From a virus (Duplodnaviria; Caudoviricetes): 61,976 bases of DNA. The position numbers were made by a program, and so were the translations under genes. The stretch covers positions 1 through 61,976 of the IMG/VR virus record IMGVR_UViG_3300030102_001784; one strand, 5' to 3'. A model generated the notes under the pieces. The model was not told the origin of the DNA, did not search any database, and saw only the letters and a list, made by a program, of their open reading frames with translations. Shown piece after piece: positions 1-61,976 of the stretch (within the stretch, counting starts at the first letter, position 1; the number at the start of each line of letters is the position of its first letter).

Positions 1-125
1 GATCGGAGAAAACCCTTCAGTAGTCTCGTTGGACTCTTGTACAGGTTCTCCCACCGCTGTGCTATCTCCGGATGGTTTTTCCACAGATACCTCCTTTGTT
101 TCTCCGATTTGAATGGCATCTTCTT
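1..125. repeat. Terminal overlap with 61826..61950 (circular assembly junction)
   Basis: 1-125 matches 61826-61950 except G56/T61881; the sequences diverge after position 125/61950. Confidence 0.95.
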
Positions 126-303
126 CTTTTTTTAATTCTACTTTGGTTACGTTATCTTCTAACTCTATCAAAGGTTCTTTTGGATTAACATTAACTTTTG
201 TAACGTTATCTTTTGTTTCTGTTAATTTTTTAGGTGTTTTCTTTTTTGTTTTTAATTTAAAGTCACCTTCCTGCTTAACAGGTTCATTTGTTTTTTCTGA
301 CAT
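1..303 (-). CDS. 5' part of probable capsid scaffolding protein (continues across the junction into 60923..61950)
   Basis: ATG at 303 gives MSEKTNEPVKQEGDFKLK...EDAIQIGETKEVSVEKPSGDS, which runs into the ORF-track protein at 60923..61909; located between portal and major capsid genes. Confidence 0.8.
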   Translation of the reverse strand, partial: MSEKTNEPVKQEGDFKLKTKKKTPKKLTETKDNVTKVNVNPKEPLIELEDNVTKVELKKEEDAIQIGETKEVSVEKPSGDSTAVGEPVQESNETTEGFSPI

Positions 304-332
304 AATATAATATAATTAAATAATTAATAATT

Positions 333-2759
333 TTAAGCTTGAGTTTGCTCCATAGAAGCCTCTTGCTCTGGGTTAGCGGTCATTGATTGCTCTCCGCCTT
401 CTCCTTTTTCAAAGTCAATTGGTAATAAATCATTTTTTCTTTGATCTATCATTTTACTTTGTTGCGTACCTTCCATTTTTATACGCTTATCTTTAGCTTT
501 TTCTTTTTTATCGTTATTTTGATTAGTTGTATCTGCTTGTAACTTAGCTATAGCCATATCAAATTGATGCTGCATTTGCATTTTTTGCATATCAAGCTGC
601 GCTTGAGTTTGCATTTTTTGTATTTCCATTTGAGTTCTAGCTTGCTCGTATTGAACTTTAGAACCACTAATAGCTTCTTGCTTTTGAACTTCGTTCATTG
701 CAATCTTTTCATTAGCAGCGGCTTGAGCTTCACTTTGTGCAGCTATATTTGCTTGAGCGTTCTCTTGATCTTGTATAGCTTTTTGTTTACGCTTTACCTT
801 TAATAATTGGTTAGCTAGTTTAAGATTTTTAATTTGTCTTAAATCAATAGCATCTTCAAGATCAATACCGCTTTGCTGTAACGCTACTTGTATATTAGCT
901 TCTAATTTTTGTTTTTCTTCTTCGTCTGGTTCTAGTTCTAAAAATATACCAAAATCATGAAGATTAAGATTAGAAACTTCTTTTAAAGTATTAACATTAT
1001 AATTACTTATAGAGTTAACTAAAGACTCTGCAGTTAAAGGAAACTCTAAAGCATCTGCTATTTTTAAGGCTATATTTTCTGCTGTTCTAAGAGTTAAATA
1101 AGAACTAGCCTGGTTTATATGTCTAGTAGCAACATTAGACGCGTTAGCGGCCATCTTTTGAAGTCCTATAAGCGTTTGCTTGTCAGGCGTGCTACCATCT
1201 CTAGCTTCATTAAGTCCGGTTACATCACGTATCATTTGTAAATAATATTGATATGTGTTTATAAGACTTTGTATTTTAGCTTGACCAGAGCTAGAGTTTA
1301 ATTCTTGAATAGGTACTTTACCAGGATTCATATCGCCATCTTGTGTAAGCGATCTACCTACAATAGAACCTGTTTGAAAATACATGTTTAATGCTTCAGC
1401 TGGATTATAGTTAGTACCATTACCAAGATCAACTTCAGCTAAACCGTCCATGTCTAAATATACACCATCAGGTACTATTCTAGACATAACTTGTTGTAAT
1501 TTTAAATGTGTTAGCTGTATCATATCTGCAAAGCCAATACATTTGCTAACTAAAGATTCTATTCTACCTTTATATATTCTAGGTGCACAAATAGAGTAAT
1601 TCATTCTAACTTTAGTTGTATCAGCCATTGGCCTAGACATGTTTTCTGCTAATTCCCATTTAAGCATTGTTTCAGTTCCTAATACTTTTGCACCGCTATA
1701 AAGAACTTCTATAGATCTTGATATTCTTTCAAAGTTATCATTTTCAGGTGGATTAAAAGTGTCAGGTTTTTCAATAGCTTTAACCAAGCCTTGATCTGTC
1801 TTTTTAATTTTAAAAGTTTGATTATGATAAGTTTTATAATCAAAATAAAGAATTTGAACCGTATTATTATCATAATTTGGATAACCTGTAATATACGAGT
1901 TATTACCAGGCATGTTTTGTATACGCTCTAATTCTTTTTCAGATATGTCTGGAAACTCTTTTTTAAGTTCCGGTATTGTTATAGATTTAACTTCTCCTAC
2001 ATAATATATATCCTCAAAATTAGGATCTTCTGTGTAAGAATAAACCATATAGGCTGGATCAACGTAATCTACTTTTATTCCGTTAGCTGTATTAAAATTT
2101 GTTTTAACCGCGGCTATACCTAAAACAGTTAAATCCATATTTAACCTACGCTTGATCAAATCATATTTATTCTGAGCTAAAACACTAGAAATAGCTTCTT
2201 CTTCTGCTATCTCTATGCTTTGCTTGTATGACAATTGCATGTGTAACTCAAGCTCTTCATCAGATTCAGGTAATAAATCAGGGTTTGAAACTTGATACAA
2301 GTCTATACCCAAAGTATTTTTTAAAGTATCTAGATAATCTTGAGAAATCATATCTTCATATATCTTAGAAGCGTATTCAGTTCTTTTCTTTATTGATTCT
2401 GGATCTTGAGCATAAGCTTTAATATCATAAGATCTTTGAGATATACCATTAACTACAATATCTACAAACTTTGATAAAATAGGAACTGGTTTCCAATCTA
2501 AATTAAGATAAGACAAATCACCATTTATAGATAATTCATCTTTGTATTTTTGTATAGCTTGCTCTCCTCTAGCATATAATCTTTGCTGATGAAAATTGTT
2601 CCAAGCTGTTAAATACCTGTTACCAGTGGTTCTACCTTGAGAAAACCATTCACCTTCTATAGCTTGTGCTACTTGTCTTCCATATTCAATGCTAGATTTT
2701 TCTGCGTCGCTAACTACTTGGCTAGGGAATGAAGATCTCGTATTAGTATATATGTTCAT
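333..2759 (-). CDS. Portal protein
   Basis: 808 aa directly after terL; long Q-rich coiled-coil C-terminus typical of podovirus-type portals; synteny terL-portal-scaffold-MCP. Confidence 0.85.
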   Translation of the reverse strand: MNIYTNTRSSFPSQVVSDAEKSSIEYGRQVAQAIEGEWFSQGRTTGNRYLTAWNNFHQQRLYARGEQAIQKYKDELSINGDLSYLNLDWKPVPILSKFVDIVVNGISQRSYDIKAYAQDPESIKKRTEYASKIYEDMISQDYLDTLKNTLGIDLYQVSNPDLLPESDEELELHMQLSYKQSIEIAEEEAISSVLAQNKYDLIKRRLNMDLTVLGIAAVKTNFNTANGIKVDYVDPAYMVYSYTEDPNFEDIYYVGEVKSITIPELKKEFPDISEKELERIQNMPGNNSYITGYPNYDNNTVQILYFDYKTYHNQTFKIKKTDQGLVKAIEKPDTFNPPENDNFERISRSIEVLYSGAKVLGTETMLKWELAENMSRPMADTTKVRMNYSICAPRIYKGRIESLVSKCIGFADMIQLTHLKLQQVMSRIVPDGVYLDMDGLAEVDLGNGTNYNPAEALNMYFQTGSIVGRSLTQDGDMNPGKVPIQELNSSSGQAKIQSLINTYQYYLQMIRDVTGLNEARDGSTPDKQTLIGLQKMAANASNVATRHINQASSYLTLRTAENIALKIADALEFPLTAESLVNSISNYNVNTLKEVSNLNLHDFGIFLELEPDEEEKQKLEANIQVALQQSGIDLEDAIDLRQIKNLKLANQLLKVKRKQKAIQDQENAQANIAAQSEAQAAANEKIAMNEVQKQEAISGSKVQYEQARTQMEIQKMQTQAQLDMQKMQMQHQFDMAIAKLQADTTNQNNDKKEKAKDKRIKMEGTQQSKMIDQRKNDLLPIDFEKGEGGEQSMTANPEQEASMEQTQA

Positions 2760-4975
2760 TAATTTAAAATTTTTGATACAGTTCCTTTGTTGTCGTATTT
2801 TTTAATACCTAAATCAACTGGTTTTAATTCTTTTTTAACTGTGGGCGTATATCTATGTTTATTGCAGGCCATTAAAGCTAAACCTGAGCTAATAGAAGCA
2901 TCATGTGTTGTTCTATTATTAATATTAAATTTAGCCCAATCTTCTAGTGTTCTTTGAAAATACATATCACCATAACCAGTTTCTTTTAAACCTACGAAAT
3001 GTTCTATATATGTTTCTATAGCAGACGCATGAGCCTGCTTAATATCTTCACTTGAGTTAGGTATTCCACCTATTTCTCTTTCTGTTACAGATAATTTATT
3101 TCTTTTTTTATCTGGTCTATTCATAGCAAAACCTCTGTAACCTCTTCTTTTAAAATAATAAAGAAGTCTAGGTTTATTATTTTCTGCTAGTATAGGCATG
3201 CCATAAAATACACACGCCATTAAAACATCTTCAAAAAATATCTCAGCTGTTTGTGGTCTAGCTATATATTCTAAAAAGAAATGATTTGGAGGCGCTTCTT
3301 CCATACTAAATTTGGTTAATCCATGTAAGGATCCATTTGAACCTCTTCTATCAACTGTTCCAGATATATCATATGGATCACAACCAAATGCACCAACGTG
3401 TTCATTACCTGGATAATTAACACTATTTTTTATAAATCTTTTGTTTTGTAAATGTAATGGCGGAACCCAACTTATTAAAAATCTTCCGCTATTATTAGGC
3501 ACAAATAAAACTCTAGTATCTTGTTGACCATTTTCCCATTGAAAACTACCTTTTGTAACATTTATAGAGTTACGCATGTCTTCATTAAAATCTATTTGTT
3601 GATATATTTTTGTTAGATTAAATAAAGACTGTTTTGATTCGTCTCTAAAAGCATGCTTAGTGGTTCTTGGAAATTGTCTATAAAATTCATTTAAACCATC
3701 TTGATCATCTTTTAATCCATCAACTTCATTATCCCAATACTCTATTACTCCTATGCTTATTTTTTCATTATTCGGTCCATCAACAGGTTTTTTTGGTGTG
3801 TCGAAGACAGGTAAGCCATAAGAATCAATGTATCCTTCGTAATTCCATTCCATAGGTATGAACAAAGAATATAATCCGCTACGAGTCTGTCCGTTGCTGT
3901 TTCTTTTTGTAACATCTGAGTCATCATAAAGTTTTTTAAAGTTTCTACCGCCTTTGTCTAAAGCATTAGAGGTTGAACCCATCATACATTTACCTATAAC
4001 TCTGCTACCTAACCTTAATGTCGTTTTTGTAACCCTCCAGTTGTTGAGGATGTTGTTCGGCTTTTCCCATTTACCGCTCTCGTCGTGGACGAGAAGTTTG
4101 AGTTTCTCACCGTCGTAGGAGTTGTCACCGGTATTCTTCCAGTCGATGGTGGTGTCAAGTCCCTGGAGATCTTCCAAGGTTTCGTCAATACCTGCGGTGA
4201 GTTTTCTACGGGTAAACTTACTTGCTGGGACACGGTAGGCAAGCTCGGTCTTTGGACGGTCCATACCGTCCTGGGTCGGCTTGAAAAAGAAGGGGTAATT
4301 AACCGATATGGGTACCACCTTATCTGTGAACATCTTCTTAGCATCAGGACCGGACTTTGATAATATACCATACCTACTGTCGCTTGATATGGTTGCCAAG
4401 TTAACCACCTCTCCTGACGCCATAAAGGAAAACCCAGACCGTCTATTCTTAAGGTAGCACATCCCATAGGATCGTGAATCTGCTTTGCAAGCTTCCCAGA
4501 AAATGTAGAATAATCTATTTGACTCCCTAAAGTCTGGTGCCCCAACGTCAATTTTACTCCACTGCAAGTACATGTAATGAGTACCAGTAATGTAAGTAGC
4601 CACATCTTTATTATAGAACCAAAAGCCTTCTTCTCTTCGAGTAAATTCTTGATCGATGTAATCATACCATTTTTCTTTGAAATCTTGAGGATATTGCGTC
4701 CAGTCATATGTAGATTTAATTCTACTTAAACTTTTTGGATATTCAGCTTGATTCCATTTATTATTTTCAAACTCATGTACATTAGCTTTTTCTGGTAAAG
4801 CTATTTTTAGGTTTTGTATTTCGTATATATCACCTATTTTACCACTTTTGCTTATAACTATAATATCATGTTCATCGTTATAACCATACTCCCATTTTTT
4901 ATACCTATTCATTCTTTGAAGAACTTTAGGTTTAACATGGTTTTTTAAAACTTTATATAAACTTTGCTGATACAT
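2759..4975 (-). CDS. terL: Terminase large subunit
   Basis: Walker A-like YLKNRRSGFS, Walker B LLVHDESGK, motif III MGSTSN, nuclease-domain FGCDPYD and C-terminal HDASISSGLA. Confidence 0.92.
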   Translation of the reverse strand: MYQQSLYKVLKNHVKPKVLQRMNRYKKWEYGYNDEHDIIVISKSGKIGDIYEIQNLKIALPEKANVHEFENNKWNQAEYPKSLSRIKSTYDWTQYPQDFKEKWYDYIDQEFTRREEGFWFYNKDVATYITGTHYMYLQWSKIDVGAPDFRESNRLFYIFWEACKADSRSYGMCYLKNRRSGFSFMASGEVVNLATISSDSRYGILSKSGPDAKKMFTDKVVPISVNYPFFFKPTQDGMDRPKTELAYRVPASKFTRRKLTAGIDETLEDLQGLDTTIDWKNTGDNSYDGEKLKLLVHDESGKWEKPNNILNNWRVTKTTLRLGSRVIGKCMMGSTSNALDKGGRNFKKLYDDSDVTKRNSNGQTRSGLYSLFIPMEWNYEGYIDSYGLPVFDTPKKPVDGPNNEKISIGVIEYWDNEVDGLKDDQDGLNEFYRQFPRTTKHAFRDESKQSLFNLTKIYQQIDFNEDMRNSINVTKGSFQWENGQQDTRVLFVPNNSGRFLISWVPPLHLQNKRFIKNSVNYPGNEHVGAFGCDPYDISGTVDRRGSNGSLHGLTKFSMEEAPPNHFFLEYIARPQTAEIFFEDVLMACVFYGMPILAENNKPRLLYYFKRRGYRGFAMNRPDKKRNKLSVTEREIGGIPNSSEDIKQAHASAIETYIEHFVGLKETGYGDMYFQRTLEDWAKFNINNRTTHDASISSGLALMACNKHRYTPTVKKELKPVDLGIKKYDNKGTVSKILN

Positions 4976-5253
4976 TATTTCTTAGATCTACCTTCTGCAA
5001 AACCTTTAAATTGAAGCTTTTTGCTAGAATCTTTAGGCTTTTCATTTAACATATCTTCTTCTTCTTGAAGTCTATTTAATATTTCAAAAGCATCAAATAT
5101 AGCAAGCTTTTTAGTTGCTGCAGCATTTTTTAATCTATCAGCTGCTAAATCATCGTCTGATTCAACTATAGGTTCTTTAGCTACTTTTATTAATTCTTCA
5201 ACAGCTATTCGCCCAGCTTGGATTATATTCCTTTTCGTTTCCTTGGTGCTCAT
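4975..5253 (-). CDS. Small helical protein, possible terminase small subunit
   Basis: 92 aa, abuts the terL start; assignment is positional only. Confidence 0.45.
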   Translation of the reverse strand: MSTKETKRNIIQAGRIAVEELIKVAKEPIVESDDDLAADRLKNAAATKKLAIFDAFEILNRLQEEEDMLNEKPKDSSKKLQFKGFAEGRSKK

Positions 5254-5803
5254 ATTTAATTACAATATCATTTGATTTCATACAATAAAGACGCTTGTTA
5301 TTTACTAAAAACTCCCATTCACTATTAGGTGTATACCCAACTAAGTCTCCTGGATTTATTCCTAGCTCTTCTAAGAACTTATTACCATATTTTAATATAC
5401 CAACAAGATATTCTTCTTTATTAAGCGTTAAATCTTCTCTGTTACGTATAGGTATTACAAAGCATCTGTCATTAAAAGAGTTGTATCCTGCTTTATTTTT
5501 ATATAAATAAATTTGATCAACAGCACAAAAATAATAATTATCTTTAAACCATGATCTACTTTTCTTTTTTTCTCCTTTCATATCATAAAATGTTCTAAAA
5601 ACATTTTGATGTATAATAACTTCATCACCTTTATTTATAGGTGTATAAAAAGCAGCAGGCGTTTCTATTACTTTAGCAACTCTATTTACAAATTTCCAGT
5701 TTTCTATTTTAGTATTTACTACTAATTTTTTACCACCTACATTAACAGTATTACTGTACTTATCGCCTACTGGTTCGACGATAAAATCATATAAACTCTT
5801 CAT
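5198..5803 (-). CDS. Tandem GroES-like (co-chaperonin fold) protein
   Basis: Two GroES-like units: LYDFIVEP...AKVIETP...INKGDEVII and FNDRCFVIP...GILKYG...INPGDLVGY...LYCMKSNDIV. Confidence 0.65.
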   Translation of the reverse strand: MKSLYDFIVEPVGDKYSNTVNVGGKKLVVNTKIENWKFVNRVAKVIETPAAFYTPINKGDEVIIHQNVFRTFYDMKGEKKKSRSWFKDNYYFCAVDQIYLYKNKAGYNSFNDRCFVIPIRNREDLTLNKEEYLVGILKYGNKFLEELGINPGDLVGYTPNSEWEFLVNNKRLYCMKSNDIVIKYEHQGNEKEYNPSWANSC

Positions 5804-6030
5804 TAATACTCTAAATCATACTCAACAGATATAGCCATGTTAGAATTAAATTTCTTCCACGGTAATACCTCGTCGTTTTTTTTAATGTGAATATTATATG
5901 ACTTGTCTGATTCGTCTAGCAGTATATGAGATATTTCATGACCACCGTAAACTTGTTGACCTACAGAATAATGCATAGCCTCGTTCTTGTAATCAGAACC
6001 AATGCTAATTTTTCTAATATTATTCTGCAT
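5803..6030 (-). CDS. Hypothetical protein
   Basis: 75-aa ORF translationally coupled to its neighbours. Confidence 0.75.
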   Translation of the reverse strand: MQNNIRKISIGSDYKNEAMHYSVGQQVYGGHEISHILLDESDKSYNIHIKKNDEVLPWKKFNSNMAISVEYDLEY

Positions 6031-6256
6031 CTTTTTTTATTTCAGTGTAGCTACCATCTTTTAAGTCTATATTTATAGAACCATATTCTTCTTCAAGCTC
6101 TGATTTAGTTTTTTCTATTTCTTCACTTAAATGTTTTATTTCTGAAGCTACATTGTGTTTTTGTATCTCAAGCACACCTATTTTATTTAATAGATCTGCG
6201 AGTTTTGTTTGTTGATTAGTTATTTTATTTAACTGATCTTCTTTAATTTTTGCCAT
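6020..6256 (-). CDS. Hypothetical coiled-coil protein
   Basis: 78 aa with heptad pattern; first gene after the class II promoter at 6286-6313. Confidence 0.75.
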   Translation of the reverse strand: MAKIKEDQLNKITNQQTKLADLLNKIGVLEIQKHNVASEIKHLSEEIEKTKSELEEEYGSINIDLKDGSYTEIKKDAE

Positions 6257-6285
6257 TTTATTTAATTTAATTGTTTTATAACTTT

Positions 6286-6313
6286 ATAGTTACACTATTA
6301 TTTAGAAGTTTAC
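6286..6313 (-). promoter_or_regulatory. Class II (middle/late) phage promoter candidate
   Basis: GTAAA-N15-GTAACTAT in an intergenic gap; same geometry at five other sites. Confidence 0.7.
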
Positions 6314-6317
6314 TTTA

Positions 6318-8114
6318 CTATACTCCATATGTACCTCTTGATGCCTTCCAGCTTGCTTCAATTTGTGAATCACTAATTGTGTCATTAAATATTCCAAACT
6401 CACCATAATGACAAGGGTTGTTTTCACCAAAGTTAGCTGCATTACCTAGAATTACATTTTCAAATAAAAATTCATCTATATCTAAACTACTTCCTGATTG
6501 TTCTATGTATAATCCTTCACCGGTTACAGGAACTGTGTTTCCTGTTCCATCACCATTTTGATAATCCCAATTTGTTGTTGCGCCTGCACCTGGAGGATTT
6601 GCAACTGCCCAATCATATGAGCTTTTACACCCTACTGTTAATTTAACACTTCCATCATTAGAACCTGTTGTTGTAGATGGAAAAAACTGTAGCGCCATAA
6701 ATATCCAATCGCTTGTTAAATCTGCACCACCTGTTCCAGAATAATCTATTAATGAAGGATAACCAAATATATAATTAGGTGAAAATAATAAGAAACTTAA
6801 GTTGCTCAAATAAAATCCTTGATCAAATGCAGCGCCTGCTTGAGTTCCAAGAAAATCGAATATACCACCAAATGTTTGACTTAGATATGGTCCTTGCATG
6901 TATCCAATAAACGTAGACTTAGTTGTTATTCCTGAAGATAGAGTTGAACCTCTTGTTATCGCGTTAGCGCTGTTACCCATTGACCAAAATGCTGGGTCAG
7001 TTGCGGTTGCAGGGAAAAACTGAAAGTTAGTTGTGTTACTAGATATTTGTAAGTCTCCAATAGTATTACTTGAGGTTAGATTAGCTACTGTAGCTCCTGA
7101 TGATACGTTACCTTGAGTGGCTTGATTAAACGCTTCAGGTGAATAGTATGCAACAAGATTTGTTAAAGGAAAGTTTATATTAGGCGGATATATACCTTTA
7201 AGCATGTTTTCAAATTTTTGCCAATAGAACGTACTGTTTCCACCGTCATATACCCATTGCCATAACACAGGGTTAGTTCCACCTAAACTTGTATTACCGT
7301 TTGTAAGTTTACTAGTAATGCCAGTACCACTACCATGAAGAACATCTGGTAATTTATAGTTTGAAGAAGTTGTTGGGTCAAAAACTACATATCCTGTACT
7401 GCCGTCAGGAAAATCATTTGCATTAGAAACTACTAATTTATTTTCAGATAAAGTAAGATTAACTAAAATGTTTGGTCCATCTGTAGCAAAATCCCAAGAG
7501 ATACTGTCTCCACCTGATTTTGTTACGAAAGCGCTTGTTCCTCCACTAGGAAGATCTATTTCTACAACATCTCCCGAAGCAGTTACCGCTAATGATTTAG
7601 TTGCTGTTCCAGTTTGTGTACCTGAACCATAAGCACTAAATGTTACATTTGTACCTACTATCATATCAGCTGCTACATCTAAGTTTGCTGCTGGTGCATT
7701 TCTTCCTATACCTACAAAACCAAAAGCATCAACTCGCATGTATTCTTGAAGTACGCCGTTATCGTCTGCAACTTGAAAAATTAAATCTTGACCGCTAGGG
7801 TTTACTGTACTATCTAGTGTAAATATTTTAGCTCCAATTACTGCAGCGCTAGCATCGTCTACACCATTAAATACAACTGCTTGACTACCTACGCTTGGTC
7901 CAGCTCCTGTAGCAGCTAAATTTAAATCTCCAGTTAGCGGTTTAGTAGCGCCAGCTGTTAAAGGTAAGAAAGGACCACCTTGTAATGTTACCAAACTAGA
8001 CGCTAAATCAGCTGGTGTTATCTTTGTATTGTTTGCGCCTGAATAACCTACTATATCTGTAAAGTTATTAATATCCGTCTCAGCGGTAAATTGTGAAAAT
8101 TTTATATTTGCCAT
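6318..8114 (-). CDS. Tail fibre/receptor-binding-like protein with C-terminal LamG/ConA-like domain
   Basis: G/T/S-rich 598 aa; fibre-type motifs (GFVGIGRNAPAANLDV); C-terminus ending GEFGIFNDTISDSQI resembles LamG-like domains. Confidence 0.65.
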   Translation of the reverse strand: MANIKFSQFTAETDINNFTDIVGYSGANNTKITPADLASSLVTLQGGPFLPLTAGATKPLTGDLNLAATGAGPSVGSQAVVFNGVDDASAAVIGAKIFTLDSTVNPSGQDLIFQVADDNGVLQEYMRVDAFGFVGIGRNAPAANLDVAADMIVGTNVTFSAYGSGTQTGTATKSLAVTASGDVVEIDLPSGGTSAFVTKSGGDSISWDFATDGPNILVNLTLSENKLVVSNANDFPDGSTGYVVFDPTTSSNYKLPDVLHGSGTGITSKLTNGNTSLGGTNPVLWQWVYDGGNSTFYWQKFENMLKGIYPPNINFPLTNLVAYYSPEAFNQATQGNVSSGATVANLTSSNTIGDLQISSNTTNFQFFPATATDPAFWSMGNSANAITRGSTLSSGITTKSTFIGYMQGPYLSQTFGGIFDFLGTQAGAAFDQGFYLSNLSFLLFSPNYIFGYPSLIDYSGTGGADLTSDWIFMALQFFPSTTTGSNDGSVKLTVGCKSSYDWAVANPPGAGATTNWDYQNGDGTGNTVPVTGEGLYIEQSGSSLDIDEFLFENVILGNAANFGENNPCHYGEFGIFNDTISDSQIEASWKASRGTYGV

Positions 8115-8123
8115 TTTGTTTTT

Positions 8124-8285
8124 TTATTCTTTGACCATTAAGTCAGCGTTGTTTTCTGTTAACATAAAGTCTACTCCATTTTCTAATATAATGAAGTCTC
8201 CAACTGGTGGAGCTGTGCCACTACCTTGTGTTAGTGGTATTGCATCAATTGCTAGTGCAACCGCTATTGATAGAGGTGATCCCAT
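8124..8285 (-). CDS. Small structural-region protein (53 aa, not in the ORF track)
   Basis: MGSPLSIAVALAIDAIP...FMLTENNADLMVKE fills the gap between flanking genes. Confidence 0.65.
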   Translation of the reverse strand: MGSPLSIAVALAIDAIPLTQGSGTAPPVGDFIILENGVDFMLTENNADLMVKE

Positions 8286-8286
8286 T

Positions 8287-8808
8287 TTATCTTAGTGCTA
8301 ATATGTCTGAAGCTGATGTACCTGAATTAAGTACTCTTATTACTTGCAAAGGAACATATGAATTATTACCTACATTTTTTAATATTACAGGATTTTCACT
8401 TGAAGCTGGTATAACTGTTAGGTCTCCAGCTGTTCCTACAAACAAACTAAATCCTTCGTTACCAGATTTTCTATTTAAAAAACCACCTGATGCTCTATAT
8501 ATGTCGTAAGAAGTACCACCACCTGTTAATCCTGGTGCTGATAAAGTAAGTTTGATATTACTATCAACAACTTTTATTTGAGCTATGGTGCCTGTACTTG
8601 GTTCATATACTATATCTCCAGGTACTACTCTATTAGAATATCCTGTTCCAGCAGGATTAGTTTGACCGTCTCTGAAAGTTGCAGTAGCGTCATCTAATGT
8701 TGTTCCCGCGCCTGTGTTAGTTCCACTCAAATAACTTCCTGGTTCAGGAATATTTATTACATCATTAGGAACAACTGTTATTGCTTGTGTTGGTTGGTTA
8801 CTTGCCAT
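8287..8808 (-). CDS. Probable virion structural protein
   Basis: 173 aa, beta-rich and G/T-rich, within the tail gene cluster. Confidence 0.6.
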   Translation of the reverse strand: MASNQPTQAITVVPNDVINIPEPGSYLSGTNTGAGTTLDDATATFRDGQTNPAGTGYSNRVVPGDIVYEPSTGTIAQIKVVDSNIKLTLSAPGLTGGGTSYDIYRASGGFLNRKSGNEGFSLFVGTAGDLTVIPASSENPVILKNVGNNSYVPLQVIRVLNSGTSASDILALR

Positions 8809-8814
8809 TTTTTA

Positions 8815-9273
8815 TTATTTATTACTTATTGATTTAAATTTTTCTGCGCCTCGAGATCCAAAATAAGCCACATATACAGTTATTAAAAGTGATTTAAGTA
8901 AATCTACCCAACCACTGTCAACATCAAAATGTACATTAGAGCTTTCTAATATTATCAAAACAATTAAAGATATAGTTAAAAATATAAGCGCCATTGGCCT
9001 GGTGTTTTTGCTAAGCCATGAATCACTTTTCATATCACTAGCCCAACGCTTAGACACTTCTTGCATTTCTACCATATCTTGCTCTAATAACTTTAAAGCT
9101 TTCTCCTTGTCTTCAGGAGTTAAAACAACTGGATCTTCTTTGTTAATTAAGTTCTTTACAACACCTAATAATCCTCGATCAGGTAATACATCACCTACAG
9201 TACCAAGTATACTAGGCGCAGCTTTAGATAAAAACTTACCTACTTTAGTTTCTATAAATTTCTTTTTAGGCAT
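8815..9273 (-). CDS. Holin (GTA-type 3TM holin-like)
   Basis: Likely start MPKKKF at 9273; RWASDMKSDSWLSKNTRP followed by two hydrophobic helices and YFGSRGAEK. Confidence 0.75.
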   Translation of the reverse strand: MPKKKFIETKVGKFLSKAAPSILGTVGDVLPDRGLLGVVKNLINKEDPVVLTPEDKEKALKLLEQDMVEMQEVSKRWASDMKSDSWLSKNTRPMALIFLTISLIVLIILESSNVHFDVDSGWVDLLKSLLITVYVAYFGSRGAEKFKSISNK

Positions 9274-9583
9274 CTTTTGTCTTTTTGTAAGCTTCAGCTT
9301 CCCACGGTAAATCGTGAGCGCCTTCACTCATTTTAGATCTGGAATATTTTTTGCCTTTCCAATAAACGTAATCATTATCATAATCTAAATCACCACGTTT
9401 CATTTGATCAATATGTACCATTTCATGATCAATAACATCTTGAGTTTCTGAAGGTGATACATCTTTGTTAATAATAATTGTTAAATTATTATTGGCTTTA
9501 CCCATAACATCGTCTTCCATTTCAACATGATATATTGGAGTATTGTCTATTTTATATGGAGGATTGTTAAGTTTAAATGCCAT
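9266..9583 (-). CDS. Small zincin-like metallopeptidase
   Basis: HEMVH motif with downstream PWEAEA. Confidence 0.7.
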   Translation of the reverse strand: MAFKLNNPPYKIDNTPIYHVEMEDDVMGKANNNLTIIINKDVSPSETQDVIDHEMVHIDQMKRGDLDYDNDYVYWKGKKYSRSKMSEGAHDLPWEAEAYKKTKDA

Positions 9584-9744
9584 TATCTTCTATTTCTATA
9601 AGGAAACATTTTGTTTAAAGCTTCTTTTCGGCTTTCACAACCGCAAGGGATGTTTAGTCCCCTGCTCATTGTGTCTACCATTTTTTTGATACCAGTAGCT
9701 TTAGTAAACTTCTCTACGCTGTCTCCTAAACCTCTTGATTCCAT
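9583..9744 (-). CDS. Small Cys-containing protein (53 aa, not in the ORF track)
   Basis: MESRGLGDSVEKFTKATGIKK...PCGCESRKEALNKMFPY; coupled to both neighbours. Confidence 0.75.
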   Translation of the reverse strand: MESRGLGDSVEKFTKATGIKKMVDTMSRGLNIPCGCESRKEALNKMFPYRNRR

Positions 9745-9746
9745 AA

Positions 9747-10139
9747 TTATGCTACTACGAAGCTTCTAAAATATACTTTAAGAGCTGGGTCGTAAGCAGC
9801 TGTTGCGTCTGCTTGATCTTGCGGTAATCCACAAGTAGCTTTTACGCCTCCTGGGTTAGCAGTTAAAGCTCTATTAACTGATTGCTTTAATTTTGCTTGA
9901 TACCCTGTTGAAGCTGGTACAGCTGCATTAGGTGCATCTGATGTAGAAGTTGCAACAAGCGCTGTAGCTGTTTTTCCTCCTACTAATTCACATACTACTG
10001 CCATAGCCGTAGCTGTTACATTAGTAGAAATACTTAATACAGTATCTGCTAATAATAAGTTGTCTCCGTCCATTGCAGCGTCTGCTACTCCTGCAGCGTC
10101 AGCTCCATTAATTACTGGGAAATTAATCCATTTTGCCAT
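9747..10139 (-). CDS. Probable structural protein
   Basis: 130 aa, Ala-rich, in the late arm. Confidence 0.55.
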   Translation of the reverse strand: MAKWINFPVINGADAAGVADAAMDGDNLLLADTVLSISTNVTATAMAVVCELVGGKTATALVATSTSDAPNAAVPASTGYQAKLKQSVNRALTANPGGVKATCGLPQDQADATAAYDPALKVYFRSFVVA

Positions 10140-10178
10140 GATTTTTAATTTTTAATTGTTAATATTTGTTTTTGGTTT

Positions 10179-10469
10179 TTATTTAGTGCAATGTGACTTA
10201 ATAGGTGAACCACCCATTTTAGTTACATGTTTCGACATCCAAGACATATCTCTTCCACCTGTAGCATCTTTTACTACTGGCATGTCTTGCATTAAATCTT
10301 TTCTTTCTTGCTTTATTGATTCTCCTTTTCTTGTACCATAGTGGTGGTTTTCAAGTGCCGAATCATTATGATCCATTTTGTATGGACTCATTTGAGTAGC
10401 TGCTTTGTAATTCATATGAACCCCTGGTTTCATAGTCATACCATCTTTTTTTTCTTTCATTTCTTTCAT
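10179..10469 (-). CDS. Small basic SP-motif protein
   Basis: Contains MSPYKM and GSPIK; M/K/H-rich. Confidence 0.65.
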   Translation of the reverse strand: MKEMKEKKDGMTMKPGVHMNYKAATQMSPYKMDHNDSALENHHYGTRKGESIKQERKDLMQDMPVVKDATGGRDMSWMSKHVTKMGGSPIKSHCTK

Positions 10470-10480
10470 TTTTTATTTAT

Positions 10481-10786
10481 TTATTTATGATCTATATTGT
10501 TTTTTCTTGTAAATTCATCATGTAAATGAGCAGCAGATCCATGATGTTTTTTATCATATTTCATATCACCTGCTAGTTTAGAAATATGTTTTTCGTCAGC
10601 TGTCATTTTTTCATCATTATGACCATGATAAGCATCGTACAGCACGTCTCTTTTTAAATAGTCTATATGAGCAGCGTCATCTCTTTCAGTTGCTTTATAG
10701 TTTCCTTTAGTAACTCTTGTGTGGGCATGATCTTTAGACCATTTTGCGTTACCAGTATATTCACCCCAGTGTCCTTTGTGTTTCAT
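10481..10786 (-). CDS. Small His/Lys/Asp-rich protein
   Basis: 101-aa ORF coupled to its neighbours. Confidence 0.7.
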   Translation of the reverse strand: MKHKGHWGEYTGNAKWSKDHAHTRVTKGNYKATERDDAAHIDYLKRDVLYDAYHGHNDEKMTADEKHISKLAGDMKYDKKHHGSAAHLHDEFTRKNNIDHK

Positions 10787-11481
10787 GATTTTGAAGTATA
10801 TTTTTGAAATGCATTTTCTTTTTTTCCTTTATTACCAACGGCATATAAACCATCATCTAGTGTTTGTCCAAATTTGTAGTCAACACCTGCATCAGCAACA
10901 TCTCCAATTCTATTTCCTACTTTGTTAAAACTATCTTTTTCTTTTTCTGCTTGACCTTCCATAAATTCTTTAGTAGCTCCTTCTACTTTGTCAAACATGT
11001 TTTGATACAAGTCAGCTGTAGAAGCATAATCACTAGCGCTCATACCTCCGCCAACATATCCACCCATTTCTATAGGATTATTGTTTTTTTTTAATGGAGC
11101 CATTTCAGCAGCAGCGCCCCTAGCAGCATCTTCGTCTTCTCTTATTTGAGAATTATCTTCTTGTGTTCTAGGTGAATCGTGAGCAGCTTTAGCTTCTTTT
11201 ATTTCTTTTTTAATACTAGCAATAAGTTCATAGTCTTTATCTCCTTGCTCAGCGCCTATTATACCTTTTTGTGCTTTCTCTAATTTTTTCTCTAATTTTT
11301 TATGCTTATGGTATGGGCTCATTGTAGCTGCTGAATCAGATACGTTAAAAGTTTTATTTCCTACTTTAAAACTATTTTTACCTTTTTCTTTAGCATCGTT
11401 TAAAGCTGCATAAAAAGCGTTTTGTTGTAATACTGATATTGGATTTTTATCAGACATCTTTTTTCCAAATGGTGAATTCAT
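10783..11481 (-). CDS. Low-complexity SP-motif protein
   Basis: MNSPFGKK start; internal MSPYHK and MAPLKK. Confidence 0.7.
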   Translation of the reverse strand: MNSPFGKKMSDKNPISVLQQNAFYAALNDAKEKGKNSFKVGNKTFNVSDSAATMSPYHKHKKLEKKLEKAQKGIIGAEQGDKDYELIASIKKEIKEAKAAHDSPRTQEDNSQIREDEDAARGAAAEMAPLKKNNNPIEMGGYVGGGMSASDYASTADLYQNMFDKVEGATKEFMEGQAEKEKDSFNKVGNRIGDVADAGVDYKFGQTLDDGLYAVGNKGKKENAFQKYTSKS

Positions 11482-11672
11482 GATTTATTTTTATTCTTGT
11501 TTTTAATTATACCAAGATCAACCCCACCTGATGATACTATTTTATCATAGTTTACAGAAGAAACAGCGTGTAGCCTTTTCTTTTCTTCTTCAGTTAAAGG
11601 TTTTTCTTTTTTTTCTACTTTTTTAGGAGTTGGATTTTTGGCCATAAAATTTATAGCAAATGGAGAGCTCAT
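11478..11672 (-). CDS. Small basic SP-motif protein
   Basis: Starts MSSPFAINFMAKNP. Confidence 0.7.
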   Translation of the reverse strand: MSSPFAINFMAKNPTPKKVEKKEKPLTEEEKKRLHAVSSVNYDKIVSSGGVDLGIIKNKNKNKS

Positions 11673-11674
11673 AA

Positions 11675-11929
11675 TTAATCTTTTATTGGTCTTTCAGCAT
11701 CATCTGTTTTTTTGAGTTTGATTTTACCATCAACACACTCAAATTCATTTTTCTCTCTGTTATACTCTTTTAAATTAGCTTCAGCGCTAATAGGCTTTTC
11801 ATACTTCTCCATTTTACCATCAGCGTTTCTTCTCATTGATGTTTTGGATTTTCTTTTAGTGTAACCTTCTTTGAACTTTGCCCAAGCCGCTGTACACTTG
11901 TCTTGTTTAAATGGTGATTTAGATCTCAT
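11675..11929 (-). CDS. Small basic SP-motif protein
   Basis: Starts MRSKSPFKQ. Confidence 0.7.
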   Translation of the reverse strand: MRSKSPFKQDKCTAAWAKFKEGYTKRKSKTSMRRNADGKMEKYEKPISAEANLKEYNREKNEFECVDGKIKLKKTDDAERPIKD

Positions 11930-11930
11930 A

Positions 11931-12131
11931 TTAACTATTCGCGTGATATGCTGCTAGAGCTTTTTTAGCCTCTGATTCAGACTTAAAACCGCTTCTCCAC
12001 ACACCGCCTTTTTTATTGTTTAAAATAATATACTCGCCTCCTCTTTTTTTAATGCATCCACTACCGCCTTCAGACTCAGCACATCCTTTGCCGGCTTTTA
12101 AAAATGGACTACTAAACTGTGTATAACCCAT
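11931..12131 (-). CDS. Small basic SP-motif protein
   Basis: Starts MGYTQFSSPFLK. Confidence 0.7.
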   Translation of the reverse strand: MGYTQFSSPFLKAGKGCAESEGGSGCIKKRGGEYIILNNKKGGVWRSGFKSESEAKKALAAYHANS

Positions 12132-12340
12132 TATTTATATGCTTTAGCTCTTAGCGTAATTGGAACACCTGGTTCACAAACGCATGGATATTTAGATACT
12201 TGTAGACCTGTTATACCTGAACTAGATCCTACACCCATAGGAAAACCAACTTTACTTAATGGTCCGTCCCAAATAGCGTTTTCACCGATCTGCCCATCTA
12301 ACTTAGGGTTATTTTTAATTTTTTCAATATCGTGATTCAT
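12131..12340 (-). CDS. Hypothetical protein
   Basis: 69-aa ORF in a tightly packed operon. Confidence 0.7.
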   Translation of the reverse strand: MNHDIEKIKNNPKLDGQIGENAIWDGPLSKVGFPMGVGSSSGITGLQVSKYPCVCEPGVPITLRAKAYK

Positions 12341-12349
12341 AACTTTAAT

Positions 12350-12883
12350 TTATTTTTTAATATACTTATTACTCATAGATCTTTGCCTTGCTAAAGGTCC
12401 TCCAAACATAGCGTTAGCTCCAAGTCCAGCTATACCAAAATTTCTAGTAGCTGGATCCTGTAAATTAGCCATTTCATTTGAAGCTGGCATAAGAGCAGCG
12501 CCCATTGTTGGTTCTAAATCCGCTGGATTAAATTGAGTCAAAGGATCGTAAGCGCTTGGTTGTTGAACAACTGGTTGAGCGTCAACTGTATTTGGTACAG
12601 AATTTTGCACAGCATTAACTTGCTCCATAGCTTGTTGCTCTCTCATTGCTTGTGCAGCAGCGTTAGCTTGGTTTTTAAACATACCCGCGTATCCAAGTGC
12701 ATTTTGCGCTTTAATACCTCTTCTTCTCATTGCTTTACGAGCTCTTCTGTTTTTTCTTGAGAGTTTAGCTTCTCTTCCAAACATATCTTTAAATGCGCCC
12801 ATTCTACTAGCATTAGCAAACCCAGGCACTACTGAAGATGGATTTGCACCCATTACGCTATTTAATGATCCTAATATACTCAT
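12350..12883 (-). CDS. Hypothetical low-complexity protein
   Basis: 177 aa, Ala/Gln/Arg-rich; overlaps the upstream stop codon. Confidence 0.7.
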   Translation of the reverse strand: MSILGSLNSVMGANPSSVVPGFANASRMGAFKDMFGREAKLSRKNRRARKAMRRRGIKAQNALGYAGMFKNQANAAAQAMREQQAMEQVNAVQNSVPNTVDAQPVVQQPSAYDPLTQFNPADLEPTMGAALMPASNEMANLQDPATRNFGIAGLGANAMFGGPLARQRSMSNKYIKK

Positions 12884-13326
12884 CTGTTTTTATCTTTATT
12901 TACATTGTAAATAGCTTTAGTTAAAACTTTATCTGTATAACTTCTACCTGCTATTAACTTGTTTCTTCTTGTGCTTATTGGTAAGTCTTCTTCACCAAGC
13001 ATTATACGATATATTCTAGTTATTAGTTGCTTACCTTTAAAAGACACTTTGTATAAATTGTGTTTTTGAGTAGATCTATTTCTTTTTCTCCAAATAACAA
13101 CCCAATCATTATCTATTAATTTAGCCCAGCGTCTAGTATCCCAACTATAAGAATATGTACCTTGTTTAAAATCTTTTATACTAAAAAAACCTATAGAATC
13201 TAAATAAATCAATAATTCTAAATCAGCATCATTTAGGTTGTTATTTTTACAAGCCCATTTTCTAATTATTCTATAATGCTTTAATAGGTTTAAATCTTTA
13301 ATGTCACTAGCGCTTAAACCTCTCAT
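12880..13326 (-). CDS. Winged-helix (MarR-like) DNA-binding protein
   Basis: NLNDADLELLIYL...KLIDNDWV...LYKVSFKGKQLI matches a wHTH layout. Confidence 0.6.
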   Translation of the reverse strand: MRGLSASDIKDLNLLKHYRIIRKWACKNNNLNDADLELLIYLDSIGFFSIKDFKQGTYSYSWDTRRWAKLIDNDWVVIWRKRNRSTQKHNLYKVSFKGKQLITRIYRIMLGEEDLPISTRRNKLIAGRSYTDKVLTKAIYNVNKDKNR

Positions 13327-13586
13327 GTCACTATAACTACATCCTGCGCTTTTATAACTCTATAAGATTTTTTATCTATTTCAATTTTGTGCCCAGCGTG
13401 TCTATCGTAAAATATAATATCATCGTTAGATACACCTTCAACTTGAGAACCAACAGAAACTACAGATGCTTTTACATATCTAATATCTTCTCTTTGGTTT
13501 TCTGAAAGAAGCAAACCACCTTTAGTTTTAGTAGTACCTTCTTTTTCTTTTTTTATTACTAAATTCCTACCTATTGCCTTCATCAA
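13323..13586 (-). CDS. groES: Co-chaperonin GroES
   Basis: TKTKGGLLL mobile loop, VVSVGS, C-terminal YRVIKAQDVV; adjacent to groEL. Confidence 0.9.
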   Translation of the reverse strand: MMKAIGRNLVIKKEKEGTTKTKGGLLLSENQREDIRYVKASVVSVGSQVEGVSNDDIIFYDRHAGHKIEIDKKSYRVIKAQDVVIVT

Positions 13587-15123
13587 TTCTTAAATTATTA
13601 ATTACACAATCAGTAGATAGTATCGTTGTTGCTACAGAAGCTGCGTTTTTAAGAGCGCTTTTAGTAACCAATAACGGATCAACTATACCATTATCGATCA
13701 TATTTACCATATTTCCTGTAACTACATTAATACCAATACCTTCTTCGCTTGGTGTTTTACTTTTATCGTAACCAGCGTTTGCTAGTATTGTGTTATAAGG
13801 AGATAATATAGCTTTACCTAAAACTTCTTCACCGACATTATTTTCTTTTACATTTAATGCAGCATTCAATAAAGCAATACCACCACCTGAAACTATACCT
13901 TCTTTAACCGCAGCTTTAGTAGCACAAATAGCGTCTTCGACTCTATCCATTTTTTCTTTTAATTCAATTTCAGAGTTAGCGCCTACTTTTACTATTGCTA
14001 TTTTAGCAGCTAACATCGCTAATCTTTTTTCAAGTCTTATAACTTGATTTGGATTTTTTTCTTTCAGTACTTTTTCTTTTATATCTTCAATTATAGCTTC
14101 TATCTCTTCAGATGCTTCATCTACTTGAAGTATTGTACTTTCATGAGTAGTAACACTTTTTAAACAAGTACCTAAATGATCAGCATTAATTACATCCATA
14201 TCATCACCAAGGTCTTCGTTTATTATAGTAGCACCAGTAAGCATTGATAAATCTTGAAGCATTTGCTGCTTGTTGATACCATATGTTGGAGCGTCTATAA
14301 CGTTTACTTTTATGTTACCTTTCATTTTATTCATTGCTAGAGCCGATAAAACACCTTGTTCTAAATCGCCTATAATAAGCAAAGGTTTGTTGTTTTTTAT
14401 TACGTACTCCAGCACTGACTGAATTTGTCTAATTGTATCTATAGGAGATTCAATTAATAATACTAGTGGATTTTCTAGTTCAGCAGCTTTGATTTGTTTA
14501 TTAGTTATAAAATGTGAGTTTTTTAATCCTTTGTCATATTGAACACCATCTATAACTTCAAAGCATGTATTACCATCAGCAGCTGTTTCCATCATTACAA
14601 CACCTGTGTTATCTACAGATTTAAAAGCATCAGCAATTATTTTACCAAGATCTTTATCATTATTCGTAGATATTGCAGCTACTTGTTCTAGCATATCATT
14701 TTTAACAGGAACAGACACAGATTCTAAATATTTTATTACTTTTTCAACAGCACTATTTATACCTTCTTTTAACTCCCTTGAATTAGTTTTATCAACTACC
14801 TTGTAAGCTTCTTCAAGTATAGCATGTGCAAGCACTGTAGCTGTAGTAGTTCCGTCACCAGCTTCTCTAACTGTTTTACGCGCTGCCTCTTTTAATAAGG
14901 TTGCGCCCATGTTTTGTACAGGATCTCTAAGTATTATAGAGTCTGCTACTGTTACACCATCTTTAGTTATAATTGGTCTTCCAGCATTATCTTCTAACAT
15001 TACACACTTACCGCTAGCTCCAAGTGTGGAGCTAACAGCATTTGTGAGTTTTGTTATACCTTTAAATACTTCTTCCCTAGCTTTGTCACCAAAGTTAAGG
15101 TTTTTGACTATTAAGTCTGACAT
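13567..15123 (-). CDS. groEL: Chaperonin GroEL
   Basis: ITKDGVTVA, AGDGTTTATVLA, EGIVSGGG and GIVDP motifs. Confidence 0.97.
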   Translation of the reverse strand: MSDLIVKNLNFGDKAREEVFKGITKLTNAVSSTLGASGKCVMLEDNAGRPIITKDGVTVADSIILRDPVQNMGATLLKEAARKTVREAGDGTTTATVLAHAILEEAYKVVDKTNSRELKEGINSAVEKVIKYLESVSVPVKNDMLEQVAAISTNNDKDLGKIIADAFKSVDNTGVVMMETAADGNTCFEVIDGVQYDKGLKNSHFITNKQIKAAELENPLVLLIESPIDTIRQIQSVLEYVIKNNKPLLIIGDLEQGVLSALAMNKMKGNIKVNVIDAPTYGINKQQMLQDLSMLTGATIINEDLGDDMDVINADHLGTCLKSVTTHESTILQVDEASEEIEAIIEDIKEKVLKEKNPNQVIRLEKRLAMLAAKIAIVKVGANSEIELKEKMDRVEDAICATKAAVKEGIVSGGGIALLNAALNVKENNVGEEVLGKAILSPYNTILANAGYDKSKTPSEEGIGINVVTGNMVNMIDNGIVDPLLVTKSALKNAASVATTILSTDCVINNLRIDEGNR

Positions 15124-15155
15124 AATTTAATTTAATTTAATTTAATTTACTTTTA

Positions 15156-15473
15156 TTATTTAAAAGTCTTAACGACTTGTGGTCCACGAATATGAGCTAG
15201 TTTCTTCTCATAATGGTTAATTGAAGCATCTATTGCTGATTCAGCGCCTTCAATTGTTTCGCGTCTCGTTACATCTATCCACTTTTCGCAACAAGTATCC
15301 TTTTCAGGATTACACTCGCAGTCTGGATCTTTGTATTCGGTTTGATAAAATCCATTTGGTAATTGTACTATTCTCCAGTTTTTCTTTTGAACAATGTGAT
15401 TCCAAAGTTTAACGGCTTCATCGGTTATTTGCGGTTGACTACTCCACGAACTAGTCTGGTAATAAAACGTCAT
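15156..15473 (-). CDS. Hypothetical protein
   Basis: 105 aa; first gene after the class II promoter at 15532-15559. Confidence 0.75.
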   Translation of the reverse strand: MTFYYQTSSWSSQPQITDEAVKLWNHIVQKKNWRIVQLPNGFYQTEYKDPDCECNPEKDTCCEKWIDVTRRETIEGAESAIDASINHYEKKLAHIRGPQVVKTFK

Positions 15474-15531
15474 AATATTTGGTTTTAAGTTTATATTTGG
15501 TTATCGCTCTTCCCGAGCAGGGTATGTTTTT

Positions 15532-15559
15532 ATTATCACTTGGTTTTTTTATTTTTTAC
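15532..15559 (-). promoter_or_regulatory. Class II phage promoter candidate
   Basis: GTAAA-N15-GTGATAAT, intergenic. Confidence 0.7.
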
Positions 15560-15560
15560 T

Positions 15561-16922
15561 TTAAAAGCTTAAGTCTATCTCTCTGTATAGTAGTGAGAAA
15601 TTAAGATCTGAATTACCTTGAGAAACTGAGATTCCACTAGTAGATGTTAAATTAATAGGAACATTAACTGGCACTTGACCGCTTGGGCTAATTGGATCAC
15701 CAATAAAATATGTGTCACTTGCAGAGTTAAGATTAGCAGTATTAAGCGCAGTGTCACCAAAAAGAGATACAGTACCAAGTTGTACAGTTACAACATCACT
15801 AATACCTCCTGCTGAAAAATCGTAAACTATACTGTTAAATTTTAAGTTTATAAGTCCATTTACAATATAATACATTTTTTGTGCACCAGGCGCAGCAAGT
15901 AATTGTATTGTATTTCCACCATTTAAACTAAGCAATTGCGCTGGTGTAACAGTAATATCTAATTGTTTTACATCTGTACCTCCACCACTATTTACCCATG
16001 CAACACCAGTTCCGGTAGAACTTAATACTTGTCCCGCTGTTCCTGTTCCACCTCCTGCTGTTATAGTGCTTTGAAAAGTAGCGTCTCCAGCAATAACTAT
16101 GTTAGCAGAAGTTTCTATAGAGCCTGTAACATTTAAATCATCATTAACATCTGCTTGTCCATCTACTATTATACCTTGCCCAAGTGCTCCTTGAGTTATA
16201 ATAGAATCACCTAAAGTAGTTCCATCTGGAGTAAACAAAGGTACTGTATTTAATGTACCAGATCCTGACAGCGGGCCACCAGTTGTCTCTATTATCTTTC
16301 CATTTGCATCAACTTGTAGATTAAACGTTGGTGTTCCAGTTATCGCACCTGATCCGTAATCATCTAAAGTAACTTCGCCACCAACAAAAAAGTTTCCATT
16401 ACCAGTTCTGTTTATATTTACATTACCACTAGCTTCTAATTCTATTTCTGGTCCACCAGTAGCTCCTCTAGACATAACAAATCTAGATCCAGCTCCTGCG
16501 CCTGCAAAATATAAGTTAACATTTGCCGATGCTCCTCCTGCTGGATGTGTAAAGGTTATTCCTCTGCTTTGCACTGTTGCTTCTAGCAAATCAATACCTC
16601 CGTTGATCATATTTAATTTTGCGCTTTCTATATCTGTGTTGCTTCCATCAACTCTAAAATCTACACCAACAATCACTTCAACGCCATCATCGATAATATT
16701 TGAATTACCTAAAGTAGTAGGTCCAGTAAAAACTGGTATACTTTCTGCGCTACCTAATCCTGTTATAGCACTTTGTGATGTTATTACATATGTAGATATA
16801 GCGTCTAAGTCTACGCTTTTAGTTCTATTCTTATTTTTAGAAGTAGCACTAGGATCTGTTATAATGAATACATCTGATCCTTGTGGGTTATTTTTTTTAG
16901 GATAACTATATATAATTGCCAT
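15561..16922 (-). CDS. Tail/head fibre-like protein
   Basis: 453 aa, G/T-rich; repeated GSGT..TVP.FT...TTLG.S.I units and GTAGQVLSSTGTGVAW fibre motif. Confidence 0.7.
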   Translation of the reverse strand: MAIIYSYPKKNNPQGSDVFIITDPSATSKNKNRTKSVDLDAISTYVITSQSAITGLGSAESIPVFTGPTTLGNSNIIDDGVEVIVGVDFRVDGSNTDIESAKLNMINGGIDLLEATVQSRGITFTHPAGGASANVNLYFAGAGAGSRFVMSRGATGGPEIELEASGNVNINRTGNGNFFVGGEVTLDDYGSGAITGTPTFNLQVDANGKIIETTGGPLSGSGTLNTVPLFTPDGTTLGDSIITQGALGQGIIVDGQADVNDDLNVTGSIETSANIVIAGDATFQSTITAGGGTGTAGQVLSSTGTGVAWVNSGGGTDVKQLDITVTPAQLLSLNGGNTIQLLAAPGAQKMYYIVNGLINLKFNSIVYDFSAGGISDVVTVQLGTVSLFGDTALNTANLNSASDTYFIGDPISPSGQVPVNVPINLTSTSGISVSQGNSDLNFSLLYREIDLSF

Positions 16923-16923
16923 A

Positions 16924-17472
16924 TTACAATTCTAATATTTTGTATGTTAAATATATGACACATGAGCCAATTGGTGTGCCAAATAACGTTGGGTCAAGTC
17001 CGTCCGCTGTACCAAATGATAAACCAGCCCCAAATCTTATGTTCCCTTTACTTATAGCAGCTGATTCTACACCCGCATTTAAGCCACCACCTATTTGATC
17101 CATTACTAATGTTGGTATTTCAGCACTCTGATTACCTGATCCATCTGGATCCCAACTAATAACTCCATTTCCTGTAAACACATAGTTAGATCCAATGCCT
17201 CCAGAACCTTGTGGTGTCAATGCTGCACTGATTATTTGCACTGCTTTATTTGATTCACCAGGTACTAACACTACGGGATTTGTACCTAAATTTCTAATTT
17301 GACTATCGTTAAGCTCAAATCTTTCTGTTATTATTGTAGGAGCTGTGCTTATAGCATTTATACTATCTATAGTTGCTGTTTTGGTAGGATTACCTTCAAT
17401 TGAAGTATCAGATATTAATACTAAGTCGCTACCTTTTGGTGTTATACTTGGGTATGCATTGATTATTGCCAT
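16924..17472 (-). CDS. Fibre-associated protein, short paralogue of 15561..16922
   Basis: Shared N-terminus (MAII.(S/A)YP...GSD...I(S/T)D) and a similar C-terminal domain. Confidence 0.7.
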   Translation of the reverse strand: MAIINAYPSITPKGSDLVLISDTSIEGNPTKTATIDSINAISTAPTIITERFELNDSQIRNLGTNPVVLVPGESNKAVQIISAALTPQGSGGIGSNYVFTGNGVISWDPDGSGNQSAEIPTLVMDQIGGGLNAGVESAAISKGNIRFGAGLSFGTADGLDPTLFGTPIGSCVIYLTYKILEL

Positions 17473-17499
17473 AATTTTTAATAATTTTCTATATTATAT

Positions 17500-17527
17500 A
17501 TACTTACACATAAAGGTGAAAACTTAC
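17500..17527 (-). promoter_or_regulatory. Class II phage promoter candidate heading the late arm
   Basis: GTAAG-N15-GTAAGTAT upstream of the first leftward gene. Confidence 0.7.
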
Positions 17528-17532
17528 AAGCG

Positions 17533-17575
17533 TGACAATAGGGAGTTACTTATATACCTTATAAGGCTTATGTCA
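17533..17575. promoter_or_regulatory. TGACA-N33-TGTCA inverted-repeat site (copy 1)
   Basis: GTGACAATAGGG...AGGCTTATGTCAT; a second copy with the same spacing is at 24589-24631. Confidence 0.7.
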
Positions 17576-17692
17576 TACTTTTAAAAAAACGTTACAAATA
17601 GAGAGTAATTGTGTCCCCCCTACCCGCCACTTTATCTGTAATTCTTAGAAATTTAGCTTTTTTTGGCCACCTCGGGCCTTTTTTTACTATTT

Positions 17693-17727
17693 TTACAGAC
17701 AGATTTTAGCTTTTTATAGATAATATA
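17693..17727 (+). promoter_or_regulatory. Class I (early) phage promoter candidate
   Basis: TTACAGAC-N17-AGATAATATA. Confidence 0.8.
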
Positions 17728-17753
17728 TATGTAAAACAACTTAAAATAATACT

Positions 17754-17861
17754 ATGTTTAAAAAAGATAATTTAATTCAAACACTCGGTTTAATATTTAC
17801 ATTAACCTTTATAATACCATGTCTAACTATGATTCTTGTTCACGTTATTACTACATTATAA
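17754..17861 (+). CDS. 35-aa single-pass membrane peptide (not in the ORF track)
   Basis: MFKKDNLIQTLGLIFTLTFIIPCLTMILVHVITTL; the leader AATAATACTATG matches other early genes. Confidence 0.6.
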   Translation: MFKKDNLIQTLGLIFTLTFIIPCLTMILVHVITTL

Positions 17862-17866
17862 CAACA

Positions 17867-17950
17867 TGACAAGTTGACATGACAGTAAGTCACTGATAAC
17901 TATGACAATATGTCTCAATGACAATATGACATACATATGACATTATGACA
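17867..17950 (+). repeat. Cluster of eight TGACA direct repeats (iteron-like)
   Basis: TGACA starts at 17867, 17875, 17880, 17903, 17919, 17927, 17938 and 17946. Confidence 0.85.
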
Positions 17951-18002
17951 TTTCGCCCAGTACTTTACTAACATTACTAACATATAAATAAATATACAAC
18001 TT

Positions 18003-18037
18003 TTACAAACAAAACTAAACACATTACAGATAATATA
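18003..18037 (+). promoter_or_regulatory. Class I phage promoter candidate
   Basis: TTACAAAC-N17-AGATAATATA. Confidence 0.8.
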
Positions 18038-18074
18038 AATGTAACTAAATAATTAATAACTAAATAAATATACT

Positions 18075-18305
18075 ATGCAAAATTTAATTTCTAAAAGATT
18101 CGTAATAAGAAAATCACTAATCGGTAAAAATCAAAACATTACTGTCAACTTCAAAAACGGTAAAACTTGTACTTACAATCATGATAAAGTATTTGAAATT
18201 ATGAAAGATAAACTAGAAACTATGCCATGTTTCATCAAGTATAAATCTTATACTTCATCAAATAACGTACCAGTTTCAGTAAGAAGTGTTGTCGAAGTAA
18301 AGTAA
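18075..18305 (+). CDS. Early hypothetical protein
   Basis: 76 aa, downstream of a class I promoter. Confidence 0.8.
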   Translation: MQNLISKRFVIRKSLIGKNQNITVNFKNGKTCTYNHDKVFEIMKDKLETMPCFIKYKSYTSSNNVPVSVRSVVEVK

Positions 18306-18322
18306 ACAACACTTTTAAATAC

Positions 18323-18399
18323 GGGTAACTACATGGACAGTAGCGTATGTGCACAGGAGTTTTTTGTGTCGCGTGTGGGTTCGACTCCCACCTTATCCA
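18323..18399 (+). ncRNA. tRNA-like RNA lacking a canonical anticodon arm
   Basis: Acceptor GGGTAA/TTATCC-A with G3-U; T-arm GTGGG-TTCGACT-CCCAC; CTAC/GTAG D-like arm; central irregular hairpin. Confidence 0.65.
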
Positions 18400-18518
18400 C
18401 TAATACATGACTATGAATAAATATTACAGCAAATTACAGCAGAGATTTGTCACGAGTGAAATATACTTTGATGAATTACTATTCGGTACACTCAATGATG
18501 AAAATTACGAGCGACCAA

Positions 18519-18553
18519 TTACAAATAAAACAAAATCACTATCAGATAATATA
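18519..18553 (+). promoter_or_regulatory. Class I phage promoter candidate
   Basis: TTACAAAT-N17-AGATAATATA. Confidence 0.8.
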
Positions 18554-18564
18554 ATAAAATAACT

Positions 18565-18783
18565 ATGCAATTCAAAGATACTAAATTCAAAGAGTTGGAC
18601 GCTAAAGGTCTAATCACTAAAAAACTTCAACAAATTGACGAGTTTGAAGCAAACTACAATCCCAATACTTCAAGTCGAGCTATGAAGAAATGGTGTACTG
18701 ACTATGAATATCGTAAGCGCGAGTGGGAATGGCGTCAAGCTGTAGGTAATTATGCACTAACTAACGCTCATAAATGTTTATAA
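18565..18783 (+). CDS. Early hypothetical protein
   Basis: 72 aa, directly after a class I promoter. Confidence 0.8.
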   Translation: MQFKDTKFKELDAKGLITKKLQQIDEFEANYNPNTSSRAMKKWCTDYEYRKREWEWRQAVGNYALTNAHKCL

Positions 18784-18882
18784 TATGAAGAGAGATTTAT
18801 ATAGATTTGCCAAGGCAAGAAGGTTTGGTGAAAGAATTATACTAATCGAAGACGAGTGGTATAAAAGATTAAACAAAGAAAT

Positions 18883-18917
18883 TTACAAACAAAATATAAT
18901 TACTACAAGATAATATA
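18883..18917 (+). promoter_or_regulatory. Class I phage promoter candidate
   Basis: TTACAAAC-N17-AGATAATATA. Confidence 0.8.
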
Positions 18918-19081
18918 TATAAATAATACTATGCAAACAATAAAATTCTTAGACGAAAAAACCGTCAAAATTACTACTAACAAAGGTAGTTCTATACTAG
19001 AAAAATATCCTTATACTAAAATCTATGACAAGATTGAAAAGAAATATGTGTCAATCAGTATACCTTTTTATACTATAAACG

Positions 19082-19342
19082 GTGATACATATGTATAAAG
19101 TTACTAACATGAAAGAACTGTGCGCTTATGCTAAAGCACAACGTAAAATCAAGGCAGACGAGCATAGGCGTCTAACCTTGCATGACGGTAGGTGTAGTGG
19201 ACTTACTGACAAAGAGTACAATCGAGTACGTGTCAATCAAAAGAAAAACTTTACTAAGTTTCGTAAGTTCACTCACAACCGCATGTGGAAATATCAATCA
19301 AGATACTCAGTAGAACAATTAAAACAAATAAAATCACTATGA
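19082..19342 (+). CDS. Early basic hypothetical protein
   Basis: ORF track; the true start is probably an internal ATG. Confidence 0.7.
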   Translation: MIHMYKVTNMKELCAYAKAQRKIKADEHRRLTLHDGRCSGLTDKEYNRVRVNQKKNFTKFRKFTHNRMWKYQSRYSVEQLKQIKSL

Positions 19343-19701
19343 CAAATTTTGAAATGGAGCGATTTATGCTCGAAGAACAGTTCGTAAAGCGTATGCTTAT
19401 CGACTATAACATTAAAGAAATAACTACACAGCGTCAAGCTAAAAATGGTACTAGACAATTTAAAATGCCTACAGGTCAAGAAATAGCTACATACAAATCA
19501 GGTATGGTACGTAGATGTGACAGTAGCGACCGTGTGTGGCAACTAAATCCTAAGTACAAAACTAAAACTAGATGGGTGCTTCTAACAGAAAACGGTTTAG
19601 AAACTAGAGAATATGATATGTGGGCAAGAGCCAAAGTATATCCTCAACTCGCTAGATTAAACTTTATACTAAAATATTACCTTAAAAACTATGCAAAATA
19701 A
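19339..19701 (+). CDS. Early hypothetical protein
   Basis: Likely start MTNFEMERF at 19339, overlapping the upstream stop (ATGA). Confidence 0.75.
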   Translation: MTNFEMERFMLEEQFVKRMLIDYNIKEITTQRQAKNGTRQFKMPTGQEIATYKSGMVRRCDSSDRVWQLNPKYKTKTRWVLLTENGLETREYDMWARAKVYPQLARLNFILKYYLKNYAK

Positions 19702-19702
19702 T

Positions 19703-19837
19703 ATGAGAACAATTAAACTAACAGAAAACGATTGTACTTTTGTACACTATGTGCTGCGTATGTACGCTGACCAAACACCTGGGCTAGATTCAGAAGACAA
19801 AGAAGAAATACGTGAAGTCGCATGGAAATTTAAATAA
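19703..19837 (+). CDS. Early 44-aa protein (not in the ORF track)
   Basis: MRTIKLTENDCTFVHYVLRMYADQTPG...; fills the gap exactly. Confidence 0.65.
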   Translation: MRTIKLTENDCTFVHYVLRMYADQTPGLDSEDKEEIREVAWKFK

Positions 19838-19838
19838 T

Positions 19839-20018
19839 ATGAGTAAAATGGCAGAACTAGATTTGATTGCACAAGGTGTAGCAGATCACATTAAAGAAAT
19901 TATAGAAGACAGTGTCGATTGGCAGTTAGCTGATGTACCTCTTGATGGTGACGACTATAAAGACTGTAAAGAATATGTAATAAATGTTGCGCTTAACAAA
20001 TTATTACAAACAAAATAA
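19839..20018 (+). CDS. Early acidic hypothetical protein
   Basis: Likely start MSKMAELD within track ORF 19812..20018. Confidence 0.7.
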   Translation: MSKMAELDLIAQGVADHIKEIIEDSVDWQLADVPLDGDDYKDCKEYVINVALNKLLQTK

Positions 20019-20038
20019 TATCGCTAACAGATAATATA
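20004..20038 (+). promoter_or_regulatory. Class I phage promoter candidate
   Basis: TTACAAAC-N17-AGATAATATA. Confidence 0.8.
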
Positions 20039-20052
20039 ATAAACAAAAAAAT

Positions 20053-20241
20053 ATGATTTGTAAATGCGGCAAAAAAGTACACCCAGTTCGTATCGAGCTT
20101 GGTTACAACACTTGTGTCAGTTGTTCTTCAACTAAAAAAGTAAGCTATATTCCTATTATAGCAAACAAACAAGTGCTTGAAGTACAGATAGTATCACAAG
20201 AACTATCAGCCGCAGTACACAAATCTTGGCGACGTAAATAA
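20053..20241 (+). CDS. Small C4 zinc-finger protein (DksA/TraR-like C4 spacing)
   Basis: CKCGKKVHPVRIELGYNTCVSCS. Confidence 0.65.
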   Translation: MICKCGKKVHPVRIELGYNTCVSCSSTKKVSYIPIIANKQVLEVQIVSQELSAAVHKSWRRK

Positions 20242-20243
20242 CT

Positions 20244-20361
20244 GGGCGTGAAATGGTTAGTCAATACAACTGGTGAGGTTTGGGATAGACGTCTTACGAA
20301 ATCTCCAATAGAATAAAACACGAAGTTGATTGAAACGCGGGTTCGATTCCTGCCACGTCCA
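20244..20361 (+). ncRNA. Mini tmRNA-like RNA (tRNA-like domain only)
   Basis: Acceptor GGGCGTG/CACGTCC-A with G3-U70; stemless D-loop AAATGGTTAG; long helix TCAAT-A-CAACT/AGTTG-ATTGA; T-arm GCGGG-TTCGATT-CCTGC. Confidence 0.7.
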
Positions 20362-20366
20362 CTAAC

Positions 20367-20509
20367 AGGGTAAAACACGAAGGACGGTAAGCATAACACC
20401 AAAAGCATCATGTGGTGCCGACTATCGACGGATATAAGCGAGCGTACGGAAGTGTATTATGTGAGGTGGCAAACCTCAGAAAGCGTGGGTATGTGCACAA
20501 TACCACCCT
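20367..20509 (+). ncRNA. Candidate structured ncRNA
   Basis: GC-rich, no long ORF; closing AGGGT/ACCCT, CACG/CGTG, hairpins TGAGGT/ACCTCA and GGTAT/ATACC. Confidence 0.45.
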
Positions 20510-20515
20510 TAAAAT

Positions 20516-20589
20516 TGCGCTGTGGAGCAGTTGGTCAGCTCGCTAGGCTCATAACCTAGAGGTCGCAGGTTCGAATCCTGCTGGCGCAC
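20516..20589 (+). tRNA. tRNA-Met (CAT), initiator-like D arm
   Basis: TGCGCTG/TGGCGCA acceptor; GAGC/GCTC D stem; CTAGG-CTCATAA-CCTAG anticodon arm; GCAGG-TTCGAAT-CCTGC T arm; CCA not encoded. Confidence 0.93.
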
Positions 20590-20603
20590 CTAAAATTAAA
20601 TAT

Positions 20604-20810
20604 ATGAACAGAAGAAAAGCGATTGCACTAGCGTGCGTACTATTTGTCGGTGGTTATATTATTGGCGACAAAAATGGTCAAAAAAACAAAGTAAATCAAA
20701 TCAAGCAAACTATGTCTGATCTAGAAATGGATTGGTATCATTGGCAAGATGTAGAATCTATTATTGAAAACGAAAGTATTAATGGTGACGTTATTGTGCT
20801 TGGTGAATAA
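20604..20810 (+). CDS. Small protein with N-terminal membrane anchor/signal
   Basis: MNRRKAIALACVLFVGGYIIG. Confidence 0.7.
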   Translation: MNRRKAIALACVLFVGGYIIGDKNGQKNKVNQIKQTMSDLEMDWYHWQDVESIIENESINGDVIVLGE

Positions 20811-20845
20811 TTACAAACACAATAAATACACTAAAAGATAATATA
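20811..20845 (+). promoter_or_regulatory. Class I phage promoter candidate
   Basis: TTACAAAC-N17-AGATAATATA. Confidence 0.8.
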
Positions 20846-20856
20846 ATAAAATAATT

Positions 20857-21096
20857 ATGATAACAGTTTGGAATACATTAAAGCCGTTCTATCAGAACAA
20901 AATTAAAGAAAATACTCGTGAGTACAGTTCTGCTAAAAGACTTAAATACAAGTTAATGTCTGCTAGTGGTTGGTATGATTTATCTATGCGTGATATACAA
21001 GGTATACTTACATACACTGATAAATACACTCACGAAATTACAGCATCAGATATTATGTACGGTACAGAATTTTTAAAACAAGACGAAAATGAGTGA
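20857..21096 (+). CDS. Early hypothetical protein
   Basis: 79 aa, after a class I promoter. Confidence 0.75.
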   Translation: MITVWNTLKPFYQNKIKENTREYSSAKRLKYKLMSASGWYDLSMRDIQGILTYTDKYTHEITASDIMYGTEFLKQDENE

Positions 21097-21352
21097 TTCA
21101 GTAAAAAAATACTTCGATATGATCGAAGAAAAAGAAATAATAACAGCAGACGAGTCAGTTAAATATATATTCTTACTAGATTTTACAGATGGTAAAGTAT
21201 ATAGATATGACATTAGCGTGTTATGTACAGAAGAAAACAAATGGAATCCTGACACAGAATCTTGTGAGTCGTTTTTATACGGAGCAGGTCACAAGGTAAA
21301 TGACTGTGAATGGATGGTAACTAACAATGATAAAATAGAATATGGAAACTAA
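21089..21352 (+). CDS. Hypothetical protein
   Basis: 87 aa, overlapping its neighbours. Confidence 0.75.
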   Translation: MSDSVKKYFDMIEEKEIITADESVKYIFLLDFTDGKVYRYDISVLCTEENKWNPDTESCESFLYGAGHKVNDCEWMVTNNDKIEYGN

Positions 21353-21788
21353 AAAATTAATAACAGAAGACTTAATTGATGAAAGATTAGAAGCTCGTGG
21401 TGTGAAGTTTGATATTGAACACGATGAAGCACTTGCAAAAATACAAGAACATTTTGAGTTTAAACTCGTAGATGACTGGAACGGTAGGCCAGATTATAGT
21501 ATATACACAGAAACTACAGCAGATGGCTATGAAGTATGGGTTGCTACAAGTGGTGACGGTAGAAATGTGTGTATAATGGAAGATGTACACTACTATGAAA
21601 ACGATTTAGCAGACAAACTAGTTGACGCTATGACAGATTACAACGAAGAAATATACGTAGACGATCTAGATTCTTATTATGTACAAGATGCAGTTTCAGA
21701 TGTATATGATGAGTATGTAAACGATATGAAACAAGAAGTTGAAAACGAGTTGATAGAAGAAGGTTATGAATATGAAAAATCAGAATAA
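21342..21788 (+). CDS. Very acidic hypothetical protein
   Basis: 148 aa, strongly D/E-rich. Confidence 0.8.
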   Translation: METKKLITEDLIDERLEARGVKFDIEHDEALAKIQEHFEFKLVDDWNGRPDYSIYTETTADGYEVWVATSGDGRNVCIMEDVHYYENDLADKLVDAMTDYNEEIYVDDLDSYYVQDAVSDVYDEYVNDMKQEVENELIEEGYEYEKSE

Positions 21789-22240
21789 TGAGCACTAGAA
21801 ATTTATTAATGGTCGTAGATCGCGAGCACAGTAGCAGATACCCAGAAGGTTTTGCTATACACCCTGATCTTATGCAAGACAAAAGCTATGTAAACATGTA
21901 CATGCACCATGATGGTTATCCTGAGTGGCAAGGCGTGCAAATCGCTAACTGGTTATTAGCTGGTTACAATGGTTGTCAAGATGGCGCAAGGTTATCTAGC
22001 AAACTAGTTCGTGATTTTTACTATGACAGTTGCTATTTATACCCTAAAGCAGATCAAATAGATCACGAGTATAGATATATAATATGGAGTGGTGATAAGG
22101 ATAAAATACACGTAAGTTGTTGGAATATGTATAGTAGCGAATGTGTTTTTGTGTTAACGCCAGAAAAGATTATATCTAAGTATATAAAAGACATGGATTA
22201 TACTGATTTTGCTAACGGTGAAACAAACAATACCAGATGA
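21788..22240 (+). CDS. Phage hypothetical protein with YxHxDGYP motif
   Basis: MSTR...YMHHDGYPE...HEYRYII pattern. Confidence 0.75.
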   Translation: MSTRNLLMVVDREHSSRYPEGFAIHPDLMQDKSYVNMYMHHDGYPEWQGVQIANWLLAGYNGCQDGARLSSKLVRDFYYDSCYLYPKADQIDHEYRYIIWSGDKDKIHVSCWNMYSSECVFVLTPEKIISKYIKDMDYTDFANGETNNTR

Positions 22241-22479
22241 CTGAAAAAGAAATAGAAAAAATAGCTAAACGTGTAGCTGAACTAGTTATAACAGAATTAC
22301 TGTATCATGCTGATACTTTTACTGTACCAGTTCAAACTAGTGAAGAAAATTTACTTGCAGAATTAGCTTCAGCAATGACTCAATTGGACTTTGAGTTGCA
22401 ACGTGAAAACTATGAAAAATGCAAAGAATTACAAGATAAAATAAAAAAAATAGAACAAAAACTTAAAAACTTTAAATAA
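22237..22479 (+). CDS. Small protein with UVR-like coiled-coil C-terminus
   Basis: LQRENYEKCKELQDKIKKI resembles the UvrB/C motif. Confidence 0.6.
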   Translation: MTEKEIEKIAKRVAELVITELLYHADTFTVPVQTSEENLLAELASAMTQLDFELQRENYEKCKELQDKIKKIEQKLKNFK

Positions 22480-22480
22480 T

Positions 22481-23314
22481 ATGCAAAAACCAATGCTAGC
22501 ACACAAGTTCGACAACAACCGAGTTGACTGGTCGTTACCTGTGTACATACAACCTAAACTTGACGGCGTCCGCTGCTTGTTTACTAAAGACGGTGCGTAC
22601 TCTCGTACTGGCAAACAATTTAAAAACCTAGCTCATATTGAGTTAGCACTTATATCATTTTTCAAGCAATACCCTGATGTAATACTTGATGGCGAGTTAT
22701 ACAATCACAAGCTTAAAAATGACTTCGAAAAAATTATATCATTAGTTCGTAAGCAAAAGCCTACCGCGGATGATAGATTAAATGCTCAACATCTTGTGCA
22801 GTTTCACGTATACGATTACTTTGATGGCGTTATATATGACAGCTACAAAACTCGTATGCAACAACTTGTGACAGCAGATATATATGATGCTCAGATCAAG
22901 TATGTACCTGCTAAGTTAGTTGATAGCTACAATTATGCTAGAGATCTTCACGCGACATATCTTAGTGAGGGCTACGAAGGCTCTATCATTCGTCTAGACG
23001 GTCTATACAAACACGGTAGGTCTTACGATCTAATGAAGTTCAAAGACTTCAGCGATACTGAAGCAACTATCATTGGTTATGAAGCAGGTAAAGGTAAGCG
23101 ACAAGGCACGCTCGGTAAGTTCATTATGCTAGATGACGAAGGTATACAGTTTGGTTGTCCACCAGGCAAAGGTTATTCCTACAAGGATTTAGCGGCTATG
23201 CTCGATAACGTTCATGACTACATTGGTCAGCGTGCTACCTTTACTTATTTCCAAAAAACTAATGCAGGTTCTTACAGACACCCGCTGTTTAAATGTATAA
23301 GAAATTACGAATAA
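22481..23314 (+). CDS. ATP-dependent DNA ligase
   Basis: QPKLDGVR (KxDG), LDGELY, FHVYD, GYEGSIIR, LMKFK. Confidence 0.93.
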   Translation: MQKPMLAHKFDNNRVDWSLPVYIQPKLDGVRCLFTKDGAYSRTGKQFKNLAHIELALISFFKQYPDVILDGELYNHKLKNDFEKIISLVRKQKPTADDRLNAQHLVQFHVYDYFDGVIYDSYKTRMQQLVTADIYDAQIKYVPAKLVDSYNYARDLHATYLSEGYEGSIIRLDGLYKHGRSYDLMKFKDFSDTEATIIGYEAGKGKRQGTLGKFIMLDDEGIQFGCPPGKGYSYKDLAAMLDNVHDYIGQRATFTYFQKTNAGSYRHPLFKCIRNYE

Positions 23315-23315
23315 T

Positions 23316-23588
23316 ATGGAAGATTTTTTATTAGGTTTTGGTTCAATAATTATCCTTATACAAATAACAGGATTAGTAGCTTTAATTTGTAAAAAATTTC
23401 CTGATGTTATAATGGGTATTGGCGGTGCTATGTTTGCGCTAGATCTTATAGCTTTATTAATATGGGGTTTTACTTTAAAGCCTTTTACAACTAATGTAAA
23501 ATTATTTGTAGGTGGTATGGGTTTAGCTATATTCACAGCACTAATACACAAAGTTAAAAAGTTTATTAAAATACAAGAAGAATTATGA
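23316..23588 (+). CDS. Small three-TM membrane protein
   Basis: Three hydrophobic segments in 90 aa. Confidence 0.7.
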   Translation: MEDFLLGFGSIIILIQITGLVALICKKFPDVIMGIGGAMFALDLIALLIWGFTLKPFTTNVKLFVGGMGLAIFTALIHKVKKFIKIQEEL

Positions 23589-23691
23589 GTAAAGTAATAT
23601 GGAAATTATATAATGATAATATGATCAGCGAAGAGGTTGCTCATATATTATTAGACGCACATTATAATAGATTAAACAATAAAAGATATAA

Positions 23692-24222
23692 ATGAATATA
23701 TTTTATTTACATCCTGACCCAGTTAAAGCTGCTAAGATACAATATAACAAGCACGTTGTTAAAATGGTCTTAGAATCAGCCCAAATGCTTTGTACAGCGC
23801 ATCATCATTATGCTGAGTTGTTAGGTTATAAACCTGATTATATACCTTACAAAAAGGCACACTATAATCACCCGTCAACTATATGGTGTAGACAAAATGT
23901 CAAGCAATATTATTGGCTATATAATCACATGATAGCGCTTGGTGAAGAGTATACAAAACGCTACGGTAAAGAGCATCTTACTATTACTAAATGTAAAGAA
24001 CCACTAGATCTTTGTCCTTTCGGCATGCCTAATGGTGATTTTTGCGAACCACCACAGGCTATGCCTGATCAATACAAGGTTGAAGGTTGTAGTATTACAG
24101 CTTATTGGAATTATTATGAAGGTGAAAAATACTTAGTAGCTAATAAAGACGAACAATTAATAACTAGACCAAATGAATTATTTAATAACATTACTAGTAA
24201 CAGCAACAATATACCATGCTGA
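23692..24222 (+). CDS. Pyrimidine-dimer DNA glycosylase (DenV-superfamily)-like protein
   Basis: MNIFYL...KHVVKMVLESAQML...HYNHPSTIW...EYTKRYGKEH...PPQAMPD. Confidence 0.8.
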   Translation: MNIFYLHPDPVKAAKIQYNKHVVKMVLESAQMLCTAHHHYAELLGYKPDYIPYKKAHYNHPSTIWCRQNVKQYYWLYNHMIALGEEYTKRYGKEHLTITKCKEPLDLCPFGMPNGDFCEPPQAMPDQYKVEGCSITAYWNYYEGEKYLVANKDEQLITRPNELFNNITSNSNNIPC

Positions 24223-24508
24223 TCCTGCTCAATGCAATGCAGACTATTTAACTACAGCTTCACTTAAAACTATTAATGAAGCTGATCCTCAAGGTCACCG
24301 GTGGATAGCCGTATCTAGAGATTTAGAGCAACACGGATTTGTGTTTGGCACTAAAGTTTGTGTTCAAGGAGCAGGACAGTTAGATGGAATATGGACTGTT
24401 GAAGATCGTATGAATAAACGATGGAAAAACCGTATTGACTTTCTTGTGAATAAAGATGTAAAAGGCGGTAAATGGAATAATGTAAAAATAACAATTATAA
24501 ATGAGTAG
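24173..24508 (+). CDS. 3D-domain (MltA-like) cell-wall hydrolase-like protein
   Basis: TATIYH...WIAVSRDL...FGTKV...VEDRMNKR...RIDFL. Confidence 0.75.
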   Translation: MNYLITLLVTATIYHADPAQCNADYLTTASLKTINEADPQGHRWIAVSRDLEQHGFVFGTKVCVQGAGQLDGIWTVEDRMNKRWKNRIDFLVNKDVKGGKWNNVKITIINE

Positions 24509-24588
24509 ATATAAAATATACCAGCATTTAATGCAAACGGACGTATTTGGTATACGTACCAAAATTAAGAATTTTGTTAAACCAAGGG

Positions 24589-24631
24589 TGACAAAAGCCC
24601 GTAAAGATAATAAAGTAAGAGGCTAATGTCA
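24589..24631. promoter_or_regulatory. TGACA-N33-TGTCA inverted-repeat site (copy 2), overlapping the ATG of the HTH gene
   Basis: GTGACAAAAGCC...AGGCTAATGTCAT; ATG at 24626. Confidence 0.7.
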
Positions 24632-25255
24632 TATGAAAGAAACATGAAATGGTTAAACGATCGTAGAATAAATTACAGGTGTAATCCTGTTAATGATAAA
24701 CCTACTATCGAAACCGCATTGTATAGTTACTATGAAAATGGTACATACGAATGTTATCACTTGTTTCGTAGTAAAGCAAAGATTACAACATATAAATCTT
24801 TGAAGTGGCATTTTTATGTTTTATATTATCTTAACCAAGACATGTATGAAGACAATAATGCTTTACCGTTTTTTCTATTATTTAAATTTATAGCCAACAA
24901 AGAAAATGGTTTTGTAACATTTTTTATAAGCGATAAAAAACTAGAAGAAATGATTAAAGATGTTCTTGATAATGGTGGTGAACCACCTGTAAACATGAAG
25001 CGTAAAATAATATTTAAAGACTATAGCGGTTTAACACCTAGCGAAAAAATGAGTATTGTTGGTAAACTTATTGGTAGATCTAGCTGTGTAGATGGTGAAG
25101 CAATTTATCAATGCATGCTAGATTTAAACGATATGGGTAAAACAATAACATGGGGTAGAATAGCAGGTTTATTAAACTGTTCTACTAGAACTATACAGCG
25201 TAATCTAAATGATTGCCTGAGAAAAGAAAAAGCAATATTAAATGAAGAAATATAA
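24626..25255 (+). CDS. C-terminal HTH DNA-binding protein, possible replication initiator/regulator
   Basis: ITWGRIAGLLNCSTRTIQRNL helix-turn-helix. Confidence 0.7.
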   Translation: MSYERNMKWLNDRRINYRCNPVNDKPTIETALYSYYENGTYECYHLFRSKAKITTYKSLKWHFYVLYYLNQDMYEDNNALPFFLLFKFIANKENGFVTFFISDKKLEEMIKDVLDNGGEPPVNMKRKIIFKDYSGLTPSEKMSIVGKLIGRSSCVDGEAIYQCMLDLNDMGKTITWGRIAGLLNCSTRTIQRNLNDCLRKEKAILNEEI

Positions 25256-26009
25256 CGTACAAAACTATATAAGGTACAAAGAGGATTTAAAACAATCTTT
25301 AGAAAGATTACCTGAACATGGAGTTGATTATAAAAAATATACTAGAGAAGAGCTTATAATAAAGTTTACACCTTTAGTTGAAAACTTAGGTCGTAAATTT
25401 TCTACAGCTCAACAAGCTTCAGGTGTTATGACTATAATGGATATAATACAATGTGGCGGTGAAGCTTTAACAAAAGCAATTGACAGAATAGAGTGGACAA
25501 AACTTTATGAATCAGACGACAAAGAAAAAACTTTAAAATCTTTTTTATCTAAAAGAATTAAAGGTGCTATACGTAGACGTATTGACATGGCTAGAGGTGA
25601 TATGCGTATACCAGAACACAAGTTAAATGAAATACGTAGAAATCCAAAAGATAAAAAAATGGTTGAAATATTTTTTAATAGCATATTTTTATCTATTGAT
25701 GCACAGGTTACTAACGATGATGAAGAAAATATGATGTATCAAATAGCGGATAAATCAGAGCCATATAACATACAGCTAATAAATGTATATTTAAAAGGTT
25801 TAATGCAAAAGCATTTAACTTATAATGAATACGAGGTATTAAGACTTAGCTATGGTCTTGACTGTGAAAAGCACTCTGCAAAGCAAATTGCTGAAAAGCT
25901 AAACATAAAAGGAGTTGGCAGTTATGTTAGAGTATCAGAGCTTAAAAAAGAAGCTGTACAAAAACTAATAGACAATGTTGATCACTCGCAAGTGCTTGAT
26001 ATAGTGTAA
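25242..26009 (+). CDS. Sigma-70 family RNA polymerase sigma factor
   Basis: Region 2 (REELIIKFTPLV...DIIQCG...LTKAIDR...IKGAIRR), MRIP, LSID, and region 4 (LTYNEYEVLRLSYGL...SAKQIAEKL...RVSELKKEAVQKL). Confidence 0.9.
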   Translation: MKKYNVQNYIRYKEDLKQSLERLPEHGVDYKKYTREELIIKFTPLVENLGRKFSTAQQASGVMTIMDIIQCGGEALTKAIDRIEWTKLYESDDKEKTLKSFLSKRIKGAIRRRIDMARGDMRIPEHKLNEIRRNPKDKKMVEIFFNSIFLSIDAQVTNDDEENMMYQIADKSEPYNIQLINVYLKGLMQKHLTYNEYEVLRLSYGLDCEKHSAKQIAEKLNIKGVGSYVRVSELKKEAVQKLIDNVDHSQVLDIV

Positions 26010-26018
26010 GTTAGACAT

Positions 26019-26046
26019 GTAAAACATTAAATGAACGTGTAATTAT
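26019..26046 (+). promoter_or_regulatory. Class II phage promoter candidate for the replication genes
   Basis: GTAAA-N15-GTAATTAT immediately after the sigma gene. Confidence 0.7.
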
Positions 26047-26071
26047 ATTAATACACCAAACAACAAACCAT

Positions 26072-26611
26072 ATGACACTAAATGATAAACTGGCTAAAAT
26101 CCAGACACAATTTAAATCTAAAAAATCTAGATTTAATTCATTCGGCAAATACTACTTCAGATCAGCCGAAGACATTCTCGAAGCAACAAAACCTTATCTC
26201 ACAGAGTTAGGAGTATCAGTAACTATCAATGAAGAATTAGTTGATACTGCCGTTATAAAAAGCACCGCATCAATAACTGACGGTCAAGACACAATAATTG
26301 CTACAGCAATAGTTGGTGTTGATCTAGATCAGAAAGGTATGCAAATGCCTCAACGATATGGTGCTGCATCGAGTTATGGTAAGAAGTATGCATTAGGTAA
26401 TTTATTCTTAATTGATGATACACAAGATAGCGATGCTACTAATGATCACGGTAAGAAAAAATTTGAACCTAAAAAACCAACTTTAACCTCTAAATCAGAT
26501 CCAGCTTACGAAAAAGCGGTTCAGTACGTAACAGCAGGTGGTAAAGTATCAGCTATAAAAGCTAAATATGCTCTATCTAAAGAAATAGAAGGAGCATTAA
26601 CAACACTATAA
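26072..26611 (+). CDS. ERF-family single-strand annealing protein
   Basis: KSRFNSFGKYYFRSAEDILEA...Q.YGAASSYGKKYALGNLFLIDDTQDSD. Confidence 0.9.
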   Translation: MTLNDKLAKIQTQFKSKKSRFNSFGKYYFRSAEDILEATKPYLTELGVSVTINEELVDTAVIKSTASITDGQDTIIATAIVGVDLDQKGMQMPQRYGAASSYGKKYALGNLFLIDDTQDSDATNDHGKKKFEPKKPTLTSKSDPAYEKAVQYVTAGGKVSAIKAKYALSKEIEGALTTL

Positions 26612-26612
26612 T

Positions 26613-27344
26613 ATGAACAAAGAAAAAGTAATTGAAAAGTTACGTGATGATGAACATTACTATGGTGATTTCGGTAAGAAATATCTTAGTAACTCAGACA
26701 TTGGTACTTTACTTACAAACCCTTTAAACCTTGGTAAAGCTTCTGAAGCTAGACCAGCGTTTTTAGTTGGTGGTTATTTTCACACAGCTATACTAGAACC
26801 TGATAAACTTAAAAAGTTTAAGGTTATAGAAGCTACAACTAGAAACACAAAAGTGTATAAAGAGATGTCAGGTGGTGAACTATGTTTACTACAACACGAA
26901 GTTGATAACATAGAAAAACTAACAGATAAAATGTTAGCTAACAAAATATGTTATGACTTAATTAGAAATTCAACAAATGAATATGAAAAACCTGGCATTA
27001 CAGAACTTGAAGGTCAGATGTGGAAAGGTAAAGCTGATATTATAAATCATGAAGAAAAGTTAGTCGTTGATTTAAAAACGACAGCAGATCTTAATAAATT
27101 TAAGTATTCAGCTTCTAAGTACAATTACGACTCACAAGCTTATATTTATAGTAAACTATTTGGCTATGAAATGGTATTTATTGCCATTGATAAAAATACA
27201 GAACAAATAGGTATATTTGACTGCTCACCAGAATTTTATGAACGAGGTAAGGACAAGGTCGAACGAGCAGTGCAAGCTTATGAATTATTTTATAAGTCTG
27301 AAGGCTTTGATCCTAATCAATATTTTATTAATAAAACCCTTTAA
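26613..27344 (+). CDS. RecE-like PD-(D/E)XK exonuclease
   Basis: LSNS...GGYFHTAILEP...KGKADI...VDLKTT...YDSQAYIY. Confidence 0.85.
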   Translation: MNKEKVIEKLRDDEHYYGDFGKKYLSNSDIGTLLTNPLNLGKASEARPAFLVGGYFHTAILEPDKLKKFKVIEATTRNTKVYKEMSGGELCLLQHEVDNIEKLTDKMLANKICYDLIRNSTNEYEKPGITELEGQMWKGKADIINHEEKLVVDLKTTADLNKFKYSASKYNYDSQAYIYSKLFGYEMVFIAIDKNTEQIGIFDCSPEFYERGKDKVERAVQAYELFYKSEGFDPNQYFINKTL

Positions 27345-27346
27345 TT

Positions 27347-27526
27347 ATGGCAAGAACCAGAAAAAACCAAACAAAAGTATGCAGTGTAACAGGATTAGAA
27401 ACTAGTGTAAATAATTTTTACAAGAATCAAAATCATGTTAAAGCTGTAGATAACTTAAGAAGAGCTACAAATGCTAATAAAGAGCAATTGCAGAGAATGT
27501 TTAATCAAATAAATCAATACGCATAA
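27347..27526 (+). CDS. Small basic protein (59 aa, not in the ORF track)
   Basis: MARTRKNQTKVCSVTG...; fills the gap exactly. Confidence 0.7.
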   Translation: MARTRKNQTKVCSVTGLETSVNNFYKNQNHVKAVDNLRRATNANKEQLQRMFNQINQYA

Positions 27527-27527
27527 T

Positions 27528-27836
27528 ATGGCAAGTATAATTAAGACTAGTATTAACCTTGCTAACATTGATAAATCAAAAGTTATCGATGGTAAAAAAG
27601 GTAAATACTTACCAATTACTATTACGTTAAACGACGAAGTAGATCAGTTTGGTAATAACGGTCCTGTTTGTATAGCACAAACAAAAGAGGAGCGTGACGC
27701 TAAAACTGCTAAAGTTTACTTAGGTAACGTACAAGTAGTATGGACAAACGGCAACAACGTAGATGTTGCACCTAGACAAGACCAACCTGCTAAAGCTGCA
27801 CCAGCTGCAGCACCGGTAGATGATTTACCATTTTAA
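27528..27836 (+). CDS. Probable single-stranded DNA-binding protein
   Basis: Small beta-rich protein with C-terminal DDLPF; lies in the replication cluster. Confidence 0.7.
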   Translation: MASIIKTSINLANIDKSKVIDGKKGKYLPITITLNDEVDQFGNNGPVCIAQTKEERDAKTAKVYLGNVQVVWTNGNNVDVAPRQDQPAKAAPAAAPVDDLPF

Positions 27837-27845
27837 TTAAATTAA

Positions 27846-29570
27846 ATGCAGACAGTAGAGATCAATGGATTTTTGATTGATGAGTTCAATCAACATAAGC
27901 TAGAAGAAGGGAAAAAGCAGGGTATATGTCCTCTTTGCTCGCACACTAGAAAACCCAAGAATCAAAAAGCAAAATGTGCTTCATATGATTGGGAACGGGG
28001 TCTCGGTACTTGTCATAATTGTAATACATCATTTCAGTTACATACTTATAAACGTAAAGGAGCTAGTGAAAAAGAATATGTAAGACCTATTGACAAACAA
28101 GAGGATTATAATATAACTGGTGATCCAGAGCAAAAAGTATTGAAATGGTTTAAAACAAGAGGTATATCAAGCAAGACTCTTATCGACTTACAAGTTGGTG
28201 AGGGTCTTGAGTATATGCCACAAACTGGCAAGCAAGAGAATACTATTAAGTTTAATTACTTTATGGGCGATCAGCTTATTAATGTTAAATATAGAGATGG
28301 TCGTAAAAACTTTAAGTTATATAAAGGTGCTGAAAAAGTATTTTACAATATAAATAGTATTGTAGGTTACGAGTACTGTATTATAACTGAAGGTGAAATG
28401 GACGTGTTAGCGTTACACGAAGCTGGTATACCAAATGCTATATCAGTTCCTAATGGTGCTACACTTAACAGTAATAATCTAGATTATTTAGATAATTGTA
28501 TAGATTACTTTGAAGATAAAGAAAAAGTAATATTAGCTGTAGATTCAGATGAAGCAGGTCAAGCTTTACAAGCAGAATTAGTTCGTAGACTTGGAGCTGA
28601 AGTTTGTTACTTAGTATCATTTGATGATTGTAAAGACGCTAATGAATATTTAATAAAATATGGACCAGAAAGATTATCAGAAATTATTTCAAGAGCGAGG
28701 CCTGTACCTTTGGAAAACGTCACAACGTTTAAAGATATTGAAGATGAGGTTACTGACTTTGTTCGTAATGGATTTAAAAAAGGTTATCAAGTCGGTTTGG
28801 AAAACTTTGATAACATTTTTAGCACGTATACCGGTCAGTTTATTACTGTTACTGGGATACCTAGCAGTGGTAAGTCTGATTTTGTTGATCAGATGGTTGT
28901 AGGTTACAACCGTAATTATGGTTGGAAAACAGCTTTTGCATCACCAGAAAATGCACCGACATATTTACATGCTCACAAGTTAATGCGTAAGACATGGGAA
29001 GGTATGCCTACATCAGCTGATATACACGGTGATAAATGGAACAATGTTTCTAGTCATGTAAACGATAATTACTTTTTTATAGACATGGAACGTTATACGC
29101 TTGAATCAGTGTTACGTAAAGGTGCTGAACTTGTTAAACGTAAAGGTATTAAATGCCTTGTTATTGATCCATTTAATAAAGTTAGAGATGTTGACTGTAA
29201 AACAGAAGATGTTAATAGATATACAATGGAATATCTTACTAAAATAGAAACATTTGCTAAAAAGTTTGATGTACTAGTGTTTATTGTAGCACATCCAACT
29301 AAAATGTATAAAGACAAAGATGGTAAGATTGAAGAACCAACAATGTATAATATTAAAGGTGGCGGTGAATGGTATGATGCTAGTTATCACGGCATATTAG
29401 TTCATAGAGATTACGAAGCTAAAACAGTTAAGGCAAAAGTTTTAAAGGTTAAGTTTCAAAATCTTGGTGAAAACGGTGCTGAAGCTCATTTTAAATGGGA
29501 ACATAAGTCAGGTTGTTTTTTACCTTTTGAACCAATAAGTATTAACGATGAACCAATGCCATGGGAATAA
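27846..29570 (+). CDS. T7 gp4/Twinkle-like primase-helicase
   Basis: Zn finger (CPLC...CHNC), TOPRIM (ITEGEMD, AVDSDEAG, KDANE), Walker A GIPSSGKS, LVIDP, VAHP. Confidence 0.93.
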   Translation: MQTVEINGFLIDEFNQHKLEEGKKQGICPLCSHTRKPKNQKAKCASYDWERGLGTCHNCNTSFQLHTYKRKGASEKEYVRPIDKQEDYNITGDPEQKVLKWFKTRGISSKTLIDLQVGEGLEYMPQTGKQENTIKFNYFMGDQLINVKYRDGRKNFKLYKGAEKVFYNINSIVGYEYCIITEGEMDVLALHEAGIPNAISVPNGATLNSNNLDYLDNCIDYFEDKEKVILAVDSDEAGQALQAELVRRLGAEVCYLVSFDDCKDANEYLIKYGPERLSEIISRARPVPLENVTTFKDIEDEVTDFVRNGFKKGYQVGLENFDNIFSTYTGQFITVTGIPSSGKSDFVDQMVVGYNRNYGWKTAFASPENAPTYLHAHKLMRKTWEGMPTSADIHGDKWNNVSSHVNDNYFFIDMERYTLESVLRKGAELVKRKGIKCLVIDPFNKVRDVDCKTEDVNRYTMEYLTKIETFAKKFDVLVFIVAHPTKMYKDKDGKIEEPTMYNIKGGGEWYDASYHGILVHRDYEAKTVKAKVLKVKFQNLGENGAEAHFKWEHKSGCFLPFEPISINDEPMPWE

Positions 29571-29816
29571 ATGCCAAGAATAAAGAAACAAACAATGGGA
29601 AGTTATTTGCCTACGTCGGAAGAACTAGTGGCATATCGGTGGTGTATAAACAACGGAATATATATATCCCCATTTGCAACTGGAGAAGCAACTTGGTATC
29701 TAGACATAGAGATTAACAAAAAAACTAATAGATCACCTAGTACATATGGTAAAGATACTATATGGATTAAGATGTATGAGTTTTATAAATATTATTATAA
29801 TAAATATGCTAAATAG
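29571..29816 (+). CDS. Hypothetical protein
   Basis: 81 aa, coupled to its neighbours. Confidence 0.7.
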   Translation: MPRIKKQTMGSYLPTSEELVAYRWCINNGIYISPFATGEATWYLDIEINKKTNRSPSTYGKDTIWIKMYEFYKYYYNKYAK

Positions 29817-30447
29817 TTATAACAATGCAAATGAAGCTTACGAAGCGTTATTAGACGAAGCCATTTTACACGGCGTAGATTTTGATAACACTAAAGCTTT
29901 ATTTAACTGTGGGTTTTATATACGTAACCCTTTGGATAATCATATAACCAATAAACAACGTAACTGGAAACTAGAATACGCAGAAGCTGAATGGCAATGG
30001 TATTTGTCCGGTGATCCAAGCATTGACAAGCTTGGTGAAATATATGGTAAAATACCACCAATATGGGAGCGTATGGCTAACCACGAACGTAAAGTTAATA
30101 GTAACTACGGTTATCAATGGAAACGTAATTGTCAAATAGATTATGTTTGTGCTAAGTTAAAAACAAACCCTAACACTAGACATGCTGCAATAAGTATATA
30201 TGATGCTAAAGAATTTGATAAATACAAGAAAGATACACCTTGTACTTATGCTGTTCAGTTTACAATTATAAATAAAAAGCTTTGTATGTCTGTCTATATG
30301 CGTTCTAATGACATCTGGTACGGTTTCTGTAATGATCAGTATCAATTCTCATCATTGCAAAAAATGATTGCAGATAGATTAAATTTTGAAATTGGTTGGT
30401 ATTACCACCACGCACATAACATGCACTTATACAACGATAAATTATAA
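29806..30447 (+). CDS. Thymidylate-synthase-fold enzyme, dCMP hydroxymethylase-like
   Basis: NSNYG, DTPCT catalytic Cys, MRSNDIWYGFCND with Asp at the ThyA Asn177 position, HNMHLY; likely start MLNSY at 29806. Confidence 0.85.
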   Translation: MLNSYNNANEAYEALLDEAILHGVDFDNTKALFNCGFYIRNPLDNHITNKQRNWKLEYAEAEWQWYLSGDPSIDKLGEIYGKIPPIWERMANHERKVNSNYGYQWKRNCQIDYVCAKLKTNPNTRHAAISIYDAKEFDKYKKDTPCTYAVQFTIINKKLCMSVYMRSNDIWYGFCNDQYQFSSLQKMIADRLNFEIGWYYHHAHNMHLYNDKL

Positions 30448-30450
30448 ATT

Positions 30451-31212
30451 ATGTATTATTTATACCACATACCAGGTAAAAAGATTGGCGTTACACGTGA
30501 TCTTAATAACAGGGTAACCCTTATGCAAGGCTATAAGGAGAATGAGTACGAAGTTTTATTTACTAGTGATGATATAGATTTTATATCAAACAAGGAAATA
30601 GAACTTCAAAAGTCTTACGGCTATAAAGTCGATAGAAAATTATATAAAAACTTATTTAATAAAATGAAAATAAACGCAACACAGCAGACCTCAACTTTTC
30701 CTGTGCCAGTTAATAAACTAAAAGGTAGATTACTGGACAGTGTGGGTTTAAAATGGCAAACGGATTTTGGCCAGTTTGAAATTACCAAGCAAAATATTCC
30801 GTGGATAATGGCTAATGTAAAAGAGTCAATGTTTAATACAGAAAGATGTTATGTATATAACAAAGCTTTTTATGAAGCTTTCTTTAATCCAAATCATAAT
30901 CCTGATATACAAACCCATGAAGATCGTTTTGATCTGATTAGAGACTGGGCTGCAACAAGAGGCTTATATGACAAAGGCAACGCACATACACAGTATGTAA
31001 AGCTTATGGAAGAAGCCGGCGAGTTAGCTAAAGCATTATTACAACAAGATAAACCTGAAATTATGGATGCTATTGGCGACATGGTTGTTGTATTAACAAA
31101 CTTATCTCACCTACAAGGATTTGAAATAGAAGACTGTATCGACTCAGCATATAATGTTATTGCTGCTCGTACAGGTAAAATGATTAACGGAACATTTGTA
31201 AAAGATGAATAG
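30451..31212 (+). CDS. GIY-YIG-like domain fused to a MazG-like NTP pyrophosphohydrolase
   Basis: N-terminal YYLYHI...KIGVT.DL..RV; C-terminal KLMEEAGELA...DAIGD...RTGKMINGTFVK. Confidence 0.75.
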   Translation: MYYLYHIPGKKIGVTRDLNNRVTLMQGYKENEYEVLFTSDDIDFISNKEIELQKSYGYKVDRKLYKNLFNKMKINATQQTSTFPVPVNKLKGRLLDSVGLKWQTDFGQFEITKQNIPWIMANVKESMFNTERCYVYNKAFYEAFFNPNHNPDIQTHEDRFDLIRDWAATRGLYDKGNAHTQYVKLMEEAGELAKALLQQDKPEIMDAIGDMVVVLTNLSHLQGFEIEDCIDSAYNVIAARTGKMINGTFVKDE

Positions 31213-31510
31213 ATACGTAGTAAAGACTGACGATAAAATCGTAGAGCAAGTTATCGAAAAGATAGACCAACGTAGTCTGGTTGGTCAAGCTAAATACGGA
31301 GCAATGATGATGGAAGAAGTTGAAGGCAAAGACAAAGACTTAAACGACTTTCTAATCGATGTACAAGAAGAAATAATGGATGCATTGTTATATATTCAAG
31401 CAGCAAGAGCTTGCTTGCGTGATGAAATTGAAGAAGCTATGTTAAACAGAGCTAAACGTTTCAATGACAATATATCTAATATAAATGTTCATGAAGAAGA
31501 GGAACTATAA
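31205..31510 (+). CDS. Probable all-alpha nucleotide pyrophosphohydrolase-like protein
   Basis: R...GQAKYG...QEEIMDALLY motif. Confidence 0.55.
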   Translation: MNRYVVKTDDKIVEQVIEKIDQRSLVGQAKYGAMMMEEVEGKDKDLNDFLIDVQEEIMDALLYIQAARACLRDEIEEAMLNRAKRFNDNISNINVHEEEEL

Positions 31511-31946
31511 AAGAAAAAAAGGACCAGTTCAGTCGAAGAAGATCTCATATGATGGGATCAACTTCGCCTCTGGCCTTGAACGTTATATGTATATGGCTTT
31601 AAAAAAAGCAAAAATAAAAGCTTTATACGAAGGAGAAACGTTTGAACTACAAGAAGGATTTAATTTTCCTTTTGAATCTTATGAAAGATGTGGCAATGGT
31701 AAAGGAGATTATAAAAACAGAGGTAATAAAAAAATACACAATATAAAATACACACCTGATTTTATAGGTAAAAACTTTATTATTGAAACAAAAGGTAGAG
31801 CAAACGAATCATTTCCAATTAGATGGAAAATGTTTAAAAAAATCATGGCAGATAAAAGACTAGAACCTTTTACACTTTATAAACCACAAAATCAAAAAGA
31901 ATGCGACGAAACGGTAAGACTGATCCTCGAAAAGCTAAATCAATAG
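31485..31946 (+). CDS. T7 endonuclease I-like PD-(D/E)XK nuclease
   Basis: FASGLE...YE...YTPDF...IETKG. Confidence 0.8.
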   Translation: MFMKKRNYKRKKGPVQSKKISYDGINFASGLERYMYMALKKAKIKALYEGETFELQEGFNFPFESYERCGNGKGDYKNRGNKKIHNIKYTPDFIGKNFIIETKGRANESFPIRWKMFKKIMADKRLEPFTLYKPQNQKECDETVRLILEKLNQ

Positions 31947-32071
31947 CTAGACGTAAATATGCAGAACGCCAAATTGATAAATGGTGGAAATGGAGTTGGG
32001 AGGTCAGAGGTAAAATAAAATATAAAGAATTAATAGAAAAACAAGATTATTATGGTATCAAGTGTTATTGA
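31901..32071 (+). CDS. Small basic protein (56 aa, not in the ORF track)
   Basis: MRRNGKTDPRKAKSIARRKY...; followed by two further short ORFs before nrdB. Confidence 0.5.
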   Translation: MRRNGKTDPRKAKSIARRKYAERQIDKWWKWSWEVRGKIKYKELIEKQDYYGIKCY

Positions 32072-32340
32072 TTATGTTTTAGAAAAATATCCTAAAACTT
32101 TTAAAAACAAACAAATAATAGTAATGGAAAACGACTGCTGCTATTTTGTTTCAACAAACAAAGACGCTTCACCGTTAATATTAAGTAAAAATATAATATG
32201 AAAACAGATAGACAATGGAGTTTGTCATTAGGTTTTTATCCAGGTATTTTATTTGGAGTAAGATCTTATAATGAAGACAAACAAACAACACACGTATTGT
32301 ACGTGCCTTTTATTGACTTAGCATTAGAAATATATAAATA

Positions 32341-33309
32341 ATGGGACTATTCGATGAGCGCATAGCGTACAAACCGTTTGAATATCCTGAGTATTATACT
32401 GAGGGTTGGCTAAAACAAGCTCAAGCATTTTGGTTACATACTGAAATACCTATGAGCGGAGATGTTAAAGATTGGAACGAAAAATTAAATGACAAAGAAA
32501 AAAACCTTGTTGGAAACATACTACTCGGCTTCGCACAGACCGAATGCGCTGTCTCCGACTACTGGACGCAAAAAGTTGTATCTTGGTTTCCAAAACATGA
32601 GATACAGCAGATGGCGATGATGTTTGGAAGTCAAGAGACTATCCATGCAGTCGCATATAGCTATTTAAATGAAACATTAAAACTAGAAGATTATGAAGCT
32701 TTCTTACATGAAGAGGCAACGGCTAATAGATTTGATAATCTGGTTGCTTACGACGGTGATAATACTACTGGTATTGCGAAAAGCTTGGCTGTATTTTCAG
32801 CCTTCGCCGAAGGAGTTAGTCTGTATAGTGCTTTTGCAGTGCTGTATAGTTTTCAGCTACGAAATTTACTCAAGGGTATTGGGCAACAAATGAAATGGTC
32901 TGTAAGAGACGAATCACTACATAGCAAAATGGGATGTAGATTATTTAGACACATGTGTGAAGAAGATAATAAACTATTGTCTGCTTGTAAATCAGATGTT
33001 ATACAAGCTGCCGAAATAATGGTAGATCTTGAAGAAAAATATATTGACAAGATGTTTGAGATGGGTGATATTGAAGGAATAAAAGCAAATGATTTAAAAC
33101 AATTTATAAGAAAAAGAACAAATGAAAAACTTGTGGAACTCGGTTATGCAGAACTTAAAGATAAGTTCGAGTACGACAACAACGCAGCTGCTAATCTCGA
33201 TTGGTTTTATCATCTTACCGGGGGCGTTACCCATACTGATTTTTTCTCTATTCGTCCGACAGACTATAGCAAAGCTAATGAAGGCGAAGACTTTGAAGAT
33301 ATTTGGTAA
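32341..33309 (+). CDS. nrdB: Ribonucleotide reductase class I beta subunit
   Basis: AFWLHTEI, ETIHAVAYS, EGVSLYSAF, RDESLH, HTDFF. Confidence 0.95.
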   Translation: MGLFDERIAYKPFEYPEYYTEGWLKQAQAFWLHTEIPMSGDVKDWNEKLNDKEKNLVGNILLGFAQTECAVSDYWTQKVVSWFPKHEIQQMAMMFGSQETIHAVAYSYLNETLKLEDYEAFLHEEATANRFDNLVAYDGDNTTGIAKSLAVFSAFAEGVSLYSAFAVLYSFQLRNLLKGIGQQMKWSVRDESLHSKMGCRLFRHMCEEDNKLLSACKSDVIQAAEIMVDLEEKYIDKMFEMGDIEGIKANDLKQFIRKRTNEKLVELGYAELKDKFEYDNNAAANLDWFYHLTGGVTHTDFFSIRPTDYSKANEGEDFEDIW

Positions 33310-33347
33310 TATAAAAATAACTAAAGAAGATATATACAACGATTTAT

Positions 33348-33578
33348 ATGAAAGAGAGTAAATTAATAGAGATGAAAAACAAGGTTGAATCGCTTACTAG
33401 AGTTGTTCAACAATTAATAAATGAACTACAGTTTACTAGAGAAGTAGCTGTAGGATCTTTAGAAACAATTAAAAAAATGCCTGGATATGACAAAGCATTG
33501 GAAGAGCTTAAAAATGAAGTTACTAAGAAGCCTAGTAAGACCGAGGAAATTAAAACCGACGGAAAGACTAGCGAGTAG
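33348..33578 (+). CDS. Hypothetical coiled-coil protein
   Basis: 76 aa between nrdB and nrdA. Confidence 0.65.
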   Translation: MKESKLIEMKNKVESLTRVVQQLINELQFTREVAVGSLETIKKMPGYDKALEELKNEVTKKPSKTEEIKTDGKTSE

Positions 33579-33753
33579 AATAGGTTATATGGGTGCTGGT
33601 TTTTTAATAGCCGCACACTGGACTATAGAACCAAAGTTTTATATAGCAGGTTTTTGTTGTGTGCTAGTTCAAGTAGCATCAAGAAAACAATGGAACTTAG
33701 TAGCTTTAAATATTAATGGGCTTATTGCCTGGATAAAACACTTTATAATATAA
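33487..33753 (+). CDS. Small membrane protein
   Basis: Hydrophobic segments; the stop overlaps the nrdA start. Confidence 0.6.
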   Translation: MTKHWKSLKMKLLRSLVRPRKLKPTERLASRIGYMGAGFLIAAHWTIEPKFYIAGFCCVLVQVASRKQWNLVALNINGLIAWIKHFII

Positions 33754-35471
33754 TGTGGAATAATGAATGGAAAAAAGGAGAAGACTACCCTAAGTGGGGT
33801 GATACAGATGTTTATAAAAAAACTATATCTGGAGGTTATTTACTTCAAGACGAAACGCCTCGTGAGGCTTATATGCGAGTCGCTAAAACCGTCGCAAGAA
33901 GGTTATATAAGCCTGAGATGGCTAACCAATTTTTTGACTATATTTGGAATGGGTGGTTATGCCTTGCTAGTCCTGTTTTATCCAACACCGGAACGGATCG
34001 TGGTTTGCCTATTAGTTGCTTTGGCATTGATGTTGCCGACTCGATACAAGATATAGGTAGTAAAAATTTAGAGATGATGCTACTCGCTAAACACGGCGGT
34101 GGAGTTGGTATCGGTGTAAATCAAATTAGACCCGCCGGAGCTAAAATTACAGGCAATGGAACAAGTGACGGAGTTGTACCGTTTTGTAAAATATATGATT
34201 CAACTATACTTGCCACTAATCAAGGATCTGTCAGAAGAGGAGCGGCATCAGTTAATATCAACATTGAACATGACGATTTTGAAGAATGGCTCGAGATTAG
34301 AGAACCTAAAGGAGACGTCAATAGACAATCACTTAACCTGCATCAATGCGCGGTCGTCGGTGATAAGTTCATGCGAAGACTTGAGAGTGGAGATAAGGAA
34401 GCTAGAAAACGATGGAGCAAACTTTTACAGAAACGAAAAGCTACTGGTGAACCTTATATTTTATTTAAAGGAAATACAAATAAGCAGAACCCAACAGCTT
34501 ACAAAGATAACGGGTTAAAAGTACATATGACAAACATATGCTCAGAAATTACATTACATACAGATGAAAATCATAGTTTTGTTTGTTGTTTATCATCATT
34601 AAATTTAGCTAAATATGAAGAGTGGAAAGGTACAAACCTTATTTATGATAGTATATGGTTTCTTGACGGAGTTATGGAGGAGTTTATACAAAGAGCTAAA
34701 GGCTTACGAGGTTTTGAAAATGCAATTAGATCAGCAACAAAAGGTAGAGCACTTGGGCTCGGAGTCTTGGGTTGGCACACGTATCTACAAGAAAAAGGTA
34801 TATCATTCGAAGGTTTACTTGCTCAGTTTGAAACTAGGAAAATTTTTAGTCAGATTAAAATTGAAAGCGAAAGAGCTTCAATGGCTCTTGCTGAAACTTA
34901 TGGTGAGCCTTTGTGGTGTGCTAATACTGGCATGCGCAATACTCACCTGCGTGCTGTTGCTCCCACTGTTAGTAATAGCAAGTTGTCTGGAAATGTTTCA
35001 CCAGGAATAGAACCTTGGGCTGCAAATGTATTTACCGAGCAATCTGCTAAAGGTACTTTTATACGTAAAAATCCTACATTAGTAAAATTATTAAGAAAAC
35101 TTAAAATTAATACAAATGAAACCTGGAACAAGATCATGGCTGACGGTGGTAGTGTACAAAACATTACTGAGCTTGATGATGTTGTCATGGCTCATGACAC
35201 CCCAGCAAAAGAGGTATTTAAAACTTTTAAGGAAATTAATCAATTAGAATTAGTTAATCAAGCTGGACTGAGACAGCAATACGTAGATCAGTCAGTTAGT
35301 TTAAACTTAGCTTTTCCTAGTGTAGCAACACCAAAATGGATTAACCAAGTTCATATGGCTGCGTGGAAAAACGGTATTAAAACTTTATACTATACTAGAA
35401 CTGAATCAGTGCTTCGCGGTGATATAGCACAACAAGCTATGAGTGAAGATTGTATCGCTTGTGATGGATAA
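33753..35471 (+). CDS. nrdA: Ribonucleotide reductase class I alpha subunit
   Basis: ASPVLSN, PISCF, TNICSEI, VCCLSSLNL, LGLGVLG, APTVS, DQSVS, KTLYY, terminal CIACDG. Confidence 0.95.
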   Translation: MWNNEWKKGEDYPKWGDTDVYKKTISGGYLLQDETPREAYMRVAKTVARRLYKPEMANQFFDYIWNGWLCLASPVLSNTGTDRGLPISCFGIDVADSIQDIGSKNLEMMLLAKHGGGVGIGVNQIRPAGAKITGNGTSDGVVPFCKIYDSTILATNQGSVRRGAASVNINIEHDDFEEWLEIREPKGDVNRQSLNLHQCAVVGDKFMRRLESGDKEARKRWSKLLQKRKATGEPYILFKGNTNKQNPTAYKDNGLKVHMTNICSEITLHTDENHSFVCCLSSLNLAKYEEWKGTNLIYDSIWFLDGVMEEFIQRAKGLRGFENAIRSATKGRALGLGVLGWHTYLQEKGISFEGLLAQFETRKIFSQIKIESERASMALAETYGEPLWCANTGMRNTHLRAVAPTVSNSKLSGNVSPGIEPWAANVFTEQSAKGTFIRKNPTLVKLLRKLKINTNETWNKIMADGGSVQNITELDDVVMAHDTPAKEVFKTFKEINQLELVNQAGLRQQYVDQSVSLNLAFPSVATPKWINQVHMAAWKNGIKTLYYTRTESVLRGDIAQQAMSEDCIACDG

Positions 35472-35472
35472 T

Positions 35473-35502
35473 AAAAAAGGGAGGCATTACGCCTCCCTTC
35501 TT
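35473..35502. terminator. Intrinsic terminator between the converging arms
   Basis: AAGGGAGGC-attac-GCCTCCCTT stem with an A-tract on the left and TTCTT on the right. Confidence 0.85.
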
Positions 35503-35535
35503 GTTACAGGAACTTTTGGGTATGGTACGCCCATT

Positions 35536-35739
35536 TTATTTTTGTTCCTTTCTTTTTTTCCTTTTTTCTAGTCTAGCAAGTTTTCTTTGAGCTTTTTTTT
35601 CTTCTTTACTTTCTTCATATTCTTCAGAAGGTGAGTTAGATCTAATAAAAGCTTTTTTTCTAGTTTCTTCTATTTTTTCTTCTAATGTCTTTTTAGTTAA
35701 AGGACTTTTTGCCATAAATGGCGAACTAAATTTATTCAT
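35536..35739 (-). CDS. Small basic SP-motif protein
   Basis: Starts MNKFSSPFMAKSPLTK. Confidence 0.7.
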   Translation of the reverse strand: MNKFSSPFMAKSPLTKKTLEEKIEETRKKAFIRSNSPSEEYEESKEEKKAQRKLARLEKRKKRKEQK

Positions 35740-35744
35740 GATAT

Positions 35745-35885
35745 TTATTTTTTACAGACACACTCCGCTACTGGACAGTCTTTTACGTTAACAATTAGTT
35801 TTGAAACTAACCAATTCCACTTGCACATTAATTTTTTCCACATAGTTTGTATCCACAAACCACATTTTACTAATAGTTTTCCCAT
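35745..35885 (-). CDS. 46-aa Cys/Trp-rich protein (not in the ORF track)
   Basis: MGKLLVKCGLWIQTMWKK...DCPVAECVCKK; fills the gap. Confidence 0.6.
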   Translation of the reverse strand: MGKLLVKCGLWIQTMWKKLMCKWNWLVSKLIVNVKDCPVAECVCKK

Positions 35886-35886
35886 C

Positions 35887-36168
35887 TTATTTTTTTGATT
35901 TATTTTTTTGACAAAAGTTTCTAGCCGCTTCTACGCTACCGAAACCCCACTTTTTTAGTGCCATTGCTTTTTTAGTTGGTTCGCCTTTAGCATCTTTCAT
36001 TGCCCCAGCCATACCAGCAAATCTACAAGCAAATGACACTCTTCGCTTGTTAGTTCCTTTTGTAAGTCTTTTACCTAACTTCTTACCGGTTTCAGATGTA
36101 TATTCTGACCGCATTTTTCTATTTTGCTTTTCGTAAGCTTTTTCTTTTATTTGTGTTGGTGATTTCAT
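35887..36168 (-). CDS. Small basic phage protein
   Basis: MKSPTQ...RRVSFACRFAGM...ALKKWG. Confidence 0.75.
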   Translation of the reverse strand: MKSPTQIKEKAYEKQNRKMRSEYTSETGKKLGKRLTKGTNKRRVSFACRFAGMAGAMKDAKGEPTKKAMALKKWGFGSVEAARNFCQKNKSKK

Positions 36169-36169
36169 A

Positions 36170-36523
36170 TTAATATGTCCAAATTACATTTTGAGATTTA
36201 TCTTTATCTATGTCTACGTGTATAAATGTACTAGCTACTCCTATTCGTTTAAAACCTACTTCTAATAATGTTTTTATCATTTCAAATCTATCTGTAGAGC
36301 TAGAGCAAGCTATATCAGCTGCTAATCCTTTTAAATGAGAAGAAAACTCAACACCTCCAACTTTTGTATTGTGATCTTTAGTTCTAAAACCACTAGTTAT
36401 ACGCATAGGTTTACCATATATTTTACGAGCAGCATCAAGCATATGCAGTATTTCTTCGCTCATATTAGAACCACTACCTGGTTCATCTGGTGAATCAAAT
36501 TCTTTTAATTTAAAGTATTTCAT
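36170..36523 (-). CDS. Peptidase M15-family endolysin
   Basis: YFKLKEF...ITSGFRT..HN..VGG...SSHLKGLAADI...FIHVD. Confidence 0.9.
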   Translation of the reverse strand: MKYFKLKEFDSPDEPGSGSNMSEEILHMLDAARKIYGKPMRITSGFRTKDHNTKVGGVEFSSHLKGLAADIACSSSTDRFEMIKTLLEVGFKRIGVASTFIHVDIDKDKSQNVIWTY

Positions 36524-36681
36524 TTTTTCTTATTTTGTTTTATTTCTTTCCATTTAGCTATAGTATAACCTATGGTAACTAATAAAAGTATTATTTTTAA
36601 ACCATCTTCTATGTGAGTAAATGTCGTTACACCTAATGCTCCTGCATTCATTGCGTATAATCTCATATCTGCTATATTCAT
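36520..36681 (-). CDS. Small membrane protein upstream of the endolysin (possible holin/antiholin)
   Basis: Likely start MNIADM; hydrophobic LKIILLLVTIGYTI followed by a basic tail. Confidence 0.55.
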   Translation of the reverse strand: MNIADMRLYAMNAGALGVTTFTHIEDGLKIILLLVTIGYTIAKWKEIKQNKKK

Positions 36682-36682
36682 T

Positions 36683-37090
36683 TTATTCTCCGCATTTTTT
36701 TGATGGATCATCGACTCTTCTCCAGTCTTCTTTTTCAAACCAGTCTCTTAGTGTAGCTCCTTTTTTACGAGCTCCTTTTACATTAGTTGAAGATGATCGT
36801 TTATATTTACCTTTTGCACCAGCAGCTCTTTTAGAGTTAACTAGTTTTTCTTTTTCTTCTTTACTCATGCCACGTAATTTAGAAGCAGGTAAACAAGTTT
36901 TAGTAGTTCCACCACCTTTTTGTTTTTGTAAAGGAGTTTCACGCATTTTTTCAGCATGAGCTACGCCCACTTTGTTGCCACTACCTCTGCCAGCTACTGC
37001 AGCTGTTCTATTTCGCATTTTATTCCAAGACTTCGAGTGCATTACCGTAGCGCCACAGTGAAGCATTGGTGTTCCTTGTTGATATGCCAT
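36683..37090 (-). CDS. Basic phage protein
   Basis: CLPASK...LRDWFEKEDW...KKCG; contains TP-variant motifs GTPML and ETPLQK. Confidence 0.75.
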   Translation of the reverse strand: MAYQQGTPMLHCGATVMHSKSWNKMRNRTAAVAGRGSGNKVGVAHAEKMRETPLQKQKGGGTTKTCLPASKLRGMSKEEKEKLVNSKRAAGAKGKYKRSSSTNVKGARKKGATLRDWFEKEDWRRVDDPSKKCGE

Positions 37091-37332
37091 TATTTCTTAT
37101 CTAATTTTTGCATTGCTTTATTTCTAGCACACTTCATTTTTTTAGCGTAACTAGGGTTGCGTTTGCGGTTAAACACTATTTGTTGATTTAAACTACCAAC
37201 AATCTTTTTCTTATTACCTTTTCTGCTTTTAATAAGCCAATTAGCTAAAGCATCACAGCTAAGCTCTTTAAACTTACCATTTGCATCTGGTGCATCAGAG
37301 TCTTTCCACTCAGGTCTTTTTTCTTTTGCCAT
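37090..37332 (-). CDS. Small basic protein
   Basis: 80 aa, coupled to its neighbours. Confidence 0.7.
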   Translation of the reverse strand: MAKEKRPEWKDSDAPDANGKFKELSCDALANWLIKSRKGNKKKIVGSLNQQIVFNRKRNPSYAKKMKCARNKAMQKLDKK

Positions 37333-37489
37333 TACAGTCTTGCATATTTATAAACCAGTTAGCTAATTGCTTGTCACGGCCAGTAGCTTCTTTTCTAGCT
37401 TTTAGTTTTTTAACTTTAGCACAAGTAACATCGCCTCCGTATAATTTATTAATACGGGCTTTTAAAACTCCGCGATATGCTTTTGCCAT
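37310..37489 (-). CDS. Small basic protein (59 aa, not in the ORF track)
   Basis: MAKAYRGVLKARINKLYGGDVTC...; the start overlaps the upstream stop. Confidence 0.65.
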   Translation of the reverse strand: MAKAYRGVLKARINKLYGGDVTCAKVKKLKARKEATGRDKQLANWFINMQDCNGKRKKT

Positions 37490-37896
37490 TATTTTTTCTT
37501 ACTAGCTGTTACTTTACTTTCTCCTTTTGTTACAGTTACATCAGTGTCTGTTACATCTACTTGCATTGGATCATCTTGTTTATCACCTAGTTGTAATATA
37601 AGATTCTTAATTATTTCAATTTCAGGTTTATCTTCTTTTTCTTTTGCACCAACAATATGTTGCAATATACCTATCATTGCCATAGCTGCAGTAGATACTA
37701 AACCAATAACAGCTGTTAAAGCTCCGCCTTCTAAATGAGTAGAGCTAATAACACCAATAACTACTAATACAGTAATATAATTTATAGCATGCTTACCTAA
37801 ATGTTTAGATGCAATTTCTTTAGCTGTACTTCTAGCAGTGATCTTATCAATTTCTATTTGAGCTAAAATCTCTTCAGTTGTTTTTTGTTTTTTCAT
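37489..37896 (-). CDS. Two-TM membrane protein
   Basis: YITVLVVIGVIS and ALTAVIGLVSTAAMAMIGIL. Confidence 0.7.
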   Translation of the reverse strand: MKKQKTTEEILAQIEIDKITARSTAKEIASKHLGKHAINYITVLVVIGVISSTHLEGGALTAVIGLVSTAAMAMIGILQHIVGAKEKEDKPEIEIIKNLILQLGDKQDDPMQVDVTDTDVTVTKGESKVTASKKK

Positions 37897-37901
37897 TGTA
37901 A

Positions 37902-38057
37902 CTATTTTTTACCTCCACCAAATTTACTTGGTCCACCAGCTTTAGTACATCTCACACCCCATCCAGAAGCATATGCACTAGGCCAAACTTTAAATTTTCT
38001 TTTTGCAGCAGCTTTACAAGCTGAACTTATTTTACCATATAAAGGACTACTTTCCAT
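37902..38057 (-). CDS. Small basic SP-motif protein (51 aa, not in the ORF track)
   Basis: MESSPLYGKISSACKAAAKRKFKVWPSAYASGW... Confidence 0.7.
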   Translation of the reverse strand: MESSPLYGKISSACKAAAKRKFKVWPSAYASGWGVRCTKAGGPSKFGGGKK

Positions 38058-41000
38058 CTTTTTTCTTTTTTTGTAATTCAATTATTTTTTTAACTCTATC
38101 TTCTTCGTACTTAAGTTTTTTAAGCTCTTCTCTTGTTACACCTAAATCTAATAACATTTGTTTTTGTTGTTTAGCTGTAGTTTCTTTTTTCATATTAGTA
38201 ACATCTAACTCATATTGTTGTTCTGGCGTTAAAGGCTTTACAGGATCAAAACCACCATAATAACCTAATCCAACATCCCAAGTTGACCAACCTAAAGATA
38301 GAGCAAGTTTTTGCCAGTTTTGAGATCGTTCACTCATTATACCTCTAATGTTATTCATTTTTTGAATAGCTCTATCAAGCGGTATATTTGTTAAACCTGA
38401 TATAACTTGTGCACCCGCTAAATAAGCAGGGTTATCTAAGCTAAATCCTTTTTCTTTAATTAACTTTCTATCCCATGTAAATGTATTAGCAGCAACTCTT
38501 AATTTTCTAAACTTAGAATCAAGTGGTGGTGAAAAGTCAAACAAATCATAAACCGCTTTTACAAACTTAGGTGATTCGCTATTTAATTCTTTAGCTAAAG
38601 TTATTAATGAATTTTTAAGCGCTAATGTAGCCTTACCTTGTATACCTAAACCAGCTAATAAAGAATCAGCCATACCATTAGCTATTCTACCAGCTTTATC
38701 TTCTTTCTTTTTATCTTCTTCATCTTCACCAAAAGCTTCAGCAAATAAAGCGTTTTGTAAAGCATTAAATACTAAGTTTTGTACTACGCCATAAAAAGCT
38801 ATAGTACCTACATGCTTTTTCCAATCACCTCTACCATTAATTAAATCTTGCGTAGATCTTTTTATAATACGAGCATACTGCATTGGTGTATTTGCAAACG
38901 CAAGTATTACACGACCAGCTCCACTTGCTTGTTGCTGTGATATTTTACTTGGATTACTTGATTGCTGATTTTTCTCTGCAATAGCATAAAAATCTTCATA
39001 AGCCTTTTGCTGAGCTAATTCTTGATTCATGCCTTGATCTAAATACATATTTAGTTGGTTTCTATAAAAAGCAGCACCACCTGTTGCAATAGCAAAACTA
39101 TCTGCAAATCTAGTTAAAATAAAACCTTTATTTAACAAATAACTTAAAGCTGCTTTTGGTTTGTCAGAGCTTTCAGCAACTGCATCTGCTATTTCAGATT
39201 CACTTACATTTATTTTTAAACCATTACGTCTTTCAACTAAGTAAGGAGAGTTCATTAATGTTTTAAAATCTTTCCAATATTGCTTTTGATTAGCAAAAGC
39301 TTTAGCAGAGTTTATTAAACCGTTGTTACCAACACCAATAAAGTTAACTGCTGAAAGGGTCTGTAAGACGGCTGATCTAGTGTTTAAGAACATAATAGCA
39401 CCAACAGAATTATTAAGCCAGTCTAGGACTTGATTAACAACTCTAGAGCCACCAACAGGTCTGTTAGATCCTGATTTCATTCTACGTAATTGATCACGTA
39501 ATGCTTCTACATACTTAGGACCATAAGCAGCTTCTAGCTTATTCATATTTTTTTCAGAAAATATAATATCTACATTTTCTTGCCACTCTTGTAAATAAAG
39601 CTTTCTGTTTACTTTATTTATATCATTCAATATATCTGTAGTAATACTTCCACCTAACCAGTCTTTACCTGGCGCAGGATATGGCTTATCTTTTTGCATC
39701 TTTATAAGCTCATCAACAAACGTGTTCATTTCTGCATTTTTATCTACAATGTCATTTAAAGCTTTTAAATCTGTTTTAGATAAACCAGGTATAGTCATAC
39801 CTTGTCTAGTCCACGCTGCTACTCTTGCTGCTTGTGAAAAAGTAAAACCACCATAACCAACTTCTTTGTTTAAACTTTTTGGTAATGTTTTTAAATTTCT
39901 TTTTAGAGCTTTGAAATCGTTAGCAGCTTGTATTTTAGCTTTTGTAACAGCTAATTCTGCTCTGTCATACGGATCTAATAAATTTTTCTTATAAAAATCC
40001 ATTTGTGCGTCACCAACTTTTCCTTTACCTAGCGTTTTATATAATAAACCTAAAAAGTCTTCAGCTGAAGGTGTAGTAAAGAAACTAAATCTACCCTTTT
40101 TCTTACCTACAGTTTGAGCTTTTGCTGTTGAATATTCTTTAAAGCTTTCAATACCAGTAGAACTTTCTAATATATCATTGAATATTTTATCAAAAGTACT
40201 ACGTTTACTAAATTTAGCTAATTGAACTTCAGAATTAACATCTACTTGGCTTAAAACTTCTTGAACTGCTTCTACATTTTTAAGAGAATCGTCAGCAAAA
40301 TAAAAATCATTATAACCTTGTGCAGCTTTTTCCGCCATCCAATTACCTTTAGCAGAAGGTGATCCATCTTCTAAACCTGTTATGTTTTCAATAGGTAGGT
40401 TTAAACCAATACCATCTAAAAATGTTTTTATTGCTTGAGCTGACGCTTGTGGTCTTGCTGTTAATACAAATATGTCTTTACTACCAAATTTATCTTGACG
40501 TCTTAAAGCTAAGTCAGCTAATGGTCCTTTTAATGTTCCATCAGAAACTCCTTCAAAATTACTAAAGTCAAACGTAGCTCCATCAGCTTGTAAGTCGTTT
40601 GCCTGTACAGCAAATTCAGAAGCAGATATTTCTACAGTAGATCCATCTCTTTTATTAACTATTACTTTTTCTTTAGTTTTAGCAAGAGTATCGTCAAAAT
40701 CAAAAACACTAATACCTTTCTTAGGAGTATCTAAAGATCTAGCTTTTCTAGCAGCTTTATCATAAGTGTTCAATGTAGTTAATTGATCAGCGATTGTCAT
40801 CTCTGTGTTTACTTTATCACCAAACGTATTGTTGTTTGATTTACTAGCTTTAACTTCTAGCGCAGCAATAGGCTCATAAGCTTTTATTCTTGCTTTAGTA
40901 GTTTTTACATCTAAGTCATTATTTATTTGCTCACTTATTAAAGCGTTTTGAGCATAAACAATATTAGGATTTCTTTTACTAGCTTTTAAATCTACACCAA

Positions 41001-44000
41001 CACCCATTATATCAGCAAAACTTTTGCCTGATTTAAAATCATTAATAGTATTTAAGTTAATACCTGCGGCTGCTAATCTTCTTATACCTGCATTAGGTGT
41101 TGTAATATCAACTCCATCAGGTAAAGTAGAATCTAGTCCAGCTCTATCTATTTTTACATCATCTTTTTTAGATAATAATGTCTGCGTGTAATTGTCTCTA
41201 ATGCTAGGAAATATATTAGCAACTTGACCGTTTTTAATTGCCCATATTAAACTACCTCCAATAACTGAGGCTGGTGGACTATGCTCTTCTCTAAATGCTT
41301 CTTTGCCTCCAACTTGATTAGATTTACCTTTTTCTGCAAATTCAGGTTTTATAGATGCTGAATTAATAGGCGCAGCTATTTTAGTTAAACCTGTAGTAGC
41401 TTGATAAGATCCTTCTATTATAAGAGATGCAAACTGTATTGGCATACCATTAGCAACCATTGTTTCTAATCTAGTAGCTACAGACTCTAATATATCTTGA
41501 TTTATCTTAGCTTGATCTCTACCAGCTTTAGTATTAGCTTTTTTAGCAGGTACTCTTTTAGCTTTAGGTTTATTAGGATCTGTGTTAGCTTGAGCCGCTT
41601 GTCGAGCTGCTATATAAGCCGGATCAGATTTACCGTAATATAATCTGTTTCTATCAGCAACTAAGGTAACATCAGGGCCTGCAAAATCTTGCACTTCTTG
41701 AGCAGTTGGTGGACTAAATAATTTCTTACCACTAACTTTACTTACTCCTTTTGCTTTTCCTGGTATTGTTTTACCGTTACTTAAACTGTAAACAACATCA
41801 CCGTTTTCTAATCTTGTTCTTTGAGCACCTGAGTTTTGTAACATACCAGCGTCAAAAACATCTAAATCAAAATCAGTGTTAGTTTCTATTTGGTTTTGTA
41901 AATCTAATTGAACAGCTACTCTGTTTTTAGGTGTTATAGTTAAATTTTCTATACCTATTATTTTATTAACAGATTTTTTGTCTTTAGCGTTAGATATATC
42001 GTTTAATTCACTTTTACCTTTATCGCTATCTGCTGGTATTTGCTTGCTAAATTTAACACCTGTTGTTTTTCTTTCTAATACACTAGGTACTGCTTTTTCA
42101 AATATAAGATTTCTAAAAGACAATGATGCTAGTCCTTTTATAGTTTGAGCTTCTGCAGCTCTATATATAGGTTTTTGACTTGTTATGTCACCTAATAAAG
42201 CTTTATAGTCATTAAGTGTTTTGCTAGGATCTAACTTCCATTTACCTTTTCCATCTTTAACATATAAAGCATTTAGTATGTTATTAGGTATAAATGTAGA
42301 TTTACCTTTATCGTTATACGCGTTAGGTAGGTTTTTAAAATCTTGTTGAGCATTACTATTTAAATGCTGTTTTAAATTAACTAAGCCTTTTAAATCTTTC
42401 TTTTGTATGTTTTGTCTTTTATCTGTAAAAACTTTAGGATTAATACCAAAAGCTTGACCTAGCGTGTTTCCTAAACTTTCACCTATATTTCTTGTTTTAC
42501 CAAAATCTGAACCTACTGGTGCGCTTTTAAGGTCTTGCGCTATAGCCGTGTCTATTTCAGTAGCAACATCTTTACCACCCATGTTTTCAGTTAGAACACT
42601 AGAGTATTGTTTTGTTTTAGTAGGACTTTTAGGTTTACGTCTAACTTTTGGCGCAGTATCTATACTGGCATCAGTCTCTGTGTCAGCTGTGACACCAGCA
42701 GCTTCTGTTATATCAGTTTCAAAATCAGCCTTTGTACCAGCTCTACCTGTTTTAAATGTATTACCTATTTTATTACTTAACTGAGAATTAATCCAGCCAG
42801 ACAAACTGTTGTTTTGTTCTGGTTTAAAGTTTCTAATATGAGGTATTAATTCTACCATTGTGTTTTGAACAAAATCATCTTTGCTAAAACCTGGTGGTTT
42901 AACAGTAGGTATTTTACTTTCAATTAAACCTTGCAGCTTAGGTAAAACTTCTGTTATAACTTGATCAGCTTTACCAGCCTTCCATTCAGCATTAGTAACG
43001 TCATAGCTGCCATCTGCTTTTCTAGGACCAACAGAATCATTTACAGCGTCTTCTGCTTTAGACTCTTGAACTTTAGTTAGCGGCTTTGCTTTTGGTTTAT
43101 ATTCTCTTTTAACAAGCTCACCTTCAGCTCTACCATCTAATAAAGCTTGTTGAGCTTTATTTAATCCTTTTCCTTTTTCAATGCTTTTGTTGTAATCTTT
43201 TACAAAATTGTAAACATCTCTACCAGTATCAAATCTAATATTTTTTAAACCCGCTGCTTGTAATGTCCTTCTAAAAGCATCACCTATTTTTGTAAAGATA
43301 CTTTCATTAAACTTTATATCACCGTTAGCTATAGCGTCACTAAATATCGTTATAGCTTCTTCACCTTTTATAGCTTCTGGATCATTTTTATATGCTGCTA
43401 ATCTTTTACCATAAGCAGAGTCAGCATCTACTTGACTTATGTCTATGCCTTCTAAATATGTTTGTAAATTTTTACCTAAAGCTATTGCTGTGCCTTTACT
43501 ATTTTGTACAGTGTTTCTTAATACACTATGTAAAAACTCATGAGCAGCTACATTTACGTTAGAGTCTTTTAAAGATAATTCATTATTAATAAGTATACGT
43601 TCTTTTCCTGTTTTAGGATCAAACAAAACAACACCGTGATTAGCTGAATTTTTTTCCTGCCAACCATCTATTTTTTGTTCTTTAGCATATTGATTCATTG
43701 AAGCAGCATTGTTAAAATCTTGAAATTCAATATTGCCTTTACTTGCTTTTTCAATAGCTATTTTTACATTACCAGAGGTTTTAAACAAAGACTCTTGCTT
43801 CATTATATCTCTAAGTTCTGTTTTAACTTCTGCTAGTTCTGCTTTTTCTTCTTGCGTTAAGTCTTCATCTTTTACAGCCTCTATTTTCCTTGTAAGATTA
43901 TCTCTTTTAATCATCAAGTCAAGCATTTTTTCTCTTGTCTGCTTGTCAGCATTAGTTGGTATTTTATCACTAGCGTTTTTAATGTTAGCGATATTTATAG

Positions 44001-46695
44001 AATCTTCTTGATGTTGCTCTTTAGTGTAAGGTGTTCCGTCTGGGTTTTTACCTGTTTTTAGTTTTTTATCTAATGTATTTTGTGCATTTTTAAAAAACTG
44101 AGAATTTATTTCAGCCGAAGTACCAAAACCACTACTTGGAGCAAAATTTATAGCTACGTTTCTTGCTGCGTTTCTAATTTCAATTACGCTTTGTGAAGCT
44201 ACACTAGCACTAAAAGGCATCATAACACCAACTATACCACCAGCTTTAGCGCTATTCCAAGCAGCATTCATATCTAAATATCTACCAGTGCCTTGAGATC
44301 TACTGCCTTTAACCATAGAAGCTTGTCCTATTGCACCAATTATTTCTTGACTACCTTCAGTTATCATTTCAGTTAAACCAGCTTCTCCTTTGGCTAAAGC
44401 ACCAGAAACTAAGTTTTTACCGAATTGCTTAAAATCACCAGCTATAAGAGAAGCAAAACCACCTTTACCAACACCTAGCGCTTTTTGTGTTTTAGCTAAT
44501 ACTTTTCCAGCACCAATTTTTTCCATAGCTGTTTGAACAGCAGATGTAACAGCTGCTTTACCAGGATCGTGATACCTACCTGTCTGAAGACCTTCAACTA
44601 AAAAATCTCTTCTAGTTTCATCATCTGCATTACTCCAAGACCCAGCTCCGTTTTCTGCTTCATAATCTTCTTGAGCACCGGCTTGTGCTGCGCCAAAATA
44701 AGCATCACCATACATAGTTACACCCATTGTAACTGTACCTAAAGATCCTAAAATTACTGGTGCTAAAGTTCCACCAGAAGCAACAGAGGCTAATGTTCCA
44801 GCTGTTGCTAAACCTATTTGTGGTAAAGCTTCAGCGGTAGTTAATACTACATCACTCCAAGTTATATCGCCATCGTCTAGATCGGCTTGTTTATATTTTT
44901 GTAGATCAAGCTCTCCTTCTTCTATTTCATCTAAATTATTTTCTAAAGCTTTTACCCAATCTTTTTCTTCAAGTTCTAATTTTTTATAAGCTTCACTTAA
45001 TGGCATTTTTTTACCATAATAACTAACGATAGAGTCTTTATTTAATTTACCGCTTTTTTCAGCTTCCTGTAAACCTATTATTCTATCTCTTGCATTTTTA
45101 GCTCTTTGAGTATCATAGCTAGCTTGAAATTTATCAAAACCAGTTCCTATAGTAACAGTACCTTTTACAATACCTTCTGCTAAATCAGCGTTAGTTTCAG
45201 CAAGCCAATCCATACCTGGAACATTATTAAACACGTTCGAAGCATAATCTAAATTTCTTAAAAAAGTGCTTTGACTTCTTTTCCATGTGTTATTAGCTGC
45301 GGCAAAAGCTTCACTTCCTACAGCAGATATAGCGTTTACACGATTTCTATATTCAGGATTACCACCAATATCTTTAGTCATAATTTCTGAATAATAAGCT
45401 TCTAATTCTTTATTAGCTTTATCACTTTGAGCCGGATCGTCTAAATCATATTTTTCAGCTAATTCTTTTTGTTTTTCTGCTAGTAAAGGTTTAGCTCTTA
45501 ATTGAGCTTCTAATTGTATTTTTTGTATTAAAGGATCACTATCAACCTCTTGCTGTATGGCGTTGTTTAATTGTATCTCTAACTCTTCAGGACTTGTTTC
45601 TTCTGAAAAATTAATACCACTAGTATTTTCACTGTCGGAATTAATGTATTTAGAATTAAAAGTGTTTACAGCTTCAACAGTAGGAACTTGCTCGGTTGCT
45701 TTTACTATTCTATTTTCACCTGTAAAAAATTTAGAAAAACTACTTTCATCAGCTATTTCAAACTTTCCTTCGTCTAGAGAAGATTCTAGTTGTTTTCTCT
45801 CTTCATTAAGTTTATTCCACTCTTCTTCAGATAAAGTATTTTCTGCGTCAGCATATATTAAATTATTAGCTCTTACAGGGTTTCTACCTTCAGATTTTAA
45901 TTTTTCAAATAATTCATTATCTTGAGCAGAACCATAAGATCCTCTACCTCTAGAATAATTACCTTTATAGCCTTTATTAGGACTTAACTTATCTGTTAAC
46001 TCTTGCCACTTTTTATAGTTGTTATATTCTTCTGGACTACCAAAATCAGTTTCTTCAAGTTTTACATTTTCATCAAACACCTCTTTTTTGCCCTTACCTG
46101 TAGCAGCATCTTCATAAGTAACTTTTCTAGTTTTACTTCTCTTTATGTCTAATAACTGCTTATACCTATCAGCAGTATTAACATAATCAGTTTCTACTTC
46201 TTTTTGCTCTGTTAAAGGTTTTTGATTTTTTATTTGTGTGTTTAATTCCTCTAATTTCTTTAACTGTTCTTTGTCTGCAGCAGCTGCAGCATATTTTTTC
46301 TCAAAATAAGCATCTTTATCAAAAGTATTATGACCGAATTGCGAAGCAATAGAAACTTCAGCTATACCTGATGCTTTTATCCAATCACTATCACCTGCTT
46401 TTTTTGTATAATAAACACCCTTATCTCCTTCTACTTCATACTTATACTCGTAACCATCGTTTGGTTTATATGTTTGTCCTGGTTTAGCTTTTAAAGCATT
46501 TTCTTTATCAACTATAGTTTCATCAACAACATTACTTTCATTAGGTTCGTTGTTTTTTACTTCAACGTCTTCTTTAACCTCTTCAATATTTTCTTCTTGA
46601 GAATTATTTTTTTTAAATTCTTGCACTTTATCAAATATCTCTTGCTGAGATAATCCTTGATTTTGCAAAGAACTTACATATTCTAGTAATGTCAT
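38047..46695 (-). CDS. Giant multidomain (polyvalent) probable ejected virion protein: zincin, sigma-2-like, HNH-like and HAD modules
   Basis: HEFLH (43528-43542); DDFVQNTMVELIPHIRNFKPEQNNSLSGWIN (within 42751-42969); REEHSPP (~41283); FDFDDTL/LTAR/FADDS HAD motifs (40288-40701); located after tail and small ejection-like genes. Confidence 0.8.
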   Translation of the reverse strand: MTLLEYVSSLQNQGLSQQEIFDKVQEFKKNNSQEENIEEVKEDVEVKNNEPNESNVVDETIVDKENALKAKPGQTYKPNDGYEYKYEVEGDKGVYYTKKAGDSDWIKASGIAEVSIASQFGHNTFDKDAYFEKKYAAAAADKEQLKKLEELNTQIKNQKPLTEQKEVETDYVNTADRYKQLLDIKRSKTRKVTYEDAATGKGKKEVFDENVKLEETDFGSPEEYNNYKKWQELTDKLSPNKGYKGNYSRGRGSYGSAQDNELFEKLKSEGRNPVRANNLIYADAENTLSEEEWNKLNEERKQLESSLDEGKFEIADESSFSKFFTGENRIVKATEQVPTVEAVNTFNSKYINSDSENTSGINFSEETSPEELEIQLNNAIQQEVDSDPLIQKIQLEAQLRAKPLLAEKQKELAEKYDLDDPAQSDKANKELEAYYSEIMTKDIGGNPEYRNRVNAISAVGSEAFAAANNTWKRSQSTFLRNLDYASNVFNNVPGMDWLAETNADLAEGIVKGTVTIGTGFDKFQASYDTQRAKNARDRIIGLQEAEKSGKLNKDSIVSYYGKKMPLSEAYKKLELEEKDWVKALENNLDEIEEGELDLQKYKQADLDDGDITWSDVVLTTAEALPQIGLATAGTLASVASGGTLAPVILGSLGTVTMGVTMYGDAYFGAAQAGAQEDYEAENGAGSWSNADDETRRDFLVEGLQTGRYHDPGKAAVTSAVQTAMEKIGAGKVLAKTQKALGVGKGGFASLIAGDFKQFGKNLVSGALAKGEAGLTEMITEGSQEIIGAIGQASMVKGSRSQGTGRYLDMNAAWNSAKAGGIVGVMMPFSASVASQSVIEIRNAARNVAINFAPSSGFGTSAEINSQFFKNAQNTLDKKLKTGKNPDGTPYTKEQHQEDSINIANIKNASDKIPTNADKQTREKMLDLMIKRDNLTRKIEAVKDEDLTQEEKAELAEVKTELRDIMKQESLFKTSGNVKIAIEKASKGNIEFQDFNNAASMNQYAKEQKIDGWQEKNSANHGVVLFDPKTGKERILINNELSLKDSNVNVAAHEFLHSVLRNTVQNSKGTAIALGKNLQTYLEGIDISQVDADSAYGKRLAAYKNDPEAIKGEEAITIFSDAIANGDIKFNESIFTKIGDAFRRTLQAAGLKNIRFDTGRDVYNFVKDYNKSIEKGKGLNKAQQALLDGRAEGELVKREYKPKAKPLTKVQESKAEDAVNDSVGPRKADGSYDVTNAEWKAGKADQVITEVLPKLQGLIESKIPTVKPPGFSKDDFVQNTMVELIPHIRNFKPEQNNSLSGWINSQLSNKIGNTFKTGRAGTKADFETDITEAAGVTADTETDASIDTAPKVRRKPKSPTKTKQYSSVLTENMGGKDVATEIDTAIAQDLKSAPVGSDFGKTRNIGESLGNTLGQAFGINPKVFTDKRQNIQKKDLKGLVNLKQHLNSNAQQDFKNLPNAYNDKGKSTFIPNNILNALYVKDGKGKWKLDPSKTLNDYKALLGDITSQKPIYRAAEAQTIKGLASLSFRNLIFEKAVPSVLERKTTGVKFSKQIPADSDKGKSELNDISNAKDKKSVNKIIGIENLTITPKNRVAVQLDLQNQIETNTDFDLDVFDAGMLQNSGAQRTRLENGDVVYSLSNGKTIPGKAKGVSKVSGKKLFSPPTAQEVQDFAGPDVTLVADRNRLYYGKSDPAYIAARQAAQANTDPNKPKAKRVPAKKANTKAGRDQAKINQDILESVATRLETMVANGMPIQFASLIIEGSYQATTGLTKIAAPINSASIKPEFAEKGKSNQVGGKEAFREEHSPPASVIGGSLIWAIKNGQVANIFPSIRDNYTQTLLSKKDDVKIDRAGLDSTLPDGVDITTPNAGIRRLAAAGINLNTINDFKSGKSFADIMGVGVDLKASKRNPNIVYAQNALISEQINNDLDVKTTKARIKAYEPIAALEVKASKSNNNTFGDKVNTEMTIADQLTTLNTYDKAARKARSLDTPKKGISVFDFDDTLAKTKEKVIVNKRDGSTVEISASEFAVQANDLQADGATFDFSNFEGVSDGTLKGPLADLALRRQDKFGSKDIFVLTARPQASAQAIKTFLDGIGLNLPIENITGLEDGSPSAKGNWMAEKAAQGYNDFYFADDSLKNVEAVQEVLSQVDVNSEVQLAKFSKRSTFDKIFNDILESSTGIESFKEYSTAKAQTVGKKKGRFSFFTTPSAEDFLGLLYKTLGKGKVGDAQMDFYKKNLLDPYDRAELAVTKAKIQAANDFKALKRNLKTLPKSLNKEVGYGGFTFSQAARVAAWTRQGMTIPGLSKTDLKALNDIVDKNAEMNTFVDELIKMQKDKPYPAPGKDWLGGSITTDILNDINKVNRKLYLQEWQENVDIIFSEKNMNKLEAAYGPKYVEALRDQLRRMKSGSNRPVGGSRVVNQVLDWLNNSVGAIMFLNTRSAVLQTLSAVNFIGVGNNGLINSAKAFANQKQYWKDFKTLMNSPYLVERRNGLKINVSESEIADAVAESSDKPKAALSYLLNKGFILTRFADSFAIATGGAAFYRNQLNMYLDQGMNQELAQQKAYEDFYAIAEKNQQSSNPSKISQQQASGAGRVILAFANTPMQYARIIKRSTQDLINGRGDWKKHVGTIAFYGVVQNLVFNALQNALFAEAFGEDEEDKKKEDKAGRIANGMADSLLAGLGIQGKATLALKNSLITLAKELNSESPKFVKAVYDLFDFSPPLDSKFRKLRVAANTFTWDRKLIKEKGFSLDNPAYLAGAQVISGLTNIPLDRAIQKMNNIRGIMSERSQNWQKLALSLGWSTWDVGLGYYGGFDPVKPLTPEQQYELDVTNMKKETTAKQQKQMLLDLGVTREELKKLKYEEDRVKKIIELQKKKKDGK

Positions 46696-47796
46696 TTAAC
46701 TTAATTTATTATCTTGTAAGAATTTTTCTGCCTTAGCGTTTCTACCTTCTGATAAATCAAACACAGCAGCGTCTTTTTCTACACTAGGCAGTTTGTTAGT
46801 TATAAATTGCTTTAAATAATTTTTAATAAAATAACTCATATAGTTTTCTTCAAACTTTATTTTGTTTTTCTGAGATAAAGGTAAGTCTTTTTCATAAGAC
46901 CAAGCTAAGCTACCAGCATTAGCATTTTGAGCCATTTGACTATCTTCTTCAATGCTAGATCCTCTAGCTATAAATACATTCCAAGCAGCTATAACTTCTT
47001 GCTCTTGTTGTAGTAATCCAGCAACTTCTGCGTTCACAAAAGGTTCTACTTTTCTTTGAATTTTATCCATATCAAACTTAAGTATGTTTCTACCTTTACC
47101 CATACCAATGTCTATTATTTCGTAATCAAAAGAACCATCTGTGTTTTTTAATATAAATTCATCTGCTATAGCAGCATCAGGTGTTAAATTACCTTCTTCA
47201 TCTGCAGATTCACTGTTTAAAACACCACTATCAACCAATAGTTTAAGCATGTCAGCGTTAATATCAGGTGTTTCTGCTACTAAATCAGTACCAGAGTTAA
47301 TTAAAGCAGTAAGTGTATTACTATTTATAATTAATTTTTTATCCAATATACCACCTTCAAAAGTAATTTCTTGAGAACCGTCTTCTAAAAGCTTTAAACT
47401 AACGTTATAACCCTCTGTTTTAGAAAAACCTGGACGATTAGTCATTATACAGTGAGCAACTAAAAAAGAATAATCATTAGTAACATCATAATATTGATCT
47501 GCAGTTACAGATAATTGATCTACAAGTTTTTGTATAAAATCTAAAGATTTTTGAGGAGCAGCTTCTAATATTTGTAACTGTTTGTGTTCATAATCACAGT
47601 TATCAGTGGCACATTTACCTGATTCAACAGCCATTTTTAATTTAGCGTATTTTATTCCGGTATCTTTATATGCGTTATCTAAAATACCGAAGCTAGTATC
47701 TATATTACTAGCTACATATTTTTTGTTATAAGCTAAAGCGTTACTCTTGTTTACTTGCTGTATTGAAAGGTTATATCTTGTATTTTTATTTTCCAT
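46696..47796 (-). CDS. Probable internal virion protein
   Basis: 366 aa, in the ejection-protein position of the podovirus gene order. Confidence 0.55.
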   Translation of the reverse strand: MENKNTRYNLSIQQVNKSNALAYNKKYVASNIDTSFGILDNAYKDTGIKYAKLKMAVESGKCATDNCDYEHKQLQILEAAPQKSLDFIQKLVDQLSVTADQYYDVTNDYSFLVAHCIMTNRPGFSKTEGYNVSLKLLEDGSQEITFEGGILDKKLIINSNTLTALINSGTDLVAETPDINADMLKLLVDSGVLNSESADEEGNLTPDAAIADEFILKNTDGSFDYEIIDIGMGKGRNILKFDMDKIQRKVEPFVNAEVAGLLQQEQEVIAAWNVFIARGSSIEEDSQMAQNANAGSLAWSYEKDLPLSQKNKIKFEENYMSYFIKNYLKQFITNKLPSVEKDAAVFDLSEGRNAKAEKFLQDNKLS

Positions 47797-47801
47797 GCTT
47801 A

Positions 47802-48467
47802 TTATAATTTACCTCCTAAACCACCTGCTATACCAGCTACTGATCCTATTGCCCCGGTTATTGCAGCTGTTTGATCTCTTTGAGCTGCAGCAGCTTGACC
47901 TCTAAGAGCTGATATTTGATTAGAAATTCTATCTAATTGCTGCATTTCTCTTTGCTCTGTTTGAGTAAATACAAATGTTTTACCTGCAACATCAGCTTGC
48001 TGTAATCTTTGCTCTTCAGACATTTTTTGCTGCATAAGAGTTGCTTCTCCTTGAGCTCTTTGCTGTTCGTTTCTTGCTTCTTGAGATTCTATATCTGCTG
48101 CTATACCTTGTTTACTTCTTAAAGCCGCTTGTGCTAATGCTGTTGCTCCACCAGCGCTTGCACCTGTTGCTCTTAAAGTGTCTAGTGTTTGAGCTAAAGC
48201 TAAATCAGTTTGCTCCATTTGTATTTCTGTTGCTTTTGTGGCTACAGAAAGCTTTTCAAATGGGTTGCTTAATAAACCAGTTAGACTTTGTACTCCTTCA
48301 TATGGGTTTATTATTTCTTGACGATTAGCTTCTAAAGCGGCTAATTTACTTTCAAGTCTTTTAGCTTTTCTCTCTGCTCTTTTTCTAGCTCTTCTAGCAG
48401 CACTTGCTCCAAAGATACCGCCACCGATACTTACTGCCGCGCCAACGCCGGCTGCTACTACAGTCAT
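47802..48467 (-). CDS. Probable small ejection/pilot protein
   Basis: Gly/Ala-rich hydrophobic ends with a Q/A coiled-coil middle. Confidence 0.65.
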   Translation of the reverse strand: MTVVAAGVGAAVSIGGGIFGASAARRARKRAERKAKRLESKLAALEANRQEIINPYEGVQSLTGLLSNPFEKLSVATKATEIQMEQTDLALAQTLDTLRATGASAGGATALAQAALRSKQGIAADIESQEARNEQQRAQGEATLMQQKMSEEQRLQQADVAGKTFVFTQTEQREMQQLDRISNQISALRGQAAAAQRDQTAAITGAIGSVAGIAGGLGGKL

Positions 48468-48468
48468 A

Positions 48469-48990
48469 TTATTTATTTTTTAATTTTAATTGTTTCTTCA
48501 TGCTTTCTATACTAATGTCTGGATCGTTAAAATCTTTTGCTACAACGTCTTCTAAAACCTCTTCAGGTGTAGATTTATCTGTAGCATGAACAGTTATCCA
48601 AACACTATCTTCGTGCATGTATATTAATCGTTTTGTTCCTGGTTTTGTTATTCCATTAAAAGGAGCTTTTATACGTTTAATACCTTCATCTGTTAATACA
48701 GATATATCGCCTTTTAATACAAAATAAGGATGTTCTTTTTTATGTATACCAGTAGAGATTATTTGACCTTTAGGCATAAATATTTCTCTAATATATAATC
48801 CATCAGCAAACGTATGCTTTAGTGGATTTATTTTGTTAGCAACTTTGTTTTGACCTGGTGTTTTAGGATCACCATAAGAACCAGGTAAACTAACTAATTG
48901 CTCTTCAAATTCCATTATTAATTCTCTAAAACGTTCTATGTGTTCTAGTTGTTCTAATGTATACTCTTGCTTTACTAAGGAGTTATTCAT
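48469..48990 (-). CDS. Cupin-fold phage protein
   Basis: HTFADGLYIREIFMPKG...IHKKEH...LKGDISV...PGTKR...WITVH. Confidence 0.7.
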   Translation of the reverse strand: MNNSLVKQEYTLEQLEHIERFRELIMEFEEQLVSLPGSYGDPKTPGQNKVANKINPLKHTFADGLYIREIFMPKGQIISTGIHKKEHPYFVLKGDISVLTDEGIKRIKAPFNGITKPGTKRLIYMHEDSVWITVHATDKSTPEEVLEDVVAKDFNDPDISIESMKKQLKLKNK

Positions 48991-49000
48991 TTAATTTAAT

Positions 49001-50755
49001 TTAAAATCCGTTATTCATGTCGTAATTACTTTCAACAGAAAATAAAGTTTTTTCGCCACCTGGATCTGTTGTGCTATCAGTTGATAGTTTAACAGTTGAG
49101 TAAAAACCTTTTATACCTGTTATAGCTTCACCAAAATTAATTTCTTGTGGTCTAGGACCTGTATTATTAATTATGTTTGCTACGTATTTATTTTCTTTAA
49201 GAGTAAAACCTGAATAAAATTTATTTAAAGGCGGTAAGTTAGGTCCAAAAATATTGTTGTATTCACTACTAGGAACATAACCACTAAATAAAACCAGTGT
49301 CCCAGCTTGCAACCCAACAGGTTCGCTTAATTCTATAACATTAGTAGAAGTATCATAAGATACAACGATTCTGTTACCAACTATTGATTCAGATAAAACA
49401 TTGTTACCTTCAAAAATAAACCCAGTAAGACTTCCAGGATCTATTTGTATAGTTGTAGAAGACGTAGTTGTTGAAACTACTGTTGCTGAACCTTCTGTTA
49501 AAACGTACTCACCTTCATCGTAACTCAATATACTTGCTGCTTGGTCATTTTCATTAGAAAAAGCAACTCCAGTAGGTGAAGTAAACTTTATTGGTCCTGT
49601 TTCGTCTGAAATTATACTATCTACTTGCCAACCGCTACTACCTTCATATCCTATTGTTTTAAACGTTTTAGAGTTTGTAGGATTTGGATTAAAAACAAAT
49701 GTTATAGAAGCAGGATTATCTTTTCCATAAAAATTACCTCTTGGAACTTGATTACTATAATGTCTAAATAATTTAGCTTTTCTATATTCTGGATTAAGTG
49801 AACCATCAGGTAATAACTCTTGGTCTATTGTTTTTACAGAATAAAAATTATTCCTTAAACTAAACATTTCATCTGGTATGTAATCAAAAAAGCTAACCCA
49901 ACCTTGTGCTTTTTCATCAAAATTTAAAGTGCTTTCTTGAGGAGTTCTAACTATGCTTTGTCTAGATTGTGGGTTTTGTATAGAAACAACGTACTCGTTA
50001 CCATATATATCATATGCTCCTAAAACTTTTCCTTTTGTAGAAATTGTTCTTGATAATACAAGATTATCTCTAAAAAAGTCTTTCATTCCAAATGAAGATA
50101 TTTCTTCAATAGAACCTCCAGCTAGTCTTAAAACAACATTATTGTTTTTGTCTGTAAAATATTTTCTATTTCCATATATAGCAAAACTTTCTGGATTTTC
50201 TGAAATACCGTATTTTCCAAGTAACGGTTGTATAGCACCTATAACTAAATTTGAACTAGTAACAGCGCCACCGCCTTCTGCAGAAAATATAGCATCTTTA
50301 TCTATTAAAGCTCTGCTTACTTTTAATTCTTGAAATATATTTAAATTAGTATCTTCAGCGTATAGCTTTTGTATACTTCCATTTGCTGGATCTAAAGACT
50401 TAGTTATATCTTCACCTACAGAAAAAACATTTGTTCTATTTATACCTGTTCTAGAGTTAAATATTCCAGAATAAATTATAGTATTAAACCTTCTTGTTTG
50501 CTCAGGCTCTTCTTCTACTATGTATGCTTTTGCGCCAAAATCAACAGAGGTATTGTTAAAGCCACCTCTTATTCTAGATTCTTCAATAACCCAAGAATCA
50601 TCTTCTGGCAAACTTGTTTGTACAGGATAACCTCCTAAATCTTCAGGTATACCAAAAGACCCATTCCACACTGGGGTCAGTGGTGGATCAGGACTATTTG
50701 TCTTTTTCAGTAGAAAAGTGTTAAAATATTTTACTTCTATTATTGCGCCCGCCAT
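49001..50755 (-). CDS. Tail nozzle/stabilisation protein, C-terminal-type half
   Basis: YGISENPESFA..G...YFTD...VLRL...GMKDFF...GAYD...GWVSFFDY beta-propeller-type pattern. Confidence 0.65.
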   Translation of the reverse strand: MAGAIIEVKYFNTFLLKKTNSPDPPLTPVWNGSFGIPEDLGGYPVQTSLPEDDSWVIEESRIRGGFNNTSVDFGAKAYIVEEEPEQTRRFNTIIYSGIFNSRTGINRTNVFSVGEDITKSLDPANGSIQKLYAEDTNLNIFQELKVSRALIDKDAIFSAEGGGAVTSSNLVIGAIQPLLGKYGISENPESFAIYGNRKYFTDKNNNVVLRLAGGSIEEISSFGMKDFFRDNLVLSRTISTKGKVLGAYDIYGNEYVVSIQNPQSRQSIVRTPQESTLNFDEKAQGWVSFFDYIPDEMFSLRNNFYSVKTIDQELLPDGSLNPEYRKAKLFRHYSNQVPRGNFYGKDNPASITFVFNPNPTNSKTFKTIGYEGSSGWQVDSIISDETGPIKFTSPTGVAFSNENDQAASILSYDEGEYVLTEGSATVVSTTTSSTTIQIDPGSLTGFIFEGNNVLSESIVGNRIVVSYDTSTNVIELSEPVGLQAGTLVLFSGYVPSSEYNNIFGPNLPPLNKFYSGFTLKENKYVANIINNTGPRPQEINFGEAITGIKGFYSTVKLSTDSTTDPGGEKTLFSVESNYDMNNGF

Positions 50756-50760
50756 ATTTA

Positions 50761-50788
50761 ATTATTACTTATTTTATAATATAATTAC
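50761..50788 (-). promoter_or_regulatory. Class II phage promoter candidate
   Basis: GTAAT-N15-GTAATAAT filling the intergenic gap. Confidence 0.65.
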
Positions 50789-53700
50789 TATATTATAGCA
50801 AATTGATAAAATGGAACATTTTCTGGTCTCCAAACTTGATTTCTTTGAGCTGCATTACTAGCACATCCTCCGCCACTGCCTTCTAGCATTTGTTCCGCAA
50901 TTCCCTCGTTAGCCGCTTCGTCGTTAAATGGTGTAAAATTAAAATCTGGTCCAGGTGGATATGGAGCAGTTACTGACCATTGTTGTGACCATTTAAAATA
51001 AGATTTTCTATCTTCACCACCTTTTCTCCATGTTGAAGGAACTAATCCGCTGTAAGTCCACATTGACCACACTTTAAATATTGGTTCATAGTTAGTTGTT
51101 GTTCCATTTGTAGGTACAAAAAACCAAGGACTAGTTCTAAAATTAAAAGGACCATGATACGTGTATATTATTTGAGGACCATTAGCAACATAATCGTGAT
51201 TAGGATCTAAAGCAGCTACACCACCTCTATTATAACCATCTAAACTACCTTCAGGACCTTGAAGAGGTTTTAAATAAAATTCTTTTTGACCTAATAAATT
51301 TACTTGTGTATACTTTATTCTTTCTATTCTTCTAGCTGGTGTACCATCTAAAACTCTTTCTTCCATTTCTGTTACAGGTATTGAACCATTATTGTAATTC
51401 CAACCAGCTCCATATGTGCTAACACCTGTGTTAAAGTCATAACTACCTCCTACATCTTTAAACAATTTCATACAACCAGTTAAAGCAGTTCCAGGAGCAC
51501 CAGCACTAGGTGTGTCTGGTAAAACAGTAGTATCGTCTCCATCTAATATTTCATATGTCCAGTGATGATTGGCAGGATTATATCCAGTAACAGCTATTCT
51601 ACCGTTTATTAAAGGTGGATAACCCCAAGAGTCTATAGCAGCAATAGTAGCAGCACTAAAACCTCTTGGTCTTAAAGTTGATGGTTGTGCTTGAACTAAG
51701 TGATCGCCGCCCGTTACAGGTGTGTTTAATGGTATAACTATTTGATCTGTGTTTGCGTTAGAAGCTAAATCTTGCGCGTATTGAACCATTGAATAACTAG
51801 CAGCTGTACCGTGATTGTTACTAGTTTCACAACATTCTCCAGCAGCAACTTGAGTATTGTCAAAGAATCCTAATCCATATATATACCAACCATATTGATC
51901 TGGTGAAGCACCAGTATCTGTACTTCTTATTTCAAAAAGCGTACAAGGATAATGCCACCAATTAGTTGAAGTTCCAAAAGGTTGGCAATTGTATCCACAA
52001 TAAGGTGAGCTTCCACTATTATCCGTACGCCATTGAGGAGGATGCGAATACTGTGGAATTCCGAAGGGTAGGTTTTCAGGTCTATAATCAGATTCAGTTG
52101 GTGCTGAAAGATTGTAAAGATCAAATTGTTGGCTTTTGTTCCAAAAATTACTATTATTTAACTCTACTTTCATGTTAACTTCTAACTGTAAGAAAACCAG
52201 ACCTGGACCAGCGTCTTGAAGTGCTAGCGTAATATAATAAATATCAGCTGGTATAAGCTCACTAGCAGTGAAAAAATTATTTATTACTCTAAAATTTAAA
52301 ACACCTGTATTTGTTGGAACTAATTGTTCTAAAGAAAATATAGGTGATCCATCTACTTCTGCAACAGGACCATTAGGTAATCCTATGTTTTGAGAAAATA
52401 TTTTACCGCTTTCAAAAGCAGTGTTTATTATTTCAACATCTCTTGTTGACAAAGCTCTACCATTATCACTTAGATTTGGATCTGTAATATTAGCTGATCC
52501 ATTTTTAAATTCAAAGTTAGCAATAGCTAAAGTACCTTTTGTGCTACGAACTGGAACTAATGGGAATGCAGAAGGTCCAATAGGGTAAGGAACAGTACCA
52601 CCTGGTCCATAAATTACGTTTGGTGTATTATCGTTTAATGCTTCTACTTTAAAAAACTCTGGAGCAACGTTTTGTAAGTTTGCTGTTTTTGTTATAAAAT
52701 TTTCTTGTCCATCTACTACAACTCTAATTGTAAAATTAAATTGTCTTAAATTTTCATTATCATTATAGAAATAAAAAATGTTATCAAAATAATTATTAGC
52801 CGGAGGAATATCTTCACCTGGGCCACCACCACCAGTGTTAGAAGTTATTTTAACTTGCCAAGGACCAAAACCTGATGGGTTTGTACCAGTATCAATTAAT
52901 CTAAAATAATCTTTTGGAGTTGTGGTAGTGCTTGTAAAAATGCTTTGATTTACATTTTCACCATTTTCATTTGTTATAGCAGCTAATCCATTAGGAGCCG
53001 CAAACTCTACAATGTCTGTGGCAGGATCTAATTGTATTACTTCTCCAAAAGTATTAACAACTTGAAAAGGTGTATCAAGTATAAAACCATCATCACCAGC
53101 TGCAAGATCTGAAGCTTTTAAACCTTCATTAAAATTATCGTTCCAAGTTATGTCAGCTCCACCTGGCTCGCTTTGAGTGTTTAATACAGCTGCGTTTAAA
53201 TCTGATATTTTACCTGAAGTAGATGTTTCCCAGAAAATATCTAAAGCACTTTCTACAGGTTCTGTTTCACACACAGCTAAATATTGTAAACCAGGACTTG
53301 TTAGCTTAAAAGCTGGATCTGCGCTTGGTCCTAAAGTTGGCACAAAAGATACTTGAGTATTTGCTTCAAGACTAACAAAAACAGGATTACCAGCTTGGTT
53401 TTTAAAAGATACGTTCATTAAACCAGTAGCAGGATCAAATGTATTAGCTGAAACATATGTTTCTGCAGGTATACCTTGACCTGTTGCTAAATAGTTTTCT
53501 AATGTACCAGGAACAATATTAACAAAAATACTTGGATCTGCTGAAAAAGAAAATAAATCAATGCTTGTACCTGAAACAGCAATGATGCCAGTTTCACCTC
53601 CTGCAGGCAAATAATTTGCATTAGCTAATTGACCTATTTGATTTTCTGTACTTAACCTAGCTATTAAAGGATTTGATTCTACATCATAAAACTGAGGAAA

Positions 53701-56451
53701 ATAGTTTAATAAAGGTGGACTTATAGGATTAAAATCAAATAAATCACCTATAGTAGATATAACAGAAACAGTGTCTGTAGTTCTATCTGGATAATACTGT
53801 GTGTTAGTTTCTCCAACTGTAAAAGGAGCAGCTGGAGCTGTGTTTTGGACTCTACCAATTAATTGAACAGAACTTCTAAATTGTTTTTGTTCTGGTCCAA
53901 CTTCTGTTAAATCTCTAGGAACTTTGTTTATATTATCGTTTATTAAAACAACATGAGATGTTTGACCAACTTCTTTAGTTAAATCTTCAGGATATGAAGC
54001 CATTATACCAGGAAGATATACATTATAATATTCTTGTTCTTGTTGTTTTACAACTATTTTAAAAGAATACCAACCTAATGGGTTATATTCTGTGCTAGAA
54101 GTATTACCATTATATAAATTATTATTTGGTATAGGTGAACTTAATAAAACTTTTAAAGAATTACCAGGCCAAGTCGTAGTGTCTATGCTTTCATCTATGT
54201 ATGGTGAAAAAAGAGTAGAACCTCCTAATTCACCTGTTGATAAAAATACTGCAGTTTCTTTGCTAGACAATATAACACTAGATTGTCTACCGTATCTATC
54301 AGATAAAACAAAACCTACTTGATAATTTCTATTAGTTTTTACAGAACTATTTGGGTACTCTATTCTAGATGTAGAATTTTGCACGTCTGCACCAGGTTCA
54401 AAAATTAAAACTACAGAAAAACTAGGCCCAGGTGTTCCTACTGGAAAAGTAACATCTTCAGATAAAGTTATATTAGCAGCACCAGTAGTATTACTATCAG
54501 TCGATGTTAAAAATGTTCCTTCAGGAATACTAACCCCAAAAGAATTAGAAGAAATAAAAGATCCTACAAAAAACCCTGCAGGAGCTTTTGTTACATCAAC
54601 AGCTATTGTAGTTCCAGCAGTATAAGTGGCTGCGGCTCCTACGTAACCAACAGTAACCTCGTTTATATTAAAAGCATTTTTTCTATTAGAGGTAACATTA
54701 TAGTCTAATGAAGCTGGCGGAGTTATTTTGTTTTGAAAATTACCGTACATAACTCTATTTCCAGCAACTTCTTGCGCTTGTGCTCTTACTGGTACTTTAT
54801 CAAAAACTCTAATTAATTCTGATTCTGGAAGAGTTTTAGTTGGTTTTATAGATTGATAAACGTATGAAAAATAATTAGTGTCACCTATTTCTAATAAAAC
54901 ATTGTCACCTAATAATCCAGCTCCTATTGATGTTGATATTTCTAATTGTCCAGCAACAGGATTACTTGGGTCATCTGGAGTAAAAGACACTACTGTAGTT
55001 CCATCAGGTATACCAGCACCACTTACTGCACTTCCTTCTTGTATTCCACCTTGTATTTGTTTTATTTTTATTATACTTCCACCGGGAAAAGTTGCTTGAT
55101 CTGTTAAACATACAGCAGATTGGTTTGCAATTGAATCTATAGATAGAGTGTCTACAACTCTTACGGCTAAACTATCAGATTCTTTATAAAGTATATCTAT
55201 TGATTTTATTTTTAAAGCATCTTGTATTGTGTAGTTAGTAAAAGGTAGCGGTATTCTTAAGTCTATTTCATTTACTTTATTTTCCATAAAATAGACAACA
55301 GTACTTCTGTAGCTTTCGTCTTGATCATTTTTAGGTTGACTTCCTACTTGACCACTACCAGCATCAGGTTGTACATACATAAAATACCCGTCTTGTTTAG
55401 GTATAAAAGCTATTTGTGTAAATGGTGCAAATATAGAGTATTCATTATCTGTAAACTTAAACCTATAACTAAACCTAGCAAATCTGTCTTCTAAATAATC
55501 AGGATCACCCGAAAACGTATTATCAAAATAAGGATTAGGATTAAAAACAAGTCTTTGATTGTTATTTATTGTTATTGCGCCGCTAAGTTCAACCTCACCA
55601 GTCGCTGGATCATAATTTACAACTGTAAAACCTGTATCTGTTAAAGAATTATCACCTCCTGTTAAATTGTCTTGTATTGAAACAGTTGAAGGAACTCCGT
55701 ATGGAGATATAGCTGTATTTATTTCACCTTTAATATTATCTATAGGAATAAATGTGTCTGCAACTAAAACATTGGCACTAGCTAAAGCGCTACCGCCATT
55801 TGGTAAAAACAAACTACTTACATCTTTCATTGTACTTTCATACGGAACAGGATCAGTAGATAAAATGCTTTTGTTGTATAATTCCATACATTGATAAGGA
55901 TTATACTTAGCCACAGATATTTGATCTTCAGTTGTATAATATGTAGGGTTTGTATTTTTAGGATTATCGTTTGCTAATAGAGTGTTTATTACTCTTGGTT
56001 GATTACGATTATCTGTAAAAAACAATAAGTCTTGCAGTATGTTAACTCCAGTTATTAAGTTTGTTTGAGAAAAATTAAGAAAATTACCTTTAACTAAAAC
56101 AGTAGATATATTAGTTATTGTATTAGTTGATATTATAAAGTTATTAGCGGTTGGGTTATATGTAAATCTAGTTGGATCAGGATCTATGTAATCTGTAAAA
56201 AACAAATAAACATTACTGTTTAATTCGTCAGCAAAAACGCCAATACATACTATATCTAAAGTTTTTGTTAAGTCAAAATAATCAGATACAGCAATATTAC
56301 CAAGTGTGTTTTCTAAGTTACCAACTTGTGCACTTTCTGATTTACTTACTTGAGCATTTCTTGCATCTCTATACTCACCTTCAGGCAATATACGTGCGTC
56401 CAAGTCTTTGTTCATCTTGGACTTTAAAAAAGTATTTTGTACTTTAGCCAT
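50788..56451 (-). CDS. Large tail stabilisation/nozzle protein, N-terminal-type half with insertions
   Basis: KMNKDLDARILPEGEYRDARN...LLFFTDNRNQPRVIN...QEVAGNRVMYGNF...DRYGRQS, as in Bacteroidota podovirus tail proteins. Confidence 0.7.
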   Translation of the reverse strand: MAKVQNTFLKSKMNKDLDARILPEGEYRDARNAQVSKSESAQVGNLENTLGNIAVSDYFDLTKTLDIVCIGVFADELNSNVYLFFTDYIDPDPTRFTYNPTANNFIISTNTITNISTVLVKGNFLNFSQTNLITGVNILQDLLFFTDNRNQPRVINTLLANDNPKNTNPTYYTTEDQISVAKYNPYQCMELYNKSILSTDPVPYESTMKDVSSLFLPNGGSALASANVLVADTFIPIDNIKGEINTAISPYGVPSTVSIQDNLTGGDNSLTDTGFTVVNYDPATGEVELSGAITINNNQRLVFNPNPYFDNTFSGDPDYLEDRFARFSYRFKFTDNEYSIFAPFTQIAFIPKQDGYFMYVQPDAGSGQVGSQPKNDQDESYRSTVVYFMENKVNEIDLRIPLPFTNYTIQDALKIKSIDILYKESDSLAVRVVDTLSIDSIANQSAVCLTDQATFPGGSIIKIKQIQGGIQEGSAVSGAGIPDGTTVVSFTPDDPSNPVAGQLEISTSIGAGLLGDNVLLEIGDTNYFSYVYQSIKPTKTLPESELIRVFDKVPVRAQAQEVAGNRVMYGNFQNKITPPASLDYNVTSNRKNAFNINEVTVGYVGAAATYTAGTTIAVDVTKAPAGFFVGSFISSNSFGVSIPEGTFLTSTDSNTTGAANITLSEDVTFPVGTPGPSFSVVLIFEPGADVQNSTSRIEYPNSSVKTNRNYQVGFVLSDRYGRQSSVILSSKETAVFLSTGELGGSTLFSPYIDESIDTTTWPGNSLKVLLSSPIPNNNLYNGNTSSTEYNPLGWYSFKIVVKQQEQEYYNVYLPGIMASYPEDLTKEVGQTSHVVLINDNINKVPRDLTEVGPEQKQFRSSVQLIGRVQNTAPAAPFTVGETNTQYYPDRTTDTVSVISTIGDLFDFNPISPPLLNYFPQFYDVESNPLIARLSTENQIGQLANANYLPAGGETGIIAVSGTSIDLFSFSADPSIFVNIVPGTLENYLATGQGIPAETYVSANTFDPATGLMNVSFKNQAGNPVFVSLEANTQVSFVPTLGPSADPAFKLTSPGLQYLAVCETEPVESALDIFWETSTSGKISDLNAAVLNTQSEPGGADITWNDNFNEGLKASDLAAGDDGFILDTPFQVVNTFGEVIQLDPATDIVEFAAPNGLAAITNENGENVNQSIFTSTTTTPKDYFRLIDTGTNPSGFGPWQVKITSNTGGGGPGEDIPPANNYFDNIFYFYNDNENLRQFNFTIRVVVDGQENFITKTANLQNVAPEFFKVEALNDNTPNVIYGPGGTVPYPIGPSAFPLVPVRSTKGTLAIANFEFKNGSANITDPNLSDNGRALSTRDVEIINTAFESGKIFSQNIGLPNGPVAEVDGSPIFSLEQLVPTNTGVLNFRVINNFFTASELIPADIYYITLALQDAGPGLVFLQLEVNMKVELNNSNFWNKSQQFDLYNLSAPTESDYRPENLPFGIPQYSHPPQWRTDNSGSSPYCGYNCQPFGTSTNWWHYPCTLFEIRSTDTGASPDQYGWYIYGLGFFDNTQVAAGECCETSNNHGTAASYSMVQYAQDLASNANTDQIVIPLNTPVTGGDHLVQAQPSTLRPRGFSAATIAAIDSWGYPPLINGRIAVTGYNPANHHWTYEILDGDDTTVLPDTPSAGAPGTALTGCMKLFKDVGGSYDFNTGVSTYGAGWNYNNGSIPVTEMEERVLDGTPARRIERIKYTQVNLLGQKEFYLKPLQGPEGSLDGYNRGGVAALDPNHDYVANGPQIIYTYHGPFNFRTSPWFFVPTNGTTTNYEPIFKVWSMWTYSGLVPSTWRKGGEDRKSYFKWSQQWSVTAPYPPGPDFNFTPFNDEAANEGIAEQMLEGSGGGCASNAAQRNQVWRPENVPFYQFAII

Positions 56452-56457
56452 TAAATT

Positions 56458-57711
56458 TTAGTGTTTTATCCATTTAGACTTACCTCTCATAACTTGAACT
56501 ATTTCTTCTAGTTTTATGTTAGAAAGTCTTATTTTAGCATTTCTTAAAGCTGATCTTCTATCTTTTTTAAATCTAGCTATAATAGCTTCTGAAGTATTAG
56601 CTCTATTTGCTAATAAGTTGTATGATATACTCATATACATAGCTTCTTCAGCTAGTTTAGGTACTCTTGTATCCAAATCGTAAGCTAATCCATCAGAAAT
56701 ATACTCAATTACAACTAACTCATTAACTAAGTTGCTAGAAAAAGTAAATGTTCCATATTTTTCATTTATACCAAACCAACCATTGTATTGAGATGTTTGC
56801 GGATCTAAACCATAAAGTCTACCCCAGTTCCAAGGACCTGATCCATAAAATCCATCAGCATATAAACTGTATGCTATGTCATCAAACAACTGAGCAAAAG
56901 CTCTATTGTTTATTAATTTATCATCTGCGTTTTGCCATCTGTCAACAGTAATAGATGTAGTATCTATGTCTTCACCAAAATTATCTTGTATAGGTATACC
57001 TGAAGCGTCTTGAGCTAGATTAGAATAAGGATTTATTGTTAAGTTATTGTTAGGATATAAAGGATGTTTAACTCCAAGTTTATCTATTCTTGAAAGATTA
57101 ACATAATTAACATAGTCTTGAGGTAAAGGTAAAGATAAACTGCTAGGTATTGTTAGTTCTTGTGATTTTATAGATTTTAAAGTATCATAACTAAACTCTT
57201 GTAAGGATCTTTTAGCAAAAAACAATACATCTGATTTTTTAGCTGTTTGTATTATTTTACCATCTCCAACATAGCCAACCATATAATTGTCTATAATATC
57301 ACCTAATTTTACATATTGATAAGAACCATAATTTTCTTGAACTGTTTCTCCAAAAGCTTCTGAAGAAGCATTATCAGCATACTTACCGCCATCTAAAGTT
57401 TTTAATTGAACTACTATGTATAAACCTTCAGCAGGAGGTGTTGTAAAAATAATTTTATTGTTTTGTACAGTATAAGGAAGTATATATTCTGTCCAGCTAC
57501 CTGGATTTGGCAAAGCTGTTAGACTTGTGTATATTTTAAAATTGTTTAAAGCGTATGCAACTTCAGTAGGATCAGAACTACCAAAAACTAAATCAGTATT
57601 GAAAGTAGTAGTAAATTCACTTTGTAAAGTTACGCCATCAGGCAAAAAAGCACCTATAAAACCTTGAGCTCCTTGATAATATTGTTGATTTGTTTCTTTT
57701 ACTAAACTCAT
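56458..57711 (-). CDS. Tail ring/adaptor protein
   Basis: LPLPQDYVNYV...VIEYISDG; lies between capsid and nozzle genes. Confidence 0.6.
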   Translation of the reverse strand: MSLVKETNQQYYQGAQGFIGAFLPDGVTLQSEFTTTFNTDLVFGSSDPTEVAYALNNFKIYTSLTALPNPGSWTEYILPYTVQNNKIIFTTPPAEGLYIVVQLKTLDGGKYADNASSEAFGETVQENYGSYQYVKLGDIIDNYMVGYVGDGKIIQTAKKSDVLFFAKRSLQEFSYDTLKSIKSQELTIPSSLSLPLPQDYVNYVNLSRIDKLGVKHPLYPNNNLTINPYSNLAQDASGIPIQDNFGEDIDTTSITVDRWQNADDKLINNRAFAQLFDDIAYSLYADGFYGSGPWNWGRLYGLDPQTSQYNGWFGINEKYGTFTFSSNLVNELVVIEYISDGLAYDLDTRVPKLAEEAMYMSISYNLLANRANTSEAIIARFKKDRRSALRNAKIRLSNIKLEEIVQVMRGKSKWIKH

Positions 57712-57715
57712 TTAT

Positions 57716-58528
57716 TTAAGATTTTTCGTTAGCTTGTACTTCTGCTGCTTCTTGAGTAGCAACATCTATAATTGTAGGATCGTTTATGATTACACCAGCG
57801 TATTTTAATATACCTATAATTAGGTTAGTTTGCTCAGAAGGTGCTAGATCAAAATTAGTTGATCCTTGAGGTGAAAAAACATATTGACCTTGTAATCCTT
57901 GTATAAAACCCCATCTTGGAGCTCTTGGTAAAACTATGCAGTTTACTTCAACTTCATTAGGAACAGGACTTATTTTATAAAAAGGAGTATAACCAGGTTG
58001 AAATATTCCGCTGTCAACATATGCTATAGGAAATTTTTCTGTTGGAGCTGTTAATTTAGATCTGGTTATTTTATTGAAATCAGATTTTGAAACTAATTGC
58101 GTTATAAATTGACCTCCAGATGTAGAAGCCTGAGGACTTGTATTTCCAGTTAAAGAAGATTTATAGCTTGAAAGTATTTCACCAGTCCAGTATATTACAA
58201 ACTCAGCTTCTTGGTTACTATCATCATTAGGATTTTCAGGATTATAATTCCAAGCAGCTCTTTCATTGTTAAAATTAAATTGCAAATCTCTTACAAAAGG
58301 AGCTAATTTTTCTTCTTGATTTTTAAAAATATTAAAAAACTGAGTATCGTTTTGTGTATTGTTTTGATTTTGACGGTTCAATTGACTTCCGTCAGGAAAA
58401 TATGATTCAAATATTTCCAACTGCACTTGTGCTGCTAAACTATTGAACTCTGCAGGTGTTACATATCCTCTTTGCTCTTTATTTAATATTTGCAAGGTTG
58501 TTGTATATACTGTGTTTATATCTACCAT
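57716..58528 (-). CDS. Tail ring/head-tail connector protein
   Basis: NKEQRGYVTPAEFN...AQVQLEIF; position in the tail cluster. Confidence 0.6.
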   Translation of the reverse strand: MVDINTVYTTTLQILNKEQRGYVTPAEFNSLAAQVQLEIFESYFPDGSQLNRQNQNNTQNDTQFFNIFKNQEEKLAPFVRDLQFNFNNERAAWNYNPENPNDDSNQEAEFVIYWTGEILSSYKSSLTGNTSPQASTSGGQFITQLVSKSDFNKITRSKLTAPTEKFPIAYVDSGIFQPGYTPFYKISPVPNEVEVNCIVLPRAPRWGFIQGLQGQYVFSPQGSTNFDLAPSEQTNLIIGILKYAGVIINDPTIIDVATQEAAEVQANEKS

Positions 58529-58545
58529 TGTTAATTTTTTAAAAT

Positions 58546-58576
58546 ACTATAAAGGCGGACGTATCCGCCTTATAAT
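58546..58576. terminator. Hairpin/terminator
   Basis: AAGGCGGA-cgta-TCCGCCTT stem. Confidence 0.55.
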
Positions 58577-58604
58577 AGTATCACTTGTTTTTATAGTTTT
58601 TTAT
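58577..58604 (-). promoter_or_regulatory. Class II phage promoter candidate
   Basis: ATAAA-N15-GTGATACT upstream of the tail genes. Confidence 0.55.
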
Positions 58605-59355
58605 CTATAGATTTATAGATTTCAACACCTTCGTCTGTTTTTAAGAAAGCAGCAAATGCTGAATAAGGATTTTCATCAAAAGGTACATTCATTAATTTTC
58701 TACCATTTGATCCCCACGAAAACGTTCTTTGATCTTGAGATAACTTTACTAACCCGTTTTCTACGGCTTTTATTGCAAAGTTTCTTAATTGAACATTATC
58801 GTCTTTAGCTAACGCTATAAAAGTTTTAGGGTTTTGTTTAGCAAATAAAAGTAAATCTCTTTTTAATTCTTTAGAGCTTAATTTATTTACAACAGAGCCT
58901 TTTTCAACTCTCATTATAGCTTCTGCTTGATCTATTTCCATATTTCTTGCAGCATTTAAAGCGTCAATTTGTAATGTTAAGTCATCTAATTGATCTTCAG
59001 CTACAACTTTAGGTTTAAATTCGTCATATATTCTACCTTTCATAGGGTGATAAATAGAAAGAAGTTTTTGTAAAGCAACTTCTCTTTTATCAGTTCTTAG
59101 AGTTCCGTCTCTAAATACTATATGACCCATTGTGCATTCTCCTTTTTGTTCGTCTACTAATGGAGATTCTTGATTTGTAGCATATCTTATTTCTCTTTGT
59201 TTTCCTGTTTTTTCATCAAAATATAATAAAGAGTGTTTTTTAGTATGCTTACCAGGTATTGTTAATGTTAATGGAGTTTTATTACCTTTTAAATAATAAA
59301 CTCTATCTTTTATTTCCCAACTTTTTTCAGCTGGTTTTTCTTTTGTTTTTGACAT
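58591..59355 (-). CDS. Conserved-looking protein downstream of the major capsid gene
   Basis: 254 aa directly after MCP; function unknown. Confidence 0.75.
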   Translation of the reverse strand: MSKTKEKPAEKSWEIKDRVYYLKGNKTPLTLTIPGKHTKKHSLLYFDEKTGKQREIRYATNQESPLVDEQKGECTMGHIVFRDGTLRTDKREVALQKLLSIYHPMKGRIYDEFKPKVVAEDQLDDLTLQIDALNAARNMEIDQAEAIMRVEKGSVVNKLSSKELKRDLLLFAKQNPKTFIALAKDDNVQLRNFAIKAVENGLVKLSQDQRTFSWGSNGRKLMNVPFDENPYSAFAAFLKTDEGVEIYKSIDKKL

Positions 59356-59377
59356 AATATAATATAATTAAATAGTT

Positions 59378-59424
59378 AAAATAAAACCCTGGGGCCGCGC
59401 TCACTATGCAACCCCAGAATTTTA
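59378..59424 (-). terminator. Probable terminator/attenuator after the major capsid gene
   Basis: CTGGGG...CCCCAG stem followed by a T-rich run on the - strand. Confidence 0.6.
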
Positions 59425-59434
59425 ATAAAAGGAA

Positions 59435-60907
59435 TTATGCTCCTTTAAATAATACAAAGTTATTAGCAGCTTGCGTTACTAAACATCTTTCAGATAGGAA
59501 GTTTACTTCCATAGCATCTAAAGTAGATGTAAATGCACCACCTGCAGAACCAGTTAACCATGATTTCATTCTTCGGTCATCATTTTGAGAAGCTCTATAT
59601 CTTACATGTAAGAAAGGTCTTCTGATATTAGTACCTAAAATTTGATCATAAACTGTACTTGTTCCAGCAGGAACTAATACTCCTTCGATTGAACTAACAC
59701 CTTGAACACCGCCACGAGTTGAAGCGTCGTTTAAGTATTTCCAATCAGTTTTGTAGAAGTCGTAAGAACCTCTTCTGAATCCAGAGAATCCAAGGTTAAG
59801 AGCCATTTCTTCTGAGTTTTCGAATAAACCGAAAGCAGTACCACCAGCGAAACCACCAGAGATATTAGCTAACATATCATCGAAATCAAGAGAAGTTTGT
59901 CTTTGTAAGAAAAGCATGTTTTCTTCAATAGCACCTTGAGTATCTAAGTTTTTCAAAATTGCATCAAACTCATCAAGTCCGTTAGCAGCTGTAAATCCTA
60001 TTTCTACATTACCTCTATCTTCAATAGCGGCAAAAAGACCTTCAGATCCTGGAAGTTCAGCAGCTCCATAGTTTGCAGCAGCAGCAGCGTTAACATTCTT
60101 TTCAGATTCTACCATAGACATTTCTAGGTAATCTTCGAAACGTAGTCTTGTTTCAGACTCAGCTTTTAAGTACCATAAATATCCAGAAGCACCATCTTCA
60201 GTCGCAACTTCTACCCAACCAATTTGAGCCATATCAGATCCAGATATAACATACTGATCTCTTAGGATAATAGGTGAGTTAGAAAATTGTGTAAAAGAAG
60301 GCTCAATTGAAACTCTTGCAGCTGAATTACCAGCTCCAGCTCCAATAGTTGTTCCTTTTGTGTAAGCAGAACCGTATACAAATATCTTAATATCACCTGC
60401 TAAACCAGCACCTGTTATAGTGATACCAGCAGCGGCAAAACCAGCATTTGCAAAAGGTTGTACAGTAATAGTACCTGCAGCGATCGCAGTAACAATACCT
60501 TTTCCTTCTGAACCATTAGGATCTAAAAGTACAACTGTATCGTTAATTGAAACAACATTTTCTATTACTGGTACAACACCTGCACCAGTTACTGGAATAT
60601 TAATAACTGATTCGTTATTAGCTCCAGCAGCTTCTACACCACATCCATCGTAAGATACGTGTAGTCTATTTTGTTCTGACCAAATTACTTGGTCGGATGT
60701 CATTGGCATTTCAGCGCCAACCATTCTCAAGAATCCAGATAACGTTCTGTTTCCATAACGCTCTACTTCTTGTTCGTAAATTTCAGGTAAGTATTGCTCA
60801 GCAAATGTTCCACCACCAGCAGGGTCATTAAATACTAAATAGTTGCTAGCTAATGGTTGTTGAACAGGCGAAGGTACAATACTACCAAATTGAGGTTGTA
60901 AACTCAT
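59435..60907 (-). CDS. Major capsid protein
   Basis: 490 aa after portal and scaffold, followed by a terminator; composition consistent with an HK97-type MCP. Confidence 0.8.
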   Translation of the reverse strand: MSLQPQFGSIVPSPVQQPLASNYLVFNDPAGGGTFAEQYLPEIYEQEVERYGNRTLSGFLRMVGAEMPMTSDQVIWSEQNRLHVSYDGCGVEAAGANNESVINIPVTGAGVVPVIENVVSINDTVVLLDPNGSEGKGIVTAIAAGTITVQPFANAGFAAAGITITGAGLAGDIKIFVYGSAYTKGTTIGAGAGNSAARVSIEPSFTQFSNSPIILRDQYVISGSDMAQIGWVEVATEDGASGYLWYLKAESETRLRFEDYLEMSMVESEKNVNAAAAANYGAAELPGSEGLFAAIEDRGNVEIGFTAANGLDEFDAILKNLDTQGAIEENMLFLQRQTSLDFDDMLANISGGFAGGTAFGLFENSEEMALNLGFSGFRRGSYDFYKTDWKYLNDASTRGGVQGVSSIEGVLVPAGTSTVYDQILGTNIRRPFLHVRYRASQNDDRRMKSWLTGSAGGAFTSTLDAMEVNFLSERCLVTQAANNFVLFKGA

Positions 60908-60922
60908 AATTTGTTATTTTAA

Positions 60923-61976
60923 TTAGTTAAATTTTTTTGTTCGTATTCTTAACTTAGATGAATCCGCCCCAGATATTGCTTTAACTTTCATGCCACCAAT
61001 AAACACTTCTCCCTGTGATTTTCTACCTTCAGTATCACTAAGGTTTTTAGACTTGTTTACTACTTCTTTAACAGCGTCAGCTCTACCTTGCTCATAAAAA
61101 TGAGTGGCGATTTGATCTACGTTTTCAGCAGCATACATAGCTTTGTGATAACCTTTTTCGTCTTTCATATTACCTTCGCTGTCTAAGAACTTCCCGACAA
61201 GGTTAGTTATGTTCGATTGATTTTCGGCTACTTTATCAAGATTTACAACATTGTATTTAAACTTTTTTTCACCAACTTTTATATCGAAACCTTCGAAATC
61301 CTGGCTAAACAAATTTTTTGTTTTATTTTTAAAATCTGCATGTTGTTGCTCTGCTATTTTTTGCTCCTTATTGTAGCGATTGAAAAAGTCCATAGCTCTT
61401 TGTTGCTCTTGGGTTACGCCTGGTCTCAACTTGATCTCATCGTAATATTTACCTTTAAGCTTTTCCAAAAAGTTTCTAGCTTCTGCAATCTCTTCTTTTT
61501 TAGCGAGTTTTTTTCTTTTGACTTCTCGCTCTTCGTCAATATCAACATCATAATCAAATTTTTCTTCCATTATGAAGTTAATTTCTTCTAAATCTAAATG
61601 TGGTTTAGATTTTTTATAATACTCTTTCAACAATGTATTTTCATCTACATTTGTATAATCAGCATTTAATCTTGTATAATCTTCTATAGTGCCACCAGTT
61701 TCTTCCATAAAAGCAACTAGTTTTTCTATATTTTCAGGTAAAGGTTTACCTAATACTTTTTCATCTCTTATAGCTTCTTTAACTTCAGCTTCAACTTCTT
61801 TAATTTCTTCTTCAGTTACTTCTTTGATCGGAGAAAACCCTTCAGTAGTCTCGTTGGACTCTTGTACAGGTTCTCCCACCTCTGTGCTATCTCCGGATGG
61901 TTTTTCCACAGATACCTCCTTTGTTTCTCCGATTTGAATGGCATCTTCTTTTTCTTCTTGTCTTGGAATTACTACT
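60923..61976 (-). CDS. Probable scaffolding protein (3' part; reading frame open to the window end)
   Basis: Acidic/charged helical protein upstream of MCP ending YEQGRADAVK...; joins 1..303 across the junction. Confidence 0.75.
   Translation of the reverse strand, partial: VVIPRQEEKEDAIQIGETKEVSVEKPSGDSTEVGEPVQESNETTEGFSPIKEVTEEEIKEVEAEVKEAIRDEKVLGKPLPENIEKLVAFMEETGGTIEDYTRLNADYTNVDENTLLKEYYKKSKPHLDLEEINFIMEEKFDYDVDIDEEREVKRKKLAKKEEIAEARNFLEKLKGKYYDEIKLRPGVTQEQQRAMDFFNRYNKEQKIAEQQHADFKNKTKNLFSQDFEGFDIKVGEKKFKYNVVNLDKVAENQSNITNLVGKFLDSEGNMKDEKGYHKAMYAAENVDQIATHFYEQGRADAVKEVVNKSKNLSDTEGRKSQGEVFIGGMKVKAISGADSSKLRIRTKKFN
61826..61950. repeat. Terminal overlap with 1..125
   Basis: 124 of 125 positions identical. 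Confidence 0.95.

What the first reader, a model, noticed from the sequence alone, without database searches (positions are those of the whole stretch)
20244..20361. Minimal tmRNA-like RNA: alanine-identity tRNA-like domain with no anticodon and no evident tag reading frame
Seen: 7-bp acceptor GGGCGTG/CACGTCC with G3-U70 and discriminator A; stemless D-loop; long P2-like helix enclosing one hairpin (GAGGTTT/AAATCTC); 3-nt linker AAC; canonical T-arm; only 118 nt, ending ACTA. Known: G3-U70 plus A73 is the AlaRS identity, and a stemless D-loop with P2 is the SmpB-binding tRNA-like domain of tmRNA, which is normally ~350 nt with pseudoknots and a tag ORF. Inference: an early-expressed tmRNA mimic that could sequester SmpB/AlaRS/EF-Tu, alter ribosome rescue, or act as a decoy for tRNA-targeting defences.
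Basis: partly seen in the sequence, partly recalled or inferred. Interest (0 to 1): 0.78.

Follow-up and report, generated by a model that had tools for sequence, protein, structure and literature searches.

The report
Tag-less tmRNA-like RNA of a phage
A marine phage encodes a 118-base RNA that copies only the tRNA-like end of the bacterial ribosome-rescue RNA (tmRNA); it belongs to a large phage family of such RNAs, a kind that the papers I could read describe for one mycobacteriophage only.

Summary
Window 20244-20361 (+) has a 7-bp acceptor stem with G3.U70, discriminator A, a stemless D-loop, a P2-like helix, an AAC linker and a T-arm. Rfam's tmRNA model matches both ends at 37.9 bits (cut-off 47) with its whole middle deleted; the tRNA model gives 20.9 bits (cut-off 29); ARAGORN sees nothing.

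It is not a one-off. Pattern and synteny scans of viral contigs gave over 100 loci of one marine phage lineage. They carry the same shell (68-185 nt) just downstream of a conserved 62-aa zinc-ribbon ORF. On 47 distinct RNAs, 13 of 17 pairs covary. Pair 3:70 stays G.U in 44 of 47, while its neighbour 4:69 takes four Watson-Crick forms. The interior is hypervariable, modular and shows no shared tag reading frame.

The closest known relative is the 'TLD only' tmRNA of mycobacteriophage DS6A, which my family model also finds (37.9 bits).

The likeliest mechanism, not tested, is an alanine-identity mimic processed like a tRNA. It would engage host AlaRS, SmpB and EF-Tu, and so block or shortcut trans-translation. 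The main rival is a tRNA-like scaffold for swappable RNA modules.

This is a new member of a known but barely documented kind. The window also holds a second Ala-type tRNA-like RNA and an unclassified structured RNA.

The parts
20244..20361 (+). whole tmRNA-like (TLD-only) RNA, 118 nt up to the discriminator
   Evidence: RF00023 37.9 bits; own family model R1 76 bits
20244..20250 (+). acceptor stem, 5' strand GGGCGTG (G3 = 20246)
   Evidence: the acceptor stem covaries at 5 of 7 pairs on alignment A4
20251..20260 (+). D-loop analogue AAATGGTTAG, no stem
   Evidence: nearly invariant in alignment A1
20261..20271 (+). P2-like helix, 5' strand
   Evidence: MFE pairs; the first five P2 pairs all covary
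20272..20323 (+). variable insert with hairpin GAGGTTT/AAATCTC (20275-20305); 44 nt are 95% identical to a hairpin module outside any tRNA-like shell in L039
20324..20333 (+). P2-like helix, 3' strand
20334..20336 (+). linker AAC between P2 and the T-arm
20337..20353 (+). T-arm GCGGG-TTCGATT-CCTGC
   Evidence: 3 of 5 T-stem pairs covary
20354..20364 (+). acceptor 3' strand CACGTCC (U70 = 20358), discriminator A20361 and encoded CTA in place of CCA
20053..20241 (+). 62-aa C4 zinc-ribbon ORF of no known family; it ends 2 nt before the RNA and is syntenic with it across the lineage
20367..20508 (+). 'S unit': a conserved structured RNA between the TLD RNA and tRNA-Met, with conserved ends and a variable middle
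20389..20472 (+). optional module inside the S unit; its core 20410-20462 is 100% identical to the interior of the TLD RNA of L011
   Evidence: a DNA contig joins 20388 to 20473 with TAAC between
20516..20589 (+). tRNA-Met (CAT), also followed by CTA
18323..18399 (+). second tRNA-like RNA: G3.U70, discriminator A, a 4-bp D-stem, no 7-nt anticodon loop, CTA tail; lies in an intergenic gap

Best explanation
What it is (well supported): a phage gene for a small stable RNA made of a tmRNA-type tRNA-like domain only. It has an acceptor stem with the alanine marks G3.U70 and A73, a stemless D-loop and a T-arm. A P2 helix closes it and carries a dispensable, swappable insert. There are no pseudoknots and no tag reading frame.

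How it most likely works (inferred, not shown): it is transcribed with the early small-ORF block. Host tRNA-processing enzymes cut it out, the encoded CTA tail is replaced by CCA, and host AlaRS charges it. SmpB, and EF-Tu once it is charged, then bind it as they bind the same domain of host tmRNA. With no message part it cannot direct tagging. It therefore either competes with host tmRNA for SmpB and stalled ribosomes and damps trans-translation, or accepts the stalled peptide without adding a degradation tag.
For: 1. Structure. The Rfam tmRNA model outscores the tRNA model (37.9 against 20.9 bits).

2. Family. An exact 22-nt shell scan found 64 viral loci holding 56 distinct RNAs of 68-149 nt.

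3. Less biased sample. Loci were taken through the neighbouring zinc-ribbon ORF. 53 of 80 carry a hit of model R1 downstream on the same strand.

4. Covariation. On 47 distinct RNAs, 96.4% of cells are paired against 75.2% in shuffles. 13 of 17 pairs change on both sides. The covariation score is 0.496 against 0.113, reached by 0 of 500 shuffles.

5. Alanine marks. Pair 3:70 is G.U in 44 of 47 and never G-C in that set, while 4:69 is C-G 34, A-U 10, G-C 2, U-A 1. The discriminator is A in 45 of the 47 distinct RNAs of the synteny-only set.

6. The shell stands alone. Members of 68-70 nt carry almost no interior.

7. No tag. 1 of 111 interior ORFs of 6 or more codons ends in AA, and 7 of 56 RNAs have no such ORF.

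8. tRNA-like maturation. 12 of 14 distinct tRNA-Met genes in these loci also carry C-TA after the discriminator.

9. Precedent. DS6A's 'TLD only' tmRNA has the same layout and also an ACTA end. It scores 43.2 bits with RF00023 and 37.9 bits (E 7e-8) with R1. Inhibition of tmRNA by a similar molecule is stated in PMC4131195 and PMC11915505 (passages read).
Against: Nothing was tested for function.

- The match is below Rfam's cut-off.
- No SmpB, CCA-adding enzyme, peptidyl-tRNA hydrolase or RF-1 domain is encoded in the window, so every partner must come from an unidentified host.
- Some paralogues in the same phages lack the alanine marks: acceptor AGGCGTG with G3-C70 and discriminator U in 2 RNAs.
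- The window's second Ala-type RNA has a D-stem, unlike tmRNA.
- 21 of 74 relatives with at least 1 kb of downstream sequence have no R1 hit at E <= 0.01.
- The same interior modules also sit outside any shell. This fits a carrier role.
- The 68-69-nt members share the 8-nt string CTGCTTTG with the anticodon arm of bacterial tRNA-Ala genes. The origin may therefore be tRNA-Ala rather than tmRNA.
- The A4 alignment was fitted to the model, which favours pairing.
Confidence: 0.5

Rival explanations
1. Carrier scaffold. The tRNA-like shell mainly gives processing sites (RNase P, 3' trimming) and stability. The working parts are the interchangeable structured modules held on the P2 arm, which would be protein-binding or base-pairing small RNAs. 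This would be a natural counterpart of the laboratory tRNA scaffold.
For: Interiors are unrelated between members while the shell is nearly constant.

One module of 50-53 nt is 100% identical in three settings: the TLD interior of L011 and L038, and the S unit of the window. It follows the zinc-ribbon ORF with no shell in L266 and L262.

The window's own insert recurs at 95% identity over 44 nt in a separate hairpin in L039. A DNA contig of a marine run joins 20388 to 20473 without the 84-nt module.
Against: Members with almost no cargo (68-70 nt) and a 46-nt form with no P2 at all are kept. G3.U70 and A73 are held while neighbouring pairs change, and a scaffold does not need that. No module matches any Rfam family.
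Confidence: 0.25
2. An alanine-charged or AlaRS-binding mimic that acts outside trans-translation. It could be a sponge for AlaRS, a donor for an aminoacyl-tRNA-dependent transferase, or a decoy for a defence nuclease or toxin that attacks the upper half of tRNAs.
For: Two different Ala-marked, anticodon-less RNAs lie in one phage: 20244-20361 and 18323-18399. Only the acceptor/T half is conserved.
Against: No candidate partner is encoded nearby, and the neighbouring ORFs have no family. The stemless D-loop plus P2 layout is specific to tmRNA. Paralogues without the alanine marks exist.
Confidence: 0.12
3. Punctuation of the early transcript. The tRNA-like fold serves chiefly as an RNase P site that cuts the polycistronic RNA just after the zinc-ribbon ORF.
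For: The RNA starts 2 nt after the stop codon of ORF 20053-20241. It starts 3-4 nt after it in L214, L291 and L215. Its position after this ORF is conserved in 53 of 80 loci.
Against: In most loci the gap is 77-500 nt. An RNase P site needs neither the alanine marks nor a conserved D-loop. Several copies occur per genome away from this ORF.
Confidence: 0.08
4. A decayed tRNA-Ala gene, or a remnant of an attachment site in a tmRNA/tRNA gene, with no function.
For: It has no anticodon arm. The short members share an 8-nt string with tRNA-Ala anticodon arms.
Against: The shell is conserved in loci whose neighbouring protein is only 33-97% identical. There are compensatory changes in all three helices. 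Both the 5' and 3' halves are present, unlike an att remnant. I did not look for an integrase in the window.
Confidence: 0.03

Closest known systems
'TLD only' tmRNA of Mycobacterium phage DS6A (JN698994 28478-28560; listed in PMC4131195, mentioned again in PMC11915505)
   Same: Phage-encoded. Both have an acceptor stem with G3.U70, discriminator A, a D-loop without stem, a short P2 closing a small hairpin and a T-arm. Neither has a tag frame, and both are followed by CTA instead of CCA. Both fall below the RF00023 cut-off (43.2 and 37.9 bits). My family model finds DS6A at 37.9 bits, E 7e-8.
   Different: There is no sequence similarity beyond the shell. DS6A's RNA is 80 nt and 70% G+C, with a longer D-loop. 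It sits in a temperate actinophage that has an integrase. The marine family has a hypervariable modular arm (RNAs of 47-185 nt), several paralogues per genome, and a fixed place after a zinc-ribbon ORF.
Bacterial tmRNA (Rfam RF00023)
   Same: The tRNA-like domain, including the 'AC' before the T-stem and the TGG of the D-loop. Real tmRNAs with the same acceptor GGGCGTG/CACGTCC exist in MAGs labelled Cellvibrionales, Saprospiraceae, Chloroflexi and Lysinibacter.
   Different: 274 of 374 model positions are absent. There are no pseudoknots, resume codon or tag ORF.
CDS-less tmRNAs of organelles (jakobid mitochondria, RF02544; Mallomonadaceae plastids, about 65 bp; PMC11915505, passages read)
   Same: They are reduced to the tRNA-like domain and have no tag frame.
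   Different: RF02544 gives no match at this locus at E <= 10. They are organellar, not viral.
tRNA-Ala
   Same: The acceptor stem sequence and G3.U70 are identical to many bacterial tRNA-Ala genes. The T-arm is shared.
   Different: It has no D-stem and no anticodon arm. RF00005 gives 20.9 bits against a cut-off of 29, and ARAGORN gives no call.
Laboratory tRNA scaffold for recombinant RNA (PMC3753655; only the search listing and the start of its abstract were seen)
   Same: A foreign structured RNA is carried in place of the anticodon arm of a tRNA-like shell.
   Different: It is man-made. Whether the phage modules are cargo is untested.

Membership tests
tmRNA (Rfam RF00023) | Score at or above the curated gathering cut-off (47 bits) | tested here: not met
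   37.9 bits
tmRNA (Rfam RF00023) | tRNA-like domain: 7-bp acceptor stem with G3.U70, discriminator A, D-loop without stem, T-arm | tested here: met
   conserved and covarying in the family
tmRNA (Rfam RF00023) | mRNA-like domain with resume codon and tag reading frame | tested here: not met
   274 model positions are deleted; there is no shared or tag-like ORF: 1 of 111 ORFs ends in AA and 7 of 56 RNAs have none
tmRNA (Rfam RF00023) | Pseudoknots PK1-PK4 | tested here: not met
   Only 52 nt lie inside P2; the MFE fold shows one hairpin
tmRNA (Rfam RF00023) | Alanylation by AlaRS and binding of SmpB | not testable with these tools
   Only the sequence marks G3.U70 and A73 can be read; CTA is encoded in place of CCA
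TLD-only (CDS-less) tmRNA, phage DS6A type | Little more than the tRNA-like domain closed by P2, with no tag frame | tested here: met
TLD-only (CDS-less) tmRNA, phage DS6A type | Same layout as the DS6A RNA | tested here: met
   Model R1, built from the marine family, matches DS6A end to end at 37.9 bits, E 7e-8; both have an ACTA end
TLD-only (CDS-less) tmRNA, phage DS6A type | Inhibits host trans-translation | not testable with these tools
   Known only from statements in PMC4131195 and PMC11915505 about a similar molecule; the primary paper (Mao et al. 2009) is not held
tRNA (Rfam RF00005) | Cloverleaf with D-stem and anticodon arm; score of 29 bits or more | tested here: not met
   20.9 bits; no ARAGORN call
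mt-tmRNA (Rfam RF02544) | Match to the model | tested here: not met
   No match at this locus at E <= 10
Permuted two-piece tmRNA (Rfam RF04321) | 3' acceptor piece upstream of the 5' piece; score of 47 bits or more | tested here: not met
   18.6 bits, E 0.13, with a mismatched 5' strand

The most novel reading that the evidence does not exclude
The lineage runs a modular RNA platform. An alanine-identity tRNA/tmRNA-like shell, and a second conserved shell (the S unit), act as landing pads. Small self-folding RNA modules move in and out of them by recombination, so closely related phages display different modules on the same host-processed chassis. The modules would be the variable, possibly anti-defence or host-targeting, part. 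The shell would supply processing, stability and perhaps delivery to the ribosome through SmpB.
Probability: 0.18. Interest if true: 0.85.

Novelty: new member of a known kind. Interest (0 to 1): 0.58.

Why it matters
In the papers I could read, a tmRNA reduced to its tRNA-like domain is recorded for phages as a single case (DS6A). This window shows the form is common in one abundant marine phage lineage: 422 viral stretches encode the neighbouring marker protein, and 53 of the 80 examined carry the RNA.

The alanine marks are under clear selection. That turns 'do phages tamper with ribosome rescue?' into a testable question with many natural variants, including shell-only, module-bearing and non-Ala paralogues.

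The family also escapes both standard finders, ARAGORN and Rfam at its curated cut-offs. Such genes are therefore probably left unannotated in phage genomes.

Tried and rejected
- Tag frame: all three frames of 56 interiors were read and no shared frame or tag-like ending was found.

- Permuted tmRNA: RF04321 gives 18.6 bits with a mismatched 5' strand, so it was rejected.

- The two Plastid-ycf2 matches on the minus strand (E 0.11 and 0.44) lie over the tRNA and the T-arm and were taken as tRNA-like noise.

- Promoters and terminators: the sigma-70 scan gave 23 sites against 20.1 expected. A TTG-N19-TANNTTTG scan (motif recalled from memory) put no plus-strand site just upstream. Neither was informative.

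- Host tRNA-like domain:
By length classes (a rough sort: some rows, such as L073, L079, L124 and L153, are not family members), it gave 90 tRNA-sized hits, 4 tmRNA-sized, 9 'mini' and 19 unclassified.
  - The six family members lie on small MAG contigs. Three of them belong to one MAG labelled Aliivibrio.
  - The MAG that holds L087 has a normal tmRNA with a different acceptor stem.
  - No host can be named from this.

- Cultured relatives: Cellulophaga phage phi10:1, Flavobacterium phage elemoC 14-1A and Tenacibaculum phage JQ gave only weak R1 hits. Two overlap ordinary tRNAs and the third is an uncalled stretch between two tRNA genes.

- BLAST of 20200-20520 against 50,697 phage records covered at most 13% of the query. 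Megablast of window 1-20000 found nothing.

- RNA runs X21 and X22 laid nothing. X14 laid 11 contigs at low depth, and their ends coincide with DNA contig breaks, so no RNA ends can be read.

- From memory only, I considered a hammerhead-like CUGGUGAG in the insert and a glutamine-riboswitch-like GGACGG in the S unit. Rfam at E <= 10 reports neither.

- The search of earlier findings returned nothing.

Full report
**Setting.** The window is a whole IMG/VR virus record of 61,976 bases, judged 96% complete. It has about 33% G+C. Megablast of its first 20 kb found no near relative among 50,697 phage records. It encodes a primase/helicase, both ribonucleotide reductase subunits, a match to a PHROG family annotated as chaperonin GroEL, an ATP-dependent DNA ligase and very large minus-strand ORFs. 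The primase/helicase is closest to phages of Flavobacteriia: Cellulophaga phi10:1 at 43.5% identity over 96%, then Tenacibaculum and Flavobacterium phages. The stretch is held by marine metagenome runs. A marine Flavobacteriia host is therefore a guess, not a finding.

**The observation.**
- acceptor stem 20244-20250 with 20354-20360, including G20246.T20358
- discriminator A20361, followed by CTA
- D-loop analogue 20251-20260 without a stem
- P2 at 20261-20271 with 20324-20333
- inner hairpin 20275-20281 with 20299-20305
- linker AAC at 20334-20336
- T-arm at 20337-20353

ARAGORN reports only tRNA-Met at 20516-20590. Rfam at curated cut-offs reports only that tRNA. At relaxed thresholds the tmRNA model RF00023 aligns end to end at 37.9 bits (cut-off 47), with 274 of its 374 positions deleted. 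The tRNA model gives 20.9 bits (cut-off 29). The mitochondrial tmRNA model gives nothing at this locus. The fold energy of the single sequence is not unusual (z = -1.61), so the case rests on comparison.

**A family.**
- A degenerate pattern (T-arm, a 65-95 nt gap, then the 5' acceptor and D-loop) found 19 viral stretches. Sixteen of them plainly share the ends of the window's RNA.
- The exact 22-nt 3' shell found 64 stretches. With the window that makes 65 places and 56 distinct RNAs of 68-149 nt. Three further places have a slightly different 5' end.
- When only the D-loop and T-loop were fixed, 30 of 32 stretches had already been found with the exact shell. One new one (L196) has a compensated acceptor change.
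- The interiors are mostly unalignable, but each is closed by a helix. That helix starts right after the D-loop and ends right before AAC. In this register 76% of cells pair, against 24-44% in shifted registers (63% in the one-pair-outward register). 38 of 56 RNAs have all five pairs in the best of 16 nearby registers, so that count is a best-of choice.
- On the MAFFT alignment A1, all five P2 pairs change on both sides. That is 86 such cells against 37.3 in shuffles, reached by 0 of 500 shuffles.
- The acceptor stem and T-stem are constant in that set by construction, so they say nothing there.

**A less biased sample.** The 62-aa zinc-ribbon ORF that ends 2 nt before the RNA has tblastn matches in 55 of the loci already held. 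A scan of viral contigs with an alignment of 16 homologues found 422 stretches that encode a relative, and the best 80 were kept. My covariance model R1, built from A1, hits 53 of these 80 loci downstream on the same strand at E <= 0.01. Of the 27 loci without a hit, 6 have under 550 nt of downstream sequence. Some others carry shorter or broken forms, or a module with no shell.

For the pair counts, the 52 of those loci with a hit at E <= 1e-4 were pooled with the window, L196 and L015. The last two were known in advance to carry compensated acceptor changes, so the set is not purely synteny-based. On the 47 distinct RNAs of the model-fitted alignment A4:
- 96.4% of cells pair, against 75.2% in shuffles.
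- 13 of 17 pairs change on both sides: 5 of 7 in the acceptor stem, 5 of 5 in P2, 3 of 5 in the T-stem.
- The covariation score is 0.496 against 0.113, reached by 0 of 500 shuffles.
- Slid registers pair at 30-46%.
- Pair 3:70 is G.U in 44 and A-U in 3.
- Pair 4:69 is C-G 34, A-U 10, G-C 2, U-A 1 (the single U-A is L196).

In the synteny-only set, which also has 47 distinct RNAs, the discriminator is A in 45 of 47 and the next three bases are CTA in 43 of 46. An alignment fitted to the model leans towards pairing, so these figures are upper estimates. The different pair types are nonetheless real sequence differences.

**No tag frame.** I read the 56 interiors in three frames. 111 ORFs of at least six codons end at a stop, and one of them ends in Ala-Ala. 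Seven RNAs have no such ORF. No frame is shared across subfamilies. Members of 68-70 nt have no room for a frame. Within one subfamily a hairpin goes G-C to G.U to A-U (L005, L007, L012). This fits RNA structure, although both changes would also be silent in one frame.

**What the interior is.**
- It is modular. A 50-53-nt block is 100% identical in three places: the interiors of L011 and L038 (nested in another arm there), and window 20410-20462. The window copy lies outside the TLD RNA, in the spacer before tRNA-Met.
- In L266 and L262 the same block follows the zinc-ribbon ORF with no shell.
- The window's own insert is 95% identical over 44 nt to a hairpin in L039 that has a different closing stem and no shell.
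- A DNA contig from a marine run joins 20388 to 20473 with four other letters between. A relative therefore lacks that 84-nt block.

**Neighbours.**
- The spacer 20367-20508 is itself a conserved RNA, which I call the S unit. It has fixed ends and a variable middle. It occurs in the window, L013, L196, L030, L084 and L039, mostly just before tRNA-Met. Three pairs of its 3' hairpin change on both sides. Rfam has no match for it.
- A second tRNA-like RNA lies at 18323-18399, in the gap between two ORFs. It has G3.U70, discriminator A, a 4-bp D-stem, a long hairpin with a 3-nt loop in place of the anticodon arm, and a CTA tail.
- Other loci hold two or three shells. Some have acceptor stems that lack the alanine marks, and one is a 46-nt form with no P2.
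- Among 66 distinct RNAs that score above 50 bits in the first set, 3:70 is G.U in 63, G-C in 2 and A-U in 1.
- 12 of 14 distinct tRNA-Met genes in these loci also have C-TA after the discriminator. The CTA tail is therefore the lineage's usual tRNA 3' context, and it speaks for tRNA-like maturation rather than a dead end.

**Comparison with what is known.** Four full-text searches and the passages read turned up one phage case. Hudson, Lau and Williams 2014 (PMC4131195) list mycobacteriophage DS6A as 'TLD only'. They state that a similar molecule, chargeable or not, strongly inhibits tmRNA, perhaps by titrating SmpB, and cite Mao et al. 2009, which is not held. The 2025 tmRNA database paper (PMC11915505) repeats this. 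It adds CDS-less forms in jakobid mitochondria and in two plastids.

I located the DS6A RNA at JN698994 28478-28560 (RF00023 43.2 bits). It has the same layout and an ACTA end. Model R1 matches it end to end at 37.9 bits, E 7e-8. I found no description of the marine family in those searches.

**Mechanism.** Shown: the fold, its conservation, the selected alanine marks, the lack of a tag frame, and the syntenic position. Inferred: expression, processing, CCA repair, charging, SmpB binding and the effect on rescue.

The window encodes no SmpB, CCA-adding enzyme, peptidyl-tRNA hydrolase or RF-1 domain, so host factors would have to do all of this. An RNA-library contig of 284 nt covers 20085-20365 almost exactly. 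It is shallow, may be DNA, and ends where DNA contigs also break. The only known route by which an anticodon-less, alanine-marked tRNA-like RNA reaches the ribosome is with SmpB. I therefore rank the trans-translation reading first (0.5), ahead of the carrier-scaffold reading (0.25). The two are not exclusive.

**Verdict.** It is a new member of a known but scarcely documented kind. It belongs to a much larger and more varied family than the literature I could read suggests. Interest 0.58.

Noticed in passing
window 20367-20508: 'S unit': an unclassified structured RNA between the TLD RNA and tRNA-Met. Its 5' end (GGGTAAAACACGAAGGACGG in the window, GGGTTAAAAC... in the five other loci) and its 3' end (CAGAAAGCGTGGG, a hairpin, then CCACCC) are conserved; the middle varies. 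It is present in 6 loci, and three pairs of the 3' hairpin change on both sides. No Rfam match.
   Followed up: partly
window 20389-20472 (core 20410-20462); L011 9394-9446; L038 5947-5996: A 50-53-nt RNA block is 100% identical in three different hosts: two TLD interiors and the window's S unit. It is missing in a DNA contig of a marine run that joins 20388 to 20473. It behaves like a mobile module.
   Followed up: partly
window 18323-18399: A second anticodon-less tRNA-like RNA with G3.U70, discriminator A, a D-stem and a CTA tail, in an intergenic gap. Longer relatives occur in L026 (3639-3742) and L063 (7597-7700).
   Followed up: partly
window 20314-20325 and 20371-20382: The 12-nt direct repeat TAAAACACGAAG flanks the 3' half of the TLD RNA. 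One copy lies inside the insert and the other at the start of the S unit. It may be a trace of recombination between the two shells.
   Followed up: no
window 20053-20241: A 62-aa ORF with four invariant cysteines (CxC...CxxC) and a basic C-terminus has no Pfam or PHROG family. 422 viral stretches encode a relative, and it lies upstream of the tRNA-like RNA in most loci examined.
   Followed up: partly
window 20362-20364 and 20590-20592; loci: tRNA and tRNA-like genes of this phage lineage carry CTA where CCA would stand. The DS6A TLD-only RNA does the same.
   Followed up: partly
L016 7474-7513; L216 just after its zinc-ribbon ORF: Forms of about 46 nt with no P2 at all: acceptor stem, D-loop analogue and T-arm only.
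   Followed up: no
L023, L029, L053, L057, L164 (68-69-nt members): Their short central arm shares the 8-nt string CTGCTTTG with the anticodon arm of bacterial tRNA-Ala(TGC) genes seen. This hints that the shell descends from a tRNA-Ala gene.
   Followed up: no
window 38047-46695 and 50788-56451 (minus strand): Two very large ORFs of 2882 and 1887 aa in the presumed structural block were not examined. ORF 13567-15123 matches a PHROG family annotated as chaperonin GroEL (E 1e-132).
   Followed up: no

Follow-up and report, generated by a model that had tools for sequence, protein, structure and literature searches.

What does a domain resembling region 2 of sigma-70 do in the middle of a giant late phage protein, next to a protease-like domain? 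The question is raised by P0001, a polyvalent-type multidomain protein of 2882 aa encoded by a giant open reading frame of the late operon (38047..46695, minus strand) in the window, the whole stretch of 61,976 nucleotides of viral DNA analysed here. An earlier note on this DNA had proposed that the domain enters the cell with the phage genome as an "injected sigma" and redirects host RNA polymerase (RNAP) to six early promoters.

Genomic Setting of the Giant Protein

The late structural operon ends with the P0001 gene. Six of its ten upstream neighbours match tail or "virion structural protein" PHROGs, and the portal and TerL genes lie on the same strand. The last large gene of Cellulophaga phage phi38:1, which is the positional equivalent of P0001, encodes gp101, annotated as "structural protein", and a 3859-aa gene occupies the equivalent slot in MW202828. 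The position at the end of the operon, the tail and virion neighbours and the annotation of gp101 speak for the ejection-protein slot invoked in the earlier note, but neither gp101 nor the giant protein of MW202828 has homology to P0001, and the slot argument is therefore one of position only.

P0001 has 294 relatives at E<=1e-3, with lengths of 1585-5044 aa. The family is entirely uncultured and known from metagenomes; a phage collection searched with a fragment, with the C-terminal 783 aa and with the DNA gave no match to a cultured relative, in searches from which records near the window were possibly excluded. Whole P0001 has no PHROG match at E<=0.1, and its Pfam matches at E<=10 include neither the known polyvalent-associated domains (LPD families, MuF, ART and others) nor any RNAP family that would indicate an RNA polymerase catalytic domain. 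K[AF]SK motifs occur on both sides of the P0001 modules.

The Sigma-70 Region 2 Homologue

Sequence profiles and an AlphaFold2 model delimit a three-helix module resembling sigma-70 region 2 (sigma-2) at about aa 1228-1330 (42706..43014, minus strand), with helices at aa 1235-1259, 1272-1288 and 1298-1315. The peptide to which attention was originally drawn, at 42751-42969 on the minus strand, does correspond to aa 1243-1315 of 38047..46695 and reads ADQVITEVLPKLQGLIESKI...SNKIGNTFK; the domain is slightly wider, at about aa 1228-1320, because helix 1 begins at aa 1235. The Pfam family Sigma70_r2 matches the entire P0001 with E 0.0024 (18.1 bits), a 361-aa piece of it with E 0.00027 (21.1 bits) and the 103-aa module with E 3.4e-5 (24.0 bits, the gathering score being 24). 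Taken one by one, 12 of the 61 diverse members of the module family also match it with E<=0.1, the best value being 1.3e-6, against 3/61 for the runner-up Pfam family. All 15 NCBIfam families listed for the module are sigma factors, the best being TIGR02937 with E 3.5e-5 and a score of 23.5 bits, which is under the full-length cut-off of 42.9, and the PHROG match is phrog_1740, "RNA polymerase sigma factor" (E 3.1e-4). When the 61-sequence family profile is compared with PDB sequences, 11 matches are found at E<=10, of which eight, including all of the top six, are sigma factors; the best is 8b3z_A, the SigE N-terminal domain (E 1.3e-4).

The AlphaFold2 model of the module has three helices and a pLDDT of 83.3. 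The sigma-2 fold anticipated in the earlier note is borne out by Foldseek, since the 44 PDB rows listed are exclusively sigma chains or sigma-containing complexes. The closest structure is 8b3z_B, with a TM score of 0.76 and an rmsd of 2.3 Å; the E-values are weak (best only 0.02) because the module is small. Pfam, NCBIfam, PDB-profile and AlphaFold2/Foldseek tests thus agree with the claim of a region-2-like domain and, judged from profiles and a predicted model, the module is a genuine sigma-70 region-2 homologue. Its best sequence and fold matches are domain 2 of cellular sigma-70 factors (the SigE N-terminal domain 8b3z and the ECF sigma TIGR02937), with which it has the F-x-P, aromatic and Asn landmarks in common. 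Unlike these cellular factors, the module does not exist as an independent sigma protein and comes without sigma-4. An hhalign comparison of the module family with the phage's own sigma puts regions 2.2-2.4 in register, at probabilities of 0.7% (single sequence) and 2.2% (5-sequence alignment) that are not significant.

Residue conservation was counted over 61 diverse copies of the module (59-61 aligned per column), and the most conserved positions of the family coincide with sigma landmarks. At the end of region 2.2, F/Y1290 is found in 60/60 copies and P1292 in 52/59. L1298 (59/61), G/A1300 (60/61) and W/Y/F1301 (61/61) are nearly or fully constant, and the helix matching regions 2.3-2.4 has I1302 (51/61), N1303 (52/61), N1308 (38/61) and K/R1309 (59/61). 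We take the aromatic residue at 1301 to be the equivalent of Y430 of sigma-70, with register and numbering assumed. In our own register, and with sigma-70 numbering likewise assumed, the module presumably lacks the tandem Trp that serves melting in region 2.3 of sigma-70, and the canonical core-binding residues of region 2.2, taken to be those of sigma-70, seem to be kept only in part.

The Region Downstream of the Module

The caveat, already raised in the earlier note, that no region-4 helix-turn-helix lies downstream is confirmed by Pfam, PDB sequence and fold searches alike. Pfam gives no Sigma70_r3 or Sigma70_r4 match in P0001, and neither family is matched in the downstream 380-aa segments at E<=0.05 (0/61). 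Two weak r4-like matches of 13-14 bits, within the giant ORFs of two relatives, are unconfirmed. The sigma-2 module is followed by a mostly helical module B at aa 1349-1555 (42031..42651, minus strand), which has a confident model (pLDDT 91.4) and is detectable at this place in 16/61 relatives. Searches of module B against PDB sequences give nothing significant, and its fold has no structural or DNA-binding match, the best Foldseek probabilities being 0.06 in PDB and 0.10 in BFVD. Sequence and fold searches rule out sigma-3, sigma-4 or a helix-turn-helix as its identity, and L544_NTransf, suggested by a weak match (E 0.01), was set aside as it is without fold-search support. If the model is right, module B would be a new, confidently folded domain that is worth recording by itself.

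Distribution of the Module and Its Zincin Neighbour

The module family is large and uncultured, with hundreds of clusters from marine metagenomes: 603 are counted at E<=1e-3, and the stricter limit of E<=1e-10 leaves 344. The best 150 family matches are mostly proteins of 2000-3600 aa with the module in mid-protein. Ten short matches were examined; the six with contig data all lie on contigs of 647-2487 bp and are therefore fragments. No stand-alone module was found, either among the best 150 matches, which are mostly giant, or among the short ones checked with contig data. As far as these metagenomic contigs go, the constant embedding of the sigma-2 module in giant proteins is established.

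The region N-terminal to the module, aa 962-1227 (43015..43812, minus strand), is a zincin-like (gluzincin) metallopeptidase, defined by its HExxH...E signature and an alignment of relatives. The HEFLH motif occupies aa 1052-1056 (43528-43542), with Glu 1113 as the third ligand. The H, E, H and E residues are invariant in 55/55 aligned relatives, and the zincin looks catalytically intact. In 55/60 loci its HExxH precedes the sigma-2 module by 144-350 aa, which establishes, on the evidence of domain order within the proteins, a tightly linked zincin-sigma-2 cassette. Weak matches to Peptidase_M78 were obtained with 7/55 of the zincins. Peptidase_M78 (IrrE/ImmA-like) includes members that cleave transcription regulators.

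Early Promoters and the Stand-Alone Sigma Factor

Six class I promoters, recognized by the sequence motif TTACAAAC.AAA...N...AGATAATATA, are present on the plus strand at 17693-17727, 18003-18037, 18519-18553, 18883-18917, 20004-20038 and 20811-20845. They lie, as the earlier note had it, upstream of the gene for a stand-alone phage sigma factor of 255 aa (25242..26009, plus strand; phrog_351, E 7.9e-16). This factor has its own sigma-2 and sigma-4, its PDB matches are all sigma, its region 2 covers aa 14-135 and TIGR02937 extends over aa 35-242. Homologues of it occur in all five near-complete related contigs. The view that the promoters are not of host type is also upheld. They mismatch the -7 box TAnnTTTG of the Bacteroidota promoter consensus, as given in an excerpt of PMC7641319, and no TTG-N17-21-TAnnTTTG site is found on the plus strand of the early region.

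The class I element is conserved in each of five related genomes in 4-7 copies, and in six related genomes neither the -10-like GATAATATA nor the TACAAAC element upstream shows any variation. The module in those six genomes has 18-37% identity to the module of the window, while in the related genomes TerL is 72-75% and the stand-alone sigma 52-72% identical. No covariation of module and promoter is seen across G000-G005; the five further contigs G006-G010, which are 64-77% complete, are missing the early region and are uninformative on this point. An invariant promoter beside a module that has diverged to 18-37% argues, as a matter of sequence comparison, against the module being the reader of the class I promoters. 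The promoters and the sigma gene co-occur with the module in 5/5 near-complete relatives, and MW202828 is without all three, but the co-occurrence is weak evidence because the genomes are all of one clade.

Comparison with Known Systems

T4 gp55 is a factor consisting of sigma region 2 only, which contacts the beta-prime clamp helices and recognizes a -10-like element, according to excerpts of PMC7892883. Like the module, it represents the sigma family reduced to region 2 with no sigma-4. For this recognition gp55 suffices by itself, and a -10-like element, long and invariant, is likewise a feature of the early promoters in the window. However, gp55 is a free protein of about 185 aa made during infection, with an HLH, a sliding-clamp-binding motif and the partners gp33 and gp45, whereas the module is embedded in a 2882-aa late protein beside a zincin. 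The gp55-type family is absent from the Pfam and PHROG matches of the module.

Polyvalent proteins are described in the main text of Iyer et al. 2017 (PMC5512222) as encoded among late virion genes, with zincin metallopeptidases (MPTases) for processing and modules that jump-start transcription. Like P0001, they are giant, multidomain products of late or virion genes with a zincin-like MPTase (HExxH and a downstream Glu). The N4 virion RNAP gp50 has an RNA polymerase domain; P0001 instead has a sigma-2 homologue and no RNAP domain. T4 Alt, described in the same main text (PMC5512222) as a packaged, virion-delivered ADP-ribosyltransferase that modifies host RNAP at infection, is a precedent for a virion protein reprogramming host RNAP. 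Alt works enzymatically on the alpha subunit of RNAP, whereas the candidate RNAP contact here is a non-enzymatic sigma-2 fold. The word "sigma" has 0 occurrences in the main text of PMC5512222. In the literature covered, which included that main text and PMC7824862, no virion or polyvalent protein was found to have been reported with a sigma-like domain. The zincin-sigma-2 architecture in a giant phage protein is real and novel.

Proposed Function and Alternatives

P0001 fits the phage polyvalent-protein class in its predicted features: its 2882 aa, its late/virion gene context and its zincin HExxH with Glu. A sigma-2 module beside a protease-like domain suggests, short of proof, that the phage delivers to the cell a module of its own for seizing RNA polymerase. 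The best explanation, to which we give a probability of roughly 0.45, is that P0001 is a polyvalent virion protein with a conserved cassette, in which the sigma-2 homologue follows the zincin by 145-250 aa, and that this module docks on host core RNAP on entry. The protein would be carried in the virion and would enter the cell together with the DNA, and its own zincin may cut it into its K[AF]SK-flanked modules. The sigma-2 module would then bind host core RNAP at the beta-prime clamp helices, as sigma-2 domains do, and docking would give the incoming genome the first call on the enzyme. Two modes are conceivable: the module could confer specificity for the GATAATATA early promoters as a minimal subunit in the manner of gp55, or it could simply compete with host sigma-A and keep RNAP tethered where the DNA enters. 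We lean weakly towards the gp55-like mode. The lack of sigma-4, the presumably missing tandem Trp, a module identity of 18-37% beside an invariant promoter, the non-significant hhalign comparison with the phage's own sigma and the weak Foldseek E-values count against this explanation. When the module (alignment A2) was co-folded with RPOC_FLAJ1 residues 180-400, the score was 0.19 and the mark 0.32, which weighs neither way.

A more specific proposal is that the released module is itself the specificity subunit through which host core RNAP finds the six class I promoters, reading AGATAATATA as gp55 reads its -10-like element. All of the sigma-2 homology evidence, the gp55 precedent for promoter recognition by sigma-2 only and the polar residues kept family-wide on the 2.3/2.4-equivalent helix (N1303, N1308, K/R1309) are in its favour. 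So are the promoters, with their long invariant -10-like element, lack of a host -7 box and position ahead of the sigma gene and, weakly, the joint presence of module, promoters and sigma gene in 5/5 near-complete relatives of a single clade. However, a module only 18-37% identical next to an invariant promoter is unexpected for a promoter-reading factor. Sigma-4 is absent, and the conserved upstream TACAAAC has no identified reader, module B occurring in only 16/61 relatives and having no DNA-binding fold match. The "injected sigma" interpretation of the earlier note therefore retains the sigma-2 homology, the late-operon position and the non-host promoters upstream of the sigma gene, but falters on promoter reading. 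It is plausible, as a proposal rather than a result, and the module directing RNAP to the class I promoters is unlikely. A protease-released version, in which the zincin cuts free a packaged sigma-2-only factor that sets host core RNAP on the GATAATATA early promoters of non-host type, is likewise unlikely. Rapid divergence of the module would suit a protein in conflict with the host, and the module might be a take-over effector that blocks sigma-A at the clamp helices and may bring the zincin to RNAP or sigma-A for cleavage of host proteins. The pairing of zincin and sigma-2 in 55/60 loci despite great divergence, the invariant catalytic residues and the weak Peptidase_M78 likeness of 7/55 zincins agree with such a role, as does the proposal, in the main text of PMC5512222, that polyvalent MPTases serve in self-processing or act on host proteins. 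Self-processing, however, would account equally well for the zincin linkage. The beta-prime clamp helices are highly conserved, so a protein binding them has no obvious reason to diverge; the effector role is, on balance, quite unlikely.

The sigma-2 fold may also have been exapted away from RNAP, for an intramolecular or assembly contact within the capsid or ejection channel, as an appendage of the zincin (substrate recognition or regulation), or for binding single-stranded nucleic acid or DNA ends. The missing free form among the best 150 matches and the checked short ones, the adjoining zincin in 55/60 loci, the presumably partial retention of the region 2.2 core-binding residues and the non-significant similarity to the phage's own sigma are all compatible with exaptation. 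To our knowledge, however, sigma-2 domains hardly occur outside sigma factors, almost only free ones, and here the top-conserved positions are sigma landmarks and the matches are sigma-specific in four independent libraries, which makes a role away from RNAP improbable. Chance resemblance, with a generic helical segment scoring against sigma models, would be consistent with single-sequence scores of 18-24 bits, at or below curated cut-offs, with Foldseek E-values of 0.02 or more and with the non-significant hhalign result. Against it, 12 independent members match one Pfam family, the 15/15 NCBIfam, top six PDB-profile and 44/44 listed fold matches are all sigma, and the alignment register is constant throughout; chance is a very remote explanation.

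If the injected-sigma reading is true, it would be the first of its kind. Phages are known to package RNAPs (N4, crAss-like) or enzymes that modify RNAP (T4 Alt), and an injected sigma would add a third solution; it would be widespread among marine Flavobacteriia podoviruses. RNAP binding by the module would offer a phage that lacks an RNA polymerase of its own a new way to start transcription, at promoters expected to be closed to the host holoenzyme, and one more transcription module would join the domains of polyvalent proteins. Even without RNAP binding, a sigma-2 fold exapted for another role would be worth recording.

Other Regions of P0001

Two further stretches of P0001 stand out. The motif FDFDDT at aa 1998-2003 (40687..40704, minus strand), with FADDS further on, was recognized by sequence reading only; we take it to resemble motif I (DxDxT) of HAD phosphatases, and its region has no Pfam match. 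The C-terminal ~720 aa (38050..40215, minus strand) are the best-conserved part of the family, as seen from the consensus and the near-invariant columns of alignment A1. LPD38/LPD39 clusters are among the ESM Atlas neighbours of this C-terminus, no more than a lead; HMMER gave no confirmation of LPD38/LPD39 membership, and the genome yielded no match to PF18857 or PF18858. Among the three relatives of P0001 that were scanned, two have an AAA_33/Zeta_toxin-type kinase domain.

The sigma-2 module of the giant protein

The giant protein P0001 (2882 aa) is encoded by a single ORF (38047-46695, minus strand) in a 61,976-bp record that CheckV rates as 96% complete. Its sigma-2 module (aa 1228-1330, 103 aa; 42706-43014, minus strand) includes the stretch in which the earlier note saw a sigma-70 region-2-like domain (aa 1243-1315; 42751-42969, minus strand), and the peptide quoted there is letter-exact. 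The resemblance is borne out by Pfam, PHROGs, NCBIfam, a profile search of the PDB and a Foldseek search with the predicted model. The score against Pfam Sigma70_r2 is 18.1 bits (E 0.0024) for whole P0001, 21.1 bits (E 0.00027) for a 361-aa piece and 24.0 bits (E 3.4e-5), equal to the gathering score, for the module alone. PHROGs returns phrog_1740, 'RNA polymerase sigma factor' (E 3.1e-4), and all 15 NCBIfam families listed are sigma factors, the best being TIGR02937 (E 3.5e-5), with 23.5 bits against a full-length cut-off of 42.9.

Relatives of P0001 comprised 294 proteins of 1585-5044 aa (E<=1e-3) and 80 IMG/VR loci. With a local HMM, 67 of 81 loci proved to contain the module, and the 60 copies left once those more than 90% identical were removed form, with the window copy, the 61-sequence alignment A2. 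Sigma70_r2 is matched individually by 12 of these 61 (E<=0.1; best 1.3e-6) and every other family by at most three. Run against all PDB sequences, the A2 profile matched 11 at E<=10. Sigma factors account for eight of them, including the top six, and are led by the SigE N-terminal domain (8b3z_A, E 1.3e-4, profile positions 20-98); the three non-sigma matches have E values of 0.39-0.76.

The AlphaFold2 model built with A2 (pLDDT 83.3, pTM 0.72) has three predicted helices (aa 1235-1259, 1272-1288 and 1298-1315). Foldseek gave no PDB match at E<=0.001, as is normal for domains of this size; the lowest E reached was 0.02, all 44 rows among the matches listed are sigma chains or sigma-containing complexes, and the fit to 8b3z_B has a TM-score of 0.76 and an rmsd of 2.3 Å over 78 columns. 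In our own register against sigma-70, the most conserved columns among the 61 copies are sigma landmarks: F/Y1290 (60/60), P1292 (52/59), L1298 (59/61), G/A1300 (60/61), W/Y/F1301 (61/61), I1302 (51/61), N1303 (52/61) and K/R1309 (59/61). The module at aa 1228-1330 is very probably a true sigma-2 homologue.

Pfam finds no region 3 or region 4 in P0001 and none at E<=0.05 in the 380-aa segments downstream of the module in all 61 sequences, in agreement with the earlier caveat that no region-4 HTH could be seen there. Weak Sigma70_r4-like matches of 13-14 bits lie within the giant ORFs of two relatives (G007:C1:32868-32951, plus strand; G008:C1:3793-3852, minus strand), one ~200 aa upstream and the other ~220 aa downstream of the module; they were not reproduced by the Pfam scan of downstream segments. 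In P0001 the sigma-2 module is followed by the conserved module B (aa 1349-1555; 42031-42651, minus strand), found in this position in only 16 of 61 relatives. Its fold is predicted confidently (pLDDT 91.4), and no match came from PDB sequences, from PDB folds, where the best probability was 0.06, or from BFVD, where it was 0.10; module B may be a new fold.

The zincin-sigma-2 cassette

The sigma-2 module is preceded by a single HExxH motif at a distance of 144-350 aa in 55 of 60 loci. In the alignment of these 55 sequences (A6), the two His and the Glu of the motif never vary, and neither does a second Glu located 57 residues further on (HEFLH at aa 1052 and E1113 in the window copy). What is conserved as a unit is thus a zincin-sigma-2 cassette. 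Peptidase_M78 is weakly matched by seven of the 55 sequences, and the zincin region has no PDB sequence match.

P0001 contains five copies of K[AF]SK against 0.26 expected, a number reached in none of 2000 shuffles, at aa 983, 1548, 1904, 1949 and 2161 (43738-43749, 42043-42054, 40975-40986, 40840-40851 and 40204-40215, minus strand). Two of them end recognisable modules, one directly past module B and another past an HAD-like stretch, and the motif is possibly a processing site for the internal zincin. The HAD-like stretch (FDFDDT at 40687-40704, then VLTAR and FADDS, on downstream to ~40215, minus strand) carries what we take to be HAD-type phosphatase motifs. In two of three relatives scanned, an AAA_33/Zeta_toxin-type P-loop kinase domain in the C-terminal half takes its place, which hints at a polynucleotide kinase/phosphatase-like effector set. 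Two moderately hydrophobic stretches rich in Gly and Ala span aa 634-662 and 820-838.

Polyvalent proteins are described as giant multidomain proteins encoded among late virion genes, with zincin MPTases as their commonest domain and processing of the protein as its proposed role (Iyer et al. 2017, PMC5512222). P0001 is best filed as a late giant protein of this type with a new zincin-sigma-2 cassette. The word 'sigma' occurs 0 times in the main text of that paper, a survey of jumbo phages (PMC7824862) refers to sigma factors solely in the form of free proteins, and the literature searched, supplementary tables aside, yielded no virion or polyvalent sigma-like domain.

Early promoters and the role of the module

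The six class I promoters (17693-20845, plus strand) proposed earlier are confirmed, and the elements TTACA.A.A.A and AGATAATATA are invariant in them. The -7 box of Bacteroidota is given as TAnnTTTG (PMC7641319); 10 occurrences of TTG-N17-21-TAnnTTTG compare with 7.9 +/- 3.1 expected, and the plus strand of the early region has none. The earlier reasoning therefore holds in that the early promoters are of non-host type and precede the stand-alone sigma gene (25242-26009), whose product is a complete sigma containing both region 2 and region 4. A homologue of the stand-alone sigma (54-89% identity) is found in all five near-complete related contigs, each with 4-7 copies of the same promoter, TACAAAC.AAAT...GATAATATA, in which GATAATATA is invariant. 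In these contigs (G001-G005, loci L084-L103, ~63-69 kb) the promoter is kept almost letter for letter and is far more conserved than most of their proteins. One of them (G004, 66,408 bp; L096, L099) carries the sigma and HTH genes twice, near both ends (3695-4441 and 64909-65655), probably because it has a terminal repeat or because a circularly permuted genome was assembled with overlapping ends.

The reading that we judge most likely, at a confidence of 0.45 when every step of the inference is counted, is that the sigma-2 module is delivered and then docks on the RNAP of the host. The earlier proposal went further, to an injected sigma that directs host RNAP to the class I promoters. It is supported in part: the homology stands. 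T4 gp55 is described as a sigma-R2-only factor that engages the clamp helices and recognizes a -10-like element (PMC7892883). Promoter reading fares worse: the TerL proteins of related contigs are 72-75% identical to that of the window, and among related genomes the promoter is invariant whereas the module is only 18% (L007), 37% (L041), 20% (L045) or 28% (L070) identical to the window copy. This absence of module-promoter covariation weighs against a role of the module in reading the promoter. Such a role keeps some plausibility through the polar positions conserved on helix 3, and an injected sigma specific for these promoters is unlikely on balance.

Somewhat less likely still, and equally so, are an exaptation of the sigma-2 fold for a purpose other than RNAP, and a role as an RNAP-directed inhibitor or protease-targeting element. 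A chance resemblance to region 2 is very improbable in view of the agreement between profile and fold searches. Docking on RNAP remains the preferred reading.

Family, genomic context and host

Among 1.84 billion representatives, the A2 profile matched 603 clusters (50% identity) at E<=1e-3, and 344 clusters pass E<=1e-10; most of the best 150 measure 2000-3600 aa and have the module in mid-protein. The family comes from marine metagenomes, and its proteins are all without a name. Of ten short matches checked, six are fragments, since their contigs measure only 647-2487 bp, and four lack contig data. One 2102-aa member (P0307, in the cluster of P0133) lies on a 213,862-bp contig that could be a prophage or host-linked copy and might name a host.

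Six of the ten neighbours upstream of the giant gene match tail or 'virion structural protein' PHROGs, and the window also encodes portal, TerL, primase/helicase, RNR, ligase, MazG and a GroEL-like chaperonin (13567-15123, minus strand; phrog_5725, E 1e-132). The 87 TerL relatives in the phage collection are mostly from phages of Flavobacterium (68) and Cellulophaga (15), with two of Tenacibaculum, one of Maribacter and one uncultured podovirus, from which a host among the Flavobacteriia and the morphology of a podovirus can reasonably be inferred. Neither the giant protein nor the stand-alone sigma has a match in this collection, and in MW202828 (TerL 62%) the giant family, the sigma and the promoter word are all missing. 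Giant genes end the late operon in related podoviruses: a 3859-aa gene in MW202828 (MW202828.1, 741-12320; L082) and gp101 of phi38:1 (NC_021796.1, 67422-72497; L118), the last large gene of the syntenic late operon, whose 1691-aa product is annotated 'structural protein'. Both occupy the same slot without homology to P0001; as with a cassette that can be exchanged, a giant gene is kept in the slot and its sequence is unrelated. GroEL or GroES genes are also present in MW202828 and phi38:1.
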